A stretch of DNA of 64,000 bases from Candidatus Latescibacterota bacterium. Lineage in GTDB: Bacteria > Latescibacterota > UBA2968 > UBA8231. This document shows positions 1 through 64,000 of the stretch, one piece after another (positions within the stretch are counted from its first letter, which is position 1; each line of letters opens with the position of its first letter). The notes under the pieces were generated by a model. It made no database searches and was not told the DNA's origin. It saw only the letters and a program-made list of their open reading frames with translations. Where the stretch lies: assembly GCA_965223905.1 (NCBI GenBank), contig CBDCXV010000011.1, positions 2,080,001 through 2,144,000 on the forward strand, written 5' to 3'. The position numbers were made by a program, and so were the translations under genes.

Positions 1-41
1 CCCGTCACCTTGCCGGCTCAGCCGGCTCCCGAAAGGATGAG

Positions 42-788
42 ATGATCGAAACAGCGGATATCGAACGTCCCCCGAAGGACTTGATCGAGTCGCTTGGCAC
101 AATCAGCAGCGCCACCGCCAGCGGCGAGCTCGCCCGTCTGGGGATCCGCGACCCCCACCTGAGCGGCTGCATCGCGCGCACCCCGGGAAGGCGCGTCGTC
201 GGCCCGGCGCTGACCCTGCAGTTCATGCCCAAGCGGGAGGACCTCTACGACGTCGACGAGTACGCCGACCCGGAACGGCAGCTGCACCGCCACGCACTCT
301 ACCACACCCGGCCCGGGGACATCGTCGTCGTCGACGCGCGCGGCAGCCTGTCGAGCGGCGTCTTCGGAGACATGATGATGACCTTCTTCAAGGGGCGCGG
401 CGGCATCGGCGCCGTCATCGACGGCTGCGTCCGCGACTTTCCCAAGGTCCGCAACCTCGGGCTCGGGCTGTGGCTGCGCGGCGTCACCCCGAACTTCCAC
501 ACGCAGACCGACATCTTTCCGTACGCCGTCAACGTGCCGATCGCCTGCGGCGGCACCATGGTCGTTCCGGGAGACATCGTCGTCGCCGACGACGACGGGG
601 CCACCGTGGTGCCGTCGGCCCTCGCCCCGGAGCTGGTCGAGAAGGCGACGGCCCACGAGGAGTGGGAAGATTTCAGCCGCATGAAGCTGGCCGAGGGCGG
701 CCACCTGCGGAAGTACTACCCCTTGAGCGAAGAGGGGCGCGCCGAGTACGAGGAGTGGCTCGAGGCCGGGGGCCCGAGGCCCGAATAG
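42..788 (+). CDS. RraA-like / HMG-aldolase family protein
   Basis: 248-aa ORF with GPALTLQFMPKRED, GDIVVVDARG, GVFGDMM, IDGCVRD and VVPGDIVVADDDG motifs; GGATGAG upstream. Confidence 0.85.
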   Translation: MIETADIERPPKDLIESLGTISSATASGELARLGIRDPHLSGCIARTPGRRVVGPALTLQFMPKREDLYDVDEYADPERQLHRHALYHTRPGDIVVVDARGSLSSGVFGDMMMTFFKGRGGIGAVIDGCVRDFPKVRNLGLGLWLRGVTPNFHTQTDIFPYAVNVPIACGGTMVVPGDIVVADDDGATVVPSALAPELVEKATAHEEWEDFSRMKLAEGGHLRKYYPLSEEGRAEYEEWLEAGGPRPE

Positions 789-879
789 CTGCTCGCGGCC
801 GGGACCGGGCCGCCCCTTGGCGGCCGAACCGTTCACTTTACCACCACCGAGACAGAGACCGGGAGAAGGAAGCACCGCC

Positions 880-2355
880 ATGCGCATCGCCACCGGCTGC
901 ATCGGCCACGAGACCAACACCTTTTCCAAAGTTCCCACCACCCTGGAGAGCTTCGAGCAGGGGACCTACGAGACCGGGGAGGGCATCGTCGACGCCTTCG
1001 CCGGGACCGGCACCGTCACCGGCGGCTTCATCGACGGCGCCGGGGAGCTGGGGATCGAGCTGGCGCCCCTGCTCTGGACCTTCGCCACCCCTTCGGCGAC
1101 CATCGAGCAGCCGGCGTACGAGACCCTGAAGAAGCAGTTTCTCGAGCGCCTCGAGGCAGCCCTCCCGGTGGACGGGGTCCTGCTCGACCTGCACGGGGCC
1201 ATGGTCACCGAGGCGCACGAGGACGCCGAGGGGGACCTGCTCGCCGCGGTGCGCGAGGTCATCGGCCCGCTGCCCCTGGTGACCACCCTCGACCTGCACG
1301 CCAACATCACCGCGGCGATGGCCGCCCACGCGGACGCCATCGTCGGCTTCGACACCTACCCGCACGTCGACTGCCACGAGCGCGGCCTGGAGGCCGTGCG
1401 GCTCATCAGAGACACCGCGGCCGGGACGGTCTCCCCGGAGACGGCCTACCGCCAGCTGCCGCTGCTGACGGGTCCGCCGGCGCAATGCACGATGAAGCAG
1501 CCGATGAGCGGCATCGTAGAGCAGTTGCACGCCCTCGAAGCAAAGCCCGGGGTGCTCACTGCCACCCTGTCGATGGGGTTCCCGTTCTCGGACATCCGCG
1601 ACGCCGGGGCCTCGGTGCTGGTCGCCGCCGACGGCGACCGGCAGCTCGCCGAGCAGTGCGCCGGCGAGTTCGCGGAATACCTGTGGGAGCGACGCGCCGA
1701 GCTCGTCAGCGACCTGGTCTCCGTCGAGGAGGCGATCGCCCGTTCCCGGGCAAGCGAGGGGAAGCCGTTCGTGCTCGCCGAGGGCTCGGACAATCCCGGG
1801 GGCGGCGGCCCCTGCGACGGCACCCACGTGCTGAGGGCATTCATCGAGGCCGGGGTGAGCGGCGCCGTCGTCGCCATCATCGCCGACCCGGAGTCGGTAG
1901 ACCTCGCGTTCCGGGCCTGCCCCGGCAACCGCGTCGCCCTGCGCATCGGCGGCAAGACCGATCCCCTGCACGGCGAGCCGGTGGAGGCGACGGCGTACGT
2001 CAGGCGGATCTCCGACGGCCGCTTCGTCCACAAGGGGCCGATGGGGCGCGGCAAGTCCGGCTGCCTCGGCCGCACCGCGGTGGTCGAGGCCGGCGGCGTC
2101 ACCGTCCTGCTGACCGAGGAGCGGGTGCAGCCGTACGACGCCGAGGTGCTGCGCTCCAACGGTATCGCGCCGGAGGAGTGCGAGCTGATCGCCCTGAAGT
2201 CGGCCGTCCACTTCCGCGCCGACTACACCCCGATCGCCTGCGAGATCCTCGACGTCGACACCCCGGGGGTGCACAGCCCCGACCTCTTCAGCTACGACTA
2301 CCGCAAGCTGAGACGGCCGATCTTTCCGCTCGACAAGGATGTGAGTCGGGGGTAG
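880..2355 (+). CDS. M81 family metallopeptidase (MlrC-like)
   Basis: HETNTFS, LLDLHGAM, LDLHAN, TYPHVD, DNPGGG and LKSAVHFRADY motifs; ATG at 880 after AAGGAAG. Confidence 0.9.
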   Translation: MRIATGCIGHETNTFSKVPTTLESFEQGTYETGEGIVDAFAGTGTVTGGFIDGAGELGIELAPLLWTFATPSATIEQPAYETLKKQFLERLEAALPVDGVLLDLHGAMVTEAHEDAEGDLLAAVREVIGPLPLVTTLDLHANITAAMAAHADAIVGFDTYPHVDCHERGLEAVRLIRDTAAGTVSPETAYRQLPLLTGPPAQCTMKQPMSGIVEQLHALEAKPGVLTATLSMGFPFSDIRDAGASVLVAADGDRQLAEQCAGEFAEYLWERRAELVSDLVSVEEAIARSRASEGKPFVLAEGSDNPGGGGPCDGTHVLRAFIEAGVSGAVVAIIADPESVDLAFRACPGNRVALRIGGKTDPLHGEPVEATAYVRRISDGRFVHKGPMGRGKSGCLGRTAVVEAGGVTVLLTEERVQPYDAEVLRSNGIAPEECELIALKSAVHFRADYTPIACEILDVDTPGVHSPDLFSYDYRKLRRPIFPLDKDVSRG

Positions 2356-2676
2356 CGGACCGGCGGAAGGAACCGGTGCGGGCCGCCGGGGCCAAGGTCA
2401 GGTGGAGGACCGCCGGGCAGGGGGGCGGCGGCTGGCGGCGGCCGCGCCTGGTATGGCATGGTCGCAGCAGGAGCAGGGTGTGAGCCGCCAATGCCTGCGG
2501 GAGGAGTACCGCGGTTCCAGGCAAGCACCGTCGCGCCGGAAAGCCCCGGACCCCCGAGTGGGGACAGTAAGGCCAGGTATTGGATTGCATGGCCCGGCAG
2601 TAGTCAGCCGCCCGGCCAAGCAACGGCCGCAGGTGGCCGGGCGCGGACCTGGCTGTGGAACGGACGCACGCCGCGG

Positions 2677-4512
2677 TCAGCCGTTGAAGACGTTGTTGCG
2701 GATCCCGAAGACGTTGTCCGGATCGATCGCCTGCTTGGTCCGGCGCAGCACCTCGATGCTGTTGGGGCTCTGGATGCGGGCGACGAACCCCTGGCGGATC
2801 TTGCCGATGCCGTGGTGGTGGGAGAGCGATCCGCCGTTGTCGAGAATCGCCTGGCGCAGGCGGCTCTCGATCTCGTGAAACACCTCGTCCGGAGCCTCGA
2901 GTCCCTTCCCTGAAAACCCCATCGTGAAGTAGATGCAGACCCCGGTGTGGTAGGTCTGGGTGACGCGGTAGGCGAGGTAGGGGGTCCCGGCGACGCCGCG
3001 GGCAGCGCACTGACCCGACAGCTCGGTCTCGACCGCGGCGATCACGTCGTGGATCCTGCTCCAGGGCACCGAGGTCTCGAAGGTCTCGGCGACGATGTTG
3101 AACTGGTTGAAGAAGTCGCGCAGGTAGGCGATGCCGAAGGTCAGCATGTACCCGCGCTGGCCGTTCCTCTCCCCTCCGTCGAGGGCGCCGAAGCGGGCCG
3201 CGGTGGCGTAGATCACCCTCCTCTGGTGCTCGACCTCGGTCCGGTTCCCCTCCATCACGACCGTGCAGGCCGCCATGGTGCGCGGGTCGAACTTCTTGAC
3301 CCGGGTGAGCACGAACTTCTGCAGCCGGTCGGCGATCCCCTTACCGAAGCCGGGCGCCGGCTTCAGCGCCTGGCTGAAGCGCAGCTCGAAGTTGCTGACC
3401 AGGCGGATGCTCGCCGGCAGCACCCCGGTGCCGCGCAGCTCCTTCAGGAAAGAGACGCCGTTCTCGAAGCGCGGGAACACCAGCAGCCCGTAGCGGCGCA
3501 CCTCGGGCAGCGGGTGGATCTTGAGAACCGCCTTGGTGATGACGCCGAAGTTTCCCTCGCTGCCGAAAAGGAAGACGCGCGGCTGGATGCCGGTGGAGTT
3601 GCGCGGGGTCGCGTGCCGGGTCTCGATCTCCCCGGTCGGGGTCACCAGCGTCGCCTCGAGGACGATCTCCTCGATGTTGCCGTACCTGTTCTTCTTCATG
3701 CCGCTGGCGTTGGTCGAGATCCAGCCGCCGAGGGTCGACAGCTCGAGGCTGTCGGGGTCGTGCCCGGAGGTGAACCCCCGCGCCCCGAGCTCGCGCTCGA
3801 GGTCCTTGCCGTAGATCCCGCACTCGACGCAGGCCTGCAGGTTCTCGGTGTCGACCCAGAGGACGCGGTTCATGCGCCGCATGTCGACGGAGACGATCAT
3901 GCGCTCCTCGTCCGGCGGGCAGGCGAGGGCGCCGCTGACGTTGGTGCCGCCGCCGTAGGGGACGAGGCAGACGCCGTGCTCGTGCGCCAGGCGCAGGATG
4001 TCGGCGACCTCCTCCTCGCTCTGCGGATGGAGCACGAGGTCGGCGGTCCGCTTCAGACCGCCGATGTACTGCAGCCGGTAGACCTCGTCGACGCTGAGCT
4101 GGCCGTGGCTGTGGGTGAGACGCGCCTCCTCGCCGGCGTCGATCTGGTCCGCTTGCAGGCGCTCGGAAACGGCTGCGAGGAAGGCCTGGTTGGTCCTGGG
4201 TTCGGGGAGCGGCTGCCGCGGCAATTCCGGGATCACTTCATCCGGCGTGAACGGCACCCCGAGGACGTCCTCGGCGAACGGCACCAGGTGCGGCATGCTG
4301 TACCCGGCCAGCAGGTAGCGGCCGCCGGTCATGCGCACGCTGCGGGGGCCGTCGAACTCGATGCGGGTGTCGGTGTACCCCCACTTGTGCATATGGCGCT
4401 CGCCGTGGGAGACGTCGTAGTAGGCATCGAGCCCGCCCGGTTTCCTGCCCCTGCCGAAGTACAGCAGGAGCAGGAGAAAGAGGGCGACCGCGAGCAGAGG
4501 CAGTATCTCCAT
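2677..4512 (-). CDS. FAD-linked alkyldihydroxyacetone-phosphate synthase (AGPS-like) with N-terminal hydrophobic helix
   Basis: PYGGGTNV, GHDPDSLELSTLGGWISTNASGMKKNRYGNIE, GSEGNFGVIT, RVTQTY and SLSHHHGIGK motifs. Confidence 0.85.
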   Translation of the reverse strand: MEILPLLAVALFLLLLLYFGRGRKPGGLDAYYDVSHGERHMHKWGYTDTRIEFDGPRSVRMTGGRYLLAGYSMPHLVPFAEDVLGVPFTPDEVIPELPRQPLPEPRTNQAFLAAVSERLQADQIDAGEEARLTHSHGQLSVDEVYRLQYIGGLKRTADLVLHPQSEEEVADILRLAHEHGVCLVPYGGGTNVSGALACPPDEERMIVSVDMRRMNRVLWVDTENLQACVECGIYGKDLERELGARGFTSGHDPDSLELSTLGGWISTNASGMKKNRYGNIEEIVLEATLVTPTGEIETRHATPRNSTGIQPRVFLFGSEGNFGVITKAVLKIHPLPEVRRYGLLVFPRFENGVSFLKELRGTGVLPASIRLVSNFELRFSQALKPAPGFGKGIADRLQKFVLTRVKKFDPRTMAACTVVMEGNRTEVEHQRRVIYATAARFGALDGGERNGQRGYMLTFGIAYLRDFFNQFNIVAETFETSVPWSRIHDVIAAVETELSGQCAARGVAGTPYLAYRVTQTYHTGVCIYFTMGFSGKGLEAPDEVFHEIESRLRQAILDNGGSLSHHHGIGKIRQGFVARIQSPNSIEVLRRTKQAIDPDNVFGIRNNVFNG

Positions 4513-4644
4513 CACACTTCACATCCTTCCCGGAGGGTGGGCCGGTTGTCGATGGACGGGGACCTGAATATAGGCAACCCAGGGTCTCTTCCATTTACGC
4601 CGCCGGCCGCCTGGAAGCGACCGAGAAGGGATGGTGCCGCCGGC

Positions 4645-5343
4645 TCACTTCAAAATCTGCAGCACCTCCCCAAGGGCCCGGACCGCCCGGTCCGCCTGCG
4701 GCGTTGCCCCCTTCGAGGTGAACTCCAGCGTCTGGATGGTGCGCATGCCGAACGCCGCGGCCCCGGCGATGTCGGTCTCGGGATCATCGCCGATCATCAC
4801 CGTCTCCTCCGCCCGGACGCCGGCCTGCTCGAGGGCGATCTCGAAAATTCGCGCCGCCGGCTTCTCGGCGCCCGCCTCCTCGCTGGTGACGAGGGCGTCG
4901 AACAGGCCATCGAAACCCAGGGCGGAGATCTTTCCCAGCTGGGGCAGGGTTGTGTGGTTGGAAACCAGGACCAGCGAGTGCGAAACCCTCAGGCCTTCCA
5001 GCACTTCGAGGGCATCCGCCTGCGGCTGCATGCGCTCGTAGAACGCCGCCCAGTAGCGGCCGTACATCCGCCGCACCAGGTCAGACAAAGCCGGATGCCG
5101 TCCACCGGCGATCTCCTCGACCATGCGCTTGAAGAAGAGGGCCCGGTTGTGGGAGGCGGCCTGCCCGCGCAGCTCGGAAGCCAGCTGTCCGCGGACCTCG
5201 TCGTGAAGCTCCTGAAACTCCACCGCCGGCAGATCGAAGACGCTGCCGAGGACCTCCCGGGCAGCGGCGAGCCCAACCCTGTTGCAGGGCGCGTACTCGT
5301 ACAGGGTGTCGTCGAGATCGATCAGTACCGCCTTCGGTTTCAT
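4645..5343 (-). CDS. HAD-family hydrolase
   Basis: DLDDTL motif I, EKP and MIGDDPETDIAGA. Confidence 0.9.
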   Translation of the reverse strand: MKPKAVLIDLDDTLYEYAPCNRVGLAAAREVLGSVFDLPAVEFQELHDEVRGQLASELRGQAASHNRALFFKRMVEEIAGGRHPALSDLVRRMYGRYWAAFYERMQPQADALEVLEGLRVSHSLVLVSNHTTLPQLGKISALGFDGLFDALVTSEEAGAEKPAARIFEIALEQAGVRAEETVMIGDDPETDIAGAAAFGMRTIQTLEFTSKGATPQADRAVRALGEVLQILK

Positions 5344-5629
5344 GTCCCGCCCCGTGACCTGGCGCCTACGTCGTCGTTCCGAGCCTGGCTGCGTGCCCCG
5401 ATCGGAGTTCCCTGACCGAAGCTGCCGAGGGTGAAGTAGCCGGTCTCTCTTTCGAAACCTGACGCCCGCCCCAATCGCGGTCCCTGGCCGAAACTGCCTC
5501 CGCCCGAAGCCCGATGGTTTTGCGGCCCCAGCTGCGGGCCCAAATCGCCTGCCCGAAGCGGGCCGGGGCGCAAACAGCCGACCGCTCCGGACCTGCCCGC
5601 TGGATTTGCCATGGTTGCCAGCCCCGGCC

Positions 5630-6598
5630 TCAGTCGAGCTGCGCGTGCTCGGGGAGGATCTCCTGGCGGAAGCGGAACACCTGGGGGTCGCCGGGATCGA
5701 CCTGCACCCGCACCCAGTGCATGTGGGGGGAGCCGAAGACCTCGAGCCGCGTGAAGTTGTCGAGACGGCGCCCGCTCTCCGGTCCGGTGAGCGGCTTGTC
5801 GATGCGGAAGTAGTGGAAGTCCCCGTGGACGAGGAGGACGGGCCTGCGGTATGCCGAGGTCTCCCGGGACAGCACCCGCAGGAACCTGGTATACGGCCCC
5901 GGCGGGTCCGCGGTCTGGTCGGTCTCGAAACGCGGATTCCCGTGCATGGCGATCAGCAGGGCGGGAGCGTCCGTCTCCCGGGCCACGCGGAACCCCTCGC
6001 GCATCCAGGCGATGGCCGCGTCCGTGCGCCGCGCCACCTCGGCGTCGTCTTCCGGGGTGCGCGCCGGGAAGCCGGCCAGGGCGTTTTTGCTGCCGACGAG
6101 GTGCAGAGCAACGAAAACCACTCCTTCACGGCTCCAGCGGAGATGTTCGGGGAACTCCGCCCAGGCAGGGTCCGCGGCCTGGGAGACCAGCGCCAGCGAG
6201 CCGCCTCCGAGCACCCGCCCCGGCGGCGTGAAGAACAGGGCGCGCAGCCTGGCCAGCCGTTCCAGCGGCTTCCTGGCCCCGGATCTCTCGCGGTGGCAGT
6301 CCGTCCACTCGTTGTCTCCCGGAAGGAGCACGAAGGGATGGCGGAAGCGCGAGAACATCCGCAGCCGCGACTCCAGCACGGCGTCGGCGCAGGAGCTCCC
6401 ACCCCCCTTGATGTCCCCCACGTGCAGGACGAAGGCGAGGTCCTCGGCATCGATGCGCTCGCGCAGCAGGGCGAAACGCAGGCTGTCCGTCTCTCCGTAA
6501 GGCAGGTCGCCGATGGCGGCGAACTCGAAACCGGAAGCCGCGATCGGGGCGACGCAACAAAGGACGAGGGCGACGACAGAAGGGAGAAAGGGGCGCAC
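5630..6598 (-). CDS. Secreted calcineurin-like metallophosphoesterase
   Basis: GTG start after GGAGG; signal peptide; IGDLPY, HVGDIKGG, PGDNEWTDC and VHGDFH motifs. Confidence 0.8.
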   Translation of the reverse strand: MRPFLPSVVALVLCCVAPIAASGFEFAAIGDLPYGETDSLRFALLRERIDAEDLAFVLHVGDIKGGGSSCADAVLESRLRMFSRFRHPFVLLPGDNEWTDCHRERSGARKPLERLARLRALFFTPPGRVLGGGSLALVSQAADPAWAEFPEHLRWSREGVVFVALHLVGSKNALAGFPARTPEDDAEVARRTDAAIAWMREGFRVARETDAPALLIAMHGNPRFETDQTADPPGPYTRFLRVLSRETSAYRRPVLLVHGDFHYFRIDKPLTGPESGRRLDNFTRLEVFGSPHMHWVRVQVDPGDPQVFRFRQEILPEHAQLD

Positions 6599-6678
6599 GG
6601 AATCCTCCGAGGATTGGTGAATGTTCTGATGGATCGTGGTTGGAGCCCGTAGAGAGACGGCCGCTCCGAGCAGGGCTC

Positions 6679-6999
6679 TCAGGGAACACCTTCCCACTCT
6701 TCTCCATAGTGAAAGGTGATCTCCTCGTCCGTGCGGATGGCGCGCAGGGCATAGAGATGATCCCCGTCGAACTCGGCGTTGGGACGGCCCGAGTGGTTGA
6801 GGTAGCGCAGCCCGTTCCTTCCCAGGCGGCCCGCCATGGTGCCGTCCTCTCCCTCGACCCAGAGCACGTGGGTTCCGTCGCGGTCGGTGGGGACCCCGGA
6901 GTACACGCCGATCAGCTCGCCGCGGGGAATTCTGCGGGCTGCGAATACCCCCTTGCCGTGGATCGGGCTGGGACCGGTGTAGTAGCTGCGTGGAGGCAA
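6679..6999 (-). CDS. Small SET-domain protein (start uncertain; ORF open to 7122)
   Basis: SPIHGKGVFA, RYLNHSGRPNA and EEITFHYG are the canonical SET motifs. Confidence 0.8.
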   Translation of the reverse strand: MPPRSYYTGPSPIHGKGVFAARRIPRGELIGVYSGVPTDRDGTHVLWVEGEDGTMAGRLGRNGLRYLNHSGRPNAEFDGDHLYALRAIRTDEEITFHYGEEWEGVP

Positions 7000-7195
7000 T
7001 GCGGCAAATCCTGCTGAAGCGGGAACAGGCCATCCCCTGGCCGAATCAAGACGAACTACTGTAGCGATCGCCCCGGAACTCCTGCAAGGGGAAGGGCGGT
7101 TCGCTGCCGACGTCACCTGCATGGAATAGGAATAAATGCGTGATGACCGTACTATCCCGGCTAATGCAATCGTTTACATACAGGAGCCTGACCCA

Positions 7196-10100
7196 ATGAA
7201 AGCCCTATTTCTTCGCTCCGCCCTTTTCGCCCTGCTCGCCCTCGTTCTCACACCGCCGGCGTTCCTCCATGCTTCGCCTTCACTTGCCGACGGCTTGCAT
7301 TTCTGCGCCCCTCTCGATTACGAGCAGTGGCGCCGCGATCACCCCCGCCCCGCAGCCAAGCGGTTGGCCGATCTCGACACCGGCGAACCCCGCACCGTGC
7401 GCCTCTTCTACTTCCTGCCCAACGACCGCCCGTATCAGGCCGGTGTGGTCGATTCCATGAAAACGGCGATTCGCCAAGTCCAGACCTTTTTTGGCGAGCA
7501 GATGCAGGCGCACGGGTTCGGGTACAAAACCTTCCGCTTCGAGACCGACGACCAGGACGAACCGCTGGTTCACCGCGTGGATGGGCAACACCCCGACAGG
7601 CACTATGTCGAGGGCACGTTTGGGGCTATGTACGAAGAGATGAAGGAGGTATTCGATCTCTCGGCGAATATCAACGTTCTCCTCATCGACAACAGCACAA
7701 ACAAGATCAATAGAAAATACTCCGGAACAGGGGCTCGGTGGTCGAAACATAGTGGTCATGCGTCACTGACCGACCTGTTTATCTGGCAGATCATTGCCCA
7801 TGAGCTCGGACATGCCTTCGGCTTGCCGCACGATTTCCGCGATGATGCGTACATCATGTCGTATGGATTTGACCCGAGCCCTTCTCTATCTGTGTGCAGT
7901 GCCGAATTTCTGGCCGTGCATCCCTACTTCAATCCCGATGTTTCGATGACAGAGTCTGAGGGGCCGGCAATCGAGCGCCTTTCATCGCCTGCCTATCCGG
8001 CCGGCTCGGAGAGTGTTGCGATCCAGCTCAGAGTCAGCGATGCAGATGAACTACACCATGTGCGCCTAAACGTTCTGACCAGGGACACACACACCTTAGA
8101 TGCAGGATTCGAGGAACTGAAGTCATGCCGTGGATTGGCCGGCGAGGAAGAAGAAGTCGTTGAGTTCGAGTACGACGGCGTAATTCCCTCCGGAAAGGAT
8201 TATGGCTTTACGGACCTGTCCGACCCTCCCATACATCCAATCTTCATTGAGGCAGTCGATACTGACGGTAATATTGGATGGACCTTTTTCAATATCTGGG
8301 AGATTTCGCCACAACATATCGCAACCATCGAGGGGCATACGAGTGGGGTCCGCTCTGTGGTGTTTTCACCCGATGGGACGACCCTCGCTTCCGGTGCAGG
8401 GGATGGAATCAAGCTGTGGGACGGTTCCACGCGAACCACTACCGCCACCCTGTCCGGCGGCACCGCTTCGGTGTCCTTCTCACCCGATGGCAGGATCCTC
8501 GCCTTCGGGTCCGGGCTCGACATCGAACTGTGGGACGTGGCGACGGACCGGAGTATCGCCACTCTCTCCGGGCATACGCACCCGATCCGCTCCCTGGCCT
8601 TTTCGCCAGACGGCGCGATGCTCGCCTCGGGGGCCCCGGAGGCCATCCGACTGTGGAACCTGGAAACGCGGACAAGTACCGCGACCCTTCCCGCCGGCGC
8701 CGCCTCGGTGGCCTTCTCCCCCGACGGGGCGACTCTCGCCTCCAGCTCCGGAGATGGAGTCCAGCTCTGGGACGTGGCGACGCAGACCGATGTCGCGACT
8801 TACCGGCATAGCGGTGGGGTCACCGTCGCGTTTTCACCCGACGGCACAAAGCTCGTTTCGGGTTCCTTCGATCTCACGGTCATGCTGTGGGACGTGGCGA
8901 CGGGCGAGAACGTCGCCGTCCTCGGAGGACATGATCAGCCCGTCAGATCGGTGACCTTTTCAACCGACGGAACCCTGCTCGCTTCCGGGACGAACCTGGC
9001 GGTGAATTTGTGGGACCCGGTGACGAAGGGCAGGCTCGCCGTGCTGCAAGGTGAGAGCAGGGGGGCCAACACCCTGGCCTTTTCGCCAGACGGCACAACC
9101 CTGGCTGGGGGAACTGAGGACGGCAGGATCGACCTGTGGGACGTATCCAAGTGGCTGCAGCCCCGTCCTCGAATTCTGGTGAAGGTTTCCGGCGACGACC
9201 AGCAGGGCACGCCCGGTTCAGAGTTGGCGAACCCTTATGTCGTCGAGGTAAGGGATCAGTACGACAATCCCCTGCAGGGGGTTCAGGTCACGTTTTCGGT
9301 CACCGCAGGGGACGGCACCCTCGGCGGGAGGTTCACGCTTGAGAAGGCGACGACCGACGCCGACGGCCGGACTCAGGCCGTCCTGACTCTCGGGCCCGGC
9401 CCGGGAACAAACACCGTCGAGGCAACGGTTCCCGGGCTCGAGCTGGTGACGTTCGGTGCGGTGGGGGTCGGAACGACCTCTGCACCCGTCATGGAGGGTG
9501 ATCTGCATACCTGGCATCTGCCCGACGGCGCCGTTGCCCGCCTGGGAAAAGGACGCATAAGCCGAGGAGACAGGGCGATTGCCTTTTCTCCCGATGGTCA
9601 ACTCCTCGGCGTGGGGAGTGAAACCGGTACTTGGCTTTACGACGTGATGACTTCTCGTGCAGTCGCCCTGTTGCCCATTGGGTACGCGGTCATGTCGGTT
9701 GCGTTTTCGCCCGATGGGTCCAAGCTCGCCTCCGCCCGATTGCTGTGGGACGTGGCTACCGGCTCCCATACCCCTCTCGAATCCTTCTATTCAGTGGCGT
9801 TTTCACCCGACGGGACAATGCTCGCCTTGGGAACTTATGACAGCAAGATCAAGCTGTGGGACACTGCTGCGGGCACCACTACCGCCACCTATGAACATCG
9901 GGGCACTGTCTACTCAGTGGCGTTTTCGCCCGACGGCACAAAGCTCGTTACGGGCAACATCGAGGGCAGGGTCATGTTGTGGGACCTGGCGACTGGGACT
10001 CATGCAACCTTGGAGGGGCATAAGGACGTGGTCCAGTCCGTGGCCTTTTCGCCCGACGGGACGACTTTCGCTTCCGGATCCGACGACCACACGGTCAGAC

Positions 10101-12673
10101 TTTGGGATGCCGAGACGGGCACTCATATCGCCACGCTCGAGGGACATACGAGCTGGGTCTTCTCCGTGGCGTTTTCGCCCGATGGGAAAATCCTTGCTTC
10201 CGGGGCGTCGGATGGCACCGTCAGACTGTGGGACGTAGCGACGAGGACCAATTCCGCCACCTTCGAGGGACATACAGGTTGGGTCAGGTCAGTGGCATTT
10301 TCACCCGACGGAACTACTCTCGCTTCCATGGCGACGGATGGCAGGGTCAGGCTTTGGGAGGTGGCAACGGGCAGCGCCTCCACCGTAACGGATGAACATA
10401 GTGGCTGGGTCAGAGACGTGGCATTTTCACCCGATGGAACAAAACTCGCTTCGGGTTATGACTTCAAAAAGCTTGAGTTGTGGGACGTGGCAACGGGTGC
10501 CAATACCGCCACCCTCGAGGGCCACACACAGAGGATCAATGCTGTCGGGTTTTCGCCCGATGGAACCATCCTGGCCTCGGGATCTTCGGATGGCACCGTC
10601 AGACTGTGGGACGCGGCTACCGGTTCCGATATCGCTTCTCTTGAAACGCATGGATCCAGAAATTGGGTCAGCAATCTGGCCTTTTCCCCCGATGGAACGA
10701 TGATCGCTTCGGGACATGGTAATGGCACGGCCAAATTGTGGGACGTGGCCACGGGCGCCAATACCGCCACCCTCGAGGGACATACGTACCCGGTCTACCC
10801 TCTGGTATTCTCGCCTGATGGGAAGATCCTCGCTTCCGGTGACGCGATTTTCATTGATGGCGGGTCGTCGGATCCAAAGATCAGGCTGTGGGACGTGTCG
10901 ACCGGCACGAAGACCGCGACGTATGAATTGGATACGGATTGGATATACTCCATATCGTTTTCGCCAGAAATGACGCCCATTGCTCTAGGGGGATTCGGGG
11001 ATGGTACAGCCGAGTTGTGGGATCTGGCAACGGCCACCAGGATTGCCAAACGTTCCGAGACGCGTTTGATCTACTCCGCGGCATTTTCACCCGATGAAAG
11101 CATGCTCGTTTTCGGATCATCTTCCTGGAATCGTCCAACGGTCGAACTTTGGGATATCGGGGCTGAAACACAGATAGCGACCCTCTACGGTCATGGGGAT
11201 CAAGTCAGTACTGTGGCATTTTCGCCCGACGGAACGACCTTCGCTTCCGGGTCCCGGGACGGCACGATTCTGCTGTGGGATACGCAGCTTGTCCTGCCCC
11301 ACCCCCGCACCCTTACCAAGCTCTCCGGCGATAAACAGCAGGGATTGCCTGAATCAACGTTGCCCCAGCCGTTTGAAGTTTCCGTGTTGGACCAGAACGG
11401 GGACCCTCTTCCCGGGGCGACCGTCACGTTCACGGTCACCGCCGGCGGAGGTTCCCTGTCGGCAACCACTGCAACTACCGATGCCAACGGCCGCGCCGCC
11501 GCTACCCTGACCCTGGGAAGCGCTCCCGAAAGAAATACAGTTGCGGTAAGGGTAGCCGAGCTGAAACCGGTGATCTTCGGCGCCACTGCTCAGGCGGTTC
11601 CGACAAGCCTGACCAAGCTCTCCGGCGATAAACAGGAGGGACCGGCCGGAGCTGCCCTGTCCGCGCCGTTGGTTGTTGTAGTCCGGGATCAAATCAACAA
11701 TCCGTTCGAAGGTGCCCAGGTCACCTTCGCGGTTACCGCCGGCGAGGGAACTCTCTCCGCAACCACCGACACAACCGATGCCAACGGCCGCGCTGCCAGC
11801 GCCCTGACCCTGGGCAGCCTGCCGGGGGCCAACACCGTCTCGGTAAGGGTGGCCAAGCTGAAGCCGGTTGCCTTCATCGCCACCGGGCAGGCGATTCCCC
11901 AAAGCCTGACCAAGCTCTCCGGCGATGAGCAGCAGGCAGCGCCCGGGGCTTCGCTGCCCCAGCCGTTGGTGGTTTCGGTGGTCGATCAGAACGGGGACCC
12001 GTTTCCCGGGGCCGCCGTCACCTTGGCGGTAACCGCCGGCGACGGGACCCTCTCCGCAACCTCCGTCACCACGGATGAAAACGGCCGCGCCGCCAGCACC
12101 CTGACCCTGGGAAGCCTGCCGGGAACGAACACCATCGCAGTATCCGTGGCCGGGCTCGACCCCGTGACCTTCACCGCCACCGCGGAAGCCACCCCCGACT
12201 TCGACGGCGACGGCGAGACCGGCTTCTCCGACTTCTTCCTCATGGCCGACGCCTTCGGCGGCAATGACCCCCGCTTCGACCTCGACGGCAGCGGCAGCGT
12301 CGACTTCGGCGACTTCTTCCTCTTCGCCGACCACTTCGGACAGCCTGCCCGGGGCAAGCTGATGGCCCTGGCACGGGAGATGATCGGCCTGCCGGACGGA
12401 CCGCAGCTGCAGCAGAACGCCCCGAATCCTTTCAACAGCGAAACCCTCATCTCCTGGTTTCAGCTGAGACCGGGTTTCGCGCGAGTGGAGGTGTTTGCCC
12501 TGACCGGGCAGCGGGTGGCGGTGCTGCACCAGGGGCCGAAGAAGGCGGGGGTCCACCGCGTCCACTGGAACGGCCGCGACAACCGGGGCCGTCCCCTGGC
12601 CAGCGGGGTATACCTGTACCGATTGGTCACTACCGAGAGCGTCCAGACCCGCAAACTCACCCTGCTGCAATAA
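7196..12673 (+). CDS. Array member 1: secreted metallopeptidase + WD40 propellers + Big_1-like Ig repeats + dockerin-like module + T9SS/FlgD-like tail
   Basis: Signal peptide; HELGHAFGLPH...YIMSY; about 20 GH..V.SVAFSPDG..LASG...LWD repeats; four SGD.Q...TTDA.GRA..LTLG repeats; DFDGDG/DLDGSG pair; QNAPNPFN...ASGVYLYRL...RKLTLLQ. Confidence 0.85.
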   Translation: MKALFLRSALFALLALVLTPPAFLHASPSLADGLHFCAPLDYEQWRRDHPRPAAKRLADLDTGEPRTVRLFYFLPNDRPYQAGVVDSMKTAIRQVQTFFGEQMQAHGFGYKTFRFETDDQDEPLVHRVDGQHPDRHYVEGTFGAMYEEMKEVFDLSANINVLLIDNSTNKINRKYSGTGARWSKHSGHASLTDLFIWQIIAHELGHAFGLPHDFRDDAYIMSYGFDPSPSLSVCSAEFLAVHPYFNPDVSMTESEGPAIERLSSPAYPAGSESVAIQLRVSDADELHHVRLNVLTRDTHTLDAGFEELKSCRGLAGEEEEVVEFEYDGVIPSGKDYGFTDLSDPPIHPIFIEAVDTDGNIGWTFFNIWEISPQHIATIEGHTSGVRSVVFSPDGTTLASGAGDGIKLWDGSTRTTTATLSGGTASVSFSPDGRILAFGSGLDIELWDVATDRSIATLSGHTHPIRSLAFSPDGAMLASGAPEAIRLWNLETRTSTATLPAGAASVAFSPDGATLASSSGDGVQLWDVATQTDVATYRHSGGVTVAFSPDGTKLVSGSFDLTVMLWDVATGENVAVLGGHDQPVRSVTFSTDGTLLASGTNLAVNLWDPVTKGRLAVLQGESRGANTLAFSPDGTTLAGGTEDGRIDLWDVSKWLQPRPRILVKVSGDDQQGTPGSELANPYVVEVRDQYDNPLQGVQVTFSVTAGDGTLGGRFTLEKATTDADGRTQAVLTLGPGPGTNTVEATVPGLELVTFGAVGVGTTSAPVMEGDLHTWHLPDGAVARLGKGRISRGDRAIAFSPDGQLLGVGSETGTWLYDVMTSRAVALLPIGYAVMSVAFSPDGSKLASARLLWDVATGSHTPLESFYSVAFSPDGTMLALGTYDSKIKLWDTAAGTTTATYEHRGTVYSVAFSPDGTKLVTGNIEGRVMLWDLATGTHATLEGHKDVVQSVAFSPDGTTFASGSDDHTVRLWDAETGTHIATLEGHTSWVFSVAFSPDGKILASGASDGTVRLWDVATRTNSATFEGHTGWVRSVAFSPDGTTLASMATDGRVRLWEVATGSASTVTDEHSGWVRDVAFSPDGTKLASGYDFKKLELWDVATGANTATLEGHTQRINAVGFSPDGTILASGSSDGTVRLWDAATGSDIASLETHGSRNWVSNLAFSPDGTMIASGHGNGTAKLWDVATGANTATLEGHTYPVYPLVFSPDGKILASGDAIFIDGGSSDPKIRLWDVSTGTKTATYELDTDWIYSISFSPEMTPIALGGFGDGTAELWDLATATRIAKRSETRLIYSAAFSPDESMLVFGSSSWNRPTVELWDIGAETQIATLYGHGDQVSTVAFSPDGTTFASGSRDGTILLWDTQLVLPHPRTLTKLSGDKQQGLPESTLPQPFEVSVLDQNGDPLPGATVTFTVTAGGGSLSATTATTDANGRAAATLTLGSAPERNTVAVRVAELKPVIFGATAQAVPTSLTKLSGDKQEGPAGAALSAPLVVVVRDQINNPFEGAQVTFAVTAGEGTLSATTDTTDANGRAASALTLGSLPGANTVSVRVAKLKPVAFIATGQAIPQSLTKLSGDEQQAAPGASLPQPLVVSVVDQNGDPFPGAAVTLAVTAGDGTLSATSVTTDENGRAASTLTLGSLPGTNTIAVSVAGLDPVTFTATAEATPDFDGDGETGFSDFFLMADAFGGNDPRFDLDGSGSVDFGDFFLFADHFGQPARGKLMALAREMIGLPDGPQLQQNAPNPFNSETLISWFQLRPGFARVEVFALTGQRVAVLHQGPKKAGVHRVHWNGRDNRGRPLASGVYLYRLVTTESVQTRKLTLLQ

Positions 12674-12751
12674 AGGCTTAGTGGTGGCAACAACCCTTTC
12701 ACGATCGACCCTCCCGCAAAAGCAAACGTTGGCATACAGGAGCCTGACCCA

Positions 12752-14061
12752 ATGAATGCCCCCGTTCTTCGTTCCGCCCTTTTCGCCCTGCTGGCTCTCG
12801 TTCTCTCGCCGCCGGCGTTCCTCCATGCTTCGCCTCCACCTGCCGACAGCCTGCAATACTGCCTGCCGCTCGATTTCCAGCCGGAGCAGCACGACACCAA
12901 TGCCGCGGCCAAGCGGCTGGCGGATCTCGACACCGGCGAACCCCGCACCGTGCGCCTCTTCTACTTCCTGCCCAACGACCGCCCGTATCGGCCGGACGCG
13001 GTTCAGAGGATAAAGGACGAAATCCGCAACATTCAGACCTTCTACGGCGAGCAGATGGAGGCCCACGGGTATGGATACAAGACCTTCCGCTTCGAGACCG
13101 ACGACGAGGGGGAGCCGCTGGTTCACCGGGTGGATGGGCAACATCCCGATAGTCACTATCTGGGCGGAACGTGGGCTCTGGTCGGCGAGGTTGAACAGGT
13201 GTTCGATCTGTCGAAGAGTATCGCTGTCTTCGTCATCGATAACAGCAACAACCGGATCAACAGGACTGCGGCCGGATCGGCGACCTGGAGCTCGAAACAG
13301 AGCGGAGTCCTTTTGGTGCCGGAGGAATTCAGCTGGCAAACCCTGGCCCATGAACTGGGACACACCTTCGGTATGGGACACGATTTCCGCGACGATACCT
13401 ACATCCTGTCATTCGGGCGGAGTGAGCGAAGGTTTCTGTCTGCTTGCAGCGCCGGATTTCTGGCCGTTCATCCCTACTTCAATCCCGATGTTGGAGTCGA
13501 GTGGGCAGAGGCGCCGGCCATCGAGCTCCTTTCGGCACCTGGGTATCCGGAAGGCTCGGAGAGCGTCTCGATCCGGCTCAGACTCAGCGACGCGCATGGC
13601 CTCCATCTAGTTCGCTTGAGGGTTCCCACGAGAGAGACGCACAACCCCGCCTATGATAGAGGAGGCTGGGAACTGAAGTTGTGCCGTGGAATGATGGGCG
13701 AGGAAGAAGCCGAGATTGAAATCGAATACGACGGCGTGGTCCCTTCGGGCAGTGACTGGGGCTTTACGGATCTTTCCGACCCGAAAGTGCATCCGATTTC
13801 CCTCATCGCGGTCGACAGGGACGGAAACAGGGCAGGCATCAGTTTCCATCTGTGGAAAGTGTCGCGGCAGCATCTGGCCACCTTCGAGCTTGCGGAGAAG
13901 GTCCATGCGCTGGCCTTTGCGCCCGGTGGCGCCACGCTGGCCTCCGGGTCGGGAGAGGGCACCGAGCTGTGGGACCTGGAGACGCGGAACAGGTGCCACG
14001 ACCTCCGTGCCCGGCGAGGCCCGAAAGCGCCCAGACCCGCAAACTCACCCTGCTCCGGTAG
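12752..14061 (+). pseudogene. Array member 2: peptidase domain plus one WD40 repeat, then frameshift and deletion to the C-terminal tail remnant (in-frame ORF runs on to 14191)
   Basis: Paralogous to member 1 up to LWDLETR (~13987); ESAQTRKLTLLR-stop at 14023-14061 in another frame. Confidence 0.7.
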
Positions 14062-14246
14062 GCACCCGGAAAACGGGCCCCCACAGCCCTTGGGTCGAGG
14101 CTCATGGATTACCGCGAAACCGCAGGAATCTCACCCATGGAAGCCCCCCTCAAACTCACCCTGCTCCGGCAGGCAGGAAACACAGCTGTAACACCCCTCC
14201 AAGCCCGGCCCTTGGATACTTACCGAAACTTCAGGAGCCCGACTCC

Positions 14247-17200
14247 ATGAAAGCCCTTCTGATTTTTTCCTTGCTCGGAGTGGTTCTGCTCCCGCCGGAA
14301 TTCGTCCATGCTTCCCCTTCACCTGCGGACAGCCTGCATTTCAGCACGTTCACCTCAACGGCAGGAGATGGCACCTTCAGCGGGAGATTCAAGCTTGAGA
14401 GGGCGACGACCGGTGCCGACGGCCGGGCACAGGCCGTCCTCACCCTGGGACACGATCCGGGAACCAACACCTTCGAGGCAGCGGTTCCCGGGCTCGAGCT
14501 GCTGACGTTAAACGCGGTGGGGGTCGGAACGCCATCTACTCCTGAAATGGAGGGTGATTTCCAGAGATGGCATCTACCCCCGGGCGCCATTCTCCGTCTG
14601 GGAAAAGGACGGATTGGTACGGGGGACAGGGTTGTTGTCTTTTCGCCTGATGGCCTACTCCTCGCCGTCGGAAGCGAAATCGGCGTCTGGTTGTACGAAG
14701 TGGCCACTTCCCGAGAGCTTGCGCTGCTGCCTGCGGCCCCTGTCGCGGCCGTAGCGTTTGCCCCGGATGGGTCGATGCTGGCCTCCGCCGGGTCGTACGG
14801 AGATCGCACCGTCAAGTTGTGGGACCTGGCGACAGCGAACCTTTTGGAAACCATCGATCTCGAGGCCGATGCATTGGCGTTTTCACCTGACGGTACAACC
14901 CTGGCCTGCGGGTCGAAGTATGGAATCGACCTGTGGGACCTGGCGACGGGCACCAGGACGTCAACCATCTCCCATGAGCAAAATGCATGGGGGATTAATT
15001 CGTTGGCCTTTTCGCCGGATGGCACCACCCTGGCTTCCGGATCATGGTCGGATTATTTCGTCAGACTGTGGGACGTGACCACCGCCACCCATACCGCATC
15101 CCTGGACGGTCATGCGAATGAGGTTGAATCTGTGGCGTTTTCGCCCGACGGAACTACCCTTGCTTCCGGATCCCGGGATCGCACGGTCAGGCTGTGGGAC
15201 GTGGCCACAGGTGTCAATTCCGCCACCCTCGAGGGCCATATGGGCTTTGTCTACTCCGTGGCGTTTTCGCCCGATGGCACGACCGTCGCTTCCGGGTCGT
15301 GGGATGATGCAGTCAGGCTGTGGGACGTGGCCACCGGTGCAAACACCGCATCCTCCGAGGTCCATTCAGGCCGGGTCTATTCCGTGGCGTTTTCGCCCGA
15401 AGGAACTACCCTTGCTTTCGGGTCAACAAGTGATGGGACCGTCAGACTGTGGGACGTGGCCACAGGTGACGCCCATGCCTTTGCGAAGGGGCACAAGGGA
15501 TGGCTCAATACCGTGGCTTTCTCGCCCGATGGGACAACCATTGCATCCGGATACGACCATAAGACGATCGAGCTGTGGAACGTGGCGACGGGAGCCAGTA
15601 CCGCGGTCTTGGAGGGCCACAATTCAATAATCAATGACGTATCGTTTTCCCCTGACGGAACCATCCTCGCTTCCGGCTCGTCGGATAACACCGTCAAGCT
15701 GTGGGACGTGGCGACGGGAGCCAATACCGCCACCCTGGATACGCGCGAGCACCGTAGTTGGGTCGGCATCGTTGCCTTCTCTCCCGATGGAACGAGGATT
15801 GCTTCGGGACAGGGCAACGGCATCGCCAAGCTTTGGGACACGGCAACGGGAACAAATGCCGCCACTCTCAGGGGGCATACGAATCCGGTCAGTGTCCTGG
15901 CTTTTTCGCCTGACGGAACAGTCCTAGCCACCGGTGAAGGGCCGGACCTTGTTACCGAAACCTCCTCTGCTCCAATGGTCAAACTGTGGGATGTGGCGTC
16001 GGGGAACAATACCGCCACATTCGAATTGCCTACCGATTCCATAATCTCATTGTGGTTTACGCCCGATGGCAGGCCCATTGCTTCCGGTGGGCTGGGAGGG
16101 TGGCCTAGTGAAACGGTAGAGTTGTGGAACCTTGCGGATAACACCCTTATCGCCACCCTCTCCTTCGAAGAGTTGTGGGTTTACTCGATGATGGTTTTTT
16201 CGGGAACGGATGTCGACCAGATTGACCTGTTCGAGGTACGGGGGCTGGCCAGCGGAACCTACATCGCCACCCTGGGAGCCCACAGGGGTTTGATCACGGG
16301 TACGGTGTTCTCGCGGGACGGAAGAACCTTCGCTTCCAGTTCCGGAAATGGCACGATTCTGCTGTGGGATACGAAACTTTTTCTACCCCATCCCCGGACC
16401 TTGATCAAGTTCTCCGGCGACGACCAGCAAAGTCCCGCAGGGGCCGCTTTAACCAAGCCCTTGGTGGTTATGGTACACGACCAGTACGGGAACCCCCTTC
16501 CCGGGGCGATCGTCACTTTCGCCGTCACGGCCGGGGGAGGTTCCCTGTCGGCAACCACCGCCACCACCGATGCCGAGGGCCGCGCCGCCGTCACCCTGAC
16601 CTTGGGTAGCGATCCCGGGAGAAACACCGTCGCTGCAAAGGTCGCCGAACTGAAACCAGTGATCTTCGGGGCAACAGGGAAGGCGATTCCCCGAACCCTG
16701 GCCAAACTCTCAGGCGATGAGCAGGGAGGGCCGGCAGGAACGGCTCTGGCCGAGCCGTTTGTAGTCGAGGTCCGTAATCAGGACAACAATCCCCTCGAAG
16801 GTGCCCAGGTCACATTTGCCATCACCGCTGGAGGTGGGACGCTCTCGGCAACCACGGCCACCACCGATGCAAACGGCCGCGCCTCAAGCACCCTGACCTT
16901 GGGAACCGAGCCTGGAACGAACGTCGTCGCGGCAATCGCCGCGGAACTCGATCCGGTGACCTTCACCGCCAGCGGGGCGGCCATTCCAAAAAGCCTGACC
17001 AAGATCTCGGGGGATGAGCAGGAAGCCCCGGCTGGGGCCTCTTTGGTCGAGCCCTTCGTTGCCGAGGTCCGTGATCTGGACAACAATCCCCTCGCCGATG
17101 TCCAGGTCACCTTTGCGGTAACGGCCGGAAGCGGGACGCTCTCGGTAACCACGGCCACTACCGATGCCGATGGCCGCGCTTCCACCACCCTCACCTTGGG

Positions 17201-17759
17201 GCTGACGGGAGCCAACACCGTCACCGTATCCGTGGCCGGGCTGGAGTCCATCACCTTCACTGGCACCGCCAAGGCAACCCCCGACTTCGACGGCGACGGA
17301 GAGACCGGCTTCTCCGACTTCTTCCTCTTCGCCGACGCCTTCGGCGGCAGCGACCCCCGCTTCGACCTCGACGGCAGCGGCAGCGTCGACTTCGGCGATT
17401 TCTTCCTGCTCGCCGACCACTTCGGGGATCCGGCCCGCGGGAAGCTGCTGGCCCTTGCCCGGGAGATGATCGGCCTGCCGTACGGCCCGCAGCTGCAGCA
17501 GAACGTCCCCAATCCCTTCAACAGCGAGACCGTCATCTCCTGGTTCCTGCTGCGGCCGGGACCGGTGCGCGTGGAGGTGTTCGCCTTGACCGGGCAGCGG
17601 GTGGCGGTCTTGCACGAGGGGACCGGGAAGGCGGGTGTTCACCGCGTCCACTGGGACGGCCGCGACGATCGGGGCCGCCACTTGGCCAGCGGAGTGTACC
17701 TGTATCGACTGGTCACTGACGAGAGGGTCCACACGCGCAAGCTCACCCTGCTCCGGTAG
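14247..17759 (+). CDS. Array member 3: secreted WD40 / Ig / dockerin-like / T9SS-like-tail protein lacking the peptidase
   Basis: ATG after CAGGAG; signal peptide plus ADSLHF fused to a partial Ig repeat; WD40 repeats; three Ig repeats; same tail. Confidence 0.85.
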   Translation: MKALLIFSLLGVVLLPPEFVHASPSPADSLHFSTFTSTAGDGTFSGRFKLERATTGADGRAQAVLTLGHDPGTNTFEAAVPGLELLTLNAVGVGTPSTPEMEGDFQRWHLPPGAILRLGKGRIGTGDRVVVFSPDGLLLAVGSEIGVWLYEVATSRELALLPAAPVAAVAFAPDGSMLASAGSYGDRTVKLWDLATANLLETIDLEADALAFSPDGTTLACGSKYGIDLWDLATGTRTSTISHEQNAWGINSLAFSPDGTTLASGSWSDYFVRLWDVTTATHTASLDGHANEVESVAFSPDGTTLASGSRDRTVRLWDVATGVNSATLEGHMGFVYSVAFSPDGTTVASGSWDDAVRLWDVATGANTASSEVHSGRVYSVAFSPEGTTLAFGSTSDGTVRLWDVATGDAHAFAKGHKGWLNTVAFSPDGTTIASGYDHKTIELWNVATGASTAVLEGHNSIINDVSFSPDGTILASGSSDNTVKLWDVATGANTATLDTREHRSWVGIVAFSPDGTRIASGQGNGIAKLWDTATGTNAATLRGHTNPVSVLAFSPDGTVLATGEGPDLVTETSSAPMVKLWDVASGNNTATFELPTDSIISLWFTPDGRPIASGGLGGWPSETVELWNLADNTLIATLSFEELWVYSMMVFSGTDVDQIDLFEVRGLASGTYIATLGAHRGLITGTVFSRDGRTFASSSGNGTILLWDTKLFLPHPRTLIKFSGDDQQSPAGAALTKPLVVMVHDQYGNPLPGAIVTFAVTAGGGSLSATTATTDAEGRAAVTLTLGSDPGRNTVAAKVAELKPVIFGATGKAIPRTLAKLSGDEQGGPAGTALAEPFVVEVRNQDNNPLEGAQVTFAITAGGGTLSATTATTDANGRASSTLTLGTEPGTNVVAAIAAELDPVTFTASGAAIPKSLTKISGDEQEAPAGASLVEPFVAEVRDLDNNPLADVQVTFAVTAGSGTLSVTTATTDADGRASTTLTLGLTGANTVTVSVAGLESITFTGTAKATPDFDGDGETGFSDFFLFADAFGGSDPRFDLDGSGSVDFGDFFLLADHFGDPARGKLLALAREMIGLPYGPQLQQNVPNPFNSETVISWFLLRPGPVRVEVFALTGQRVAVLHEGTGKAGVHRVHWDGRDDRGRHLASGVYLYRLVTDERVHTRKLTLLR

Positions 17760-17985
17760 GCCGCCTCGCCATGGATTTCCTTCCCAAGTGCTTTGTTAAA
17801 GAGTCGGCATTGAGTTTTGGACCTTTACCAGCTTCGCATGTTCAAGATTTCAATGTCGCCATATGAGGTACTCCTGCATGCGCCGGCCGACTTCCCGATG
17901 GTCCTTGGGTTGCTGTTCTTGATGACGAAGTAGATGCGTTGCCTCCGGTAACCGCGCCGAATGGCCTTAACCGAGACTATACTTC

Positions 17986-20900
17986 ATGACGATCCCAAAT
18001 CTTCGATCCGTTCTTTTCGTTTCTTTAATTCTCTCTTTCCCGCCGACTGCTGGAAAAACAGCCAGTAATGATGTGGGAGTTGGAACCCCTGGTTTGGAAA
18101 CCATGGGAGGTGACTTCCAAACGTGGTTATTGCCTGACGGGGCAATCATTCGTCTGGGAAAGGGAGACATTAGTTCAGACGATAAGGCGGTTTACTTTTT
18201 TCCTGATGGTCAACGACTCGCTGTGGAAAGTACTGCCGGGATTTGGCTGTATGATGTGCAGACGTTTCGTCCACTCGCACTGATGCCAACCTATCTGAGA
18301 GGATTGGCTGGTAGGGACAAAATTTCGTATACGCCGGATATGACCACTCTCGCTTTTGGATTTGGGTATTTTATCCAGTTATGGGATGTTGCCACCCGAA
18401 CCAATACTTCCACTTTCTATTTTCAGGACAGAATCACTTCTGTTGCCCTTTCATCGGATGGGACAATCCTTGCGTCCGGGGTTTCCTCTGGAGCGATCAA
18501 GTTATGGGACCTAGAAACGGGAGCCGATACTGCCATCCTGGACCATGGGAGCAGGATAACGTGTTTGGCTTTTTCCCCGGATGGGACAACTCTCGCATCT
18601 GGGGGGGCAGAGAAAAATCTGGTCAAGCTGTGGAATGCTTCAACCGGAGCCAATACCTCCACCTTAGAGGGGCATGGAGGCACGATCACATCTCTGACAT
18701 TTTCCCCCGATGGGACAGCCCTTGCCTCCGGATCACATGATCAAACTGTAAGAGTGTGGGATGTTGGGACCGGGACTAATACCGCCATTCTGGAAGGGCA
18801 TGGGTACATAGTCACCTCGGTGGCCTTTTCCCCCGATGGGGGAAACCTGATTTCCGGGGAAGATGCGGTTACGGACACAGGACTGGAAGATGCTGCTGTC
18901 AGGTTATGGAACGTCGTGACGGAAACCCAGATTGCCACATTTTCTCCGCATGGATATCACATCTCTTCGGTGGCATATGCCCCCGATGGGACAACCATTG
19001 CTTCTGGATCCTCTTCGGATGGTACGGTCAAGCTATGGGACATAGCCACTGGGAACTCTGTTTCCCTTCCCGGGCATACTAATGAGATCACAACGTTGGC
19101 ATTTTCACCGGATGGGACGACCATCGCTTCTGGATCCTGGTCGGATGGTACGGTCAAGTTATGGGACATAGCCACTGGGAACTCTGTTTCCCTTCCCGGG
19201 CACACGGATGACATCCTCACGGTGGCTTTTTCCTCCGACGGGGCAACTCTCGCCGCCGGAACGGGTCGCGCCATTAAACTGTGGAATACAGAGATCAGGG
19301 AACCGATCGGAACCCTGAATGGGCATATGTCTCGGGTTCGTTCCGTGTCGTTCTCCCCCGATGGCGTCACCTTGGCCTCCGGGTCAAACGATAATACGGT
19401 AAAGCTGTGGGATGTAGCATCCGGAAAAAATATCGCTACTCTTGAAGGACATACGGATGTGGTCCATCAGGTATTGTTTTCACCCGACGGCGCCACCCTT
19501 GCTTCCGCAGGGAGAGATGGCACCGTCATACTTTGGCACGTAAGGACCAGGAACCGGATCGCAGCCCTGGAAGGGCCTATGTATGGAGTTAATTCGGTGG
19601 CCTTTTCTCCCGACCTTCCCATTCTGGCGGCCGCGTCAAATGATGGAACGATCAAACTGTGGAATATGGAAACCTTGGTAATCGTCGCTACTTTTGACGG
19701 ACATTTAAATGCCGCCAATTCAGTGTCCTTTTCTCCTGACGGCACCACTCTTGCCTCTGCAGGAGGGAAGGCCATACTGTGGGATGTAGAAAGTGGCGAA
19801 CAGATCGTTGGCCTGGATGGGCATGTGTTTGAGATCAATTCGGTTTCCTTTTCGCCCGACGGCTTCATCCTGGCTACCGGGTCACAGGACGGCATGATCC
19901 TGCTTTGGGATTTGCAGCCGCCGCAACCTCAGACGGTGGCAAAGCTCTTCGGAGATGATCAGCAAGGGCTTCCCGGCTCCACTTTGCCCGAGCCATTAGT
20001 GGTTTCGGTGCTGGATGAAAACGGAGCAGCGTTTGATGGGGCAGTCGTAACCTTTTCCGTCGCCGCCGGTGGGGGGACCCTCTCGGCAACCACGGCCATC
20101 ACCGATGCCAGCGGCCGCGCAGCTGTCACCCTGACCCTGGGCAGCGATCCCGGAAGAAATACGGTCGCAGTAAAAGTCGCCGACCTGAAGCCGGTGATCT
20201 TCAGTGCCACTGCCCAGGCGATTCCGACAAGCATCGCCAAGGTCTCAGGCGACGAGCAGGAAGGGCCGGCCGGAGCCGCGTTGGTTGAGCCTTTCGTTGT
20301 TGTGGTCCGGGATCAAATCGACAATCCCTTCGAAGGGACCCAGGTCACCTTCACGGTCACCGCCGGCGACGGAACCCTCTCCTCAACCACCGCCACCACC
20401 GATGACAAGGGCCGCGCAGCCAGCACCCTGACCCTGGGGCTGCCGGGAGCCCACTCCGTCACCGTATCCGTGGCCGGCCTCGACCCTGTGACCTTCACCG
20501 CCACCGCCGAAGCCACCCCCGACTTCGACGGCGACGGCGAAACTGGCTTCTCCGACTTCTTCCTGTTCGCCGACGCCTTCGGCGGCAGTGACCCCCGCTT
20601 CGACCTCGACGGCAGCGGCAGCGTCGACTTCGGTGACTTCTTCCTCTTCGCCGACCACTTCGGGGATCCGGCCCTGGGGAAGCTGCTTGCCCTGGCCCGG
20701 GAGAGGATCGGCCTGCCGGACGGCCCGCAGCTGCGGCAGAACGCCCCCAACCCCTTCAACAGCGAGACGGTCATCTCCTGGTTCCTGCTGCGGCCGGGAC
20801 CGGCGCGCGTGGAGGTGTATGCGCTGACCGGGCAGCGGGTGGCGGTGCTGCACCAGGGTCTGAAGAATGCGGGAGTCCACCGCGTGCACTGGGACGGGCA

Positions 20901-20997
20901 TGACGATCGGGGCCGCCCCCTGGCCAGCGGGGTGTACCTGTATCGGCTGGTGACTGACGAGCGCGTTCAGACCCGGAAACTCACCCTGCTGCGGTAG
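17986..20997 (+). CDS. Array member 4: secreted WD40 / Ig / dockerin-like / T9SS-like-tail protein lacking the peptidase
   Basis: N-terminal hydrophobic segment, then VGVGT...WLLPDGAIIRLGKG, WD40 repeats, two Ig repeats and the tail. Confidence 0.85.
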   Translation: MTIPNLRSVLFVSLILSFPPTAGKTASNDVGVGTPGLETMGGDFQTWLLPDGAIIRLGKGDISSDDKAVYFFPDGQRLAVESTAGIWLYDVQTFRPLALMPTYLRGLAGRDKISYTPDMTTLAFGFGYFIQLWDVATRTNTSTFYFQDRITSVALSSDGTILASGVSSGAIKLWDLETGADTAILDHGSRITCLAFSPDGTTLASGGAEKNLVKLWNASTGANTSTLEGHGGTITSLTFSPDGTALASGSHDQTVRVWDVGTGTNTAILEGHGYIVTSVAFSPDGGNLISGEDAVTDTGLEDAAVRLWNVVTETQIATFSPHGYHISSVAYAPDGTTIASGSSSDGTVKLWDIATGNSVSLPGHTNEITTLAFSPDGTTIASGSWSDGTVKLWDIATGNSVSLPGHTDDILTVAFSSDGATLAAGTGRAIKLWNTEIREPIGTLNGHMSRVRSVSFSPDGVTLASGSNDNTVKLWDVASGKNIATLEGHTDVVHQVLFSPDGATLASAGRDGTVILWHVRTRNRIAALEGPMYGVNSVAFSPDLPILAAASNDGTIKLWNMETLVIVATFDGHLNAANSVSFSPDGTTLASAGGKAILWDVESGEQIVGLDGHVFEINSVSFSPDGFILATGSQDGMILLWDLQPPQPQTVAKLFGDDQQGLPGSTLPEPLVVSVLDENGAAFDGAVVTFSVAAGGGTLSATTAITDASGRAAVTLTLGSDPGRNTVAVKVADLKPVIFSATAQAIPTSIAKVSGDEQEGPAGAALVEPFVVVVRDQIDNPFEGTQVTFTVTAGDGTLSSTTATTDDKGRAASTLTLGLPGAHSVTVSVAGLDPVTFTATAEATPDFDGDGETGFSDFFLFADAFGGSDPRFDLDGSGSVDFGDFFLFADHFGDPALGKLLALARERIGLPDGPQLRQNAPNPFNSETVISWFLLRPGPARVEVYALTGQRVAVLHQGLKNAGVHRVHWDGHDDRGRPLASGVYLYRLVTDERVQTRKLTLLR
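19015..19202 (+). repeat. Near-identical adjacent WD40-unit duplication (126-bp period)
   Basis: 19015-19076 and 19141-19202 match at 61 of 62 nt. Confidence 0.9.
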
Positions 20998-21072
20998 GCG
21001 CCCCGACAACCCGGTGCCACCGCCCCTGAGCCCGCAGCCCATGGATAGGGAAAACCGAAGGAGCCCCACCCC

Positions 21073-24000
21073 ATGAAAGCCCCCGTCATTCGTTCCGCCT
21101 TTTTCGCTTTGCTCGGTTTCCTTCCAGCACCCCCGGCGCTCGTTCATGCATCACCTCCACTTGCCGACAGCCTGCATTTCTGCAAGCTGCTCGATTTCGA
21201 TCAGGAGCGGCTCGATACCAACGCTGCGGCCAAGCGGCTGGCGGATCTCGACACTGGCGAACCCCTGACCGTGCGAATGATCTACTTCCTGCCCAACGAC
21301 CGGCCGTACCAAGCCAGTGTAGTCGATTCCATGAAGACGACGATCCGTCAGATCCAGACCTTTTATTCCGAGCAGATGCAGGCGCATGGCTACGGCGAGA
21401 AAACCTTCCGTTTCGAGACCGACGACCAGGAAGAGCCGCTGGTTCACCAGGTCGATGGGCGACACCCGGATAGTCATTATTCCGACGAGGGGAAAAGTGT
21501 TATTGCCGAGATAGAAGAAGCATTTGATGTCCTTAAGAATGTTTACTTCATCGTAATTGATAATGATCACCATACAATCAACCCTGGCAGCAGGGTGCTG
21601 GGTATCGCACACTCGCTCGGGAAAAATGGTGGAATGGCATTGGTTACTGATGAATTCAGCTTTGCAATCGCAACACATGAGCTTGCACATGCCTTCGGGG
21701 TAGTTTGGCACGATTTCCGGGATGGAACTTATATCATGTCATATGGTCCGGGATGGAACGAGTTATCCCCGTGCCATGCGGAATTTCTGACTGTGCATCC
21801 CTACTTCAATCCAGGTGTGGAAGCCCAGGCCGCCCCACCTCCAACCATCGAACTCTTGTCGCCGACTACGTACCCGGGCGGAACAGAGAGCGTTTCCATA
21901 GAGATGAAGGTCAGCGATTCTGATGGACTTCATCAGGTGTACCTGTTCACCGGATCGAATGAATTGAAGGTGTGTCGTGGATTTGCCGGTGAAACAGAGA
22001 CCGTCGTCGAATTCGATTATGATGGCGTCATACCATCCAATCCACGCAGAAATTTTTCCACCCTTGCTTTACATTCGCTTCGCGTCGCCGCAGTCGATAC
22101 TGAAGGGAATGTGGGCTGGACGTCTTTTGAACTTCGGGAGCTTTCCAGGCAGCACATCGCCACCCTCTCCGGTGTGAGTGCGGTCCGATCGGTTTCGTTT
22201 TCGCCCGACGGGACTACCCTCGCTTGCGGAACAGAGGATGGCGTAGAGATCTGGGACGTTGCAACACGCCAAACCCTCACCCTTCTCGAGCAATCAGGCA
22301 AGGTAATGTCCGTTGCGTTTTCATCCGATGGAACCAAGCTCGCCAGCGGATCAACGTACGGCACGATTGAGCTTTGGGAGAATTCGACCTGGAGCAATAT
22401 CGCGACTCTGGAATCGCAAAACCCCATCTATTCGGTTGCCTTTTCACCCTCCGGCACAACCGTCGCTTCGGGAACCAGTGCAGGAATCGAGCTGTGGGAC
22501 GTAGAGTCGCGGGCGAATATCGCCACCCTTGAAGGACATACAGGCCGGGTCTCTTCTGTGTCGTTTTCACTGGACGGGGCCATGCTGGCTTCCGGGTCGG
22601 AGGATGGTACGGTCAAGCTCTGGGATCTTCCCGCCGGAACCCATACCGCCACCCCCGAAGGACATGCTCAGCCGGTCTTTGTCGTGGGATTTTCGCCTGA
22701 GGGAACCTTGCTGGCTTCCGGGTCGGAGGATGGTACGGTCAAGCTCTGGGATATCGAGAAACGAGCGATCATCTCCACCCTATACAACAGGACAGGAGTT
22801 ACTTCGATTTCATTCTCACCTGACGGGGCAACCCTCGCTTCCGGTTGCCAGGATAACACGATCAAGCTGTGGGACGTTTTGACAGAGGAATATGTCACCA
22901 CCCTCGCCGGCCATACCGGGTGGATTTCTTCGGTGGCGTTTTCACCCAACGGGGTAATGCTTGCTTCCGGGTCGTTGGACAACACGATAAAACTGTGGGA
23001 TGCCTCCGAACGGATGCAGCCTCGTCCCCGCACGATTGTGAAGATCTCGGGCGACAATCAGGAGGGTACCGCCGGTTTGGATTTGGCGGATCCTTATGTG
23101 GTTGAAGTCAGGGATCAGTACGGCAATCCGTTGCAAGGGGTTCGGGTTTCTTTTTCAATCAAGTCAGGTGGAGGAAAGCTCGGTGGGAGGTCCGATGAAG
23201 AAGTCGCAGTTTCCGATGAAGACGGCAGGACGCGGAGCATCCTCACCCTTGGACCCAATCCGGGGAACAATACCGTGGAGGTATCTGTCCGCGGGCTTGA
23301 GCCTTTGATCTTTCACTCGGTGGGAATCGGAACTCCTGGTTCTCTTACAGTGGGTGAAAATCAGACATGGCATTTACCCGAAGGAGCGATCGCACGATTG
23401 GGAAAAGGACGCCTCAGTCAAGTGGACAAGGCGATTGCCTTCTCACCCGGAGGCCAGCGCCTCGCGGTGGTAAGCAGCCTCGGCATCTGGCTATATGATG
23501 TGACGACCCTTCGTCCTATGGCACTTCTTCCCGCTGATCTGGCCTCGAGAGGGTCCCTGGCGTTTTCCCCGGACGGAACAGCACTCGCTTTCAGCGACCG
23601 TCGTACAATCAGACTGTGGGACCTTGCGACAGCTGAAGTCATCGCAACCATGGGGGGGAGATCGGCTTCTCCTCCGGCTTTTTCACCGGACGGAAATACC
23701 CTCGCTTCCGGGTTATGGGATGGTACGATCGAGTTGTGGGACGTGGCGACAGGAGAACCCGTGGCCACCCTGGAGGGGCATAGGGATGGAGTCCTCTCCG
23801 TGGCCTTCTCCCCTGATGGTACGGCGCTCGCTTCCGGGTCATGGGATCGTCAGATCCGGCTGTGGGACCTGGGAACAGGGGAAACTACCTCAACCCTGAA
23901 GGGGCATGGGGACCATGTCGAGTCCGTGGCGTTCTCCCCTGACGGGACCCTGCTCACTTCCGGGTCATGGGACGGAACTGCCCAGGTATGGGATGTGGGG

Positions 24001-26802
24001 ACCGGGCGCAATACCATCCTGTTCAGGTCGGGTCGCTTTGTCGAGTCCGTGGCATTTTCTCCGGATGGCAGAACAATCGCTTTTTCGTTGTCAATTGGAA
24101 CTGTTTTTGTATGGGATGTGGCGACGGCAACCAATACGGCCATCCTGGAAGGACATAAGGGTTGGGTCACTTCTGTAGCTTTTTCCTCTAATGGGACCCT
24201 CGCTTCCGGATCGTGGGAGGATGGTACAGTCAAGCTGTGGGACCTCACGACGGGGAAAGCCGCCACCATAGGGGGATTTACGGATGGTGTCCAGTCTGTC
24301 GCTTTTTCACCCAATGCGACAACCCTCGCTTCCGGATCAGCGAATTACGATTACACGATCAACCTGTGGGAGGTGGCGACAGGATTGAACACCGCCTCAT
24401 TTGACGGGCATAAGGGACTGGTTAAGTCCCTAGCGTTTTCGCCCGACGGAACGATCCTTGCTTCCGCTTCATCGGACATGGCCGTCAAGCTGTGGGACGT
24501 TGCCACCGGTACCAATACCGCCACTCTGGAAGGGCATACCGGTCGGGTCACCTCTGTGTCAATTTCCCCCGACGGAACCACCCTTGTTTCCGGTTCGGAA
24601 GACCGGGTAGTCAAGCTGTGGGACCTGGCCTCGCGTACAATTACCGCCACTCTGGAAGGGCATACCGGTCCGGTCACCTCTGTGTCAATTTCCCCCGATG
24701 GATCAACACTTGCCTCCGGTTCTGAGGACCGAACAGTCAGACTGTGGGACGTGCCGACCCAGACCAATTCTGCCACTCTGGAGGGGCATACAGATGAGGT
24801 TCTCTCTGTGGCTTTTTCTCCTGACGGTACAACTCTTGCTTCCGGAGGGGCAAACGATCTTCCGATTCGTATATGGGATTTGGCCTTGAGGAAACCTGCC
24901 CACCTCCTCAGGGAGAATACCGACCAGGTCAACTCACTAGTGTTTTCGCCGGATGGCACTTCCCTCGCTTCCGGGGGAGGGCGCACGATTAGGATTTGGG
25001 ACGTGGGGAAGGCAATCAATACCGCTTTCTTCGAGCATACGTCTATCGTCGAAACCGTGGCGTTCTCGCCCGACGGGACGGTCCTTGCCTCCGGAGGAAC
25101 TGATGGCACGGTTCTGCTGTGGGATGTGGAGCTTCTTCTTCCGCAGCCCCGGGTTCTTGTAAAGCTCGCAGGCTTTCGCCAGAAAGGTCTTCCCAAGGAA
25201 CAATTGGCTCCGTTTGTCGTTGGAGTCAGGGATCAGTACCGCAATCCGTTCGAAGGTGCGGAGGTCACCTTTCTAATCGCTTCTGGAGGTGGTACGCTGT
25301 CCCGTACTACCGTCATCAGCGATGCCAACGGCCGCGCCTCCACCACCCTTACCCTAGGCCCCGATTCCGGGGCAAATACCGTAGAAGCATCTGTCGCCGG
25401 GGCGGACCCGGTGATCTTCAATGCCACCGGAATCCCCCTGACTCTGAAAAAGGTCTCCGGCGATGAGCAGAAGGGACCGGTAGGGGTTCAATTGGAGCAC
25501 CCTTTGGTGGTTTCCGTACTGGATCAGGATGGGAATCCGTTCTCGGGGGTAAATGTCACCTTTGCTGTCACTGGTGGCGGAGGGACCCTGTCAACCACCA
25601 TCGCCACTACCCAAGGAAACGGACGCGCCGCGAGCATCCTCACCTTGGGGTCCAATCCCGGGACAAACACCGTCGAAGTTTCGGTGGCTGGAGGGGCCCA
25701 CCTGACTTTCACTGCTGTTGCGATGGGGATTCCCAAGACCCTGACCAAGCTCTCCGGCGATGAGCAGCAGGGACCGGCAGGGGCCGCTTTGGCCGACTCC
25801 TTCGTGGTCGAGGTCAGAGACCGAAACAACAATCCGCTCGAAGGTGCCCAAGTCACCTTCACGGTCACCAAAGGGGAAGGGACCCTCTCCACAACCACCG
25901 CCATCACCGATACCAGCGGACGTGCTGCAAGCGCCCTTACCCTGGGAAGCGAGCCGGGGATCAACATAGTCTTGGCAAGGACCCCCATGCTCCTGCCGGT
26001 GTCCTTCACCGCTGTCGGTATTGCGGTTCCCCAAAGCCTGACAAAATTCTCCGGCGATGAGCAGCAAGGACCGGCCTGGGCTCCGTTAGTCCATCCGTTT
26101 GTCATTGTTGTCAGGGATCAGCAAGGCAAGCCTCTCGAAGGGGCCACTGTCACTTTCGCGGTCACCACCGGCGGTGGGACTCTCTCGGCCACCACGGCCA
26201 CCACCGATGCCGACGGCCGCGCCGCCACTACCCTCACTCTGGGCCGGCCAGGGGCCAGCACCGTCACCGTATCCCTGGCCGGCCTCGACCCCGTGACCTT
26301 CACCGCCACCGCGGAAGCCACGCCCGACTTCGACGGCGACGGCGAGACCGGCTTCGCCGACTTCTTCCTCTTCGCCGACGCCTTCGGCGGCAGCGACCCC
26401 CGCTTCGACCTCGACGGCAGCGGTTCAGTTGATTTCGGGGATTTCTTCCTCTTCGCCGACCACTTCCGGGATCCGGCCCGCGGCAAGCTCCTTGCCCTGG
26501 CCCGGGAGATGATCGGTCTGCCCGACGGGCCGCAGCTGCAGCAGAACGCCCCCAACCCCTTCAACAGCGAAACCCTCATCTCCTGGTTTCAGCTGAGACC
26601 GGGTTTCGCGCGAGTGGAAGTGTTCGCCCTGACCGGGCAGCGGGTGGCGGTGCTGCACCAGGGATCGAAGAAGGCGGGGGTCCACCGGGTGCACTGGGAC
26701 GGGCGCGACGATCAGGGCCGGCCCCTGGCCAGCGGGGTATATCTGTACCGATTGGTCACAACTGAGAGCGCTCAGACCCGCAAGCTCACCCTGCTGCGGT
26801 GA
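21073..26802 (+). CDS. Array member 5: full-length secreted metallopeptidase-WD40-Ig-dockerin-like-T9SS-like-tail protein
   Basis: Signal peptide; HELAHAFGVVWH...YIMSY; two WD40 blocks; five Ig repeats; tail RKLTLLR. Confidence 0.85.
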   Translation: MKAPVIRSAFFALLGFLPAPPALVHASPPLADSLHFCKLLDFDQERLDTNAAAKRLADLDTGEPLTVRMIYFLPNDRPYQASVVDSMKTTIRQIQTFYSEQMQAHGYGEKTFRFETDDQEEPLVHQVDGRHPDSHYSDEGKSVIAEIEEAFDVLKNVYFIVIDNDHHTINPGSRVLGIAHSLGKNGGMALVTDEFSFAIATHELAHAFGVVWHDFRDGTYIMSYGPGWNELSPCHAEFLTVHPYFNPGVEAQAAPPPTIELLSPTTYPGGTESVSIEMKVSDSDGLHQVYLFTGSNELKVCRGFAGETETVVEFDYDGVIPSNPRRNFSTLALHSLRVAAVDTEGNVGWTSFELRELSRQHIATLSGVSAVRSVSFSPDGTTLACGTEDGVEIWDVATRQTLTLLEQSGKVMSVAFSSDGTKLASGSTYGTIELWENSTWSNIATLESQNPIYSVAFSPSGTTVASGTSAGIELWDVESRANIATLEGHTGRVSSVSFSLDGAMLASGSEDGTVKLWDLPAGTHTATPEGHAQPVFVVGFSPEGTLLASGSEDGTVKLWDIEKRAIISTLYNRTGVTSISFSPDGATLASGCQDNTIKLWDVLTEEYVTTLAGHTGWISSVAFSPNGVMLASGSLDNTIKLWDASERMQPRPRTIVKISGDNQEGTAGLDLADPYVVEVRDQYGNPLQGVRVSFSIKSGGGKLGGRSDEEVAVSDEDGRTRSILTLGPNPGNNTVEVSVRGLEPLIFHSVGIGTPGSLTVGENQTWHLPEGAIARLGKGRLSQVDKAIAFSPGGQRLAVVSSLGIWLYDVTTLRPMALLPADLASRGSLAFSPDGTALAFSDRRTIRLWDLATAEVIATMGGRSASPPAFSPDGNTLASGLWDGTIELWDVATGEPVATLEGHRDGVLSVAFSPDGTALASGSWDRQIRLWDLGTGETTSTLKGHGDHVESVAFSPDGTLLTSGSWDGTAQVWDVGTGRNTILFRSGRFVESVAFSPDGRTIAFSLSIGTVFVWDVATATNTAILEGHKGWVTSVAFSSNGTLASGSWEDGTVKLWDLTTGKAATIGGFTDGVQSVAFSPNATTLASGSANYDYTINLWEVATGLNTASFDGHKGLVKSLAFSPDGTILASASSDMAVKLWDVATGTNTATLEGHTGRVTSVSISPDGTTLVSGSEDRVVKLWDLASRTITATLEGHTGPVTSVSISPDGSTLASGSEDRTVRLWDVPTQTNSATLEGHTDEVLSVAFSPDGTTLASGGANDLPIRIWDLALRKPAHLLRENTDQVNSLVFSPDGTSLASGGGRTIRIWDVGKAINTAFFEHTSIVETVAFSPDGTVLASGGTDGTVLLWDVELLLPQPRVLVKLAGFRQKGLPKEQLAPFVVGVRDQYRNPFEGAEVTFLIASGGGTLSRTTVISDANGRASTTLTLGPDSGANTVEASVAGADPVIFNATGIPLTLKKVSGDEQKGPVGVQLEHPLVVSVLDQDGNPFSGVNVTFAVTGGGGTLSTTIATTQGNGRAASILTLGSNPGTNTVEVSVAGGAHLTFTAVAMGIPKTLTKLSGDEQQGPAGAALADSFVVEVRDRNNNPLEGAQVTFTVTKGEGTLSTTTAITDTSGRAASALTLGSEPGINIVLARTPMLLPVSFTAVGIAVPQSLTKFSGDEQQGPAWAPLVHPFVIVVRDQQGKPLEGATVTFAVTTGGGTLSATTATTDADGRAATTLTLGRPGASTVTVSLAGLDPVTFTATAEATPDFDGDGETGFADFFLFADAFGGSDPRFDLDGSGSVDFGDFFLFADHFRDPARGKLLALAREMIGLPDGPQLQQNAPNPFNSETLISWFQLRPGFARVEVFALTGQRVAVLHQGSKKAGVHRVHWDGRDDQGRPLASGVYLYRLVTTESAQTRKLTLLR

Positions 26803-26919
26803 GGGGTATCCCAGGCTGAATCATCCGAGTATACTTCCGGAGCGAAGAGGCCGGGACGGAAGTAGGCACTCTTGCCAGGTTCAGGGAAAGTTTTCCTGCC
26901 TGCCCATTTGGAGGTTCCC

Positions 26920-27469
26920 ATGACGACCGCCGCCTTGATGACCGCAGACGAGTTGTTGTTGATGAAGGACGATGGTTTTCGCTACGAACTCGTCCGGGGA
27001 GAGTTGAGAAAAATGAGTCCGGCCGGCCATCGACACGGCAGAATCGCGCTCAATCTGACAGGGCCGCTTTTCCAGCACGTAAGGAAGTGGGATCTGGGAG
27101 CTGTATATGCGGCTGAAACCGGCTTCAAACTGGCCGCGGACCCCGATGTGGTGCGAGCCCCGGACGCGGCTTTCGTCCGGCGAGAGCGGGTCGAGGCGGT
27201 GGGCCAGACCCTAAGGATTCTGGCCGGGTGCACCCGACCTGGCCGCCGAGGTCCTCTCACCCGGCGAAACCTCCGCGGAGGTGGAGGACAAGATCGCCGA
27301 CTGGCTCGACGCCGGCACCCGCCTGGTCGTGGTGGTCGATCCGGACGATCAAACGGCAACCCTGTACCGCTCGCGCAAGGACATCCGCGTCCTGACCATC
27401 GACGGCGTAATCGATGGCGGGGAGGTTGTGCCCGACTGGACTCTTCCGGTGCGGGATATCTTCCTCTGA
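26920..27469 (+). pseudogene. Uma2 / DUF820 PD-(D/E)xK protein, frameshifted near 27211
   Basis: RYELVRGEL..MSPAG..HG and VRAPDAAFV, continuing in another frame as GFWPGAPDLAAEVLSP...DWLDAGTRLVVVVDP; may be a sequencing error. Confidence 0.75.
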
Positions 27470-27527
27470 AGCTGAACAGTCCTGTGTTGCGGTGGGACCG
27501 GGCGCAATTCATCCAGGGGAAAACAGT

Positions 27528-28088
27528 ATGACCACACAACCGCAGAGCCGCGCTTTCACGGTCGGGGAATACAACCGCATGGCCGAGGCGGACATCCTTA
27601 CCGAGGAGGATCGCGTTGAGCTCATCGCAGGTCAGATCGTCGCCATGAGTCCTATCGGGAGCCGACACGCCGCTTGCGTAAAACGTCTCAACCTGATGAT
27701 GGGGAAATCAGTCGGCGATTCCATGCTGATCGGCGTCCAGGATCCCATAGTCCTCGGAAAGTACTCCGAACCGGAGCCCGACCTGGTTCTGCTGCGTCCC
27801 CGCACCGACTTCTACGCAACGGCCCATCCGTCGTCTGCCGACGTGCTGCTTGTCGTCGAAGTCGCCGATACCTCGGCCACCTACGACCGCGAGGTCAAGC
27901 TGCCGCTCTACGCTGGGGCCGGCCTCACCGAGGTGTGGCTGATCGACCTGCAGGAAGGCAGCATCGAGGTGTACGCCCGTCCCCATGGCGGCGCGTACCA
28001 GGAGCGCGTCGAAGTCACGGCCGGCGCCATCCTCACTTCGCCGACGATCCCCCAACTCTCATTGGCCGCCGCGGACATGTTGGGCTGA
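27528..28088 (+). CDS. Uma2 / DUF820 family protein
   Basis: FTVGEYNRMAE..RVELIAG..MSPIGSRH, SEPEPDL, VEVADTS..YDREVKLPLYA. Confidence 0.9.
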   Translation: MTTQPQSRAFTVGEYNRMAEADILTEEDRVELIAGQIVAMSPIGSRHAACVKRLNLMMGKSVGDSMLIGVQDPIVLGKYSEPEPDLVLLRPRTDFYATAHPSSADVLLVVEVADTSATYDREVKLPLYAGAGLTEVWLIDLQEGSIEVYARPHGGAYQERVEVTAGAILTSPTIPQLSLAAADMLG

Positions 28089-28254
28089 GGTCACGTCCCC
28101 TTCTCACGCCCGATTCGGGAACGTAACCACGGCCCCCATAAATCGCTGGTCTCCACCATCCCCCAGCCGCAACCCGGATGGGCAGCAGCAGCTGACACCC
28201 CAGGCACGCCCTTGGCTCAAGGGCCGCGGTCTTTGCCCGCTGCTCGGGGGCGAG

Positions 28255-28345
28255 GATGGAGTTTCCTCCGTGGCGTTTTCCCCGGATGGCACCCTCCCCG
28301 CTTCCGGGTCGGATGATGGCACCGTCCGCATATGGGACGTGGCAA
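28255..28345 (+). pseudogene. Orphan single WD40 repeat remnant
   Basis: DGVSSVAFSPDGTLPASGSDDGTVRIWDVA in intergenic DNA. Confidence 0.75.
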
Positions 28346-28407
28346 AGGCAAACCCTGGCCAGGTTCTCGGCTTATCTTCTGAATGGCCCAATCGAAACAG
28401 AGGTGGT

Positions 28408-28716
28408 ATGACGGAGATACTGGAAAGCAGACTCGACGCTATAGCACAAGCCTGCAGACGGCATGGCGCAACCCGACTGGACGTTTTCGGATCGGCTTTG
28501 CGGGATGACTTCAAACCAGGTCAGAGCGACGTGGACCTACTGGTAGAACTTGGTCCGATGGAGCCGTATGCCCGGGTCGATGCCTACTTCGGACTGCTTG
28601 AAGATCTCAGGGACATTTTGGGAGGACATGTCGACCTGGTCGTTTCAGGAGCCCTGAAGAACCATTATATCGCCCGCGACATTGAGCGAACGAAGCAGTT
28701 GCTGTATGCCGCGTGA
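28408..28716 (+). CDS. MNT (minimal nucleotidyltransferase) antitoxin
   Basis: FGSALRDDF...SDVDLLV motif; ends ERTKQLLYAA; overlaps the HEPN gene. Confidence 0.9.
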   Translation: MTEILESRLDAIAQACRRHGATRLDVFGSALRDDFKPGQSDVDLLVELGPMEPYARVDAYFGLLEDLRDILGGHVDLVVSGALKNHYIARDIERTKQLLYAA

Positions 28717-29107
28717 CGAGAGGGCGTACCTGTCTGACGTGATCGAAGCGTGCGACGCGATCTCCGACGCAGTCCGGGACCTTGATCTCCAAGGCTACGA
28801 AGGCAACCGGCTCGTCCGGTCCTCGGTAGAGCGTGAGTTCATAATCATCGGGGAAGCTCTAGGGTCCCTTGGTCGCATGTCAGAGGAGATCTTCGGCAGC
28901 ATCACCCGAGCTCGCCGAATCGTGGACTTCCGAAATCAGCTGACTCATCAGTATCCAACTGTTGACGACGCTATTGTCTGGGCAATCATCGAGCGGGATG
29001 TTCCGGTGCTCCACCGTGAATGTGTGGGTCACCTTCATCGTCTAAGTACTCCCGATTTGGATACTGGGAACGACAGCCCCGATGGCAACCGTGAAGCAGA
29101 TTGTTGA
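28706..29107 (+). CDS. HepT / DUF86 HEPN ribonuclease toxin
   Basis: VEREFIIIGEA and Rx4H motif RNQLTHQY..VDDAIVW; coupled to MNT. Confidence 0.9.
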   Translation: MPRDERAYLSDVIEACDAISDAVRDLDLQGYEGNRLVRSSVEREFIIIGEALGSLGRMSEEIFGSITRARRIVDFRNQLTHQYPTVDDAIVWAIIERDVPVLHRECVGHLHRLSTPDLDTGNDSPDGNREADC

Positions 29108-29200
29108 AAGGTACAGGTGTACCTGCCACGCTCAAGGGAGGTTTTTTCCAGCCTTCCCTTATGGGGCTTTCCATTTCAACTGACGCTTGAGTTCTCCATC

Positions 29201-29878
29201 TCAGCCCCCCGGCCGCGGTTTCATCCCGGCCAGCAGCCTGCGGCGGTACTCCTCGCTGCCCAGCTCGTCCAGCCTGGCGCACTCCTCCTCCGACAGGAAG
29301 GAGGGGGTGCCGACCTGCAGTGCCCGCCACTGGATATCCGCCTGTTCCTCGATGGCGAGACTGCGGTAGAGCGCCTCCTTGATCGAGGCGCCCACGGTGA
29401 TGCTGCCGTGGTTGCGCAGCACCATGCCGACCACGCCCGGATCGGCGAACCCGTCGGTGACCGCCGCCGCCAGCTCCGGCGTGGTCACGGTTACGTAGTC
29501 GATATGCGGCACGTTGGCCCCGAGGTACACGTAGTAATCGGCGAACATCGGCCGCAGGTCGTGGCCGGCCGCGGTCAGGGCGATGGCGGTGCGCGGATGG
29601 GTGTGGATGACGGCCTCCAGCTCCGGGCGCGCGCGGTAGATCCCGAGGTGCATCAGCACCTCCGACGAAGGGCGTCTGCCGGGACTGACGATCTCCCCGC
29701 TGTCGATGTCGACGCAGGGATAGTCGGCCGCGGCCGCCTCGCCGAGGGAAAACCCGCTCGGCGAGATCCACATGCCGCCCCCCTCGCGGGCGCTGACGTT
29801 GCCGCCGGCCCCGGTGACGAGGCCGCTTTCGCTCAGGCCCCGCGCGGTTCTCACCAGCTCTTCGAGTATGGCGCTCAT
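29201..29878 (-). CDS. Class II aldolase/adducin family protein
   Basis: GGNVSAR, PSSE..MH..IY, HTHP and LRNHG motifs. Confidence 0.9.
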   Translation of the reverse strand: MSAILEELVRTARGLSESGLVTGAGGNVSAREGGGMWISPSGFSLGEAAAADYPCVDIDSGEIVSPGRRPSSEVLMHLGIYRARPELEAVIHTHPRTAIALTAAGHDLRPMFADYYVYLGANVPHIDYVTVTTPELAAAVTDGFADPGVVGMVLRNHGSITVGASIKEALYRSLAIEEQADIQWRALQVGTPSFLSEEECARLDELGSEEYRRRLLAGMKPRPGG

Positions 29879-29981
29879 TTCCACGTTGCTCCGATGTAGG
29901 GTTGACGGCTTCCTCGCGCGCAACTCCGTCTGAACGAGTGCCTGCGCCCACTATTCCGCGTGATTCGGCCGCCGCTGCATC

Positions 29982-30116
29982 TTGAGGGGAAAAATCGCGG
30001 TTTCAATCCAAACCCCTTCATCTGTGCGATTTTTCCCCTCAATCCCGGCTCCCCGCGTTGCCTTCGCTCGCCGTACACCCCCGGTACGACTCGCTCGGGC
30101 GCTTTGCGAGCCGGGA
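29982..30116. repeat. Structured intergenic element with two inverted repeats
   Basis: Perfect 17-bp IR at 29982-29998 / 30026-30042; second IR tcccggctc (30043-30051) / gagccggga (30108-30116). Confidence 0.75.
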
Positions 30117-30248
30117 GCTTCGGCACCTCCTTCGTACGCTTAACACGCACGGGCACCAGGTCGCTGGTTTCCTCGGACCTGCGCGCCCAAGCACCAGACC
30201 AGGTCGTTCCGGCAAAATGCCCGTTGCGGCAAAAGCCCGGATCGAATT

Positions 30249-31706
30249 TCAGCCGGCTTCCAGGTATCCCCGTTTTTCCAGCGCTTCCCTGAAGGCGGCG
30301 TAGCGCTCGTCCAGTGCGGCACCGCGGCCCCTGTCCGGGGCGAAGGTGCGCTCGGTCCGCACCATGGCCCGGGCTGCCGGCCACAGGCCCCCTAGCATTG
30401 CCGACGCCGCCAGGACCGCGCTGCCGAAGGCGGACTCCGGACAGACCGGCCGGTGAACGCTGCGGCCGGTGGCGTCGGCGCGCAGCTGCAGCCAGACATC
30501 GCTCCGCGCCGCGGCCCCGGTCGCGTACACGGAGCCGTCGCCGGCCCTGGCGGCGGCGTCGAGCACCTCGTACGCCAGTCGTTCCGTGAAGGCCACCCCC
30601 TGCAGATTGGCGGCGTACTGTTCCAGGGAGGAGGCCGGCTCGGGATCGCAGAACCCCTCGGCCCCGGCACAGGCGAACGGGAACCGCTCCCCGGTGCGCG
30701 CCAGGGGGTATGCGACGAGATGGCTCGGAAACAGGGACGCCGCCTCCCGGTCGAGCCCCGCCGGGTCCCGTCCGGGAAACTGCGCCCCGATCCACTCACC
30801 GCCGGTGTTGCTTGCGGCGCCGGGCAGCCAGTACCCGCCCGGCAGCTTGTGCGAGTACACCAGCCCGTCCGGGGAACCCGCGGGGCGGCAGGCGAGGCGC
30901 TTGAAGACCAGGGTCGTCCCCAGGGTGGTGTTGTCGTCCCCCGGCCGGTGCGCCCCCGAGGCTAGGAATCCCGCGGTGCCGTCGGTGGCCCCCGCGACGA
31001 CCTCGGCCGCTGCCGGCAGCCCGGTGGCGGAGGCGGCCGCGGGCGACAGCTCGCCGAGGCGGGCGCCCGGAGCCACCACCTCCGGCAGCCTCTCCCGCAT
31101 CCCGCCGCAGGCATCGACCCAGTCCGGCCAGCGCTCTTCGAAGAGATCGTACCCCGTCTTCAGGGCGTTGCTGTAGTCGCTGACTCCGCAGCGGCCGCAA
31201 AGGCGCGCGGCGATGTAGTCGGCCTGGTGACAGAACCAGCGCGTCGCCGCGACCGTCTCCGGTTCGTGCCGCAGCAGCCAGAGGATCCGGGCTGCGGCGA
31301 ACGACGATGCGAAGCGGTACCCGTGGCGGCGGCAGTGGTCGGGAGCGAGCGCGCACAGCTCCTCCGCCTCGGCGCCGGCGCGGGCGTCGTTGTACATCAG
31401 CGCGGAGCGCACGGCTTCGCCCGCCCCGTTCAGACAGACCAGAGTGCCCGAGGTCCCGTCGACCGCCAGGGCCGCGACTGCCTCCGCCCGCCTCCCGAGC
31501 TGGCCGGCGACCTCGGCCAGGCAGACCTGCGCCGCCTTCCACCAGGACTCCGGGTCCTGCTCGTGCCATCCTCGGGGCAGTCCTCCCCGAGGCGGCGGGA
31601 AAGGCTGCTTCGCTGCCGCGGCGATCTCCCCCGAGGCGGCTACCGCGAGGGCGCGCACGCCTCCGGTCCCGGCGTCGATACCTATCGCCAGCCTGTCATC
31701 CTGCAA
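30249..31706 (-). CDS. FGGY-family carbohydrate kinase
   Basis: GIDAGTGGVR, EQDPESWW, VDGTSGT, LMYNDAR, GATDGTA and LGTTL motifs. Confidence 0.9.
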   Translation of the reverse strand: MQDDRLAIGIDAGTGGVRALAVAASGEIAAAAKQPFPPPRGGLPRGWHEQDPESWWKAAQVCLAEVAGQLGRRAEAVAALAVDGTSGTLVCLNGAGEAVRSALMYNDARAGAEAEELCALAPDHCRRHGYRFASSFAAARILWLLRHEPETVAATRWFCHQADYIAARLCGRCGVSDYSNALKTGYDLFEERWPDWVDACGGMRERLPEVVAPGARLGELSPAAASATGLPAAAEVVAGATDGTAGFLASGAHRPGDDNTTLGTTLVFKRLACRPAGSPDGLVYSHKLPGGYWLPGAASNTGGEWIGAQFPGRDPAGLDREAASLFPSHLVAYPLARTGERFPFACAGAEGFCDPEPASSLEQYAANLQGVAFTERLAYEVLDAAARAGDGSVYATGAAARSDVWLQLRADATGRSVHRPVCPESAFGSAVLAASAMLGGLWPAARAMVRTERTFAPDRGRGAALDERYAAFREALEKRGYLEAG

Positions 31707-31864
31707 TCCGGTTGCTCCCCGTTCAGGTTTCCACCTATGCTACGCAACCGCCCGGCACCGTTCCAAGGACAGGGAAGCCTGGAAGCCGCTCCTGCAGGCG
31801 GTACATCCTGGACGCCGGGGCCGCCGCCCGGATGATCTGCAACGGAGTTCACAGAAAGGACGAC

Positions 31865-32578
31865 ATGGCAAAGACAGCGGTAATCTCCGGCGTTGGCTCC
31901 GGTCTGGGAGCGTCGCTGGCGGTCAAATTCGCCGACGAGGGGTACGACACCGCGCTGCTGGCGCGGTCGTCCGGTTTCATCAACAGCCTGGCGCAGCAGC
32001 TGCGCGAAGCCGGCAGGGACTCGCTGGCCATCGCCGCGGACGTCACCGACCCGGCGCAGGTCGGCGACGCCTTCGCCAGGGTGCGCGAAGAGCTGGGAGA
32101 GGTCGACGTGCTGATCAACCACGCCGGCAACGCCGCCTGGGGGGATTTCGACGGGCTGACCGCGGCGGAGTTCGAGCGCTCCTGGCGGGTCTGCGCCCTC
32201 GGCTCCTTCCTGTGCAGCAAGGAGGCGGCAGGCCCGATGGCGGCGAGGGGTTCCGGGGCGATCCTGTTCACCGGGGCGACCTCGAGCATCCGCGGCCGCG
32301 CGGGCGCCCTTGCCTTCAGCAGCGCCAAGTTCGCGGTGCGCGGGCTCGCCTGGTCGCTGGCGCGCGAGCTCTGGCCGCAGGGGGTGCATGTCGCCCACGT
32401 CATCATCGACGGCCTGCTCGACACCCCGCAGCTGCGCGAGGCCGGCGTCGACGCCGACGAGCCGGTGATGGACACCGACGCGGTGGCCGAAACCTACTGG
32501 AACCTGGCGAACCAGAAGCCCGGGGCCTGGGCCTTCGAGATCGACCTGCGGGCGCACCGGGAGGATTTCTTCGGCTGA
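31865..32578 (+). CDS. SDR-family oxidoreductase
   Basis: GVGSGLG, FTGATSSIRG, FSSAKFAVRGL and HVIIDG; AAGGA RBS. Confidence 0.9.
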   Translation: MAKTAVISGVGSGLGASLAVKFADEGYDTALLARSSGFINSLAQQLREAGRDSLAIAADVTDPAQVGDAFARVREELGEVDVLINHAGNAAWGDFDGLTAAEFERSWRVCALGSFLCSKEAAGPMAARGSGAILFTGATSSIRGRAGALAFSSAKFAVRGLAWSLARELWPQGVHVAHVIIDGLLDTPQLREAGVDADEPVMDTDAVAETYWNLANQKPGAWAFEIDLRAHREDFFG

Positions 32579-32726
32579 GAGGGGGAGCCGTGGGTGTAGA
32601 GGGAACGGGCGAAGGGAAACGAACCGGCCCCCCGAGGGTTGATAAAATGAGATGGAAAAACAGGGGGATGCTGCTGCGCCGCAGGCCCCCGGTCACGGCC
32701 AACCTGAAAACCGGTCCGGTGCAAGG

Positions 32727-32991
32727 ATGACGGAAAAAGAGGCGTTTCTCTTCGACCTGGGGGATACGTCCTCCTCGAGGGGTGCTCGATGGCGGCCAGA
32801 TGCGGCGCGCCAACGAGGCGGTCGACCGCCACTCCGGGCTGATCCGCAACCGCGAGCCGGGGCTCTCCGGGGGCTCGGAGGCGCTGGCGGGGGATTCGGG
32901 GCGCGGCGAGTTCCAGCGGTACCCGCTGACCTTCGAGCGCCCCCTCCCCCGCCGCACCGGCAGGACGGCGCTGGGATCGAACGGGCCATGA
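32727..32991 (+). pseudogene. Probable N-terminal fragment of a phytanoyl-CoA dioxygenase-like gene, frameshifted and truncated
   Basis: Across frames reads MTEKEAFLFDL.GYVLLEGVLD...RANEAVDRH...LSGGSEALAGDSGRGEF; no catalytic HxD part follows. Confidence 0.5.
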
Positions 32992-33677
32992 GCCCCCCTG
33001 CCGTCCAGGCGGTCCTCTTCGATCTCGACGACACGCTGATCGACTTCCAGTACTCGCGCCGTCACGGGCTGCGCACGGTCCAGGAGCTGCTGCCGGGGCT
33101 GGCGCCGGTTCCGCTCGAAGAGCTGGAGCTCGTCCACGACGAGGAGCTGCACGCCAACTACCTGCGCACCCTCGACGGCAGCCTGTCGGACGACGAGGCC
33201 CGCCTCGAGCGCATGCGCGGCATCTGCCGCCGCTACGGGGTGCAGGCGGACGAAAAGGCGGTAGCCGGGGCGGCGGGAGTCCCGGAGCTGCTCGAGGCCC
33301 TGCGGGGACGGGTGCGGATCGGCGTGGTCACCAACGGCCCCTCGGCGCGGCAGCGGGACAAGCTCGAGCTCTGCGACATACGCCCCGAGGATCTCGACGC
33401 CCTGGCGATTTCGGAGGAGGTGGGAGCGGCCAAGCCGGACCCGGCGATCTTCCGGCACGCACTCTCCGGGCTGGGCGTGGCCCCGGAGCAGGTGACGATG
33501 GTCGGGGATTCCTGGGAGAACGACGTCCTGGGCGCTCTGGGGAGCGGCATGGCCGCGGTCTGGCTCAACCGCTACGGGCGCGACTGTCCAGATCCTTCGC
33601 TCGCGGTCGAGATCCGGAGTCTCGAGCCGGTCGGGGATGTCCTGCGGGTTCTGGGAGTGCGGGCGAGCCGGGGTTGA
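32988..33677 (+). CDS. HAD-family hydrolase
   Basis: FDLDDTL, VVTNG, KPDPAIF and MVGDSWENDV motifs. Confidence 0.85.
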   Translation: MSPPAVQAVLFDLDDTLIDFQYSRRHGLRTVQELLPGLAPVPLEELELVHDEELHANYLRTLDGSLSDDEARLERMRGICRRYGVQADEKAVAGAAGVPELLEALRGRVRIGVVTNGPSARQRDKLELCDIRPEDLDALAISEEVGAAKPDPAIFRHALSGLGVAPEQVTMVGDSWENDVLGALGSGMAAVWLNRYGRDCPDPSLAVEIRSLEPVGDVLRVLGVRASRG

Positions 33678-33707
33678 ACCGCTGCCGGGTCGGATTTCCC
33701 CCGGCCC

Positions 33708-34758
33708 CTACCCGTGGCGCGAGCGCAGCAGCTCCGCCCCCCGGCACATCGCCACCAGCTTCAGGTAGGCCTCGTCCCAGTCCATCGGGTTCTGCACCGA
33801 CGGCGAGAAGCCGCAGTCCGGATGCAGGACAATCCGCTCCTTGTCGACGTACTTCATCGCCTCCTCGACCCGCGACGCCACCAGCTCCGGGGTCTCGATC
33901 TCGCGGTCGCAGTGATCGATGCACCCGAGTCCGAGCCGGGCATCCTTCGAGAACGACGCCAGGCACTCCAGGCCGCCCGAGACCGGGGTGGCCAGCTCGA
34001 GCGAGACGACGTCCACGGCGATGCGGGCGAGCCCGGACATGACCGGGCCGAGCGCCCCCTCGCTGCCGTGCCGGTGGTCGAAGTGGGCGTGGCACAGGTG
34101 CAGGCCGGTGGTTATGCCGGTCAACCCCTTCGAGGGTGGCGTTGACGACCTCGACGCAGAGGTCGATCTCCGCCTCCATGTCGTCGATGCCGTCCTCCTC
34201 CCGCCGCGCCGGGTCTACGAGGACGCAGAGCCAGGGCTCGTCGAGCTGCACGGTGTCGGCCCCCGCCTCCTTCAGCAGCTCGATCTCCTGCCGCAGGATC
34301 GGGGCGCAGGCGCGCATCAGGTCGGAGGGGTGCGGGTAGGCCTCCCGCGAGTGCTCTTCGTGCCACATGCGGCGGCCGATCGTGTACGGCCCCGGGAGCG
34401 TCGCCTTGACGCGCCTGCCGGTGCGGCTCCTGAGAAAGCCGACCTCTTCGGCGGCGATCGGGCGGTAGTACTCGACCGGCTCGACAACGGCCGGATACGG
34501 GAGTCCGCTGACGGTGAGGTCCGGCCGGAAGCCGCGCACGCGCTCGGCGAACACCTTGACGTAGCTCTCGCGCCGCCATTCGCCGTCGGTAATCTCGTCG
34601 AGGCCGGCCCGTTCCTGCAGCAGGATCGCCGATTCGATGGCGCGGTCGAGAATGCCGTCGGCCTCGGCCTCCGACAGGGCTCCCGCCTTTCTTTCGAGAA
34701 TGAGCTGCCGCACCCATTCCGGCCTGGGCAGACTGCCGATTACCGTGGTTGGGAACAT
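33708..34758 (-). pseudogene. Cobalamin-independent methionine synthase II family protein, frameshifted near 34125
   Basis: TTVIGSLPRP, TDGEWRRESY and QLDEP, continuing in another frame with LHLCH and PDCGF; shift lies in a short G run. Confidence 0.75.
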
Positions 34759-34848
34759 GCCGACCTCCCGGCTGGATCGTCGATTGACTGCGTTTCGGTT
34801 GCGCATATAGTAAGCCGGCACCGGAAGGGGATAAACGGAGGGACCTCC

Positions 34849-35658
34849 ATGGGGGACAGACTGAAAGACAAGGTTGCCATCGTCTGCGGCGCCGGTTCCA
34901 TCGGCCCGGGATGGGGCAACGGCAAGGCCGCGGCGGTGCTGTTCGCGCGCGAGGGGGCCAGGGTGCTCGCCGTCGACGTCGAGCCGGAGGCGGCCGCGGA
35001 GACCGCGGGAATCATCGCCGCCGAAGGGGGGGAGTGCCGCGTCGCCGGGTGCGACGTGTCGAAGGGGGCCGAGGTCGAGGCCATGGTCGCCCGCTGCATC
35101 GAGCTGTACGGGCGCGTCGACGTTCTCCACAACAACGTCGGCATCGTGCGGCTCGGCGGCCCGGTGGAAAGCAGCGAGGAGGACTGGGACCTGGTCTGCG
35201 ACGTCAACCTCAAGTCCGTCTTCCTCACCTGCAAGAGCGTGCTGCCCCACATGGAGCGCCAGGGAGGCGGCACCATCGTCAACGTCGCCTCGATCTCCGG
35301 CATCCGCTGGCTCGGCGTCCCCTACATTTCCTACAGCGCCACCAAGGCCGCGGTGATCCAGTTCAGCCAGTCGGTCGCCCTGCAGTACGCGGCGCGCAAC
35401 ATCCGCTGCAACAGCATCCTCCCCGGCCTGATGGACACGCCGATGGCGCGCAAGTCGGTCGCCGAGGCGTACTCGGGCGGGGACGTCGAGAAGATGATCG
35501 CGATCAGGGACGCGCAGGTGCCGATGGGCCGGCAGGGGGACGCCTGGGACGTCGCCTACGCCGCCCTCTTCCTCGCCTCGGACGAGGCGAAGTACGTCAC
35601 CGGCACCCAGCTGGTCGTCGACGGCGGCTTCACCTGCAGCGCCGTCTCCCCCCGGTGA
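34849..35658 (+). CDS. SDR-family oxidoreductase
   Basis: GAGSIGPGWGNGKA, NNVG, YSATK and VVDGG motifs. Confidence 0.9.
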   Translation: MGDRLKDKVAIVCGAGSIGPGWGNGKAAAVLFAREGARVLAVDVEPEAAAETAGIIAAEGGECRVAGCDVSKGAEVEAMVARCIELYGRVDVLHNNVGIVRLGGPVESSEEDWDLVCDVNLKSVFLTCKSVLPHMERQGGGTIVNVASISGIRWLGVPYISYSATKAAVIQFSQSVALQYAARNIRCNSILPGLMDTPMARKSVAEAYSGGDVEKMIAIRDAQVPMGRQGDAWDVAYAALFLASDEAKYVTGTQLVVDGGFTCSAVSPR

Positions 35659-35724
35659 TCCGCGTCGCCGGCGCTGCGGCGGCCGCACGAATCCGGGGAA
35701 ACCCGCACTGAGAAAGAGAAGGGA

Positions 35725-36723
35725 ATGCGAAACCTACTACTGCCGATCCTGGCTGCGGCCGCCTTCCTGGCCGGCTGCGGCCGCGGCGGCCCGGAAGAAG
35801 AAAGCCGCCTGAAAGTCGGCTACATCGTCAACTTCATGTCGCACGAGTGGTACCAGAACATCTGTGCCGCGGCGCAAGCGCGCGCCGATGAGCTCGGGGT
35901 CGATCTCGTCATCGCCGACGCCAACCTCGACATCGCCGCGCAGATCTCCAAGGCGGAGAACATGATCGCCCAGGGGGTCGACGTGCTGGCCCTTACCCCG
36001 GTCGACGCCAAAGCCCTCGGCGTCGTCATCGAGCAGGCCCGCGCCCGGGGCATCCGAGTGCTGACCGAATCGAACCCGGCCGTCCGCGCCGAGACCTACG
36101 TCGGCATCGACAACCTGGCGGCCGGGCGCAAGGCGGGGGACTGGTTCGTCGAGCACGTCGTCGAAACCGGGATCGATCCGAAAATCCTCGTCGTCGGCCA
36201 CCCTAACTTCGAGGACAGCCGGCACCGGGTCGACGGGTTCGTATCCGCCCTGGACGAAGCCGGCCTCTCCGGGGCGGTGGTCCAGGAAGTCGACGGTCAG
36301 GGCCTCAAGGAGAAGGCGTTCAAGGTGGCCCAGGACGCCTTGACCGCCCATCCGGAAGTCAACGTCCTCTTCGGGGTCAACGACGATTCGACCACCGGCG
36401 CCATGGCCGCCTACCGCGCCGCCGGCCTCGACGAGAGCGAGCTCCTGGCGATAGGCTTCGGGTTCGAGGGCTCGGTGGGACGCACCGCCCTGCTGGGGGA
36501 CACCCCGTACAAGGCGGCGCTGGCGATGTTCCCGCATTTCGTCGGCATCTCGATCGTCGACGCCGCCATCAGCCTCGCCGCCGGCGATACCCTGCCGGCG
36601 CATTACGAGACCCCCACCATAGTGATCACGCGCGCCAACTTCTCGCAGTTCTACGGCGGCCCCGAGAAGGGCTACCCGATGAAGATCGAGGCGGTGCGCC
36701 AGTTGATGGCCGCTTCACCTTAG
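35725..36723 (+). CDS. Sugar ABC transporter substrate-binding lipoprotein (RbsB-like)
   Basis: LAGC lipobox; VGIDN..AG and VNDD motifs. Confidence 0.9.
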   Translation: MRNLLLPILAAAAFLAGCGRGGPEEESRLKVGYIVNFMSHEWYQNICAAAQARADELGVDLVIADANLDIAAQISKAENMIAQGVDVLALTPVDAKALGVVIEQARARGIRVLTESNPAVRAETYVGIDNLAAGRKAGDWFVEHVVETGIDPKILVVGHPNFEDSRHRVDGFVSALDEAGLSGAVVQEVDGQGLKEKAFKVAQDALTAHPEVNVLFGVNDDSTTGAMAAYRAAGLDESELLAIGFGFEGSVGRTALLGDTPYKAALAMFPHFVGISIVDAAISLAAGDTLPAHYETPTIVITRANFSQFYGGPEKGYPMKIEAVRQLMAASP

Positions 36724-36742
36724 TCCGCAGCGCTGCCCGATA

Positions 36743-37711
36743 ATGCCGAACTTGCCGTCGCGCCTGCTGCAGAGCGAGCAGGCCGGCCTGCTGATCGCCC
36801 TGCTGCTCCTGTGCGCCGTCATCGCCGCGCTGTCGCCGGTCTTCCTGACGGTGGCCAACGTCACCAACATCCTGCGCGACGCCTCGCTGGTGGCGATCGC
36901 CGGCATCGGCATGGCCCTGATCATCCTGCAGGGGGAGATCGACCTCAGCGTCGGCTCGACCCAGGCGGTCGCCGGCATCCTCGCGGTCCTCGTCCTCAAC
37001 GGCAGCGGCAGCATCGCCCTGGCCTTCGCCGCGGCCTTGTGCCTCGGGGCAGGCTGCGGAGTCGCCAACGGCCTGCTCGTCACCCGCGCCGGTATCAGCT
37101 CGCTGATCGCCACCCTGGGGATGATGGCGATCCTGCGCGGCGGCGCCATGGTGTCGACGCAGGCGGTCTCCATACAGGCGGAGATCCCCGGCTTCAGCGA
37201 CATCGGCACCGGCCACCTCGGCCCCCTGCCGCTGCCGGTCGCGGTCGCCGCCTTCTTCTTCGCCCTCTTCTACTTCATCCTGCACCACACCCCCTTCGGC
37301 CGCTACATCTACGCCGTCGGCGGCAACGCCGAGGCCGCCCGCCTCGCCGGCCTTCCGGTCGAGCGGATCAAGGTGACGGTGTTCGCCATCGGCGGGGCCA
37401 TGGCCGCGATCAGCGCCTTCATCCTCGCCTCGCGCCTCAACTCCGGGCAGCCCAACGCCGGGCTCGGCTTCGAGCTGCAGGTGATCGCCGCGGTCGTGCT
37501 CGGGGGCGTCAGCCTGACCGGGGGCGTCGGGTCGCTCGCCGGGGCGATCCTCGGCATCCTCATCCTCACGGTGCTGAACAACGGCCTCGTGCTGCTCAAC
37601 GTCTCCTCCTTCTACCACGACATCGCCCGCGGCCTCGTCATCATCCTCGCCGTGTACCTCGACCGCCGCCGCCGCGATTCGGTCCTGCGCCGGCTGCTGG
37701 CGAACCCGTGA
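36743..37711 (+). CDS. Sugar ABC transporter permease (RbsC-like)
   Basis: GEIDLSVG, GRYIYAVGGNAEAARLAG and ELQVIAAVVLGG motifs. Confidence 0.95.
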   Translation: MPNLPSRLLQSEQAGLLIALLLLCAVIAALSPVFLTVANVTNILRDASLVAIAGIGMALIILQGEIDLSVGSTQAVAGILAVLVLNGSGSIALAFAAALCLGAGCGVANGLLVTRAGISSLIATLGMMAILRGGAMVSTQAVSIQAEIPGFSDIGTGHLGPLPLPVAVAAFFFALFYFILHHTPFGRYIYAVGGNAEAARLAGLPVERIKVTVFAIGGAMAAISAFILASRLNSGQPNAGLGFELQVIAAVVLGGVSLTGGVGSLAGAILGILILTVLNNGLVLLNVSSFYHDIARGLVIILAVYLDRRRRDSVLRRLLANP

Positions 37712-39204
37712 CCTCCCCGGCCCGGAACGGCGAAGCGCTCCTCGACCTGCGCGGGATCGGCAAGCGCTTCCCCGGGGTGCAGGCCCTGGCGGAGGTCGAC
37801 TTCGATCTGCGCCGGGGGGAGGTTCACTCCATCGTCGGCGAGAACGGGGCGGGCAAATCGACGCTGATCAAGATCCTCACCGGGGTGCACCAGCCGGACG
37901 CAGGCTCGTATGCCATCGACGGCCGCCCGGCCGCCGCGGACAGTCCGCGAGCGGCGATCGCCGCCGGGATCAGCGTCGTCTACCAGGAGCCGAAGCTGGT
38001 GCCCACCCTGTCGGTGGCGGAGAACATCTTCTTCGGCCGGCTCCCTTCGCGCCGGGGGCGGGTCGCCTGGCGGCGCCTGCACGAAGAGGCGGCCGCGGCC
38101 CTCGACCAGGTCGGCCTGAGGCTCGACCCGCGGCGGCAGGTCCGGCACCTCGGCATCGGCGAGCAGCAGCTCGTCGAGGTGGCGCAGGCGCTGACGCAGT
38201 CGGCCCGGGTCCTCATTCTCGACGAACCCACCTCCGCCCTCAGCCCGCGCGAGATCGAGCGGCTGTTCGCGCTGATCCGGCGGCTGAAGCAGGAGGGGGT
38301 GGCGATCGTGTACGTGTCGCACAAGCTCGAGGAGATCCTCGCGCTCTCCGACCGGGTCAGCGTGCTGCGGGACGGCAGACTGGTGCGCACCGCCCCGGTG
38401 GAGGAGCTCGACGGCGAACGGCTGATCTCCCTCATGGTGGGACGGCCGCTCGAATCCGAGGGGGCGCCCGCGCCGGCCGGCAGCGGCGTGGTCGCCCTCG
38501 AGGTGCGGAACCTGTCGACCGCCCGGGTGCGGGACGTCAGCTTCCGCGCGCACCGAGGGGAGATCGTCGGCTTCTCCGGGCTGATGGGGGCCGGCCGCAC
38601 CGAGCTCGCCCGCGCCGTCCTGGGTGCCGACCGGCGCCACCAGGGGGAGATCGAGGTAGTCGGGCACCGGCTGCTCCCCGACTCGACCGCGGCGGCCCGG
38701 CGCCTGGGGGTCGGACTGGTCCCCGAGGACCGCCGCGGCGGAGGGCTCTTCCCGGAGCAGCCGGTGCTGCACAACATGACCGTCGCCGCTCTCGACCGCT
38801 TCTGCAGCCGCGGAGTCATCAGCCCGTCCCGGGAGCGGGCCGCGGCCGCGGCCTTCGTCGAGGAGCTGTCGATCCGCACCCCTTCGCTGCGGCAGCGGAT
38901 CGCCGTGCTCAGCGGCGGCAACCAGCAGAAGGTCCTGGTGGCGCGCTGGCTGCTCAAGCAGAACCTCGAGGTGCTGTTCGTCGACGAGCCGACCCGGGGC
39001 ATCGACGTCCGCGCCCGCTTCGCCATCTACCGCCTGCTGCGGGAAATGGCGAACCGGGGACTGGCGGTGATCGTCATCTCCTCGGAGATCCCCGAGCTGC
39101 TGCGGCTGTGCAACCGCATCTACGTGATGAAGGGGGGATGCATTGTCGGTGAGCTTCCCGGGGCCGGCACCACCCCGGAGGAGTTGCTGGCGAGGGCCAT
39201 ATGA
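37708..39204 (+). CDS. Sugar ABC transporter ATP-binding protein (RbsA-like)
   Basis: GENGAGKST, ILDEPT, LSGGNQQK and DEPTRGIDV; GTG overlaps the permease stop. Confidence 0.95.
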   Translation: MTSPARNGEALLDLRGIGKRFPGVQALAEVDFDLRRGEVHSIVGENGAGKSTLIKILTGVHQPDAGSYAIDGRPAAADSPRAAIAAGISVVYQEPKLVPTLSVAENIFFGRLPSRRGRVAWRRLHEEAAAALDQVGLRLDPRRQVRHLGIGEQQLVEVAQALTQSARVLILDEPTSALSPREIERLFALIRRLKQEGVAIVYVSHKLEEILALSDRVSVLRDGRLVRTAPVEELDGERLISLMVGRPLESEGAPAPAGSGVVALEVRNLSTARVRDVSFRAHRGEIVGFSGLMGAGRTELARAVLGADRRHQGEIEVVGHRLLPDSTAAARRLGVGLVPEDRRGGGLFPEQPVLHNMTVAALDRFCSRGVISPSRERAAAAAFVEELSIRTPSLRQRIAVLSGGNQQKVLVARWLLKQNLEVLFVDEPTRGIDVRARFAIYRLLREMANRGLAVIVISSEIPELLRLCNRIYVMKGGCIVGELPGAGTTPEELLARAI

Positions 39205-39247
39205 AGATCCGCGGGGGGACCAAAAAGGCGGTGGAAGGAGGTATTCC

Positions 39248-40453
39248 GTGAATCGATTCCTGCATGAGGCAGCTTCGTACGGAGGGTTCTGTCTGGTTGC
39301 GGCGGTAGCCCTCCTCGTCAAGGGTCAACCTGTCGATGCAACACCAGAGAGCAGGGCCACGGCACTGTTCCTGCTGATCTCGCCTTCCGTGCGCGTCAAC
39401 GGGATGGGGCAGGCGGGAGTCGCTCTCGCGGACGAGCCGGCGAGTTACTACAACCCCGCGGCCGCTGCTCTCTCCTCTCCTGCGCACAGCTTCCAGGGCC
39501 GCTTCTACCTGCGCGAGATGCCGTGGCTTCCGCGTTGGCCCGACGACAAGACCTACAGCCACCGGGCCGCCCAGATCGCGGGAGGGCGGGTGTTCGACAG
39601 CCTGTCCTGGCGGGGGCCGACCAGGCTTCGAGCGGCCTTCTACGGATACCGCACGAAGGTGGATTTGGGACGATCACTACGGCACAATGAAAGAGGCGAG
39701 GTGATCGGTTCTTTCACCTTTGCAGAGGCATCCGAAAACGTCGGCGTCAGCTTGGCGTTGAGGTCCGTTGTGGAGGTAGGAATCGGTGCGGTCTCAAAGC
39801 GCATCTCATCCAGGCTGGGCGATGCAAAAGGAGCTGCCGATGCCTACGACTTCGGTCTCATGGCGGTAGTACCGATGACCGGGGCGCTCAAGCGCCTCTC
39901 CGGGCGGGAGCTTGCACTGAATCGCCACTTGCGGGTGCAACTCGACATCGGATTCGGCGTCTCCTGGCAGAATCGCGGCGAAAGAATGGACTACACCGAT
40001 GCGATGCATGCGGATCCTCTGCCGGCGAACAGGCGGCACGGATGGTCCGCCGTCCTGGCAATCGACCGGAACTCCGAATCCCTCGGTCTTCCTTTGGGGA
40101 GAATGACGTTCTCCAGGGAGACGTACCGTCCCCAGGTGGAGGGCACCCAGGTAACGAGTCGTGCCGAGGACGACAAGTGGGGAGTCGAGATCTCGTTTCT
40201 GGAGACGATCTCTGTGCGGCGGGGGAAGCACGACGATTTCGATGGTGAGGTTCACCTGAAGACTTCGGGGGGAACCATCCAGTCCGACGGTCTCTTCAGG
40301 TACATGGCACACCACCTGGAAAGCAGACCGCCCGGCTCCAGGCGGGATGGGCTTCTTTTCCTCCTCAGGCGCCTGTCGATAAGCTGGTCCTGGTTCGAGT
40401 ACGACCCGGACTGGCCGGCCCAAGGCCACTCCTATCTCGGCCTGTCCTTCTGA
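39248..40453 (+). CDS. PorV/PorQ-like outer-membrane beta-barrel
   Basis: FLLISPSVRVNGMGQAGVALAD..ASYYNPA N-terminal signature; C-terminal YLGLSF. Confidence 0.7.
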   Translation: MNRFLHEAASYGGFCLVAAVALLVKGQPVDATPESRATALFLLISPSVRVNGMGQAGVALADEPASYYNPAAAALSSPAHSFQGRFYLREMPWLPRWPDDKTYSHRAAQIAGGRVFDSLSWRGPTRLRAAFYGYRTKVDLGRSLRHNERGEVIGSFTFAEASENVGVSLALRSVVEVGIGAVSKRISSRLGDAKGAADAYDFGLMAVVPMTGALKRLSGRELALNRHLRVQLDIGFGVSWQNRGERMDYTDAMHADPLPANRRHGWSAVLAIDRNSESLGLPLGRMTFSRETYRPQVEGTQVTSRAEDDKWGVEISFLETISVRRGKHDDFDGEVHLKTSGGTIQSDGLFRYMAHHLESRPPGSRRDGLLFLLRRLSISWSWFEYDPDWPAQGHSYLGLSF

Positions 40454-40500
40454 CCTGCGAATTCCTGCATCTGCGAGTGCTCAGTACGCGGTTCCACTTG

Positions 40501-43134
40501 TTATCCGCCCAGGTATACAGCCTTCCGCACCGCTTCCAGCCGCTCCCCAAGGTATAGAGCGATGAAGTAGACCCCGGCCCCTCTTCCCCGGGGATTCCAG
40601 GTGAAGTGGCTGATGCCGTTGGCCAGGACTTCATCCGCCAGTATCTCCTCCATCTGGCCTATGGCGTTGTATACTTTGATTGTAGCGGGCGTCCTATCCG
40701 CCAGGTCGAGCTCGAGCCGAACCGTGGAGACAAATGGATTGGGAATCGCCCCTGACAGGGTAAAGCGCACAAAATCGTTGGTTCCGCGAGGTTCGTACGC
40801 GCTGTTTACCCGGCCCGGAGTTCCCCCCGGGGAGATGGAAGCCAGCCAATTCATGGTTCGGAATTATCCAGCTCATAGTGGCGCAATTCCAGCGTGGGAC
40901 CGTCGCCGTCCGCCTCCTCCGGCCACGGACTCCTATCTCCATAGACGATGGAGTCGACCTGTAATCCATGGCGGTCGAACAGGCGAACAAGCTCTCCGCT
41001 GTTCCTCAATCCGAAATCGAAGTCTCCGATGCATGTGGTTCCCGAGAACCATTCCAGGGCCTTGCCATCCTGGCACAACACGAGAAATCCGCGCGGCTCG
41101 ACAAGCGTCCCTTCGGGCAACACGAAGGAATGCCGAATATTCCCGTCCTGAAAATTCCAACTTGAAAGATCGGCGAAAAAATCATTGGGATTGTATAATT
41201 CGACCCAATCTCCCGTATCCAGTTCATCCGCCGAGTGATAATTTATCTCGTTAATTACAATCGCTGGCGAAGTCACGTCTACAGGGCTGTAGGTTTCGTT
41301 GACCCGGGCAGCCATTTCCGTCAGTGCCGGGGTCAGCAATTTCATCGTGTCACCAGGGGCAATTTCGAAAAAGATATTTCCAATTACAGGAGAGTCGGGA
41401 AACAGGCCGCTGGCGGCGTCCCTGTTGGAAGAAAGTATCAAGCTTTCACCTGCGGCAATTTTCGTCTCGGGTGGAAAAATGAAACGGTTGAAGTATTCCC
41501 CGGATTCGAAACCGCAGTAGGACAGGTCCAATTGCAACTCACCGGTATTGATTATTTCAATGAAATACCCATCCCGTACCCTGTAAACGTCTCCAATCCG
41601 CAGCCGTCTGTACTCCTCGATACCGGCGTGATTCACATTCAAGGCGTACGTCTTCGTCGCCTTGTAATTTTATGTAGAATAACCCGTTTTGAGGGTAGCT
41701 GTAGTCTCCGGATCTGAAAGCATAGGGGACGAGTCCAGTGTAGTTTTTCGGTAGCACGAGGCGGTTGCCGTACACGAGGTCCCCGGCCTGTAGATCATCG
41801 TGTTTTCCGTCGTCGAACAGGAAGAGTTTCTTGACTGTGATTTCTTCTCCCCAGGTCTCGAAGGAGGATAGATCTGGAATATATTCGACCACTACCGACT
41901 GGGGTTGGGGCGAAGTAGCCCGAAATACCACCCCCCGATCGTCGGCCTCAGGGGAGGGAAACGGATTTGAGCAGTACAAGTTCGATAGGGGACTCTTTTC
42001 GAAAAAGGAAAAATCCGTCAGGAACGATCTCCTCGCGGCCAAGAAGCCTTTTAAACGGGAGATCTCATTGTCGAATTCGGAGGTTGTGCCAATCTTGGCT
42101 TTGTCCAGGTACACGTCCGACCTGATCAACTCGTAAGTTGAGTCGATCTGAGCCTCTACGGCGCGGAACCCCTGGTCGATGACGATTCCGACCTTTTTCC
42201 AGAACGACTCGCGCCAAGTTTCGTATTCCATCAACCTCTGAAATAGGAGGTGGTATCGAAAATGGGAGTGCTGAAAGACAGTCTCAAGCTCCGCACGGTA
42301 TTCCCCGGACCAGTGATTCCCGAAAGAAGCATCGTGATCCCAGGGCATTACTTGCTCCAGGCGCCCACGCGGGTCGAAATAGAGCAAGGTATTCTTCGTC
42401 ACTGCGTCCATATTGGAGATGGCATATGTGACTGCGTAGTATCGAAGGACACTCTCTACATTGACAATGGAGGGAATTTTCTCTTCAAAGTCCTCGTGCG
42501 TCAGATATAGGAGCTGATTGAACAGGCGCTGCAAATCGGTGTAGTTGGATTCATCCCCTGCCTTCTTGTTCCAGGAAGAAAGGTAGTTATCGTACTCCAG
42601 CAACGGCGCTGTACTGCCTCCGTGATCCTCGGATTTGTAGAGACTTCCGAGCTCATACTCGTAGCGACTCAGGAAGTCTTTGTTCGGCTCCTCTACCTGG
42701 ACAAAGACGCCCATAAAGTCGTCGTTGACGATCAGACTGACGTGGTTGGTATTCGGGGCCGGATGGCCGAGGAATTGAAACAGCTTCATGGTCAGGACGT
42801 TGCGCATCAATGAAAGATCAGTGTATTCCGCATTAAGATTGACCTCTCTTGCTCCGATGGGATTTGAGCGATCCTCAAACCAGATTTTCCAACTTTTCTT
42901 TCGGTACTCACGGGCCGTGGCACCACGGAATCGAACTTGGCACTCTCGAGACTGTCCGGCGAAGGTGAATCGGGCGGGATAGCGGACGTCGCTGCGTGGT
43001 GCCTTATAAAGTGAACTCAGGTCGTCGGGATCGACGGTCAGGCGATATGCAGGCAGTTCGAGCCGTTGATCCTGGGCCTGCAGGAAGGGTGCATGAATAA
43101 CCACCAGGAAAAAAACGGGAGCCAGCGACCTCAT
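40501..43134 (-). CDS. Secreted CotH-family kinase + lamin-tail domain(s) + T9SS-like tail, split by two apparent 1-nt frameshifts (~41669, ~40855)
   Basis: RFRGATAR..KKSWKI, NLNAEYTD.SLMRN, PWDHDASFG; VINEINYHS..GDWVELYN; PNPF...GVYFI...RKAVYL. Confidence 0.75.
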
Positions 43135-43335
43135 TTCCAGAAAACCTTTACAGAGGATCCGAAGGGCGACCCGGACCGCCCCTGCCGTCCCGGCGAAGGG
43201 CGCCAAGTCCTGCACGCAAGTCGCTGCGACGCGCTGGGCCTCCCCGTCCTCCGAAAGGCCGGTGATCGATCAAGGCCTGAGAGATGGCCGTGCAGGGGAA
43301 ACAGGCCGGCAAAGGGAAGGGAATCGGTAGAGGCC

Positions 43336-44106
43336 TCACACTGCGATGTCGTTTCGGCTACCGAGGCGCTCGAGACAGTGGTCGATCACGTAGCGGTATT
43401 TCGAGTATCCGCGCTGGACCAGGGAGAACCGCTTGATGAGGTCCAGCGCCCAGAAGGGCACCAGGGATTCGGTCTTGATCTCCATAACGACGGGGGACTC
43501 CGCCCACTGCGCGGTGACCGCGTCGTCGTAGTAGCTCATCTCCTCATCATGGCCCGACAGGTCGTACGAGCCGCGCATCAGCCGGTAGCGCATACCGCGG
43601 TCGAACGTAATGCGTCCGTACGCGTCCACGTCGCTGACGAAGGGCTCCCGGTGGTAGCGGAGATGGAGCACGGGCGCGGTGCCGTACAGATGATGGACAT
43701 CGACGAAGGACCGCGGCAGGGCCTCGTACGTCGGCGAGGTGCGTTCGCTCCTGGCGATTTCGAGCACCCCGGGCCACTCCGCTGCGGCGATTCGGTCGCG
43801 GACCTTCCAGACGGTGCGGTTGTGGCGGTACTTGACCTCGAGGGTGACATACTCGACCGCGCCGGTGCCGTAAAAACGGATTCTCGGTTTGAACCGCAGC
43901 AGCTGACGCAGCCTGGTGTCGTGGTAGAAGCGCAACCCGGGAGTATCCATGTACACGCTGTTGACCGTGTAGCTTCCCTGCTCCGTGGGGACGTTGGCGT
44001 CGATGGAAAACAGCGGTTGAATGAAATCGCGGATTTCGGCGGCCTGCGGCTCGGTCACCGTGTACTTCAACTCGTAGCGGTGGACCGCGGGCAGCTCAAC
44101 CGCCAT
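43336..44106 (-). CDS. VTC / polyphosphate-polymerase-domain protein (CYTH/TTM fold)
   Basis: RYELKY, VNSVYMDT, KPRIRFYG, LEVK, YHREPF, RITFD, MEIK and YSKY motifs. Confidence 0.9.
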   Translation of the reverse strand: MAVELPAVHRYELKYTVTEPQAAEIRDFIQPLFSIDANVPTEQGSYTVNSVYMDTPGLRFYHDTRLRQLLRFKPRIRFYGTGAVEYVTLEVKYRHNRTVWKVRDRIAAAEWPGVLEIARSERTSPTYEALPRSFVDVHHLYGTAPVLHLRYHREPFVSDVDAYGRITFDRGMRYRLMRGSYDLSGHDEEMSYYDDAVTAQWAESPVVMEIKTESLVPFWALDLIKRFSLVQRGYSKYRYVIDHCLERLGSRNDIAV

Positions 44107-45409
44107 CGTGGGCCTCCTCCTCCTGCAGGACCCCCGGACCCTCGATGCCCAGCTCGTAGAAAAGGAAATAGAGCGCGTGCGCCAGATCGCGCTGGCTCTC
44201 GGCGATTGCGACCCGCGCATCCATGATCGTGCGCTCGAGCTCCAGGATCTCGTCAGCCGGCACGGTAGGGTAGGCCCGGGTCTCGGCGATCACCTGCGAC
44301 GAGCCCTGGATGATGGCCTCGCCCTCCCGGAGAGTCAGGTCGCGGGCGAGCAATGCCTCCGTGTAGTCGGAGAGCGTTTCGCGGACCTCCTCGGCGATGC
44401 GCTCGCGAACGGAGAGGACCTCGAGCGCGCTTCCCGACACCGCAAGGGAAACGCCGGCCAGGTTGCCCGCATTGCGGTTGAAGAGGGGGAGCTCGAGGCC
44501 GAAGACCAGCTCATGCCAGTCTTCTTCGGACCGCTCGAAGTGTCGCGAAACCTCCAGGAAGGACAACTGCGGCAGCAGTCGCCAGCTCTCGAGGTTTCGC
44601 CTTTCGAGGGCGAGTTGTCGCTGCTCCTCGGCCAACCGAAGCTCCGGGCGGTTGGCGTAGGCGAGGACGAGGAGTCGCTCTTCATTCAAGGCGACTTCGG
44701 GAAGCGGCTCCGAAAGCACCCGGGTCTGCGTGGAGATACCGGTGAGTCGTCGCAACCTGCGCTCTTCCTCCCGCAGTGCGTGCAAGCTGCGAAGGTGACC
44801 CTGGCGCGCCTCGGCAACGACCGTTTTTGCCTTGGTGAAGTAGACGATCGACCTCCGGCCGAGGGCCATCATGGTCTCGATCTGGGAGATCCGCAGGTGC
44901 TCATTCTCAACCCGCCGGGCGGCGATGCGGGCCAGTTCGGCATGCATGGCGATATCGGCGCAGGACCGGCGCACTCGCGAAGCCAGCCAATGCCGCTCCC
45001 TCACCGCCTCCACCTTGCGCTCCCACAAGGCTACCTGCTTCCGCTGCCGTCGCGCTCCCACCTCACCGAGGGAAGGAGGACGCCAGCGGATGCCGATCTC
45101 GAGTTCGTCGAACCGGGCCCTCCCGCGCCGAGAGGCCAGGTTGCGGACGCGCAGCTCCGGATTGTCGATCCAGTCGAGCGAGCGAATCCGGTGGGTGCGA
45201 ACGTCCGTCTCCGTTTCGAACGCACGCAGCCGCGGGTTGTTGTCCAAACCCACCGCCACCGTTTCTTCAATCGTCAGGGGCACCCCGCCCTTGTTGCCGG
45301 CGTTGTGAACGCCCGGGGCTTCGCCCGGGAGATCGGCCGAGGCTGCCGTCGAACCGGGGATCGCAACGAAAGGGGCCAGCACCACGAGAAACCGGCCGCC
45401 TGCTCTCAT
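44096..45409 (-). CDS. TolC-family outer-membrane factor
   Basis: Signal peptide; LTIEETVAVGLDNNPRL, ANRPEL and LELPLFNRNAG; coiled-coil character. Confidence 0.8.
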   Translation of the reverse strand: MRAGGRFLVVLAPFVAIPGSTAASADLPGEAPGVHNAGNKGGVPLTIEETVAVGLDNNPRLRAFETETDVRTHRIRSLDWIDNPELRVRNLASRRGRARFDELEIGIRWRPPSLGEVGARRQRKQVALWERKVEAVRERHWLASRVRRSCADIAMHAELARIAARRVENEHLRISQIETMMALGRRSIVYFTKAKTVVAEARQGHLRSLHALREEERRLRRLTGISTQTRVLSEPLPEVALNEERLLVLAYANRPELRLAEEQRQLALERRNLESWRLLPQLSFLEVSRHFERSEEDWHELVFGLELPLFNRNAGNLAGVSLAVSGSALEVLSVRERIAEEVRETLSDYTEALLARDLTLREGEAIIQGSSQVIAETRAYPTVPADEILELERTIMDARVAIAESQRDLAHALYFLFYELGIEGPGVLQEEEAHDGG

Positions 45410-46497
45410 CGCCCCGGTCTCCCGATTTCCGGATCGCTCTCTTCCGCGAAGGCGCCCCACGGTGCGGACGGGCGATCGGCAAGGCGTACGCGTACGGACT
45501 CGCCGGGCAGCAGGAGGTGGCCCGGCTCGAGGAGGACACGGGCCCTTCTGGCCCACAACATCTGCCCGCGCAGCCACAGCCTCTCGGGCATCGGTGAGTA
45601 CCCAGGATGCACGAAGTCGATCCTCCCCCTGGCGTCGAACTCGCTCGACCGCCTCGACATCACTTCCACCTCCTGTCCGACATCGAACTGCAGGTCCTCC
45701 GTCTCCGGGACGTACACTTCAACCGCGGAGGCGTCGGCGCTCCCCACGGAAACAATGGGCACGAAAGCATCGACCGTACTTCCCTGCAAGGCCAGGATCT
45801 CGGAGACCGATCCCGCACACGGCGACCTGACCGTCCGGTACTCGATGCGCTGATCGATCAGGGCGAGGGACTGCCGGACCTCGTGCTGGCGCTGCACGCG
45901 GTCGCCGAGAAGCGAAATCATGATGCTGTCGCCATAGGCACCCGAATCGCCGGCGCCAAGCTTGAGCACGTCGGGCCGAATCAGCGCCGACTGTCCGGCT
46001 ACCGACTGCGCCAGGGCATCGCGGCGGATGGTCATGCGGGTGAGATCGCGGTCGTGTCCCAGGCCGGCTTTCTCCGCTGCCACAAGCGCGGCGATTTCCC
46101 GGCCGAGGGCCTCGAGCTCGGCCTCCTCCGCCTGGACTGCCGCGTACTGCTCGGACACGCGCAGCCGCAACAGGTCGTACTCGACGCTGTATCGACGCCG
46201 GTCTGCAGATACTATCGACTCCAGGGCGGCCAGCTCTTCTTGACGCAGTCGCTTTTCCGCCAACAGGTCGGAGGCGTCCAGGCGAGCCAGGACCTGGCCG
46301 GCCACGACGCTTTCCCCCACTGCGGTACTCACCTCCTGGATGGTACCTCCCTCGCGAGCGCCCACCGAGCGCACCGTCGATACCACCGTGCCGATCAGAT
46401 ACGGGTCGGCACGCCACTCCCGATAGCCGGTGGCCGCGGCAAGCACGCCCGCCACCCACAGGGCACGGAAAGAGTTCCTCCTCAGCCAGCGCTTCAT
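45406..46497 (-). CDS. HlyD-family periplasmic adaptor
   Basis: N-terminal TM; lipoyl halves GTIQEV..GESVVAGQVLARLD and VRSPCAGSV flanking a coiled coil; LLPGESVRV. Confidence 0.85.
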   Translation of the reverse strand: MKRWLRRNSFRALWVAGVLAAATGYREWRADPYLIGTVVSTVRSVGAREGGTIQEVSTAVGESVVAGQVLARLDASDLLAEKRLRQEELAALESIVSADRRRYSVEYDLLRLRVSEQYAAVQAEEAELEALGREIAALVAAEKAGLGHDRDLTRMTIRRDALAQSVAGQSALIRPDVLKLGAGDSGAYGDSIMISLLGDRVQRQHEVRQSLALIDQRIEYRTVRSPCAGSVSEILALQGSTVDAFVPIVSVGSADASAVEVYVPETEDLQFDVGQEVEVMSRRSSEFDARGRIDFVHPGYSPMPERLWLRGQMLWARRARVLLEPGHLLLPGESVRVRLADRPSAPWGAFAEESDPEIGRPGR

Positions 46498-46500
46498 CCA

Positions 46501-47181
46501 CTACACCTCTACGGCAGAGGAGTGGTTCATGAAGGTCAGCCCGCGTATGCCTTCGATCTGTCCGAGAACCTCGATCAGCCGCGTCGAGTCCGCTTCGTCG
46601 GCGAGTTTCACCTGGTAGGTGCAGTCGACGAGATCGCCCTGGGCGACGTCCCGCATGGTGACCAGGGCGAACGTTCTCGGTACCTCTTGCAGTATCCGGG
46701 CCACCTGGGCGGCAAAGGTCGGCCCCGCCGGTATCTGGAAGCGCACGAGTCCATCGAATTTCATCCGCGTGCCGAACAGCGACGCGTGCATGACTACCGC
46801 GATCGTACAGAACAGGGCGGTTGCGAAGGTGGCGGCGAGGTAGCTCTGAACGCCGCAGGCTACCCCGGCACCAAGAGCAGCGAAGAGGAACACCAGATCG
46901 CGCGGATCGCGCAGGTTGGTGCGAAAACGGATGATGGCCAGCGACCCCACGATACCGATGCCCCGGGCGACGTTGTCGCCGATCGCAATCATCAGCAGAC
47001 AGGTGATGATGCTGCCGAGAACCATGGTCTGCATCAAACCGCGAGACCAGGACAGGCCCTGGAACGTCCACTCGTACACCATTGCGATTATGCTCGAAAG
47101 GCAAAAGGCGAATACCAGAGAGAGCAGAACCTGGTTCCAGTGGAGTTTGATCGTTCCGAAATCGAGCAACAGACTATCCAT
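46501..47181 (-). CDS. DUF4956 membrane protein
   Basis: IGDNVARGIGIVGSLAIIRFRTNLRDPRDLVFLF..GVACG signature; TM helices plus a soluble C-terminal domain. Confidence 0.85.
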   Translation of the reverse strand: MDSLLLDFGTIKLHWNQVLLSLVFAFCLSSIIAMVYEWTFQGLSWSRGLMQTMVLGSIITCLLMIAIGDNVARGIGIVGSLAIIRFRTNLRDPRDLVFLFAALGAGVACGVQSYLAATFATALFCTIAVVMHASLFGTRMKFDGLVRFQIPAGPTFAAQVARILQEVPRTFALVTMRDVAQGDLVDCTYQVKLADEADSTRLIEVLGQIEGIRGLTFMNHSSAVEV

Positions 47182-47999
47182 CAGACACTGACTCCCGAGT
47201 AACCTTCAAAAGGCGGGGTAGAGGAAGGGGCAAGCCTTTCCGAACATACTGTAAACATTACAAATACACCACCAAGTCAACGGTGCGTCAACCCCGGTTC
47301 CAGTTGAAACGGATCACAGACAAGGGTGAATGCCAGCCGTCATGGCGACCTGTTTGATGCCAAGCTGCCCATTGTCGGATTACCGCGAAGGGAGATATCG
47401 GTTGCCCTGCTACATTCCCACTCCCGGGCGTGACCGTCGTAGCGTGTTCCGATCTGTCCGGAGCCTTGCCAGCCATCCCTGAACCACAGGCACGCCGGGT
47501 CGTTCTTCCGCATGGTTCGTCAGAACCATGCGCGCCGTTGTCTCCCGGGACGAGGGAACCGGGGTGGGCTCGGATATGCGTGGAACACCCCAAAATTTGC
47601 TGGGCGGGAGCCAATAGGCAACCACAAAGCCCGTGGCGGAAGTCACCAGGAGCGGAACTCCCACGACGCCGGTCAGAAAACGACCTCCGGGAAAACGGGA
47701 AGCCTCCAATTGCCGGCCCACCCGATCCGACGCCCGGACCACCTCTATCACCAGTGGACAGTGCCCTCGATTCGAGACCCGGCCCGGTGTTCCAGCACCG
47801 GGTGGAGCACACCCCCCAATGTTGCACGAACCCGGTTACTTCCATTAGATAACTCATCTAGATAACGCATCAAGTAGAAAACCCAGCGAGGGCGCCCGGA
47901 CGAATGAAAGCTCACCCCCATTCCACGACATGGATAAGAATGAGACCGACCATCAATTCGTTGGGGCCTCAAGCCGGGAAAGCATGCCGAAGTAAATAC

Positions 48000-49490
48000 A
48001 TGGCGGTAATCGCATGTTTATGCCTGGCAGGCTTCAATTGTTGCACTGACGGAAGCCTTTCCCCGCCCGGGGAGGCGGGGTCTTCCATAGAAATCATTTC
48101 CCCGGAAAGGACCACCCTTGACAGCTACTTTCCTATCATAATCCGGGCTCTTGACAGGGAGGGAGGGACCGATACGAATGTGAACATGGAGACCCCGGTG
48201 ACGGCGGGAAACACCGTAGAGTCCATTACCCTGAAAAAAGGGATGGGATCGGCTTTGATCATCTCCCAGGATGCCCCGGGGGGAGCCCTTTTCCTGGAAA
48301 CGACGAGCGGTTCAAGAGTCGTCTCCCTGGTGGATTCGTTCCCCGTAGAAGAATACTCGGGACAACTGAAGCCGGGATTGCACACATGGGACAGGTCAAA
48401 AGACCGTTACGTCGCCGGGGAGTTGGTAGTGCCAACCGGGACAACCCTGGTTATTGAGGAAGGAACCCGGATCCTCCTGGGAAGCGGAGCGGACGTTGTT
48501 GTTCACGGCAGGATCCAGGCGAAAGGAACATTGGAACGGCCGATCGTCTACATGTCCAGCCAATGGAAGCATCCTTGGGGGGGAATTGAAGTAGTGGAAG
48601 GACGAGCCGAATTCACCCATAGCTTTTTTGTCAATGGAGGGGCGAATCGAAAAAAGGTTTTCGGCCATTCCAACAGCCAGGCGGTGGTAATGGCCAGAAG
48701 GGCCGACGTGCGCTTGACCGCCTGTTATTTTCTCGATAATCCTGGCAAGGCCCTGGGAGGTTGGGAGAGTCATTTGACTATCGACCGGTGCCTGATATCA
48801 CGTTGCGACACCGGAGGAGAATTCGAAAGCAGTGTCGCCCTGATTTCGAATACACACGTAATAGACATTCCCAACGGAGACGGCGTTTTCGTCGATGATG
48901 ACAACGATGGATTCTATTTCAATTCGGTCTATCCGCAAGCAGAAACGCCCTCGCTGGTCAGAGACTCGTTTGTTATAACGGGCAAGGACGACGCCATAGA
49001 TCACAATGGGGCGCTCCTGGAGATCCGCAATTGCTGGCTGGAAGGATTCGCGCATGAAGGGGTAGCGGCGTCAAACGACAATTGGGTGCAGATATTCAAC
49101 ACCGTGATCAGGGGATGCGAGCAGGGAATAGAGGCCGGGTACGGACGACCACGAGTCCTGGTCGACCACTGCGTCGTGGTGGAAAATGGGGTGGGCCTGC
49201 GATTCGGGGATTCGTACGATTGGGGGTCGGAGGGACACATGATCGTGTCAAATTCCATTATTTTCAACAACAAGGACAACATCCTGAATCATGACCTGAA
49301 GACCGGGAAGGCAGTCCAGGGGGCCATTGTCGTCGACCATAGCCTCGTTGCGGATTCCGAACTAGATTCTTCGGCCACCGTCTGGGGCGCAGTACCCCTG
49401 TTCGACGAGAACTACCGCCTGCTGCCTTCCTCCCCGGGGATAGGTCGGGCCGTCGATGGCTCGGACATAGGATTGGTTGATCTGGATTAG
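48000..49490 (+). CDS. Secreted or lipoprotein right-handed beta-helix protein (start uncertain; ORF open from 47904)
   Basis: Hydrophobic N-terminus with Cys; TLVIEEGT..GRIQAKGT..PIVY..WGGI; DDDNDGFY, DDAIDHNG; YRLLPSSPGIG..GSDIG. Confidence 0.7.
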   Translation: MAVIACLCLAGFNCCTDGSLSPPGEAGSSIEIISPERTTLDSYFPIIIRALDREGGTDTNVNMETPVTAGNTVESITLKKGMGSALIISQDAPGGALFLETTSGSRVVSLVDSFPVEEYSGQLKPGLHTWDRSKDRYVAGELVVPTGTTLVIEEGTRILLGSGADVVVHGRIQAKGTLERPIVYMSSQWKHPWGGIEVVEGRAEFTHSFFVNGGANRKKVFGHSNSQAVVMARRADVRLTACYFLDNPGKALGGWESHLTIDRCLISRCDTGGEFESSVALISNTHVIDIPNGDGVFVDDDNDGFYFNSVYPQAETPSLVRDSFVITGKDDAIDHNGALLEIRNCWLEGFAHEGVAASNDNWVQIFNTVIRGCEQGIEAGYGRPRVLVDHCVVVENGVGLRFGDSYDWGSEGHMIVSNSIIFNNKDNILNHDLKTGKAVQGAIVVDHSLVADSELDSSATVWGAVPLFDENYRLLPSSPGIGRAVDGSDIGLVDLD

Positions 49491-50347
49491 GAATCCCGTG
49501 ATTTCCCTTGGGAAACTGGCACTTGCCAGGGATTTACGCAATTGGGCCGGCGCCCATGCAGTTATCTCCGCGCGCTTGGCCATAGCTCTGCTTTTCATGG
49601 GGATCAACCAAGCCCGGTCGGAAAGTGCGAGTGGGATTGCTGAATATTACATCACCTGTGATCCGGACAGCTTTGAATATATCTATGAGAACTACAAACG
49701 AGACCACTATATATCGGTCCACGTTACCCATGGAGAGGAGACATGGCACGACGCCGGGATGCGAATCCGCGGGGACAGCTCGCGGGAACTGGAGAAGAAA
49801 TCCCTCAAGATATGGTTTCCCACGACACCCTTCCTTGACGGCAAGGAGAAATTGAATTTCAACGCTGAGTTTCTGGATAAAAGCTATTTGCGCACGGTCC
49901 TTGCCAGCCGACTGTTCAGGGATACCGGACATCCCGGGTTTCTTGCGGAGTATGCGCGGATTTTCCTCAACGATAAATTCTTCGGCCTTTATGTCCGGGT
50001 AGAAAACATGGACAAGGATTTTTTGAGGCGGAACGATCTGAACACGGATGGAAATCTGTACAAGGCCTATCTTGATGGAGCCTCATTGACAATGGCTGAC
50101 GACATCTCTATCCGTTGGGAGAAAAAAACCAACGATGATGAGGATCGAAGCGATTTGCGAAACCTGATCTTTCTGCTCAACCAAGTTCCCGACATCGAGT
50201 TCCTGAACTTCGCCCGCGGTTATTTTAACTACGACAGAATGATCAATTCCATAACTCTCAATATGCTCTTGGCGAATGGCAGTACCTACTACCACAACTA
50301 CTACATGTTCCACGACATCGGGGGGGATGGGAAATGGTCCATGTTTC

Positions 50348-51811
50348 GGGTCTATCCGGGTTTTTCAACGCCGAAACGTAAGTACGGAAAGTACCTGAGC
50401 CCTTGCTGTCCATCTGAGTACATGACAAGGCCATAGGTCGTTCCCTATGCTTGGTGTATCCCCATCAAGCACTCCCCAAGAAAGGGAAGGGAAGGCGACC
50501 TATGACCGCTATGAAGTTCGTCTCCAAGCTGTTCCAATTCAAGGGATTTCGCGCGGTGGGCGTGTGGTTCGAAGGACACGGGGAAGAAGCGGCCGTCGTG
50601 GTCGCGGTGAAGCCCCAAAGGAACGGGTGCCGGTGTCCCGAGTGTGGGCGCCGCGGCAAGATCGTACAGGTCATGGAGTTCCGCCGCTGGCGCGACGTCC
50701 GCGTTTGCGGCCGTACCCTCTGGTTGCACCACGCCCCTCGGGAGATCCGCTGCCCGACCCACGGCCGTCGCGTCGAGGAGGTGCCCTGGGCGGCGCCCTC
50801 GGCCCAGGTCAGCTACCGCTTCGAATACCTGCTGCTGAGGTACTGCCAGTGGATGACGCAGGCCGCCGCCGCGCGCCTGCTGGGTCTGGCCCCGTCGACC
50901 CTGTCCGACCAGCTGCACCGGCTCATCGAGCGCCGGCGTACGGGGCACCGCATCCGCCGGCTGAAGACCCTCGGCATCGACGAGATCTCCTACGCCAAGG
51001 GCCATAAATACGCTACCCTGGTCTACGACCTGGAACGCTCCCGTGTCGTCTGGGTCGGCAAGGGCAAGGCACGGAAGACCATCGACGCGTTTTTCCGGGA
51101 CCATCTCAGCGCCTTCCAGAAGGACCGCATCCGCTGGGCCTGCTGCGACCTGAGCGAGACCTTCATCGGCGCCATCCGGCAGCATGGTCCCAACGCCGAG
51201 TTGGTCCTGGACCGATTCCACGTCGTCAAGGCCCTCAACGAAGCCGTCGACGAGGTGCGCAAGGAGCAGTGGCGGCAAGCCTGTGGCGAGGACCGCAAGC
51301 TGCTCAAGGGCCTGCGCTGGGTGCTGCTGCATCACTCCGCCCAGCGCTCGCGAAAGGATCGGCGCACGCTCCAAACCCTGGAGAAGGCCAACCGCCGCAT
51401 CTACCGCGCCTGGCGCCTGAAGGACGAGTTCGAGCACTTCTGGCGCTACAAGGCGCGCTGGGCCGCCGAACGCTTCCTCAAGAAGTGGACGACGGCGGCC
51501 CTGCGCAGCCGCCTGCAGCCCCTGCGCAAGTTCGTCAACACGGTGCGCAAGCAGGCGGCCGGCATCACCGCCTTCGTCGACACGCACCTGACCAACGCCG
51601 CCGCCGAAGGGCTCAATCGCATTATCCGCATGGTCAAGAATCGAGCCAGTGGATTTAAAACTCTGGATGCCTTTGCCGACCTGATTTACCTGTGCGTCGG
51701 AGACCTCGATATCCCTGCGCAGATTCCGGCCCGATTCCGTACAGTATGAAACCCTAAAAATCTCATTGGGGAAACGCTATAAATACCACGTTGAAAAACC
51801 CGTATATAGCC
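50348..51811 (+). mobile_element. ISL3-family insertion sequence
   Basis: 23-bp terminal IRs (gggtctatccgggtttttcaacg vs reverse complement ggctatatacgggtttttcaacg, 20/23); 8-bp TSD catgtttc at 50340-50347 and 51812-51819. Confidence 0.95.
50502..51749 (+). CDS. ISL3 transposase
   Basis: CPECG/CPTH zinc finger, GIDEISY..GHKY, CCD, DRFHV and TNAAAEGLN motifs. Confidence 0.95.
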   Translation: MTAMKFVSKLFQFKGFRAVGVWFEGHGEEAAVVVAVKPQRNGCRCPECGRRGKIVQVMEFRRWRDVRVCGRTLWLHHAPREIRCPTHGRRVEEVPWAAPSAQVSYRFEYLLLRYCQWMTQAAAARLLGLAPSTLSDQLHRLIERRRTGHRIRRLKTLGIDEISYAKGHKYATLVYDLERSRVVWVGKGKARKTIDAFFRDHLSAFQKDRIRWACCDLSETFIGAIRQHGPNAELVLDRFHVVKALNEAVDEVRKEQWRQACGEDRKLLKGLRWVLLHHSAQRSRKDRRTLQTLEKANRRIYRAWRLKDEFEHFWRYKARWAAERFLKKWTTAALRSRLQPLRKFVNTVRKQAAGITAFVDTHLTNAAAEGLNRIIRMVKNRASGFKTLDAFADLIYLCVGDLDIPAQIPARFRTV

Positions 51812-53558
51812 CATGTTTCCCTGGGATACCGACAAAACCTTCAGTAAGTACGGTATAGACTATCCCTATCATCGCAGTTACCAGCCCCCCAGGCATCCGG
51901 GGCGTTGGGACAATCCGTTTCTTGAACGGGCCCTTCAGAACGACACCATATTTGCAGACATCCAGGACCGCGTCAGGGAATTGAGTCTGACCCACTTCGA
52001 TCCGGAATATCTTTTCGCGCTGATAGACAGCCTTCAGGCGCTACTGGCCCCGAGTGTCGCACTTGACAGGACGGACGATGTTGCAGACCTGGCACAGTGG
52101 AGGAGGCAGATAAATTCCGAGCGCGGCTACATACAGTCGCGCGCTTCCCGCCTCCAGGAGCAATTCGAGAAATGGCCTTCCCCTTTCCAGACCCTGGGAC
52201 TGCGTTGGATCGAGGAAACTCCCTGGTTGGTCTGGCAAACCTCGGACAAATCCACCACCTACACCCTGAAGTACGGCAAGGAGCGCACGCTCCCCGAGGA
52301 CGGAACCCGGACAATTGAAGGCTTGACCGACACCGCTTACGCCCTTCAGTCGGACCTACCCTCCGGGAAGTATTTCTGGAATGTAGAAGCCTTCAACAGC
52401 TACGGGTCCTTCGAGGCTTTCGACAGCAAAGCCACTTTCGTTTTTACGAAACACCTGAGGGAGAGAACACCCGAAACCGACGATGTCGTAATTATCAACG
52501 AATTGAACTATCGCTCCGCCGATGATTTCGACGCTGGTGACTGGATAGAGTTGTACAACCCTCAGAATCGGACAATCGATGTTTCCGGGTGGTATCTCAA
52601 GGATAACCGGGACGACCATACTTTCTTTATCCCCAATTCCACCTATATCGGCAGAAATACCTATCTCGTTTTGTGCCAAAACAGGGACGATTTTCTGGCT
52701 CTATTCCCCAAGATCCGTACCTGCGCTGGAGACTGGGATTTTGGGCTGGATCGCGCCTCCGAATCAGTCAGGGTCTTTGATTCCAACGGGACGTTGGTCG
52801 ATTTCGTTGCTTACCGAAACGAACTTCCCTGGCCTGTCGAGGCTGACGGGACAGGCTCAACTCTTCAGCTTATCAAGGCTGAATCGGACAATCGGTCGGC
52901 AGCAAACTGGGGGGCATCCTCCCGGCACGGGTCTCCGGGGGAGGCCAATGATCCAATCCGTCTCCCAGCAGGGGAAGCCATGAGCAGTTACCCGAATCCC
53001 TTTAATGAGGCCACCACCATTTCTTTTTTCCTTTTTGAAGGAGCCCTGTGTTCCTTGACTATTTTCGACATTCGAGGGGCCCAGATCATCAAGTTGTTGG
53101 ACGAATGGAGACCCTCGGGTTTTCACCAAGTGATCTGGGATGGGAACAATCAAAAAAACAATCGTGTAGCAAGCGGCGTGTACATTGCTCACCTGAAAGG
53201 TCCTGAGGGAATTGGCGAGGCCCAAAAGATTGTCCTGCTCAGGTAGTCCGCTGAGCAACATGTAGGGTGCTTGTGTTTCACAGAAAAAAGCCTGGCTTCC
53301 TTACCTGCGAGTTCGCGGGGCTGGGAGAGTTTCGCACCTGTTTCAGTTTGCAGAGTGCAGCTGAAAATGGGAGAACGCCTCCGGCTACCGAGTACCACCG
53401 GGACGCGAAAGGGTTAAACCTCGAACGCTGATACAGCCCTTTCGTGAGGGGCACTTCAGGATGCTGGTGCATCCGTGCCGGCAGGTGCCACGGTTCTCAA
53501 AAATGGTATGGCTTGAGTTCTGCGTGTATGCACTGCTGGGGGTAGCGGTGCTGATTGA

Positions 53559-53635
53559 TGGTGGGCGATGCCGGGCTCGAACCAGCGACCCCCTGCTTGT
53601 AAGGCAGGTGCTCTGACCAACTGAGCTAATCGCCC
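53559..53635 (-). tRNA. tRNA-Val(TAC)
   Basis: Reverse complement GGGCGATTAGCTCAGTTGGTCAGAGCACCTGCCTTACAAGCAGGGGGTCGCTGGTTCGAGCCCGGCATCGCCCACCA folds as a cloverleaf with TAC anticodon and encoded CCA. Confidence 0.97.
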
Positions 53636-53736
53636 CCGGCAGAAGAAGGTAGCGGCTCATCCCGAGGGGGGCAAAGGTCCGCCCGCAGAGCTCTCCCTCC
53701 TCCGTCCGCCCCTGGCAACCTCCCGGCGGGTGAAAA

Positions 53737-53766
53737 TTGACCGTCCCCAACCCGCCGGGTTATATT
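53737..53766 (+). promoter_or_regulatory. Putative sigma70 promoter for the tyrS leader
   Basis: TTGACC-N18-TATATT. Confidence 0.55.
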
Positions 53767-53802
53767 CGGCTATCCTGTTAATCAAAATTGGCAACTGATT
53801 GC

Positions 53803-53844
53803 ATGACACGACGCGTTCACAGCGAGTATCGCTATACCCCCTGA
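53803..53844 (+). CDS. Putative tyrS leader peptide MTRRVHSEYRYTP
   Basis: 13-codon ORF with two TAT codons, lying between the promoter and a terminator upstream of tyrS. Confidence 0.6.
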   Translation: MTRRVHSEYRYTP

Positions 53845-53878
53845 AGGGGCTAGCGCCGCGTTGCGTCCAGCGTGTTCG

Positions 53879-53912
53879 AGCCCCCGATAACGCTTCGGGG
53901 GGCTTTTTCTTT
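53879..53912 (+). terminator. Intrinsic terminator in the tyrS leader (attenuator)
   Basis: agcccccga-taacgct-tcggggggct followed by a T-rich tail, about 30 nt before the tyrS ATG. Confidence 0.8.
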
Positions 53913-53942
53913 GTACGCCAACCAACGGCATCCAGGCGGCTT

Positions 53943-55190
53943 ATGAACATTCTCGATGATCTTCAGAACCGGGGGCTCGTCTACCAGGTCACCGACGGCC
54001 TCGAAGAGCGGCTGCGGCAGTCCGCGCCGCTGACCGTGTACGCCGGCTTCGATCCGACGGCCGACAGCCTCCAGATCGGCAACCTCGTCACCGCGCTGCT
54101 GCTGCGGCGTTTCCAGCAAGCCGGACACGTGCCGATCGCCCTGGTCGGCGGCGGCACCGGTCTCATAGGGGATCCGGGCGGCAGGTCGGAGGAGCGCGCC
54201 CTCAATCCCGCCGAAACCGTGGCGGCGTGGGCGGAGAAGATCAGGGCCCAGCTCGAGCCCTACCTCGACTTCAATTCGCGCACAAACCCCGCGATCCTCG
54301 TCAACAACTACGACTGGCTCGGAAAGGTCGGGGCCATCGACCTGATGCGGGACGTCGGCAAGCACTTCCCGGTCCCCTACATGCTCGCCAAGGACTCGGT
54401 CGCCTCCCGTCTCGAGGTGGGGATCTCCTACACCGAGTTCAGCTACATGGTGCTGCAGGCCTTCGACTTCCTCGAGCTGAACGAGCGCTACGGCTGCGAG
54501 GCGCAGCTCGGCGGCAGCGACCAGTGGGGGAACATCACCGCCGGGGTCGACCTGATCCGGCGCTCCGCGGGGCGCCGGGCCTACGGCCTCACCAACCCCC
54601 TGGTCACCAAGGCGGACGGCAGCAAGTTCGGCAAGACCGAGGGCAATACCGTATGGCTCGACGGCTCCCTCACCTCGCCCTACGAGTTCTACCAGTTCTG
54701 GATCAACGCCGACGACGCCAGCGCCCTGAACTACCTGAAGGTCTTCACCTTTCTCGGGGGGGACGAGATCGAGGCGCTCGCGCAGGCGACCGCGGAGAAC
54801 CCGGGCCGGCGGGAAGCCCAGCGCGTGCTGGCCCGGGAGGTGACGGCGCTGGCGCACGGGCCCGACGCGGCCGCCAAGGCCGGGAAGATCTCCACGGCCC
54901 TGTTCTACGGGGATCTCGGCGAGCTCGAGGAGGACGAAATCGAGCTGGGGTTTCACGACGTCCCGACCTACCGGATGAGCGAGCCGGAGCTCGGGCTCGT
55001 CGATCTCCTGGTCGCGGCCGGGATCTCGCCGTCGAAACGGCAGGCGCGCCAGGACATCGGCAGCGGCGCCATCTACGTCAACGGCGAGCGCTGCACCGAG
55101 CTCGACCGCCTCATGCGCACCCGCGACGGCCTGCACGGGAAATACCTCGTCCTGCGCCGCGGCAAGAGCAAGTACTTCCTGATCAGATAA
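53943..55190 (+). CDS. tyrS: Tyrosine--tRNA ligase
   Basis: YAGFDPTADSLQIGN, GGGTGLIGDP, GGSDQWGNI and KFGKT; C-terminal S4-like domain LRRGK. Confidence 0.97.
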   Translation: MNILDDLQNRGLVYQVTDGLEERLRQSAPLTVYAGFDPTADSLQIGNLVTALLLRRFQQAGHVPIALVGGGTGLIGDPGGRSEERALNPAETVAAWAEKIRAQLEPYLDFNSRTNPAILVNNYDWLGKVGAIDLMRDVGKHFPVPYMLAKDSVASRLEVGISYTEFSYMVLQAFDFLELNERYGCEAQLGGSDQWGNITAGVDLIRRSAGRRAYGLTNPLVTKADGSKFGKTEGNTVWLDGSLTSPYEFYQFWINADDASALNYLKVFTFLGGDEIEALAQATAENPGRREAQRVLAREVTALAHGPDAAAKAGKISTALFYGDLGELEEDEIELGFHDVPTYRMSEPELGLVDLLVAAGISPSKRQARQDIGSGAIYVNGERCTELDRLMRTRDGLHGKYLVLRRGKSKYFLIR

Positions 55191-55256
55191 GGCAGCGGCC
55201 GCGGAAACGGGAGAAGGACCCGTTCCGCGAAAACGACCGCGGCCGGCCGGCCCGCC

Positions 55257-57074
55257 TCATTCCCACTCGACGGTGGCCGGCGGCTTGTGGGTGATGTCGT
55301 AGTAGACGGCCTCGATCCCGTCGAGGTCGAGCAGCTTTCCGGTTACCTCTGCCAGGAAGGCCTCCGAAAGGCGATCGAAGCGGGCGGTCATGAAGTCGTC
55401 GGTGGTGACCGGGCGCAGCACGATGCTCTCGCCGCGCCCGTCCGAAGAGAGCGGTACCAGCACCGCCGGCATCTGCGTCACCGCGGCCATCAGCCCGTGG
55501 CGCTCCAGGGCTTCCATGGCGATCGCGTCCGCCTCCCGCAGCAGGTCGAGCCGCTCCCGCGTCAGGTACCCCTCCTTGAGGCGCTGATCCAGTCTTCGTT
55601 CCGGTCCGAGCTGCAGGACGACGCGGTTCACCTGCGGCAGCCTGTTCGTCAGCTCCGTGCTCAGCCGCTCCAGTAGGTCCCAGTCGATGGCCGCCGGGGC
55701 CGCCCCGGGGCCGGAGATCCGCACCGGGTGGGCGTAGCTGCGGCCGTCTCCCTGAACGCCGACGCTGCGCAGCGGCAGCAGGTCCGCGGTGAGGCCGGAG
55801 GCCACCGCTTCGGCCGCGACCTCGCCGGGCACCTGCGCCCCCGCGGCGCCGTCCGCCTCCCCGTCGCTGCACAGCACCCGCACCGCGAGGCCGGGTCCGG
55901 GGAACGGGTGGCGCCAGACCAGGCGGCGCGGCAGCCCGAGCTTCTCTCCCAGCTCCCGCACCTCGTCCTTGTACAGGTCGCCGAGGGGCTCGACGATCTT
56001 TCCTTCGGCGAGCAGCTGCTCGACGACGGGGACGCGGTTGTGGTGGGTCTTGATGGTCTCGGCGTGGTCCGTCCCGCCCGACTCGATGCGGTCGGTGTAG
56101 AGGGTCCCCTGCCCCAGCAGCCACTCCTCGGGATCGAGGGCGAGCTCTTCGAGGGCGCGGTCGCGGGTGCGGATGAACTCGTCGCCGATGCGCAGGCGCT
56201 TGACCTCCGGATCGCTGACCCCGGCGACCGCGGCGAGGAACTCCCGGCCGGCGTCGACGACCTTGAGGTTCTCGAACCCGGATTCCCGCATCAGCTCCGC
56301 GACCGTTGCGGTCTCGTTCTTGCGCATGAAGCCGTTGTCGATGTGCAGGCCGAGCACGCGGTCGCTGCCCAGGGCCCTGTTGAGGAGCAGGAAGCAGACG
56401 CTCGAATCGACGCCGCCGCTGACGAACAGGAACAGCTTGCGGCCGGCGCAGCGCTCTCGCAGCGAGGCCACCGACTCGCCGATGAAGTTCTCCATCGTCC
56501 AGGTGCGCTCGCACCCGCACAGGTCGAGGAAGTTGTCGAGAATCCGCATCCCCGACTCGGTGTGGGTGACCTCGGGGTGGAACTGCATGCCCCAGATGCG
56601 GCGTTCCCGGTCCCCCATCGCCGCCACCGGACAGTCCTCGGTCTCGCCGAGGCGCTCGAATCCCGGCGGCATTTCCGCGACCGTGTCGCGGTGGCTCATC
56701 CAGATGCTTTCCACCGGCGCCAGGCCGCGCAGCACCCCGGTCGGCGAGTGCACGCGCAGCGACGCCGCGCCGAACTCCATCCTGTCGCCCGGTTCGACCC
56801 GCCCTCCGAGGTGGTGGCAGAGCAGCTGGTGGCCGTAGCAGAGTCCCAGCAGCGGCAGGCCGCAGGAGGCGATCTCCGGATCGAACGGCGGCCGGTCCTC
56901 GGCGTACACGCTCGCCGGCCCCCCGGACAGGACGATGCCGCGGGCGCGCCGAAGGCGGTCGGGGGGCGTGTCCGGAGGGAGGGTCTCTGCGTAGACGTTG
57001 AGGCGGCGGATGCGGTTGGCGATCAGGTGGGCGTACTGACCACCGAAGTCGAGGACGGCGATGCCGGGGTTCAC
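55257..57074 (-). CDS. guaA: Glutamine-hydrolysing GMP synthase (long form)
   Basis: LDFGGQY, GLCYGHQ, QFHPEV, SGGVDS, KTHHN, RHPFPGPGL and KPPATVEWE motifs. Confidence 0.95.
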   Translation of the reverse strand: MNPGIAVLDFGGQYAHLIANRIRRLNVYAETLPPDTPPDRLRRARGIVLSGGPASVYAEDRPPFDPEIASCGLPLLGLCYGHQLLCHHLGGRVEPGDRMEFGAASLRVHSPTGVLRGLAPVESIWMSHRDTVAEMPPGFERLGETEDCPVAAMGDRERRIWGMQFHPEVTHTESGMRILDNFLDLCGCERTWTMENFIGESVASLRERCAGRKLFLFVSGGVDSSVCFLLLNRALGSDRVLGLHIDNGFMRKNETATVAELMRESGFENLKVVDAGREFLAAVAGVSDPEVKRLRIGDEFIRTRDRALEELALDPEEWLLGQGTLYTDRIESGGTDHAETIKTHHNRVPVVEQLLAEGKIVEPLGDLYKDEVRELGEKLGLPRRLVWRHPFPGPGLAVRVLCSDGEADGAAGAQVPGEVAAEAVASGLTADLLPLRSVGVQGDGRSYAHPVRISGPGAAPAAIDWDLLERLSTELTNRLPQVNRVVLQLGPERRLDQRLKEGYLTRERLDLLREADAIAMEALERHGLMAAVTQMPAVLVPLSSDGRGESIVLRPVTTDDFMTARFDRLSEAFLAEVTGKLLDLDGIEAVYYDITHKPPATVEWE

Positions 57075-57278
57075 GGCGTGCTCCCCCGGGGAGAGGGTGG
57101 CTGTCGAAACGTGGGGAGAGGCCGGAATATAGCTCCGGCGGACCGCGGTGCAACCGCTCGATACCGCGGGGCGCGTCTGCTGTCGAGTCCGCACGGAAAA
57201 CACCCGGGCCAGCCTGGCCCGGTATGGTTGCCGACAGGCGACCCCGTCCGAAAAAGGCTCGACGGTCGCCGCCAGGCC

Positions 57279-60023
57279 TCACCGGACCAGGGTCATCTTC
57301 CGCCTCAGGACCAGCGCCCCGACCCTGAACTGGCAGTAGTACACCCCGGACCCCGCCCGGTACCCGGACTCGTCGGTACCGTCCCAGACCGCATCGTAGA
57401 TCCCCGGGGCGGCCCGAGCCCTGGCGAGGCGGCGCACCAGGCCGCCGGTCAGGTTGCGCACCTCCAGGGACATCTCCGACTGGTGCGACAGCGACGCGTG
57501 GAGGATGCCGACGGAATAACGGATCCGGGTCGAAGCGTTGAACGGGTTGGGGAAATTCTGCTTCAGCTCGAAGGCGACCGGCACGCGGGGATCGAAGTTC
57601 AGCCAGGGGCGCCAGGCGACCGGGCCGGAAATACGCTCGGCGATCCAGGTTTCGTCGTCCCTTCCCCACCAGTTGTTGTCGGCCAGCAGCTCCAGCGACG
57701 ACTCGTTGTCGATCAGCCGGGTCGCCCCTTCCACGGCGTTGAGCTCGAGACGTTCGGGCAGGCGAAGACCGGAGACCTGGAATACCAGTTCGTTGTCGGC
57801 GAAGTAGTTGTCGACGATGCTGAGCCCGGCGCTTTTTGCGACCACGGCGACGCGGTGGCGCTCGAAGTGGTTCTGCTCGATCAGGACCTCCTCGGAGCCG
57901 ATGCCGAGAACCCCCGTGCCCCCGGAAAAGCGATTGCCGCTTACCTGGCCGCGGGTGAGCCGGCCCAGGAGGAGATTGGCCGCATCCGGCGCCTCCGATC
58001 CGTTTCCCTCGAATTCATTGTCCAGGCAGGTGAGCGGGCCTCCGACCCGCACCAAGCCGCTGGCGGCGCTGTCCTCGATGCGGCTGTCCGCGACCACCAC
58101 GCTTCGGGCCCATCCCGTGACTACGACGCCGTTGGCGCCGGCGTTGCGAACCAGCAGGCCCTCGAAGCTGATCGGGGCGTTTTCGGAGTTGATCCGCACC
58201 CCGTTTGCGGCCGTGTTGGAAATCGTCACGCTGTCGAGGGCCAGGCGCCTGTGCAAGCTTTCCGACGAGATCGCCTCGGTGGCGAAGTCGATGTCGCATT
58301 CCCGCAAGGTGACGCTTCCGGAAGAAAGGATGTCGAATCCTCTCCAGTCCCCTGGCCCCGGCCGGGGACCGGCCGGAATGATGCGGCTGCGACGGCCCCC
58401 GGAGCGAGAGACGAAATCCCCCAGGACGACGATCTCGCAGTGGTCGGGATCTCTCCCGCCGCGGCGCTGGTCCTCCGTCACCAGCACCGTCGTACCGTTC
58501 AGCATTGTCACCGTCACCTCCGGTCCGACGGTGAGGTCGCCGACCAGCTCCATGGTGTCGGCCCATACGTCCCGCGCAGCGATGATCCCGGCGCGCCTGC
58601 GGTCGTTCAACTGCACGTCGGCGACCATGGCCTCCCCCTCGCGGCGGATGTTCGAGATGCTGATCCCCCTCGGTGCCGCAGGATTGGAGATGACCGAGAA
58701 ATCGGTAAAGACCGTGCCGTCGAAGACGTCGGTGGCGTCGCCGAAATTGCCGCCGTAGCGGGTGCTGTACTCTTCGTCGCGGGACCAGAAATCGAGGTTG
58801 TCCCGGCCGACTTCGTACCCCTTCTCCCTGCCGGCGGGATACCCGGCGTCGCGGTAGAGTCCGTCGGCGCAGACGAGGTCCACCTTCTTCCACTCTTCGT
58901 CATTGTTGAGGAACGCGTGCTCGTCTATTTCCCAGATCAGCAGGCCCTCCGCTGGCAGGTTGCGGTCGTAGTAGCTGTTGGCGCGGCCGCGGTGCTCGAC
59001 GAGGAGGTAGCGGGACTCGGTCACCGGTATCAGGACGACGTCGCCGCCGGCGTTCACGTCCTCGAAGACCAGGCCCCTGGCATCGGAATCGAGGCGGCGC
59101 AGGCGGCTGTTCGCCACGCCGAGCCAGCCCAGCTTCGCCAGGCTCCAGGCAGACAGCGGGTTCGGCCCGCCGCCCCCCCAGCCCAGGGCCCCGTGGCCCA
59201 TCAGGCCCCAGTTGCCGATCCCGGCCGAGTCATCGGCAGGACGGACCTCCTGGCTCGCCCGGATGAGGTCGGTATCGTAGAGATCCGGAAGCCCGAGGGT
59301 GTGGACGAACTCGTGGCACATGCTGCCCGTGGCCGCGGCGAAGTGCACGCCCTGCTGCGTCACCCCGTTCTCTATGCGGATGAACCCCCCGCCCGCGCCG
59401 CGGTCGTCGGTCCAGAAGGAGCGCCCCGCCCACCCTAGGGTGGCGACGCCGGTGGCGTTCCTGATGATGAAGCCCGGCGGCGTCGAGCGGGCGATCACGA
59501 ACAGGAAATCGACGATGCCGTCGTCGTCACCGGAGTCGGGCACCCCGTCGGGGCCGTCGTTGTCGTAGCGGCTGTAGTCGATCTCCTTGTCGGAGGCGGC
59601 GAGCAACTCGGCGACGTACTCGGCGTAAAGACCCGGCTCCCCTTCGACCGGGCTGAGATAGGCCGAGGCCGGTCCGGCCGCGGAGTACTCAGTGGGCAGG
59701 ACGGAGCCGGTGATCTCGTACTGGCCCCGCGACATCTCGATGAAGAAGTGGGTGAGGCTTCCTGGGCGGCCGGGATCGAAGAGATCTTCGGCGAAGGCGG
59801 GAGGGGCGTTGCCGGCGCGGGCTTTCTCGTCGGCGAAGCGGCCGAACAGGGCGACCGCATGGACTCTGCCGGTAACCGGAGCCGCGTCCAGGATCCCCTG
59901 CGCCGGTTTGGCGGCGGCGTGGGCGCACTGGAATCCGGCCTCGACAGCCGGCGCCCCGGTCTGCCCGCCGAGCAACAGGACGGCGAGAATGCCGCCTTCC
60001 GCGAGCGGGAAGCGGCGCATCAT
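57279..60023 (-). CDS. Secreted M6 (immune inhibitor A-like) metalloprotease + beta-helix + T9SS/FlgD-like tail
   Basis: YDNDGPDG.PDSGDDDGIVD, HEFVHTLGLPDLYD, WGLM, GLLIW; QNFPNPFN..GSGVYY..RKMTLVR. Confidence 0.85.
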   Translation of the reverse strand: MMRRFPLAEGGILAVLLLGGQTGAPAVEAGFQCAHAAAKPAQGILDAAPVTGRVHAVALFGRFADEKARAGNAPPAFAEDLFDPGRPGSLTHFFIEMSRGQYEITGSVLPTEYSAAGPASAYLSPVEGEPGLYAEYVAELLAASDKEIDYSRYDNDGPDGVPDSGDDDGIVDFLFVIARSTPPGFIIRNATGVATLGWAGRSFWTDDRGAGGGFIRIENGVTQQGVHFAAATGSMCHEFVHTLGLPDLYDTDLIRASQEVRPADDSAGIGNWGLMGHGALGWGGGGPNPLSAWSLAKLGWLGVANSRLRRLDSDARGLVFEDVNAGGDVVLIPVTESRYLLVEHRGRANSYYDRNLPAEGLLIWEIDEHAFLNNDEEWKKVDLVCADGLYRDAGYPAGREKGYEVGRDNLDFWSRDEEYSTRYGGNFGDATDVFDGTVFTDFSVISNPAAPRGISISNIRREGEAMVADVQLNDRRRAGIIAARDVWADTMELVGDLTVGPEVTVTMLNGTTVLVTEDQRRGGRDPDHCEIVVLGDFVSRSGGRRSRIIPAGPRPGPGDWRGFDILSSGSVTLRECDIDFATEAISSESLHRRLALDSVTISNTAANGVRINSENAPISFEGLLVRNAGANGVVVTGWARSVVVADSRIEDSAASGLVRVGGPLTCLDNEFEGNGSEAPDAANLLLGRLTRGQVSGNRFSGGTGVLGIGSEEVLIEQNHFERHRVAVVAKSAGLSIVDNYFADNELVFQVSGLRLPERLELNAVEGATRLIDNESSLELLADNNWWGRDDETWIAERISGPVAWRPWLNFDPRVPVAFELKQNFPNPFNASTRIRYSVGILHASLSHQSEMSLEVRNLTGGLVRRLARARAAPGIYDAVWDGTDESGYRAGSGVYYCQFRVGALVLRRKMTLVR

Positions 60024-60393
60024 CGCACCGCGGGATCGGCGTTGTGCCGTTTGCGCCCTGGTATCATCCAAGTTTCCGGGTAGGGCTGACAGTTCCTGCA
60101 CGCACCATTCCACGTGAATTCGATTCGGGCTGCGGTCCGGCGCGCAGGCATCGGCGCTCGAAAAGCCGGGACAATTGGCGATTTGCGGCCGTCGAGGGCC
60201 TCCCGGGTTCCCGGGTTTGAGGGGCCGCTGCTGGAACCATCCCGCCCGGTCCGGGTCCGTCCGCCGGGCCCCGTCATCTATTCGACGATTCGAGGAAGGT
60301 CGGGTTTCTCAGATCGGCAAAGCCAGGCCGGTGCTGCCGCCCGAAAGTCAGCGAAAAGGTAACTCGGCGTACCGGAGAGCGCCTTCGACCTCG

Positions 60394-62100
60394 TCAGTTC
60401 CCTGCCAAGTCGAGCTGGAAGCTGGCGAGATGGCCGTCCTCGCGCCCGCGGCGGCGCTCGAAGCGGTAGCGGAAGGTCGCCGCCACAGGCGCCTTTCCCA
60501 GCTCCAGGAGCCCGTACGCTCTCCAGCCCACCCCGTTGAGGGCGCGAATGCTCACGGCGCCGGGAAGATCGTACTCGAACTCGTAGATGCGGGCGTCCCA
60601 AGAGTCGACGCGGAAGCGGCTCAGGTGGCCGCTGCAGCGCAGCGCCCCGAGTCGCAGGCGGGCGGAAACGGAGGCGTTGGAAGCCCGGTTCGACTGCGAT
60701 CCGGTCCGCACCTGTCCGCTCTCCAGGCGGAGGCGGAGCATCTGCAGGCGGCCCTCCCCCTTTTGCTGCAGGTCGAAGCGGATCTTGCGCGATTTTGCGG
60801 CCGTAGCTTCCCCCTGCTTCCAGACCGGCTTCAGCCGCTGCCGGAGACTGAGTTTCGGGTTCCACGCCGCCAGCCGCGCGAGAGCCGGCCGCAGTCCCTG
60901 AGGGCCGCGGCCCCGTAGCGACTTCAGCGGCCGGGCGAGGCTCCACTCGGCGCCGAGGAGGGTGTGCTCGCTCGCCATCGGGTAGAAGTAGGTCCTCTGC
61001 GGGCGCCGGTAGCGGTCGACGTAGAAGCGCAGACCTGCCCGCCGGTGCCCGATCATCACCAGGATCCCGCGCTCGTTCTTCATGCCGCCGGCCCCGGGGG
61101 CGCCGCCGAAAAAGGCGTGGTACCCCGGGTCGTACGCCCGGAGCAGCACCCCGGCCTTCAGCCGCCGCCCGGACAGCCGCAGGCCCCCGACCCACCCCAG
61201 GTGGCCGCGGTCCTGAACGGCGAGCTCGCCGAAACCCTGGAGCCTGCGGGCGCGCCAGACCAAGTCTAAGCCCGCTGTCGACTGCCCGCGGCCCTTGAAG
61301 GCGTACTCGACGCGTCCCGGCCGCCGCAGGTCGACGGAGCGGGAGAACCGCACCTTCAGCAGGGTCGTTCCGATAGAGAGCCTGCCGCGCTCGCCGCGCA
61401 GCCGCAGGACCCCGACCTGTCCGCCGAGCCGGTCGGCATTGCGGCGTTCCGCGGGGCTGACGTGGTAGCCGCTCTGCGGCAGCGAGGTGACGCCCCCGCT
61501 GTCGTCCACGCGGGCATCGAAGCGGATGGCGCCGGCCGATGCCGCGGCCTCGAAGCCGGGCCCCCGCCGGCGCAACGACAGTCCCCGGAGGGAGTGGTTC
61601 TCCGCGGAGGAGCGGTACCCCGTCGCCCGGCTGTCGCGCCGCGGCCGGGGCATGGCCGCCCCCCCGCGCCAGCCGTGGCGGCTGAATACCAGGCCCTGCG
61701 CGAAGCCCGGTCTCAGATCTCCGGCGACCGCTTCGAACCCGGCGAGGTCCGCGGACACGTAGACGCTGGCGAAATCCCTCCACGAGCCCTCCCCCGGATC
61801 CTTCTCGGCCAGCGCGTACAGGGCGGGCCCGCCGGGGGCCTTCCATTCGAGCCGCTGGTAGATCCTGGCCTGGCGGTATCCCGGCTCCCGGCTCTGCAGA
61901 CGCCAGCGGGCCGACCAGCCTGAAGCGGCGAGATCCGCCAGGCGGCTGGCCAGCGAGGCCGCGCCGGCGCCCTCCTCGAAGGCGAGGGCGCCGGCATCCT
62001 CCTCTTCCGGGGACGGGTCGGCCGCGGTCGGGACGGCGAGGGAAAGCGGAGCGAGGATTGCCGCGGCGGCGACCGCCGCGGTTCGCGTCTTGGCAAGCAT
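60394..62100 (-). CDS. Outer-membrane protein resembling the barrel region of FCB ComEA/HhH-associated proteins
   Basis: Signal peptide; EKDPGE, GDLRPGFAQGLVF, ENHSLRG, NERG and DARIYEFEYDL motifs. Confidence 0.55.
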   Translation of the reverse strand: MLAKTRTAAVAAAAILAPLSLAVPTAADPSPEEEDAGALAFEEGAGAASLASRLADLAASGWSARWRLQSREPGYRQARIYQRLEWKAPGGPALYALAEKDPGEGSWRDFASVYVSADLAGFEAVAGDLRPGFAQGLVFSRHGWRGGAAMPRPRRDSRATGYRSSAENHSLRGLSLRRRGPGFEAAASAGAIRFDARVDDSGGVTSLPQSGYHVSPAERRNADRLGGQVGVLRLRGERGRLSIGTTLLKVRFSRSVDLRRPGRVEYAFKGRGQSTAGLDLVWRARRLQGFGELAVQDRGHLGWVGGLRLSGRRLKAGVLLRAYDPGYHAFFGGAPGAGGMKNERGILVMIGHRRAGLRFYVDRYRRPQRTYFYPMASEHTLLGAEWSLARPLKSLRGRGPQGLRPALARLAAWNPKLSLRQRLKPVWKQGEATAAKSRKIRFDLQQKGEGRLQMLRLRLESGQVRTGSQSNRASNASVSARLRLGALRCSGHLSRFRVDSWDARIYEFEYDLPGAVSIRALNGVGWRAYGLLELGKAPVAATFRYRFERRRGREDGHLASFQLDLAGN

Positions 62101-62276
62101 GGCAGCCCCGGAGCGGCAAATCCCGTACCCGCACCCCCCTCTCCGGTGGCGCCTCCTCCGGCCTGTGTGATTTCGCACACATGCCGTTTCCCCTGGCACA
62201 CGTTTGACCGCGGCGGCGCGGCCGCGGCATCTTGGACATCCCCGCCTTGACCCCCTTTGCCAGCGGAGCGCGCCCC

Positions 62277-63095
62277 GTGAAGTTCGGAACCTGCAACGAG
62301 TACTTCGAAGACTGGCCCCTCGAAGAGGTGTTCGACTACGCCGCGGCCATCGGCTACGACGGCGTCGAGATCGCCCCCTTCACCCTGGCCGAATCGGTGG
62401 AGGAGATCCCCGCCTCCCGCCGCGCCGGGATCCGCCGCGCCGCCGAAGCGGCCGGCGTCGAGATCATCGGCCTGCACTGGCTGCTGATCAGTCCGGAAGG
62501 CCTGTACACCAACCACGTCGACGACGGGATCCGCAACCGCACGCGCGACTACTTCCAGTCCCTGATCCGGTTCTGCGGCGATCTGGGCGGCGGCGTGATG
62601 ATCATCGGTTCGCCCAAGCAGCGGAACGTCCAGGAAGGGTGGGACTTCGGCGAGACCTGGGACCGCACCCGAGCGGTCTTCGAGGACTGCCTGGCGCTCG
62701 CCGAACGGCACTCCGTCTACCTCTGCATCGAGCCGCTCAGCGCCGACCAGACCAACTTCATCACCACCGCGGCCGAGGCCCGCCGCATGGTGACAGAGAT
62801 CGGTCACCCGAACTTCCGCACCATGATCGACTGTTGCAGCGGCTCCACCGAGGAGCGCAGCCTCGCGCAGCTGCTCGCCGACTCGGGGGAGCACCTCTAT
62901 CACGTCCACGTCAACGACGCCAACAAGCGCGGACCCGGCTTCGGCGACACCGATTTCACCCAGGTGATGAAGAAGCTGCGGGAGATGGGGTACGACCGCT
63001 ACGTGTCGGTCGAGGTGTTCGACTTCGCGCCAGATCCGCGCACGATCGCCGCGGGAAGTGTGAAGTACTTGAAGGGGATTGGCGCGGCGCTCTGA
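62277..63095 (+). CDS. Sugar-phosphate isomerase/epimerase (TIM barrel, tagatose 3-epimerase-like)
   Basis: GYDGVEIAPF, GLHWLL, GSPKQR, IEPL, HVHVND..GPG.G and SVEVF motifs. Confidence 0.9.
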   Translation: MKFGTCNEYFEDWPLEEVFDYAAAIGYDGVEIAPFTLAESVEEIPASRRAGIRRAAEAAGVEIIGLHWLLISPEGLYTNHVDDGIRNRTRDYFQSLIRFCGDLGGGVMIIGSPKQRNVQEGWDFGETWDRTRAVFEDCLALAERHSVYLCIEPLSADQTNFITTAAEARRMVTEIGHPNFRTMIDCCSGSTEERSLAQLLADSGEHLYHVHVNDANKRGPGFGDTDFTQVMKKLREMGYDRYVSVEVFDFAPDPRTIAAGSVKYLKGIGAAL

Positions 63096-63849
63096 GCAGT
63101 ACTCTTTTGAATTTCTGAAACGGATCGTTACGGTGGCTGAAATGCGCCCTTTCGTACGGCACCAGGTGGGCGGAGAAACGCCGGATTATCTGGTAATCGC
63201 GAGATCATCCAGACGAAATTGTCGCAAGGAGTGCAGAGCAGACAGCGAGAATTGGCCAGATCTCAAATTTGAGATCGACGCGGAGAGTCTGCCGGATGTG
63301 CCAGGAATGATGCTGGTTGTAGTCGAAGCGCTTAAGGATTTGGGCGGATCGGCCACCATCCGGGAGCTCGACGAAAAGGTGATTGAGTTGGAGGGCGTGA
63401 CCGAAACCGAGCAAGCTTTCACTCTGTCACGCGACGAAAACCGGACGCGAGTGAACTTCTACCTCGCCTGGGCTCGCACCTACCTCAAACGCGGCAATGC
63501 GCTGGTGAACTCTTCGCGCGGGGTCTGGGCGCTGACTGAAAGTGGCGCGGCGATCACGGGGCTCCACGAAACCCGTGAGATCTATGAAAAGGTCACGCTG
63601 GAAGAGCGTGAACGGGCACGGGCTAAGCGGCAAGCTGCATTACAGGGGCGAGCAGACAAGGGCCTGTTCATAACCACTGGCCATTTCTCGAATCAAGCGT
63701 CAGACGAAGCCACCCGTGACGGCGCGATTGCGATTGACCTTATAGACGGGAATCGCCTCTGCGATTTGCTTAAGGAAAACCGCCTTGGTGTGAAGACAAA
63801 GAGGATCGAGCGTGTGCGTATCCAGTCGAATTGGTTCGAGAATATTTAG
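63079..63849 (+). pseudogene. mrr: Mrr-family restriction protein with internal deletion (start uncertain)
   Basis: Mrr N-terminal winged helix (LGGSA..AWARTYLK..SSRGVWALT) joined to the C-terminal end (KGLFITTGHF..IDLIDG); catalytic segment absent. Confidence 0.7.
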
Positions 63850-64000
63850 CTAGCATCGCCACAGGGTTTTTCGATACGTTACTCCGCCGCCGTCCGCGTA
63901 CGGAGGCAGGATCGATACGACGCCGGACCCGAGTGTCAGGGTGTATTTTGGTGTATAATCGCCAGCAAACTGAGAGCTGCGGGAAGAGGGTACAGGAACG

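Follow-up and report, generated by a model that had tools for sequence, protein, structure and literature searches.

Four genes in the genome of a Candidatus Latescibacterota bacterium, encoding a DUF4956 membrane protein, a HlyD-like periplasmic adaptor, a TolC-family outer-membrane duct and a VTC-domain enzyme, form a conserved unit that comes without an ordinary pump, although a pump may be encoded elsewhere. Our main reading, to which we assign a probability of about 0.45, is that a duct supplies extracytoplasmic kinases with exported polyphosphate and has DUF4956 as its inner-membrane partner. The parts of this reading differ in strength: we consider it very probable that the duct has DUF4956 for its partner in the inner membrane, and fairly likely that the cargo is a phosphoryl donor for kinases outside the cell, while its identification as polyphosphate is tentative and falls just short of even odds. 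A machine that sends a phosphate donor out of the cell is likely because the pump-less unit recurs across many phyla together with genes of the CotH family.

The four-gene cassette and its flanking genes

The window that was analysed is a stretch of 64,000 nucleotides, the relevant features of which are collected in Table 1. The gene order DUF4956-HlyD-TolC-VTC, established from the sequence and the Pfam matches, lies entirely on the (-) strand and is as tightly packed as the original prediction had it: DUF4956 and HlyD are separated by a 3-nt gap, HlyD and TolC share an ATGA overlap and TolC and VTC overlap by 11 nt. Its claim that the cassette has no ABC, RND or MFS pump stands as well: within the window no such exporter was found in or adjoining the cassette, and none recurs among the neighbouring genes scanned in the related GTDB loci. 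The closest ABC genes (35725-39321), as judged from their translations only, seem to encode a sugar importer. A second copy of the cassette, 98.5% identical over 3.9 kb, is located on another contig (C2), where it sits behind a different, intact CotH gene (1011 aa).

Table 1. Features of the cassette and its surroundings (positions in the window)
Feature	Position	Strand	Size and profile matches
CotH kinase-LTD gene with C-terminal sorting-like domain	ATG 43134 to stop 40501	-	CotH 3.8e-57, LTD 5e-22
VTC-domain triphosphate-tunnel enzyme	43336..44106	-	256 aa; soluble; PF09359 1.8e-28
OEP/TolC-family outer-membrane duct	44096..45409	-	437 aa; PF02321 2.2e-13 on residues 1-400
HlyD-like periplasmic adaptor	45406..46497	-	363 aa; HlyD_D23 1.3e-11, HlyD_3, biotin-lipoyl
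DUF4956	46501..47181	-	226 aa; PF16316 E 5.8e-11
Right-handed beta-helix protein	47904..49490	+	PF13229 2.7e-10; divergent from cassette
Second CotH-LTD-FlgD/T9SS-type tail gene	49477..53246	+	CotH halves 1.6e-36 and 1.2e-9; ISL3-interrupted
ISL3 insertion sequence	about 50348..51811	+	1464 bp; transposase 50451-51749; NF033550 5e-89

The secreted CotH-LTD gene that had been predicted to follow the cassette has the expected domains and position, its CotH domain exceeding the curated cut-off and matching that of Bacillus cereus CotH over the full domain (PDB 5jd9, E 8e-35), but it is broken here: two frameshifts, one near 41668 and one near 40854, spread it over three frames. Both frameshifts are present in sequencing run X1 and neither is found in runs X3 and X5, which stem from two other studies, and they are therefore real and strain-specific. 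Assembly error was considered as their origin and rejected: the contigs of X1, possibly the source sample, match exactly and the other strains differ. The predicted divergent second CotH gene is present on the (+) strand but cut in this strain by an ISL3 element, which is flanked by a 9-bp direct repeat and has 17 further copies in the genome at an identity of at least 99% (blastn). An intact 746-aa relative (in locus L033) maps to both halves, and the insertion site is empty in run X5, so that all the breaks (two frameshifts and the insertion) are missing from close strains. The window locus thus holds no intact full-length CotH gene, the intact one being that at the C2 copy; that both CotH genes of the window are broken and the cassette is intact counts against the mechanism proposed below. 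The divergent beta-helix gene was found as predicted, and it adjoins CotH in loci L009 and L033 too.

Conservation of the unit and its association with CotH kinases

We collected 80 GTDB loci through HlyD-A, the dedicated adaptor subfamily to which the window protein belongs. In 73 of these loci, spread over several phyla, DUF4956 immediately precedes the adaptor, in 71 TolC comes directly after it, and VTC is part of the locus in 64; the order DUF4956-HlyD-TolC is fixed, while VTC may be found after TolC, before DUF4956 or convergent to the others. Carriers include records from cultured strains (Sorangium, Polyangium, Hymenobacter and Chondrinema). A second, divergent adaptor family (HlyD-B) is encoded directly upstream of VTC-DUF4956 in 19/40 loci of the own phylum and 14/40 loci of the phylum sample G168, and when both families are counted, adaptors flank 32/40 and 27/40 of these loci, respectively. 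No adaptor was present in 13/40 of the sampled diderm loci. VTC-DUF4956 was present in all five monoderm records and an adaptor or TolC in none of them. The link with HlyD/TolC is conserved, with the adaptors appearing in diderms.

The recurrent linkage of VTC, DUF4956 and CotH that had been put forward is borne out by strong co-occurrence. Within a sample of 251 genomes, CotH was found in 73/77 genomes with DUF4956 versus 26/174 without, and in 38/38 genomes with VTC; among the control genomes all three families occurred in the same 3/14. CotH was encoded inside the fetched stretch in only 35/80 HlyD-A loci. It also occurs without the unit, in 26 of the sampled genomes and in 32 genomes of the own phylum, and B. 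subtilis has CotH and neither VTC nor DUF4956.

VTC was never found without DUF4956 (38/38 genomes in the 251-genome sample and 41/41 in the own phylum, one of the latter via an adjacent fragment). The converse does not hold: 39 of the 77 DUF4956 genomes in the sample gave no VTC match. In ten loci of one clade the order is DUF4956-HlyD-TolC-SDR; in five of these genomes nothing matched PF09359 at E ≤ 1, and in another five VTC-negative genomes the A4 profile yielded a single 31-residue match (E 0.027). The 241-aa gene that follows TolC in this clade was considered as a divergent VTC and rejected, as it encodes an SDR. Since DUF4956-HlyD-TolC is also present in genomes in which the search detected no VTC gene, the duct does not need VTC; of the idea that DUF4956 and VTC act as channel and motor, the conserved link with HlyD/TolC was upheld and VTC as an obligatory motor was not. 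The VTC-less DUF4956 genomes, the adaptor-less diderm loci and the HlyD-B loci that lack TolC count against the proposed mechanism, as do the HlyD-A loci with no CotH inside the fetched stretch and the genomes that have CotH but not the unit.

The main rival holds that the pump-less duct exports ATP or another nucleotide to extracytoplasmic ATP-using enzymes, and that VTC is an accessory for internal phosphate storage or recycling; we judge it unlikely, though it is the best of the alternatives. CotH is an ATP-using kinase, which in itself counts against polyphosphate, and it is tracked by DUF4956 better than by VTC: it occurs in 35/39 VTC-less DUF4956 genomes, with a median of 4 copies versus 1 in genomes without DUF4956. 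Furthermore, 23 loci encode a PPDK_N (ATP-grasp) protein, in most cases with a lipoprotein-like signal, and in a sister subfamily of DUF4956 neither VTC nor an adaptor nor TolC is a fixed neighbour. The partners of this subfamily are an Omp85-barrel protein with an N-terminal domain that carries kinase-like motifs (18/18 loci) and an SdiA/phytase-type propeller (17/18). The motifs hint weakly that this domain may be a kinase, but it had no PDB match in sequence searches and compared to CotH with an hhalign probability of 1.7-21.6% (atlas score 0.75). Nucleotide export also sits poorly with the invariable company of DUF4956 that VTC keeps and with its translational coupling to the unit, which suit a product that is passed straight to the channel. 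The 5 genomes tested, of which four are VTC-less, all have PPK1 and could therefore still supply polyphosphate.

Less likely again is that HlyD and TolC serve a conventional pump encoded elsewhere, for the secretion of proteins or small molecules, and are merely co-regulated with VTC-DUF4956. The genome does contain 16 HlyD-like and 11 OEP-like matches and at least one RND system, the trio is combined with SDR instead of VTC in one clade, and the HlyD-B loci mostly have no TolC alongside, which implies that sharing of parts occurs. In a survey that covered 32 cluster representatives and 45 selected neighbouring genes, RND turned up in a single 3-locus cluster, where it lies on the opposite strand, and neither an ABC nor an MFS exporter was seen. 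Against a pump elsewhere speak the position of DUF4956 directly upstream of the adaptor and the fact that each of the two separate adaptor families goes along with a clade of DUF4956 (according to a quick tree, in which kin are not independent). In addition, the CotH proteins at these loci have signal-like N-termini and T9SS/FlgD-type tails, and therefore a secretion route of their own.

Properties of the individual proteins

The VTC protein consists of the tunnel domain only, without SPX domain, and its profile matched exclusively Vtc4, Vtc2 and Vtc3 chains in the PDB at E < 0.01; hydrolytic tunnel enzymes did not appear even when the limit was relaxed to E ≤ 10. Residues R10, K14, R75, R77, K92, E209, K211 and K236 align, by hand count, with Vtc4 R196, K200, R264, R266, K281, E426, K428 and K458, respectively, and these eight are conserved in 89-93 of 93 alignment rows, K236 being invariant. 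Vtc4 K200, R264, R266, K281, E426 and K458 comprise the catalytic basic residues (K458 according to PMC4641920) and the metal-binding Glu. The expectation of a Vtc4-like enzyme is thus supported at the sequence level: the protein keeps the tunnel residues of Vtc4 and may polymerise ATP gamma-phosphates. Hydrolytic tunnel enzymes are marked by four acidic-patch positions, according to PMC4641920, which also describes a plant member of the tunnel enzymes that has a Vtc4-like centre and turned out to be a hydrolase. Three of these positions are basic in VTC (R10, K92 and K211, in our own motif mapping). The fourth, E12, where Vtc4 has Thr198, is invariant (93/93), which counts against the proposed mechanism and leaves room for a hydrolase activity.

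The adaptor (RND_mfp 2.7e-18, under the cut-off) has a membrane helix at its N-terminus in addition to lipoyl, coiled-coil and barrel parts, and the OEP duct gene follows. In many HlyD-A relatives a phytase-like propeller is fused to its C-terminus; this propeller has invariant acidic residues, and its profile matched only UVR8 in the PDB (E 0.39). It is quite improbable that VTC is a triphosphatase or short-chain polyphosphatase in a unit for phosphate scavenging or detoxification, with periplasmic propeller and kinases acting on outside phosphates and HlyD/TolC clearing a by-product, because, set against the invariant E12, the plant precedent, the adaptor-fused propeller (78/80 loci, which were selected by that propeller), the SdiA/phytase-like genes that recur near the loci and the phosphate-selective porin O/P genes near some adaptor-less ones, there are the exclusive profile matches to Vtc4, Vtc2 and Vtc3, the basic patch positions, the invariant K458 equivalent, the outward operation of HlyD/TolC ducts and a window adaptor without propeller.

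The TolC-family protein has a signal-like N-terminal stretch, its family profile matched SilC (1e-29), CusC, OprM and TolC, and R87 and R108 of the family are kept in 66/70 and 69/70 members. A positively charged lumen was not found: the net charge (median -4.5) is no higher than that of 9 other OEP matches in the genome, in a comparison for which the control alignment was rough, and this unremarkable charge counts against the mechanism.

DUF4956 is predicted to have five N-terminal helices, which form the membrane part, and a C-terminal domain of the ACT fold (model pLDDT 80.7), a layout like that of MgtC. The match to MgtC (PF02308; E 0.0032, 18.3 bits) remains below the curated cut-off of 31.4. 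Fold comparison (VIA) returned NikR (Z 11.5, rmsd 2.7, 85 aligned) and the MgtC C-domain (Z 9.2, rmsd 3.2, 89 aligned), and the matches of the ACT domain include the MgtC C-terminal domains 7qa5 and 2lqj. Two residues, R85 and R87, are invariant in 93 alignment rows. The conserved basic residues occur near helix ends only, and not along a helix as in the yeast pore, where Lys/Arg line TM1 (PMC9911596), which counts against the mechanism. The DUF4956 profile gave nothing meaningful against the PDB and no Vtc1-type sequence match, and Foldseek and VIA listed no fold match to the membrane domain, although the ACT domain filled these lists and the membrane part was barely probed. The view of DUF4956 as a yeast-like channel is weakened to that extent.

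A putative export route and its meaning

The route that we propose would start with VTC, the sequence of which suggests that it polymerises ATP gamma-phosphates. Oligomers of DUF4956 would then move the polyanion through the inner membrane; the invariant RFR motif at the cytoplasmic side may be the entry, and the ACT domain would act as a docking or regulatory site. HlyD and TolC, by homology, would bridge the periplasm and the outer membrane, and the donor would feed CotH kinases, directly or via conversion to ATP, as their co-occurrence suggests. These kinases, predicted to reside outside the cell, may phosphorylate surface or matrix targets. VTC would be a detachable supply module, and VTC-less lineages could feed the duct from PPK1 polyphosphate or ATP.

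The yeast VTC complex (Vtc4/Vtc3 or Vtc2/Vtc1; PDB 3g3q, 7ytj, 8i6v, 9umg), which couples polyphosphate synthesis to membrane passage (PMC9911596), shares with the cassette the homologous tunnel enzyme with its aligned residues and the constant pairing of that enzyme with a small membrane protein. It differs in that the window VTC has neither SPX nor a fused membrane domain and carries Glu12 in place of Thr198, that its membrane partner is DUF4956 with an ACT domain and no detected likeness to Vtc1, and that the window system adds a HlyD/TolC duct and can dispense with VTC in some of the duct-bearing lineages. Tripartite efflux and type I secretion systems (AcrAB-TolC, EmrAB-TolC, MacAB-TolC, HlyBD-TolC, CusCBA) likewise have a periplasmic adaptor followed by an OEP duct, whereas the present unit has no ABC, RND or MFS partner, its sole membrane protein being the 226-aa DUF4956, and many of its HlyD-A adaptors carry the fused propeller. 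MgtC/SapB resembles DUF4956 in its membrane helices, C-terminal ACT domain and weak PF02308 match, but DUF4956 has its own G-x-x-G...IIRFR motif, and to our knowledge MgtC does not act as the inner-membrane part of a TolC duct. The Bacillus spore-coat kinase CotH (5jd9) is homologous over the full domain, but the window CotH adds a signal-like N-terminus, LTD and a sorting-type tail, and is broken in this strain. CotH has been called a Ser/Thr kinase (PMC7821199).

In Gram-positive bacteria, cotH-PPP(VTC)-DUF4956-DUF4832 accessory genes adjoin pel operons (Whitfield et al., bioRxiv 10.1101/768473), the same VTC-DUF4956-CotH linkage, which the accessible part of that preprint notes without a tested function. 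These species are monoderm, the same part mentions no adaptor or duct, and the genes are tied to Pel polysaccharide genes, which were not seen at the window locus. A search that was thin on subscription papers found none on the DUF4956-HlyD-TolC-VTC cassette; in PMC6514570 "VTC" names an unrelated domain, and in PMC10434189 DUF4956 appears with DUF2490 in a table only. Bacillus cereus makes extracellular polyphosphate independently of PPK, with source and export route unknown, according to a 2026 preprint (PMC13484657), and as this species has no VTC4 homologue (same source), the cassette does not directly explain that case.

A broader reading, somewhat more doubtful than the one we started from, is that DUF4956 proteins constitute a class, widespread and so far undescribed, that exports phosphoryl donors across the inner membrane and that, with VTC, would be a split bacterial counterpart of yeast VTC. 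Polyphosphate would be threaded out while growing, and the diderms would have recruited HlyD and TolC at least two times, through adaptors of different families; the resulting tripartite exporter, novel in the class of its inner-membrane partner, would power cell-surface protein kinases.

We know of no explanation for the phosphoryl-donor supply of secreted CotH kinases. The cassette provides a concrete four-gene hypothesis for this supply and for extracellular polyphosphate, it would suggest that the eukaryotic polyphosphate polymerase has a bacterial relative, and it may add a new class to the inner-membrane partners of TolC ducts. On the broader reading there would be a PPK-independent route to extracellular polyphosphate, and the phosphate source of secreted bacterial kinases would be accounted for.

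The unit and its neighbours in this genome

The four-gene order and close junctions claimed in the original prediction (a 3-nt gap, an ATGA overlap and an 11-nt overlap) were recovered from the sequence, and Pfam assigned the genes to DUF4956, an HlyD-type adaptor, OEP and VTC. The host genome (7.9 Mb, 11 contigs) holds the cassette a second time: the copy on contig C2 shares 98.5% identity across 3.9 kb and is located behind an intact CotH gene of 1011 aa. Both CotH genes said to flank the cassette in the window are present, but both are broken: the downstream gene carries two frameshifts and the divergent gene is interrupted by a 1464-bp ISL3 element. The frameshifts are present in sequencing run X1 and absent from runs X3 and X5, and an empty ISL3 insertion site was found in run X5; the damage is genuine and strain-specific, and the cassette was spared. 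ISL3 occurs in this genome in 18 copies at ≥ 99% identity, and in a genome of the same genus (L037, L038) related elements lie in the DUF4956 gene of one cassette copy and in the CotH gene beside the other. Elsewhere in the window, a secreted metalloprotease of the M6 family (immune inhibitor A-like) carries a beta-helix and a FlgD-type tail. A PorV/PorQ-like barrel gene is convergent with the CotH gene; taken with the numerous FlgD/T9SS-type tails of the window, it hints at a T9SS-like route of secretion.

Positions of the features discussed (window coordinates unless a contig or locus is named)
Feature	Position	Strand
DUF4956-HlyD-TolC-VTC cassette	47181-43336	-
Downstream CotH gene	43134-40501	-
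Divergent CotH gene	49477-53246	+
ISL3 element in the divergent CotH gene	50348-51811	
PorV/PorQ-like barrel gene	39143-40453	+
M6-family metalloprotease gene	57279-60113	-
Sister DUF4956 unit, this genome (L203)	G000:C9:810931-817075	
Sister DUF4956 unit, this genome (L204)	G000:C11:65438-69418	
Sister DUF4956 units, further loci	L205-L220	
Fused adaptor propeller (L044-L123), example	L044:4386-5273	
PPDK_N protein, example (22 other loci)	L089:4925-6988	
Loci with adaptor B	L005, L007, L008, L010-L012, L014-L022, L024-L027, L124, L163-L165 and others	

Distribution of DUF4956, its adaptors and VTC

The matches of the adaptor profile were mostly relatives of 650-720 aa with a fused phytase-like propeller. 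A GTDB scan with this fused-adaptor family confirmed 136 stretches, and the best 80 of these, from Myxococcota, KSB1, Calditrichota, Marinimicrobia, Ignavibacteria, Acidobacteriota, Bdellovibrionales and Binatia, were analysed. Being selected by adaptor, they measure how often DUF4956 lies beside the adaptor and not the reverse: the fused adaptor was found in 78/80, DUF4956 directly upstream of it in 73/80, TolC directly downstream in 71/80, VTC within the fetched stretch in 64/80 and CotH in 35/80. Contig ends truncate three of the seven loci without adjacent DUF4956 and some six of the 16 without VTC, and three Sorangium genomes without an adjacent VTC carry it elsewhere. The fused C-terminal propeller is DUF6929/DUF6910-like, with invariant acidic residues and several basic ones that are likewise invariant; a profile search of the PDB gave no match to it.

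The reverse count started from VTC or DUF4956. In the host's own phylum VTC occurs in 41 of 168 genomes, and the 40 loci examined (of 47 matches outside this genome) comprised 13 with the cassette's adaptor family (A) and TolC, 19 with a second, divergent family (B) directly upstream of VTC-DUF4956, and 8 without adaptor, two of them near contig ends. Adaptor B has about 350 aa, is mostly missed by Pfam and usually lacks an adjacent TolC. A second sample comprised 251 genomes from the phylum of an Ignavibacteriaceae genome (G168; phylum inferred to be Bacteroidota), 77 of which contain DUF4956; 40 of its 81 matches were examined and showed adaptor A in 13, B in 14 and none in 13. Eight of nine matches in a plasmid collection were examined: five monoderm records with VTC-DUF4956 and no adaptor, a Hymenobacter record with HlyD-B-DUF4956-TolC, a Chondrinema record with DUF4956-HlyD-A and a Sinorhizobium record with DUF4956 alone. 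In the comparison of diderms with monoderms that the original prediction called for, adaptors stand beside most of the sampled diderm loci and beside 0/5 monoderm records; 8/40 and 13/40 loci of the two samples have none. In a quickly built tree with 130 DUF4956 sequences, the adaptor types occupy separate clades (A, 82 rows, support 85; B, 31 rows, support 87); this shows clustering only, as labels are shared among kin. Near adaptor-less loci (L006, L013, L032, L192; L183, L187) there is often an outer-membrane barrel, either phosphate-selective porin O/P or DUF2490, which may offer an alternative exit route.

All 38 genomes with VTC in the 251-genome sample have DUF4956 and CotH, while 39 of the 77 DUF4956 genomes gave no VTC match, CotH being present in 35 of these 39. 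CotH occurs in 73/77 genomes with DUF4956 versus 26/174 without, kin among them not being independent; in the own phylum it occurs in 37 of the 41 VTC genomes and in 32 genomes without VTC. Ten fetched loci of one clade have DUF4956-HlyD-TolC-SDR (L166-L168, L170, L173, L176-L180; preceded by YceI-DUF6580, in genomes without VTC match and with several CotH genes). A repeated VTC search of ten VTC-negative genomes at E ≤ 1 returned one weak match of 31 residues, and the four examined further contain PPK1 and 4-5 CotH genes. A sister DUF4956 subfamily, with two copies in this genome, lacks VTC and is accompanied by an Omp85-barrel protein in 18/18 loci and a propeller in 17/18; its units combine a DUF4956-like membrane protein of about 280-340 aa, an SdiA/phytase-type propeller and a secreted protein of about 900 aa with the Omp85 barrel, whose unnamed N-terminal domain has kinase-like motifs, its identity as a kinase being weakly supported, and a patatin-Omp85 gene often lies upstream. 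From the VTC-less carriers, the co-occurrence with CotH and the sister subfamily it follows that DUF4956 with the duct (HlyD and TolC/OEP) is the fixed core, VTC is nested within its distribution, and the steadiest functional companion of DUF4956 is an extracytoplasmic kinase.

The VTC-DUF4956-CotH linkage, described in the original prediction as recurrent but unexplained, is in print for Gram-positive pel loci, where no test of its function is reported (10.1101/768473). No paper linking adaptor and duct to VTC-DUF4956 was found in a literature search, most subscription journals being outside its reach.

A pump-less duct as the proposed mechanism

The original prediction made DUF4956 and VTC the channel and motor of a conduit that exports polyphosphate. 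We retain a polyphosphate-export duct as the best reading (probability about 0.45), but VTC is not a fixed part of it, given the 39 DUF4956 genomes that gave no VTC match. DUF4956 would be the inner-membrane partner of the HlyD/TolC duct, replacing a conventional pump; the cargo would be a phosphoryl donor, most likely polyphosphate made by VTC, destined for kinases outside the cell (CotH). The genes present, their coupling, their families, the conserved residues and the co-occurrence are observed; that the parts assemble, that VTC catalyses polymerisation, that the cargo is a phosphoryl donor moving outward and that CotH uses it are inferences. In yeast, polymerisation of polyphosphate is coupled to its translocation, and the pore has basic residues at mid-helix (PMC9911596). 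Unlike that pore, DUF4956 has no conserved basic residue at mid-helix; R85 and R87 are invariant. Its structural model (pLDDT 80.7, pTM 0.61) consists of five helices at the N-terminus and an ACT-fold domain matching NikR, RelA-type ACT and MgtC C-terminal domains, the fold search having barely probed the membrane part. For the outer-membrane component, the profile of the TolC family aligns with SilC, CusC, OprM and TolC along most of each protein.

In the VTC-less carriers, export would need a drive other than polymerisation. That the same duct exports ATP is an unlikely alternative. In 23 loci a PPDK_N (ATP-grasp) protein occurs, in many cases with a lipoprotein-like signal; it is possibly an extracytoplasmic enzyme that uses or regenerates ATP. 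PPDK_N proteins also occur beside divergent DUF4956 genes (L193, L198).

It is rather improbable that HlyD/TolC share a conventional pump. Among the 1487 genes called in L003-L123, 1010 were unmatched by our own profiles and were clustered; a Pfam scan of 32 cluster representatives and 45 chosen neighbours revealed no ABC or MFS exporter, and RND in a single cluster of three loci on the opposite strand, which agrees with the pump-less unit of the original prediction. The genes that do recur nearby encode LTD proteins carrying sorting-type tails, CotH, SdiA/phytase-type propellers and the PPDK_N protein.

Least probable is that VTC is a hydrolase or the unit has a scavenging role. Two profiles, one built from 26 and the other from 93 VTC proteins of bacteria, gave meaningful E-values in the PDB only for Vtc4, Vtc2 and Vtc3 (best 2e-25). 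By hand count, R10, K14, R75, R77, E90, K92, K101 and R103 correspond to Vtc4 R196, K200, R264, R266, E279, K281, K294 and R296, and Y151, R153, R165, E209, K211, S235 and K236 to Y359, R361, R373, E426, K428, S457 and K458; each of these residues is kept in 89-93 of the 93 aligned rows. In hydrolytic tunnel enzymes, four glutamates reportedly form a patch at the place of basic residues in Vtc4, whose K458 is catalytic (PMC4641920); mapped by motif position, these sites in the bacterial VTC are three basic and one acidic (E12). By its residues, a polymerase is the better reading.

The cassette's VTC lacks the SPX domain of the yeast VTC complex, and the unit lacks the ABC, RND or MFS partner of classical tripartite pumps; it belongs to neither and likely works like a hybrid of both. 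The unit is a real and widespread system, undescribed in the literature searched, with a proposed mechanism. VTC, DUF4956 and CotH are all present in the control genomes of Bacteroides thetaiotaomicron, Corynebacterium glutamicum and Methanosarcina acetivorans, and these species are tractable hosts for the core pair.
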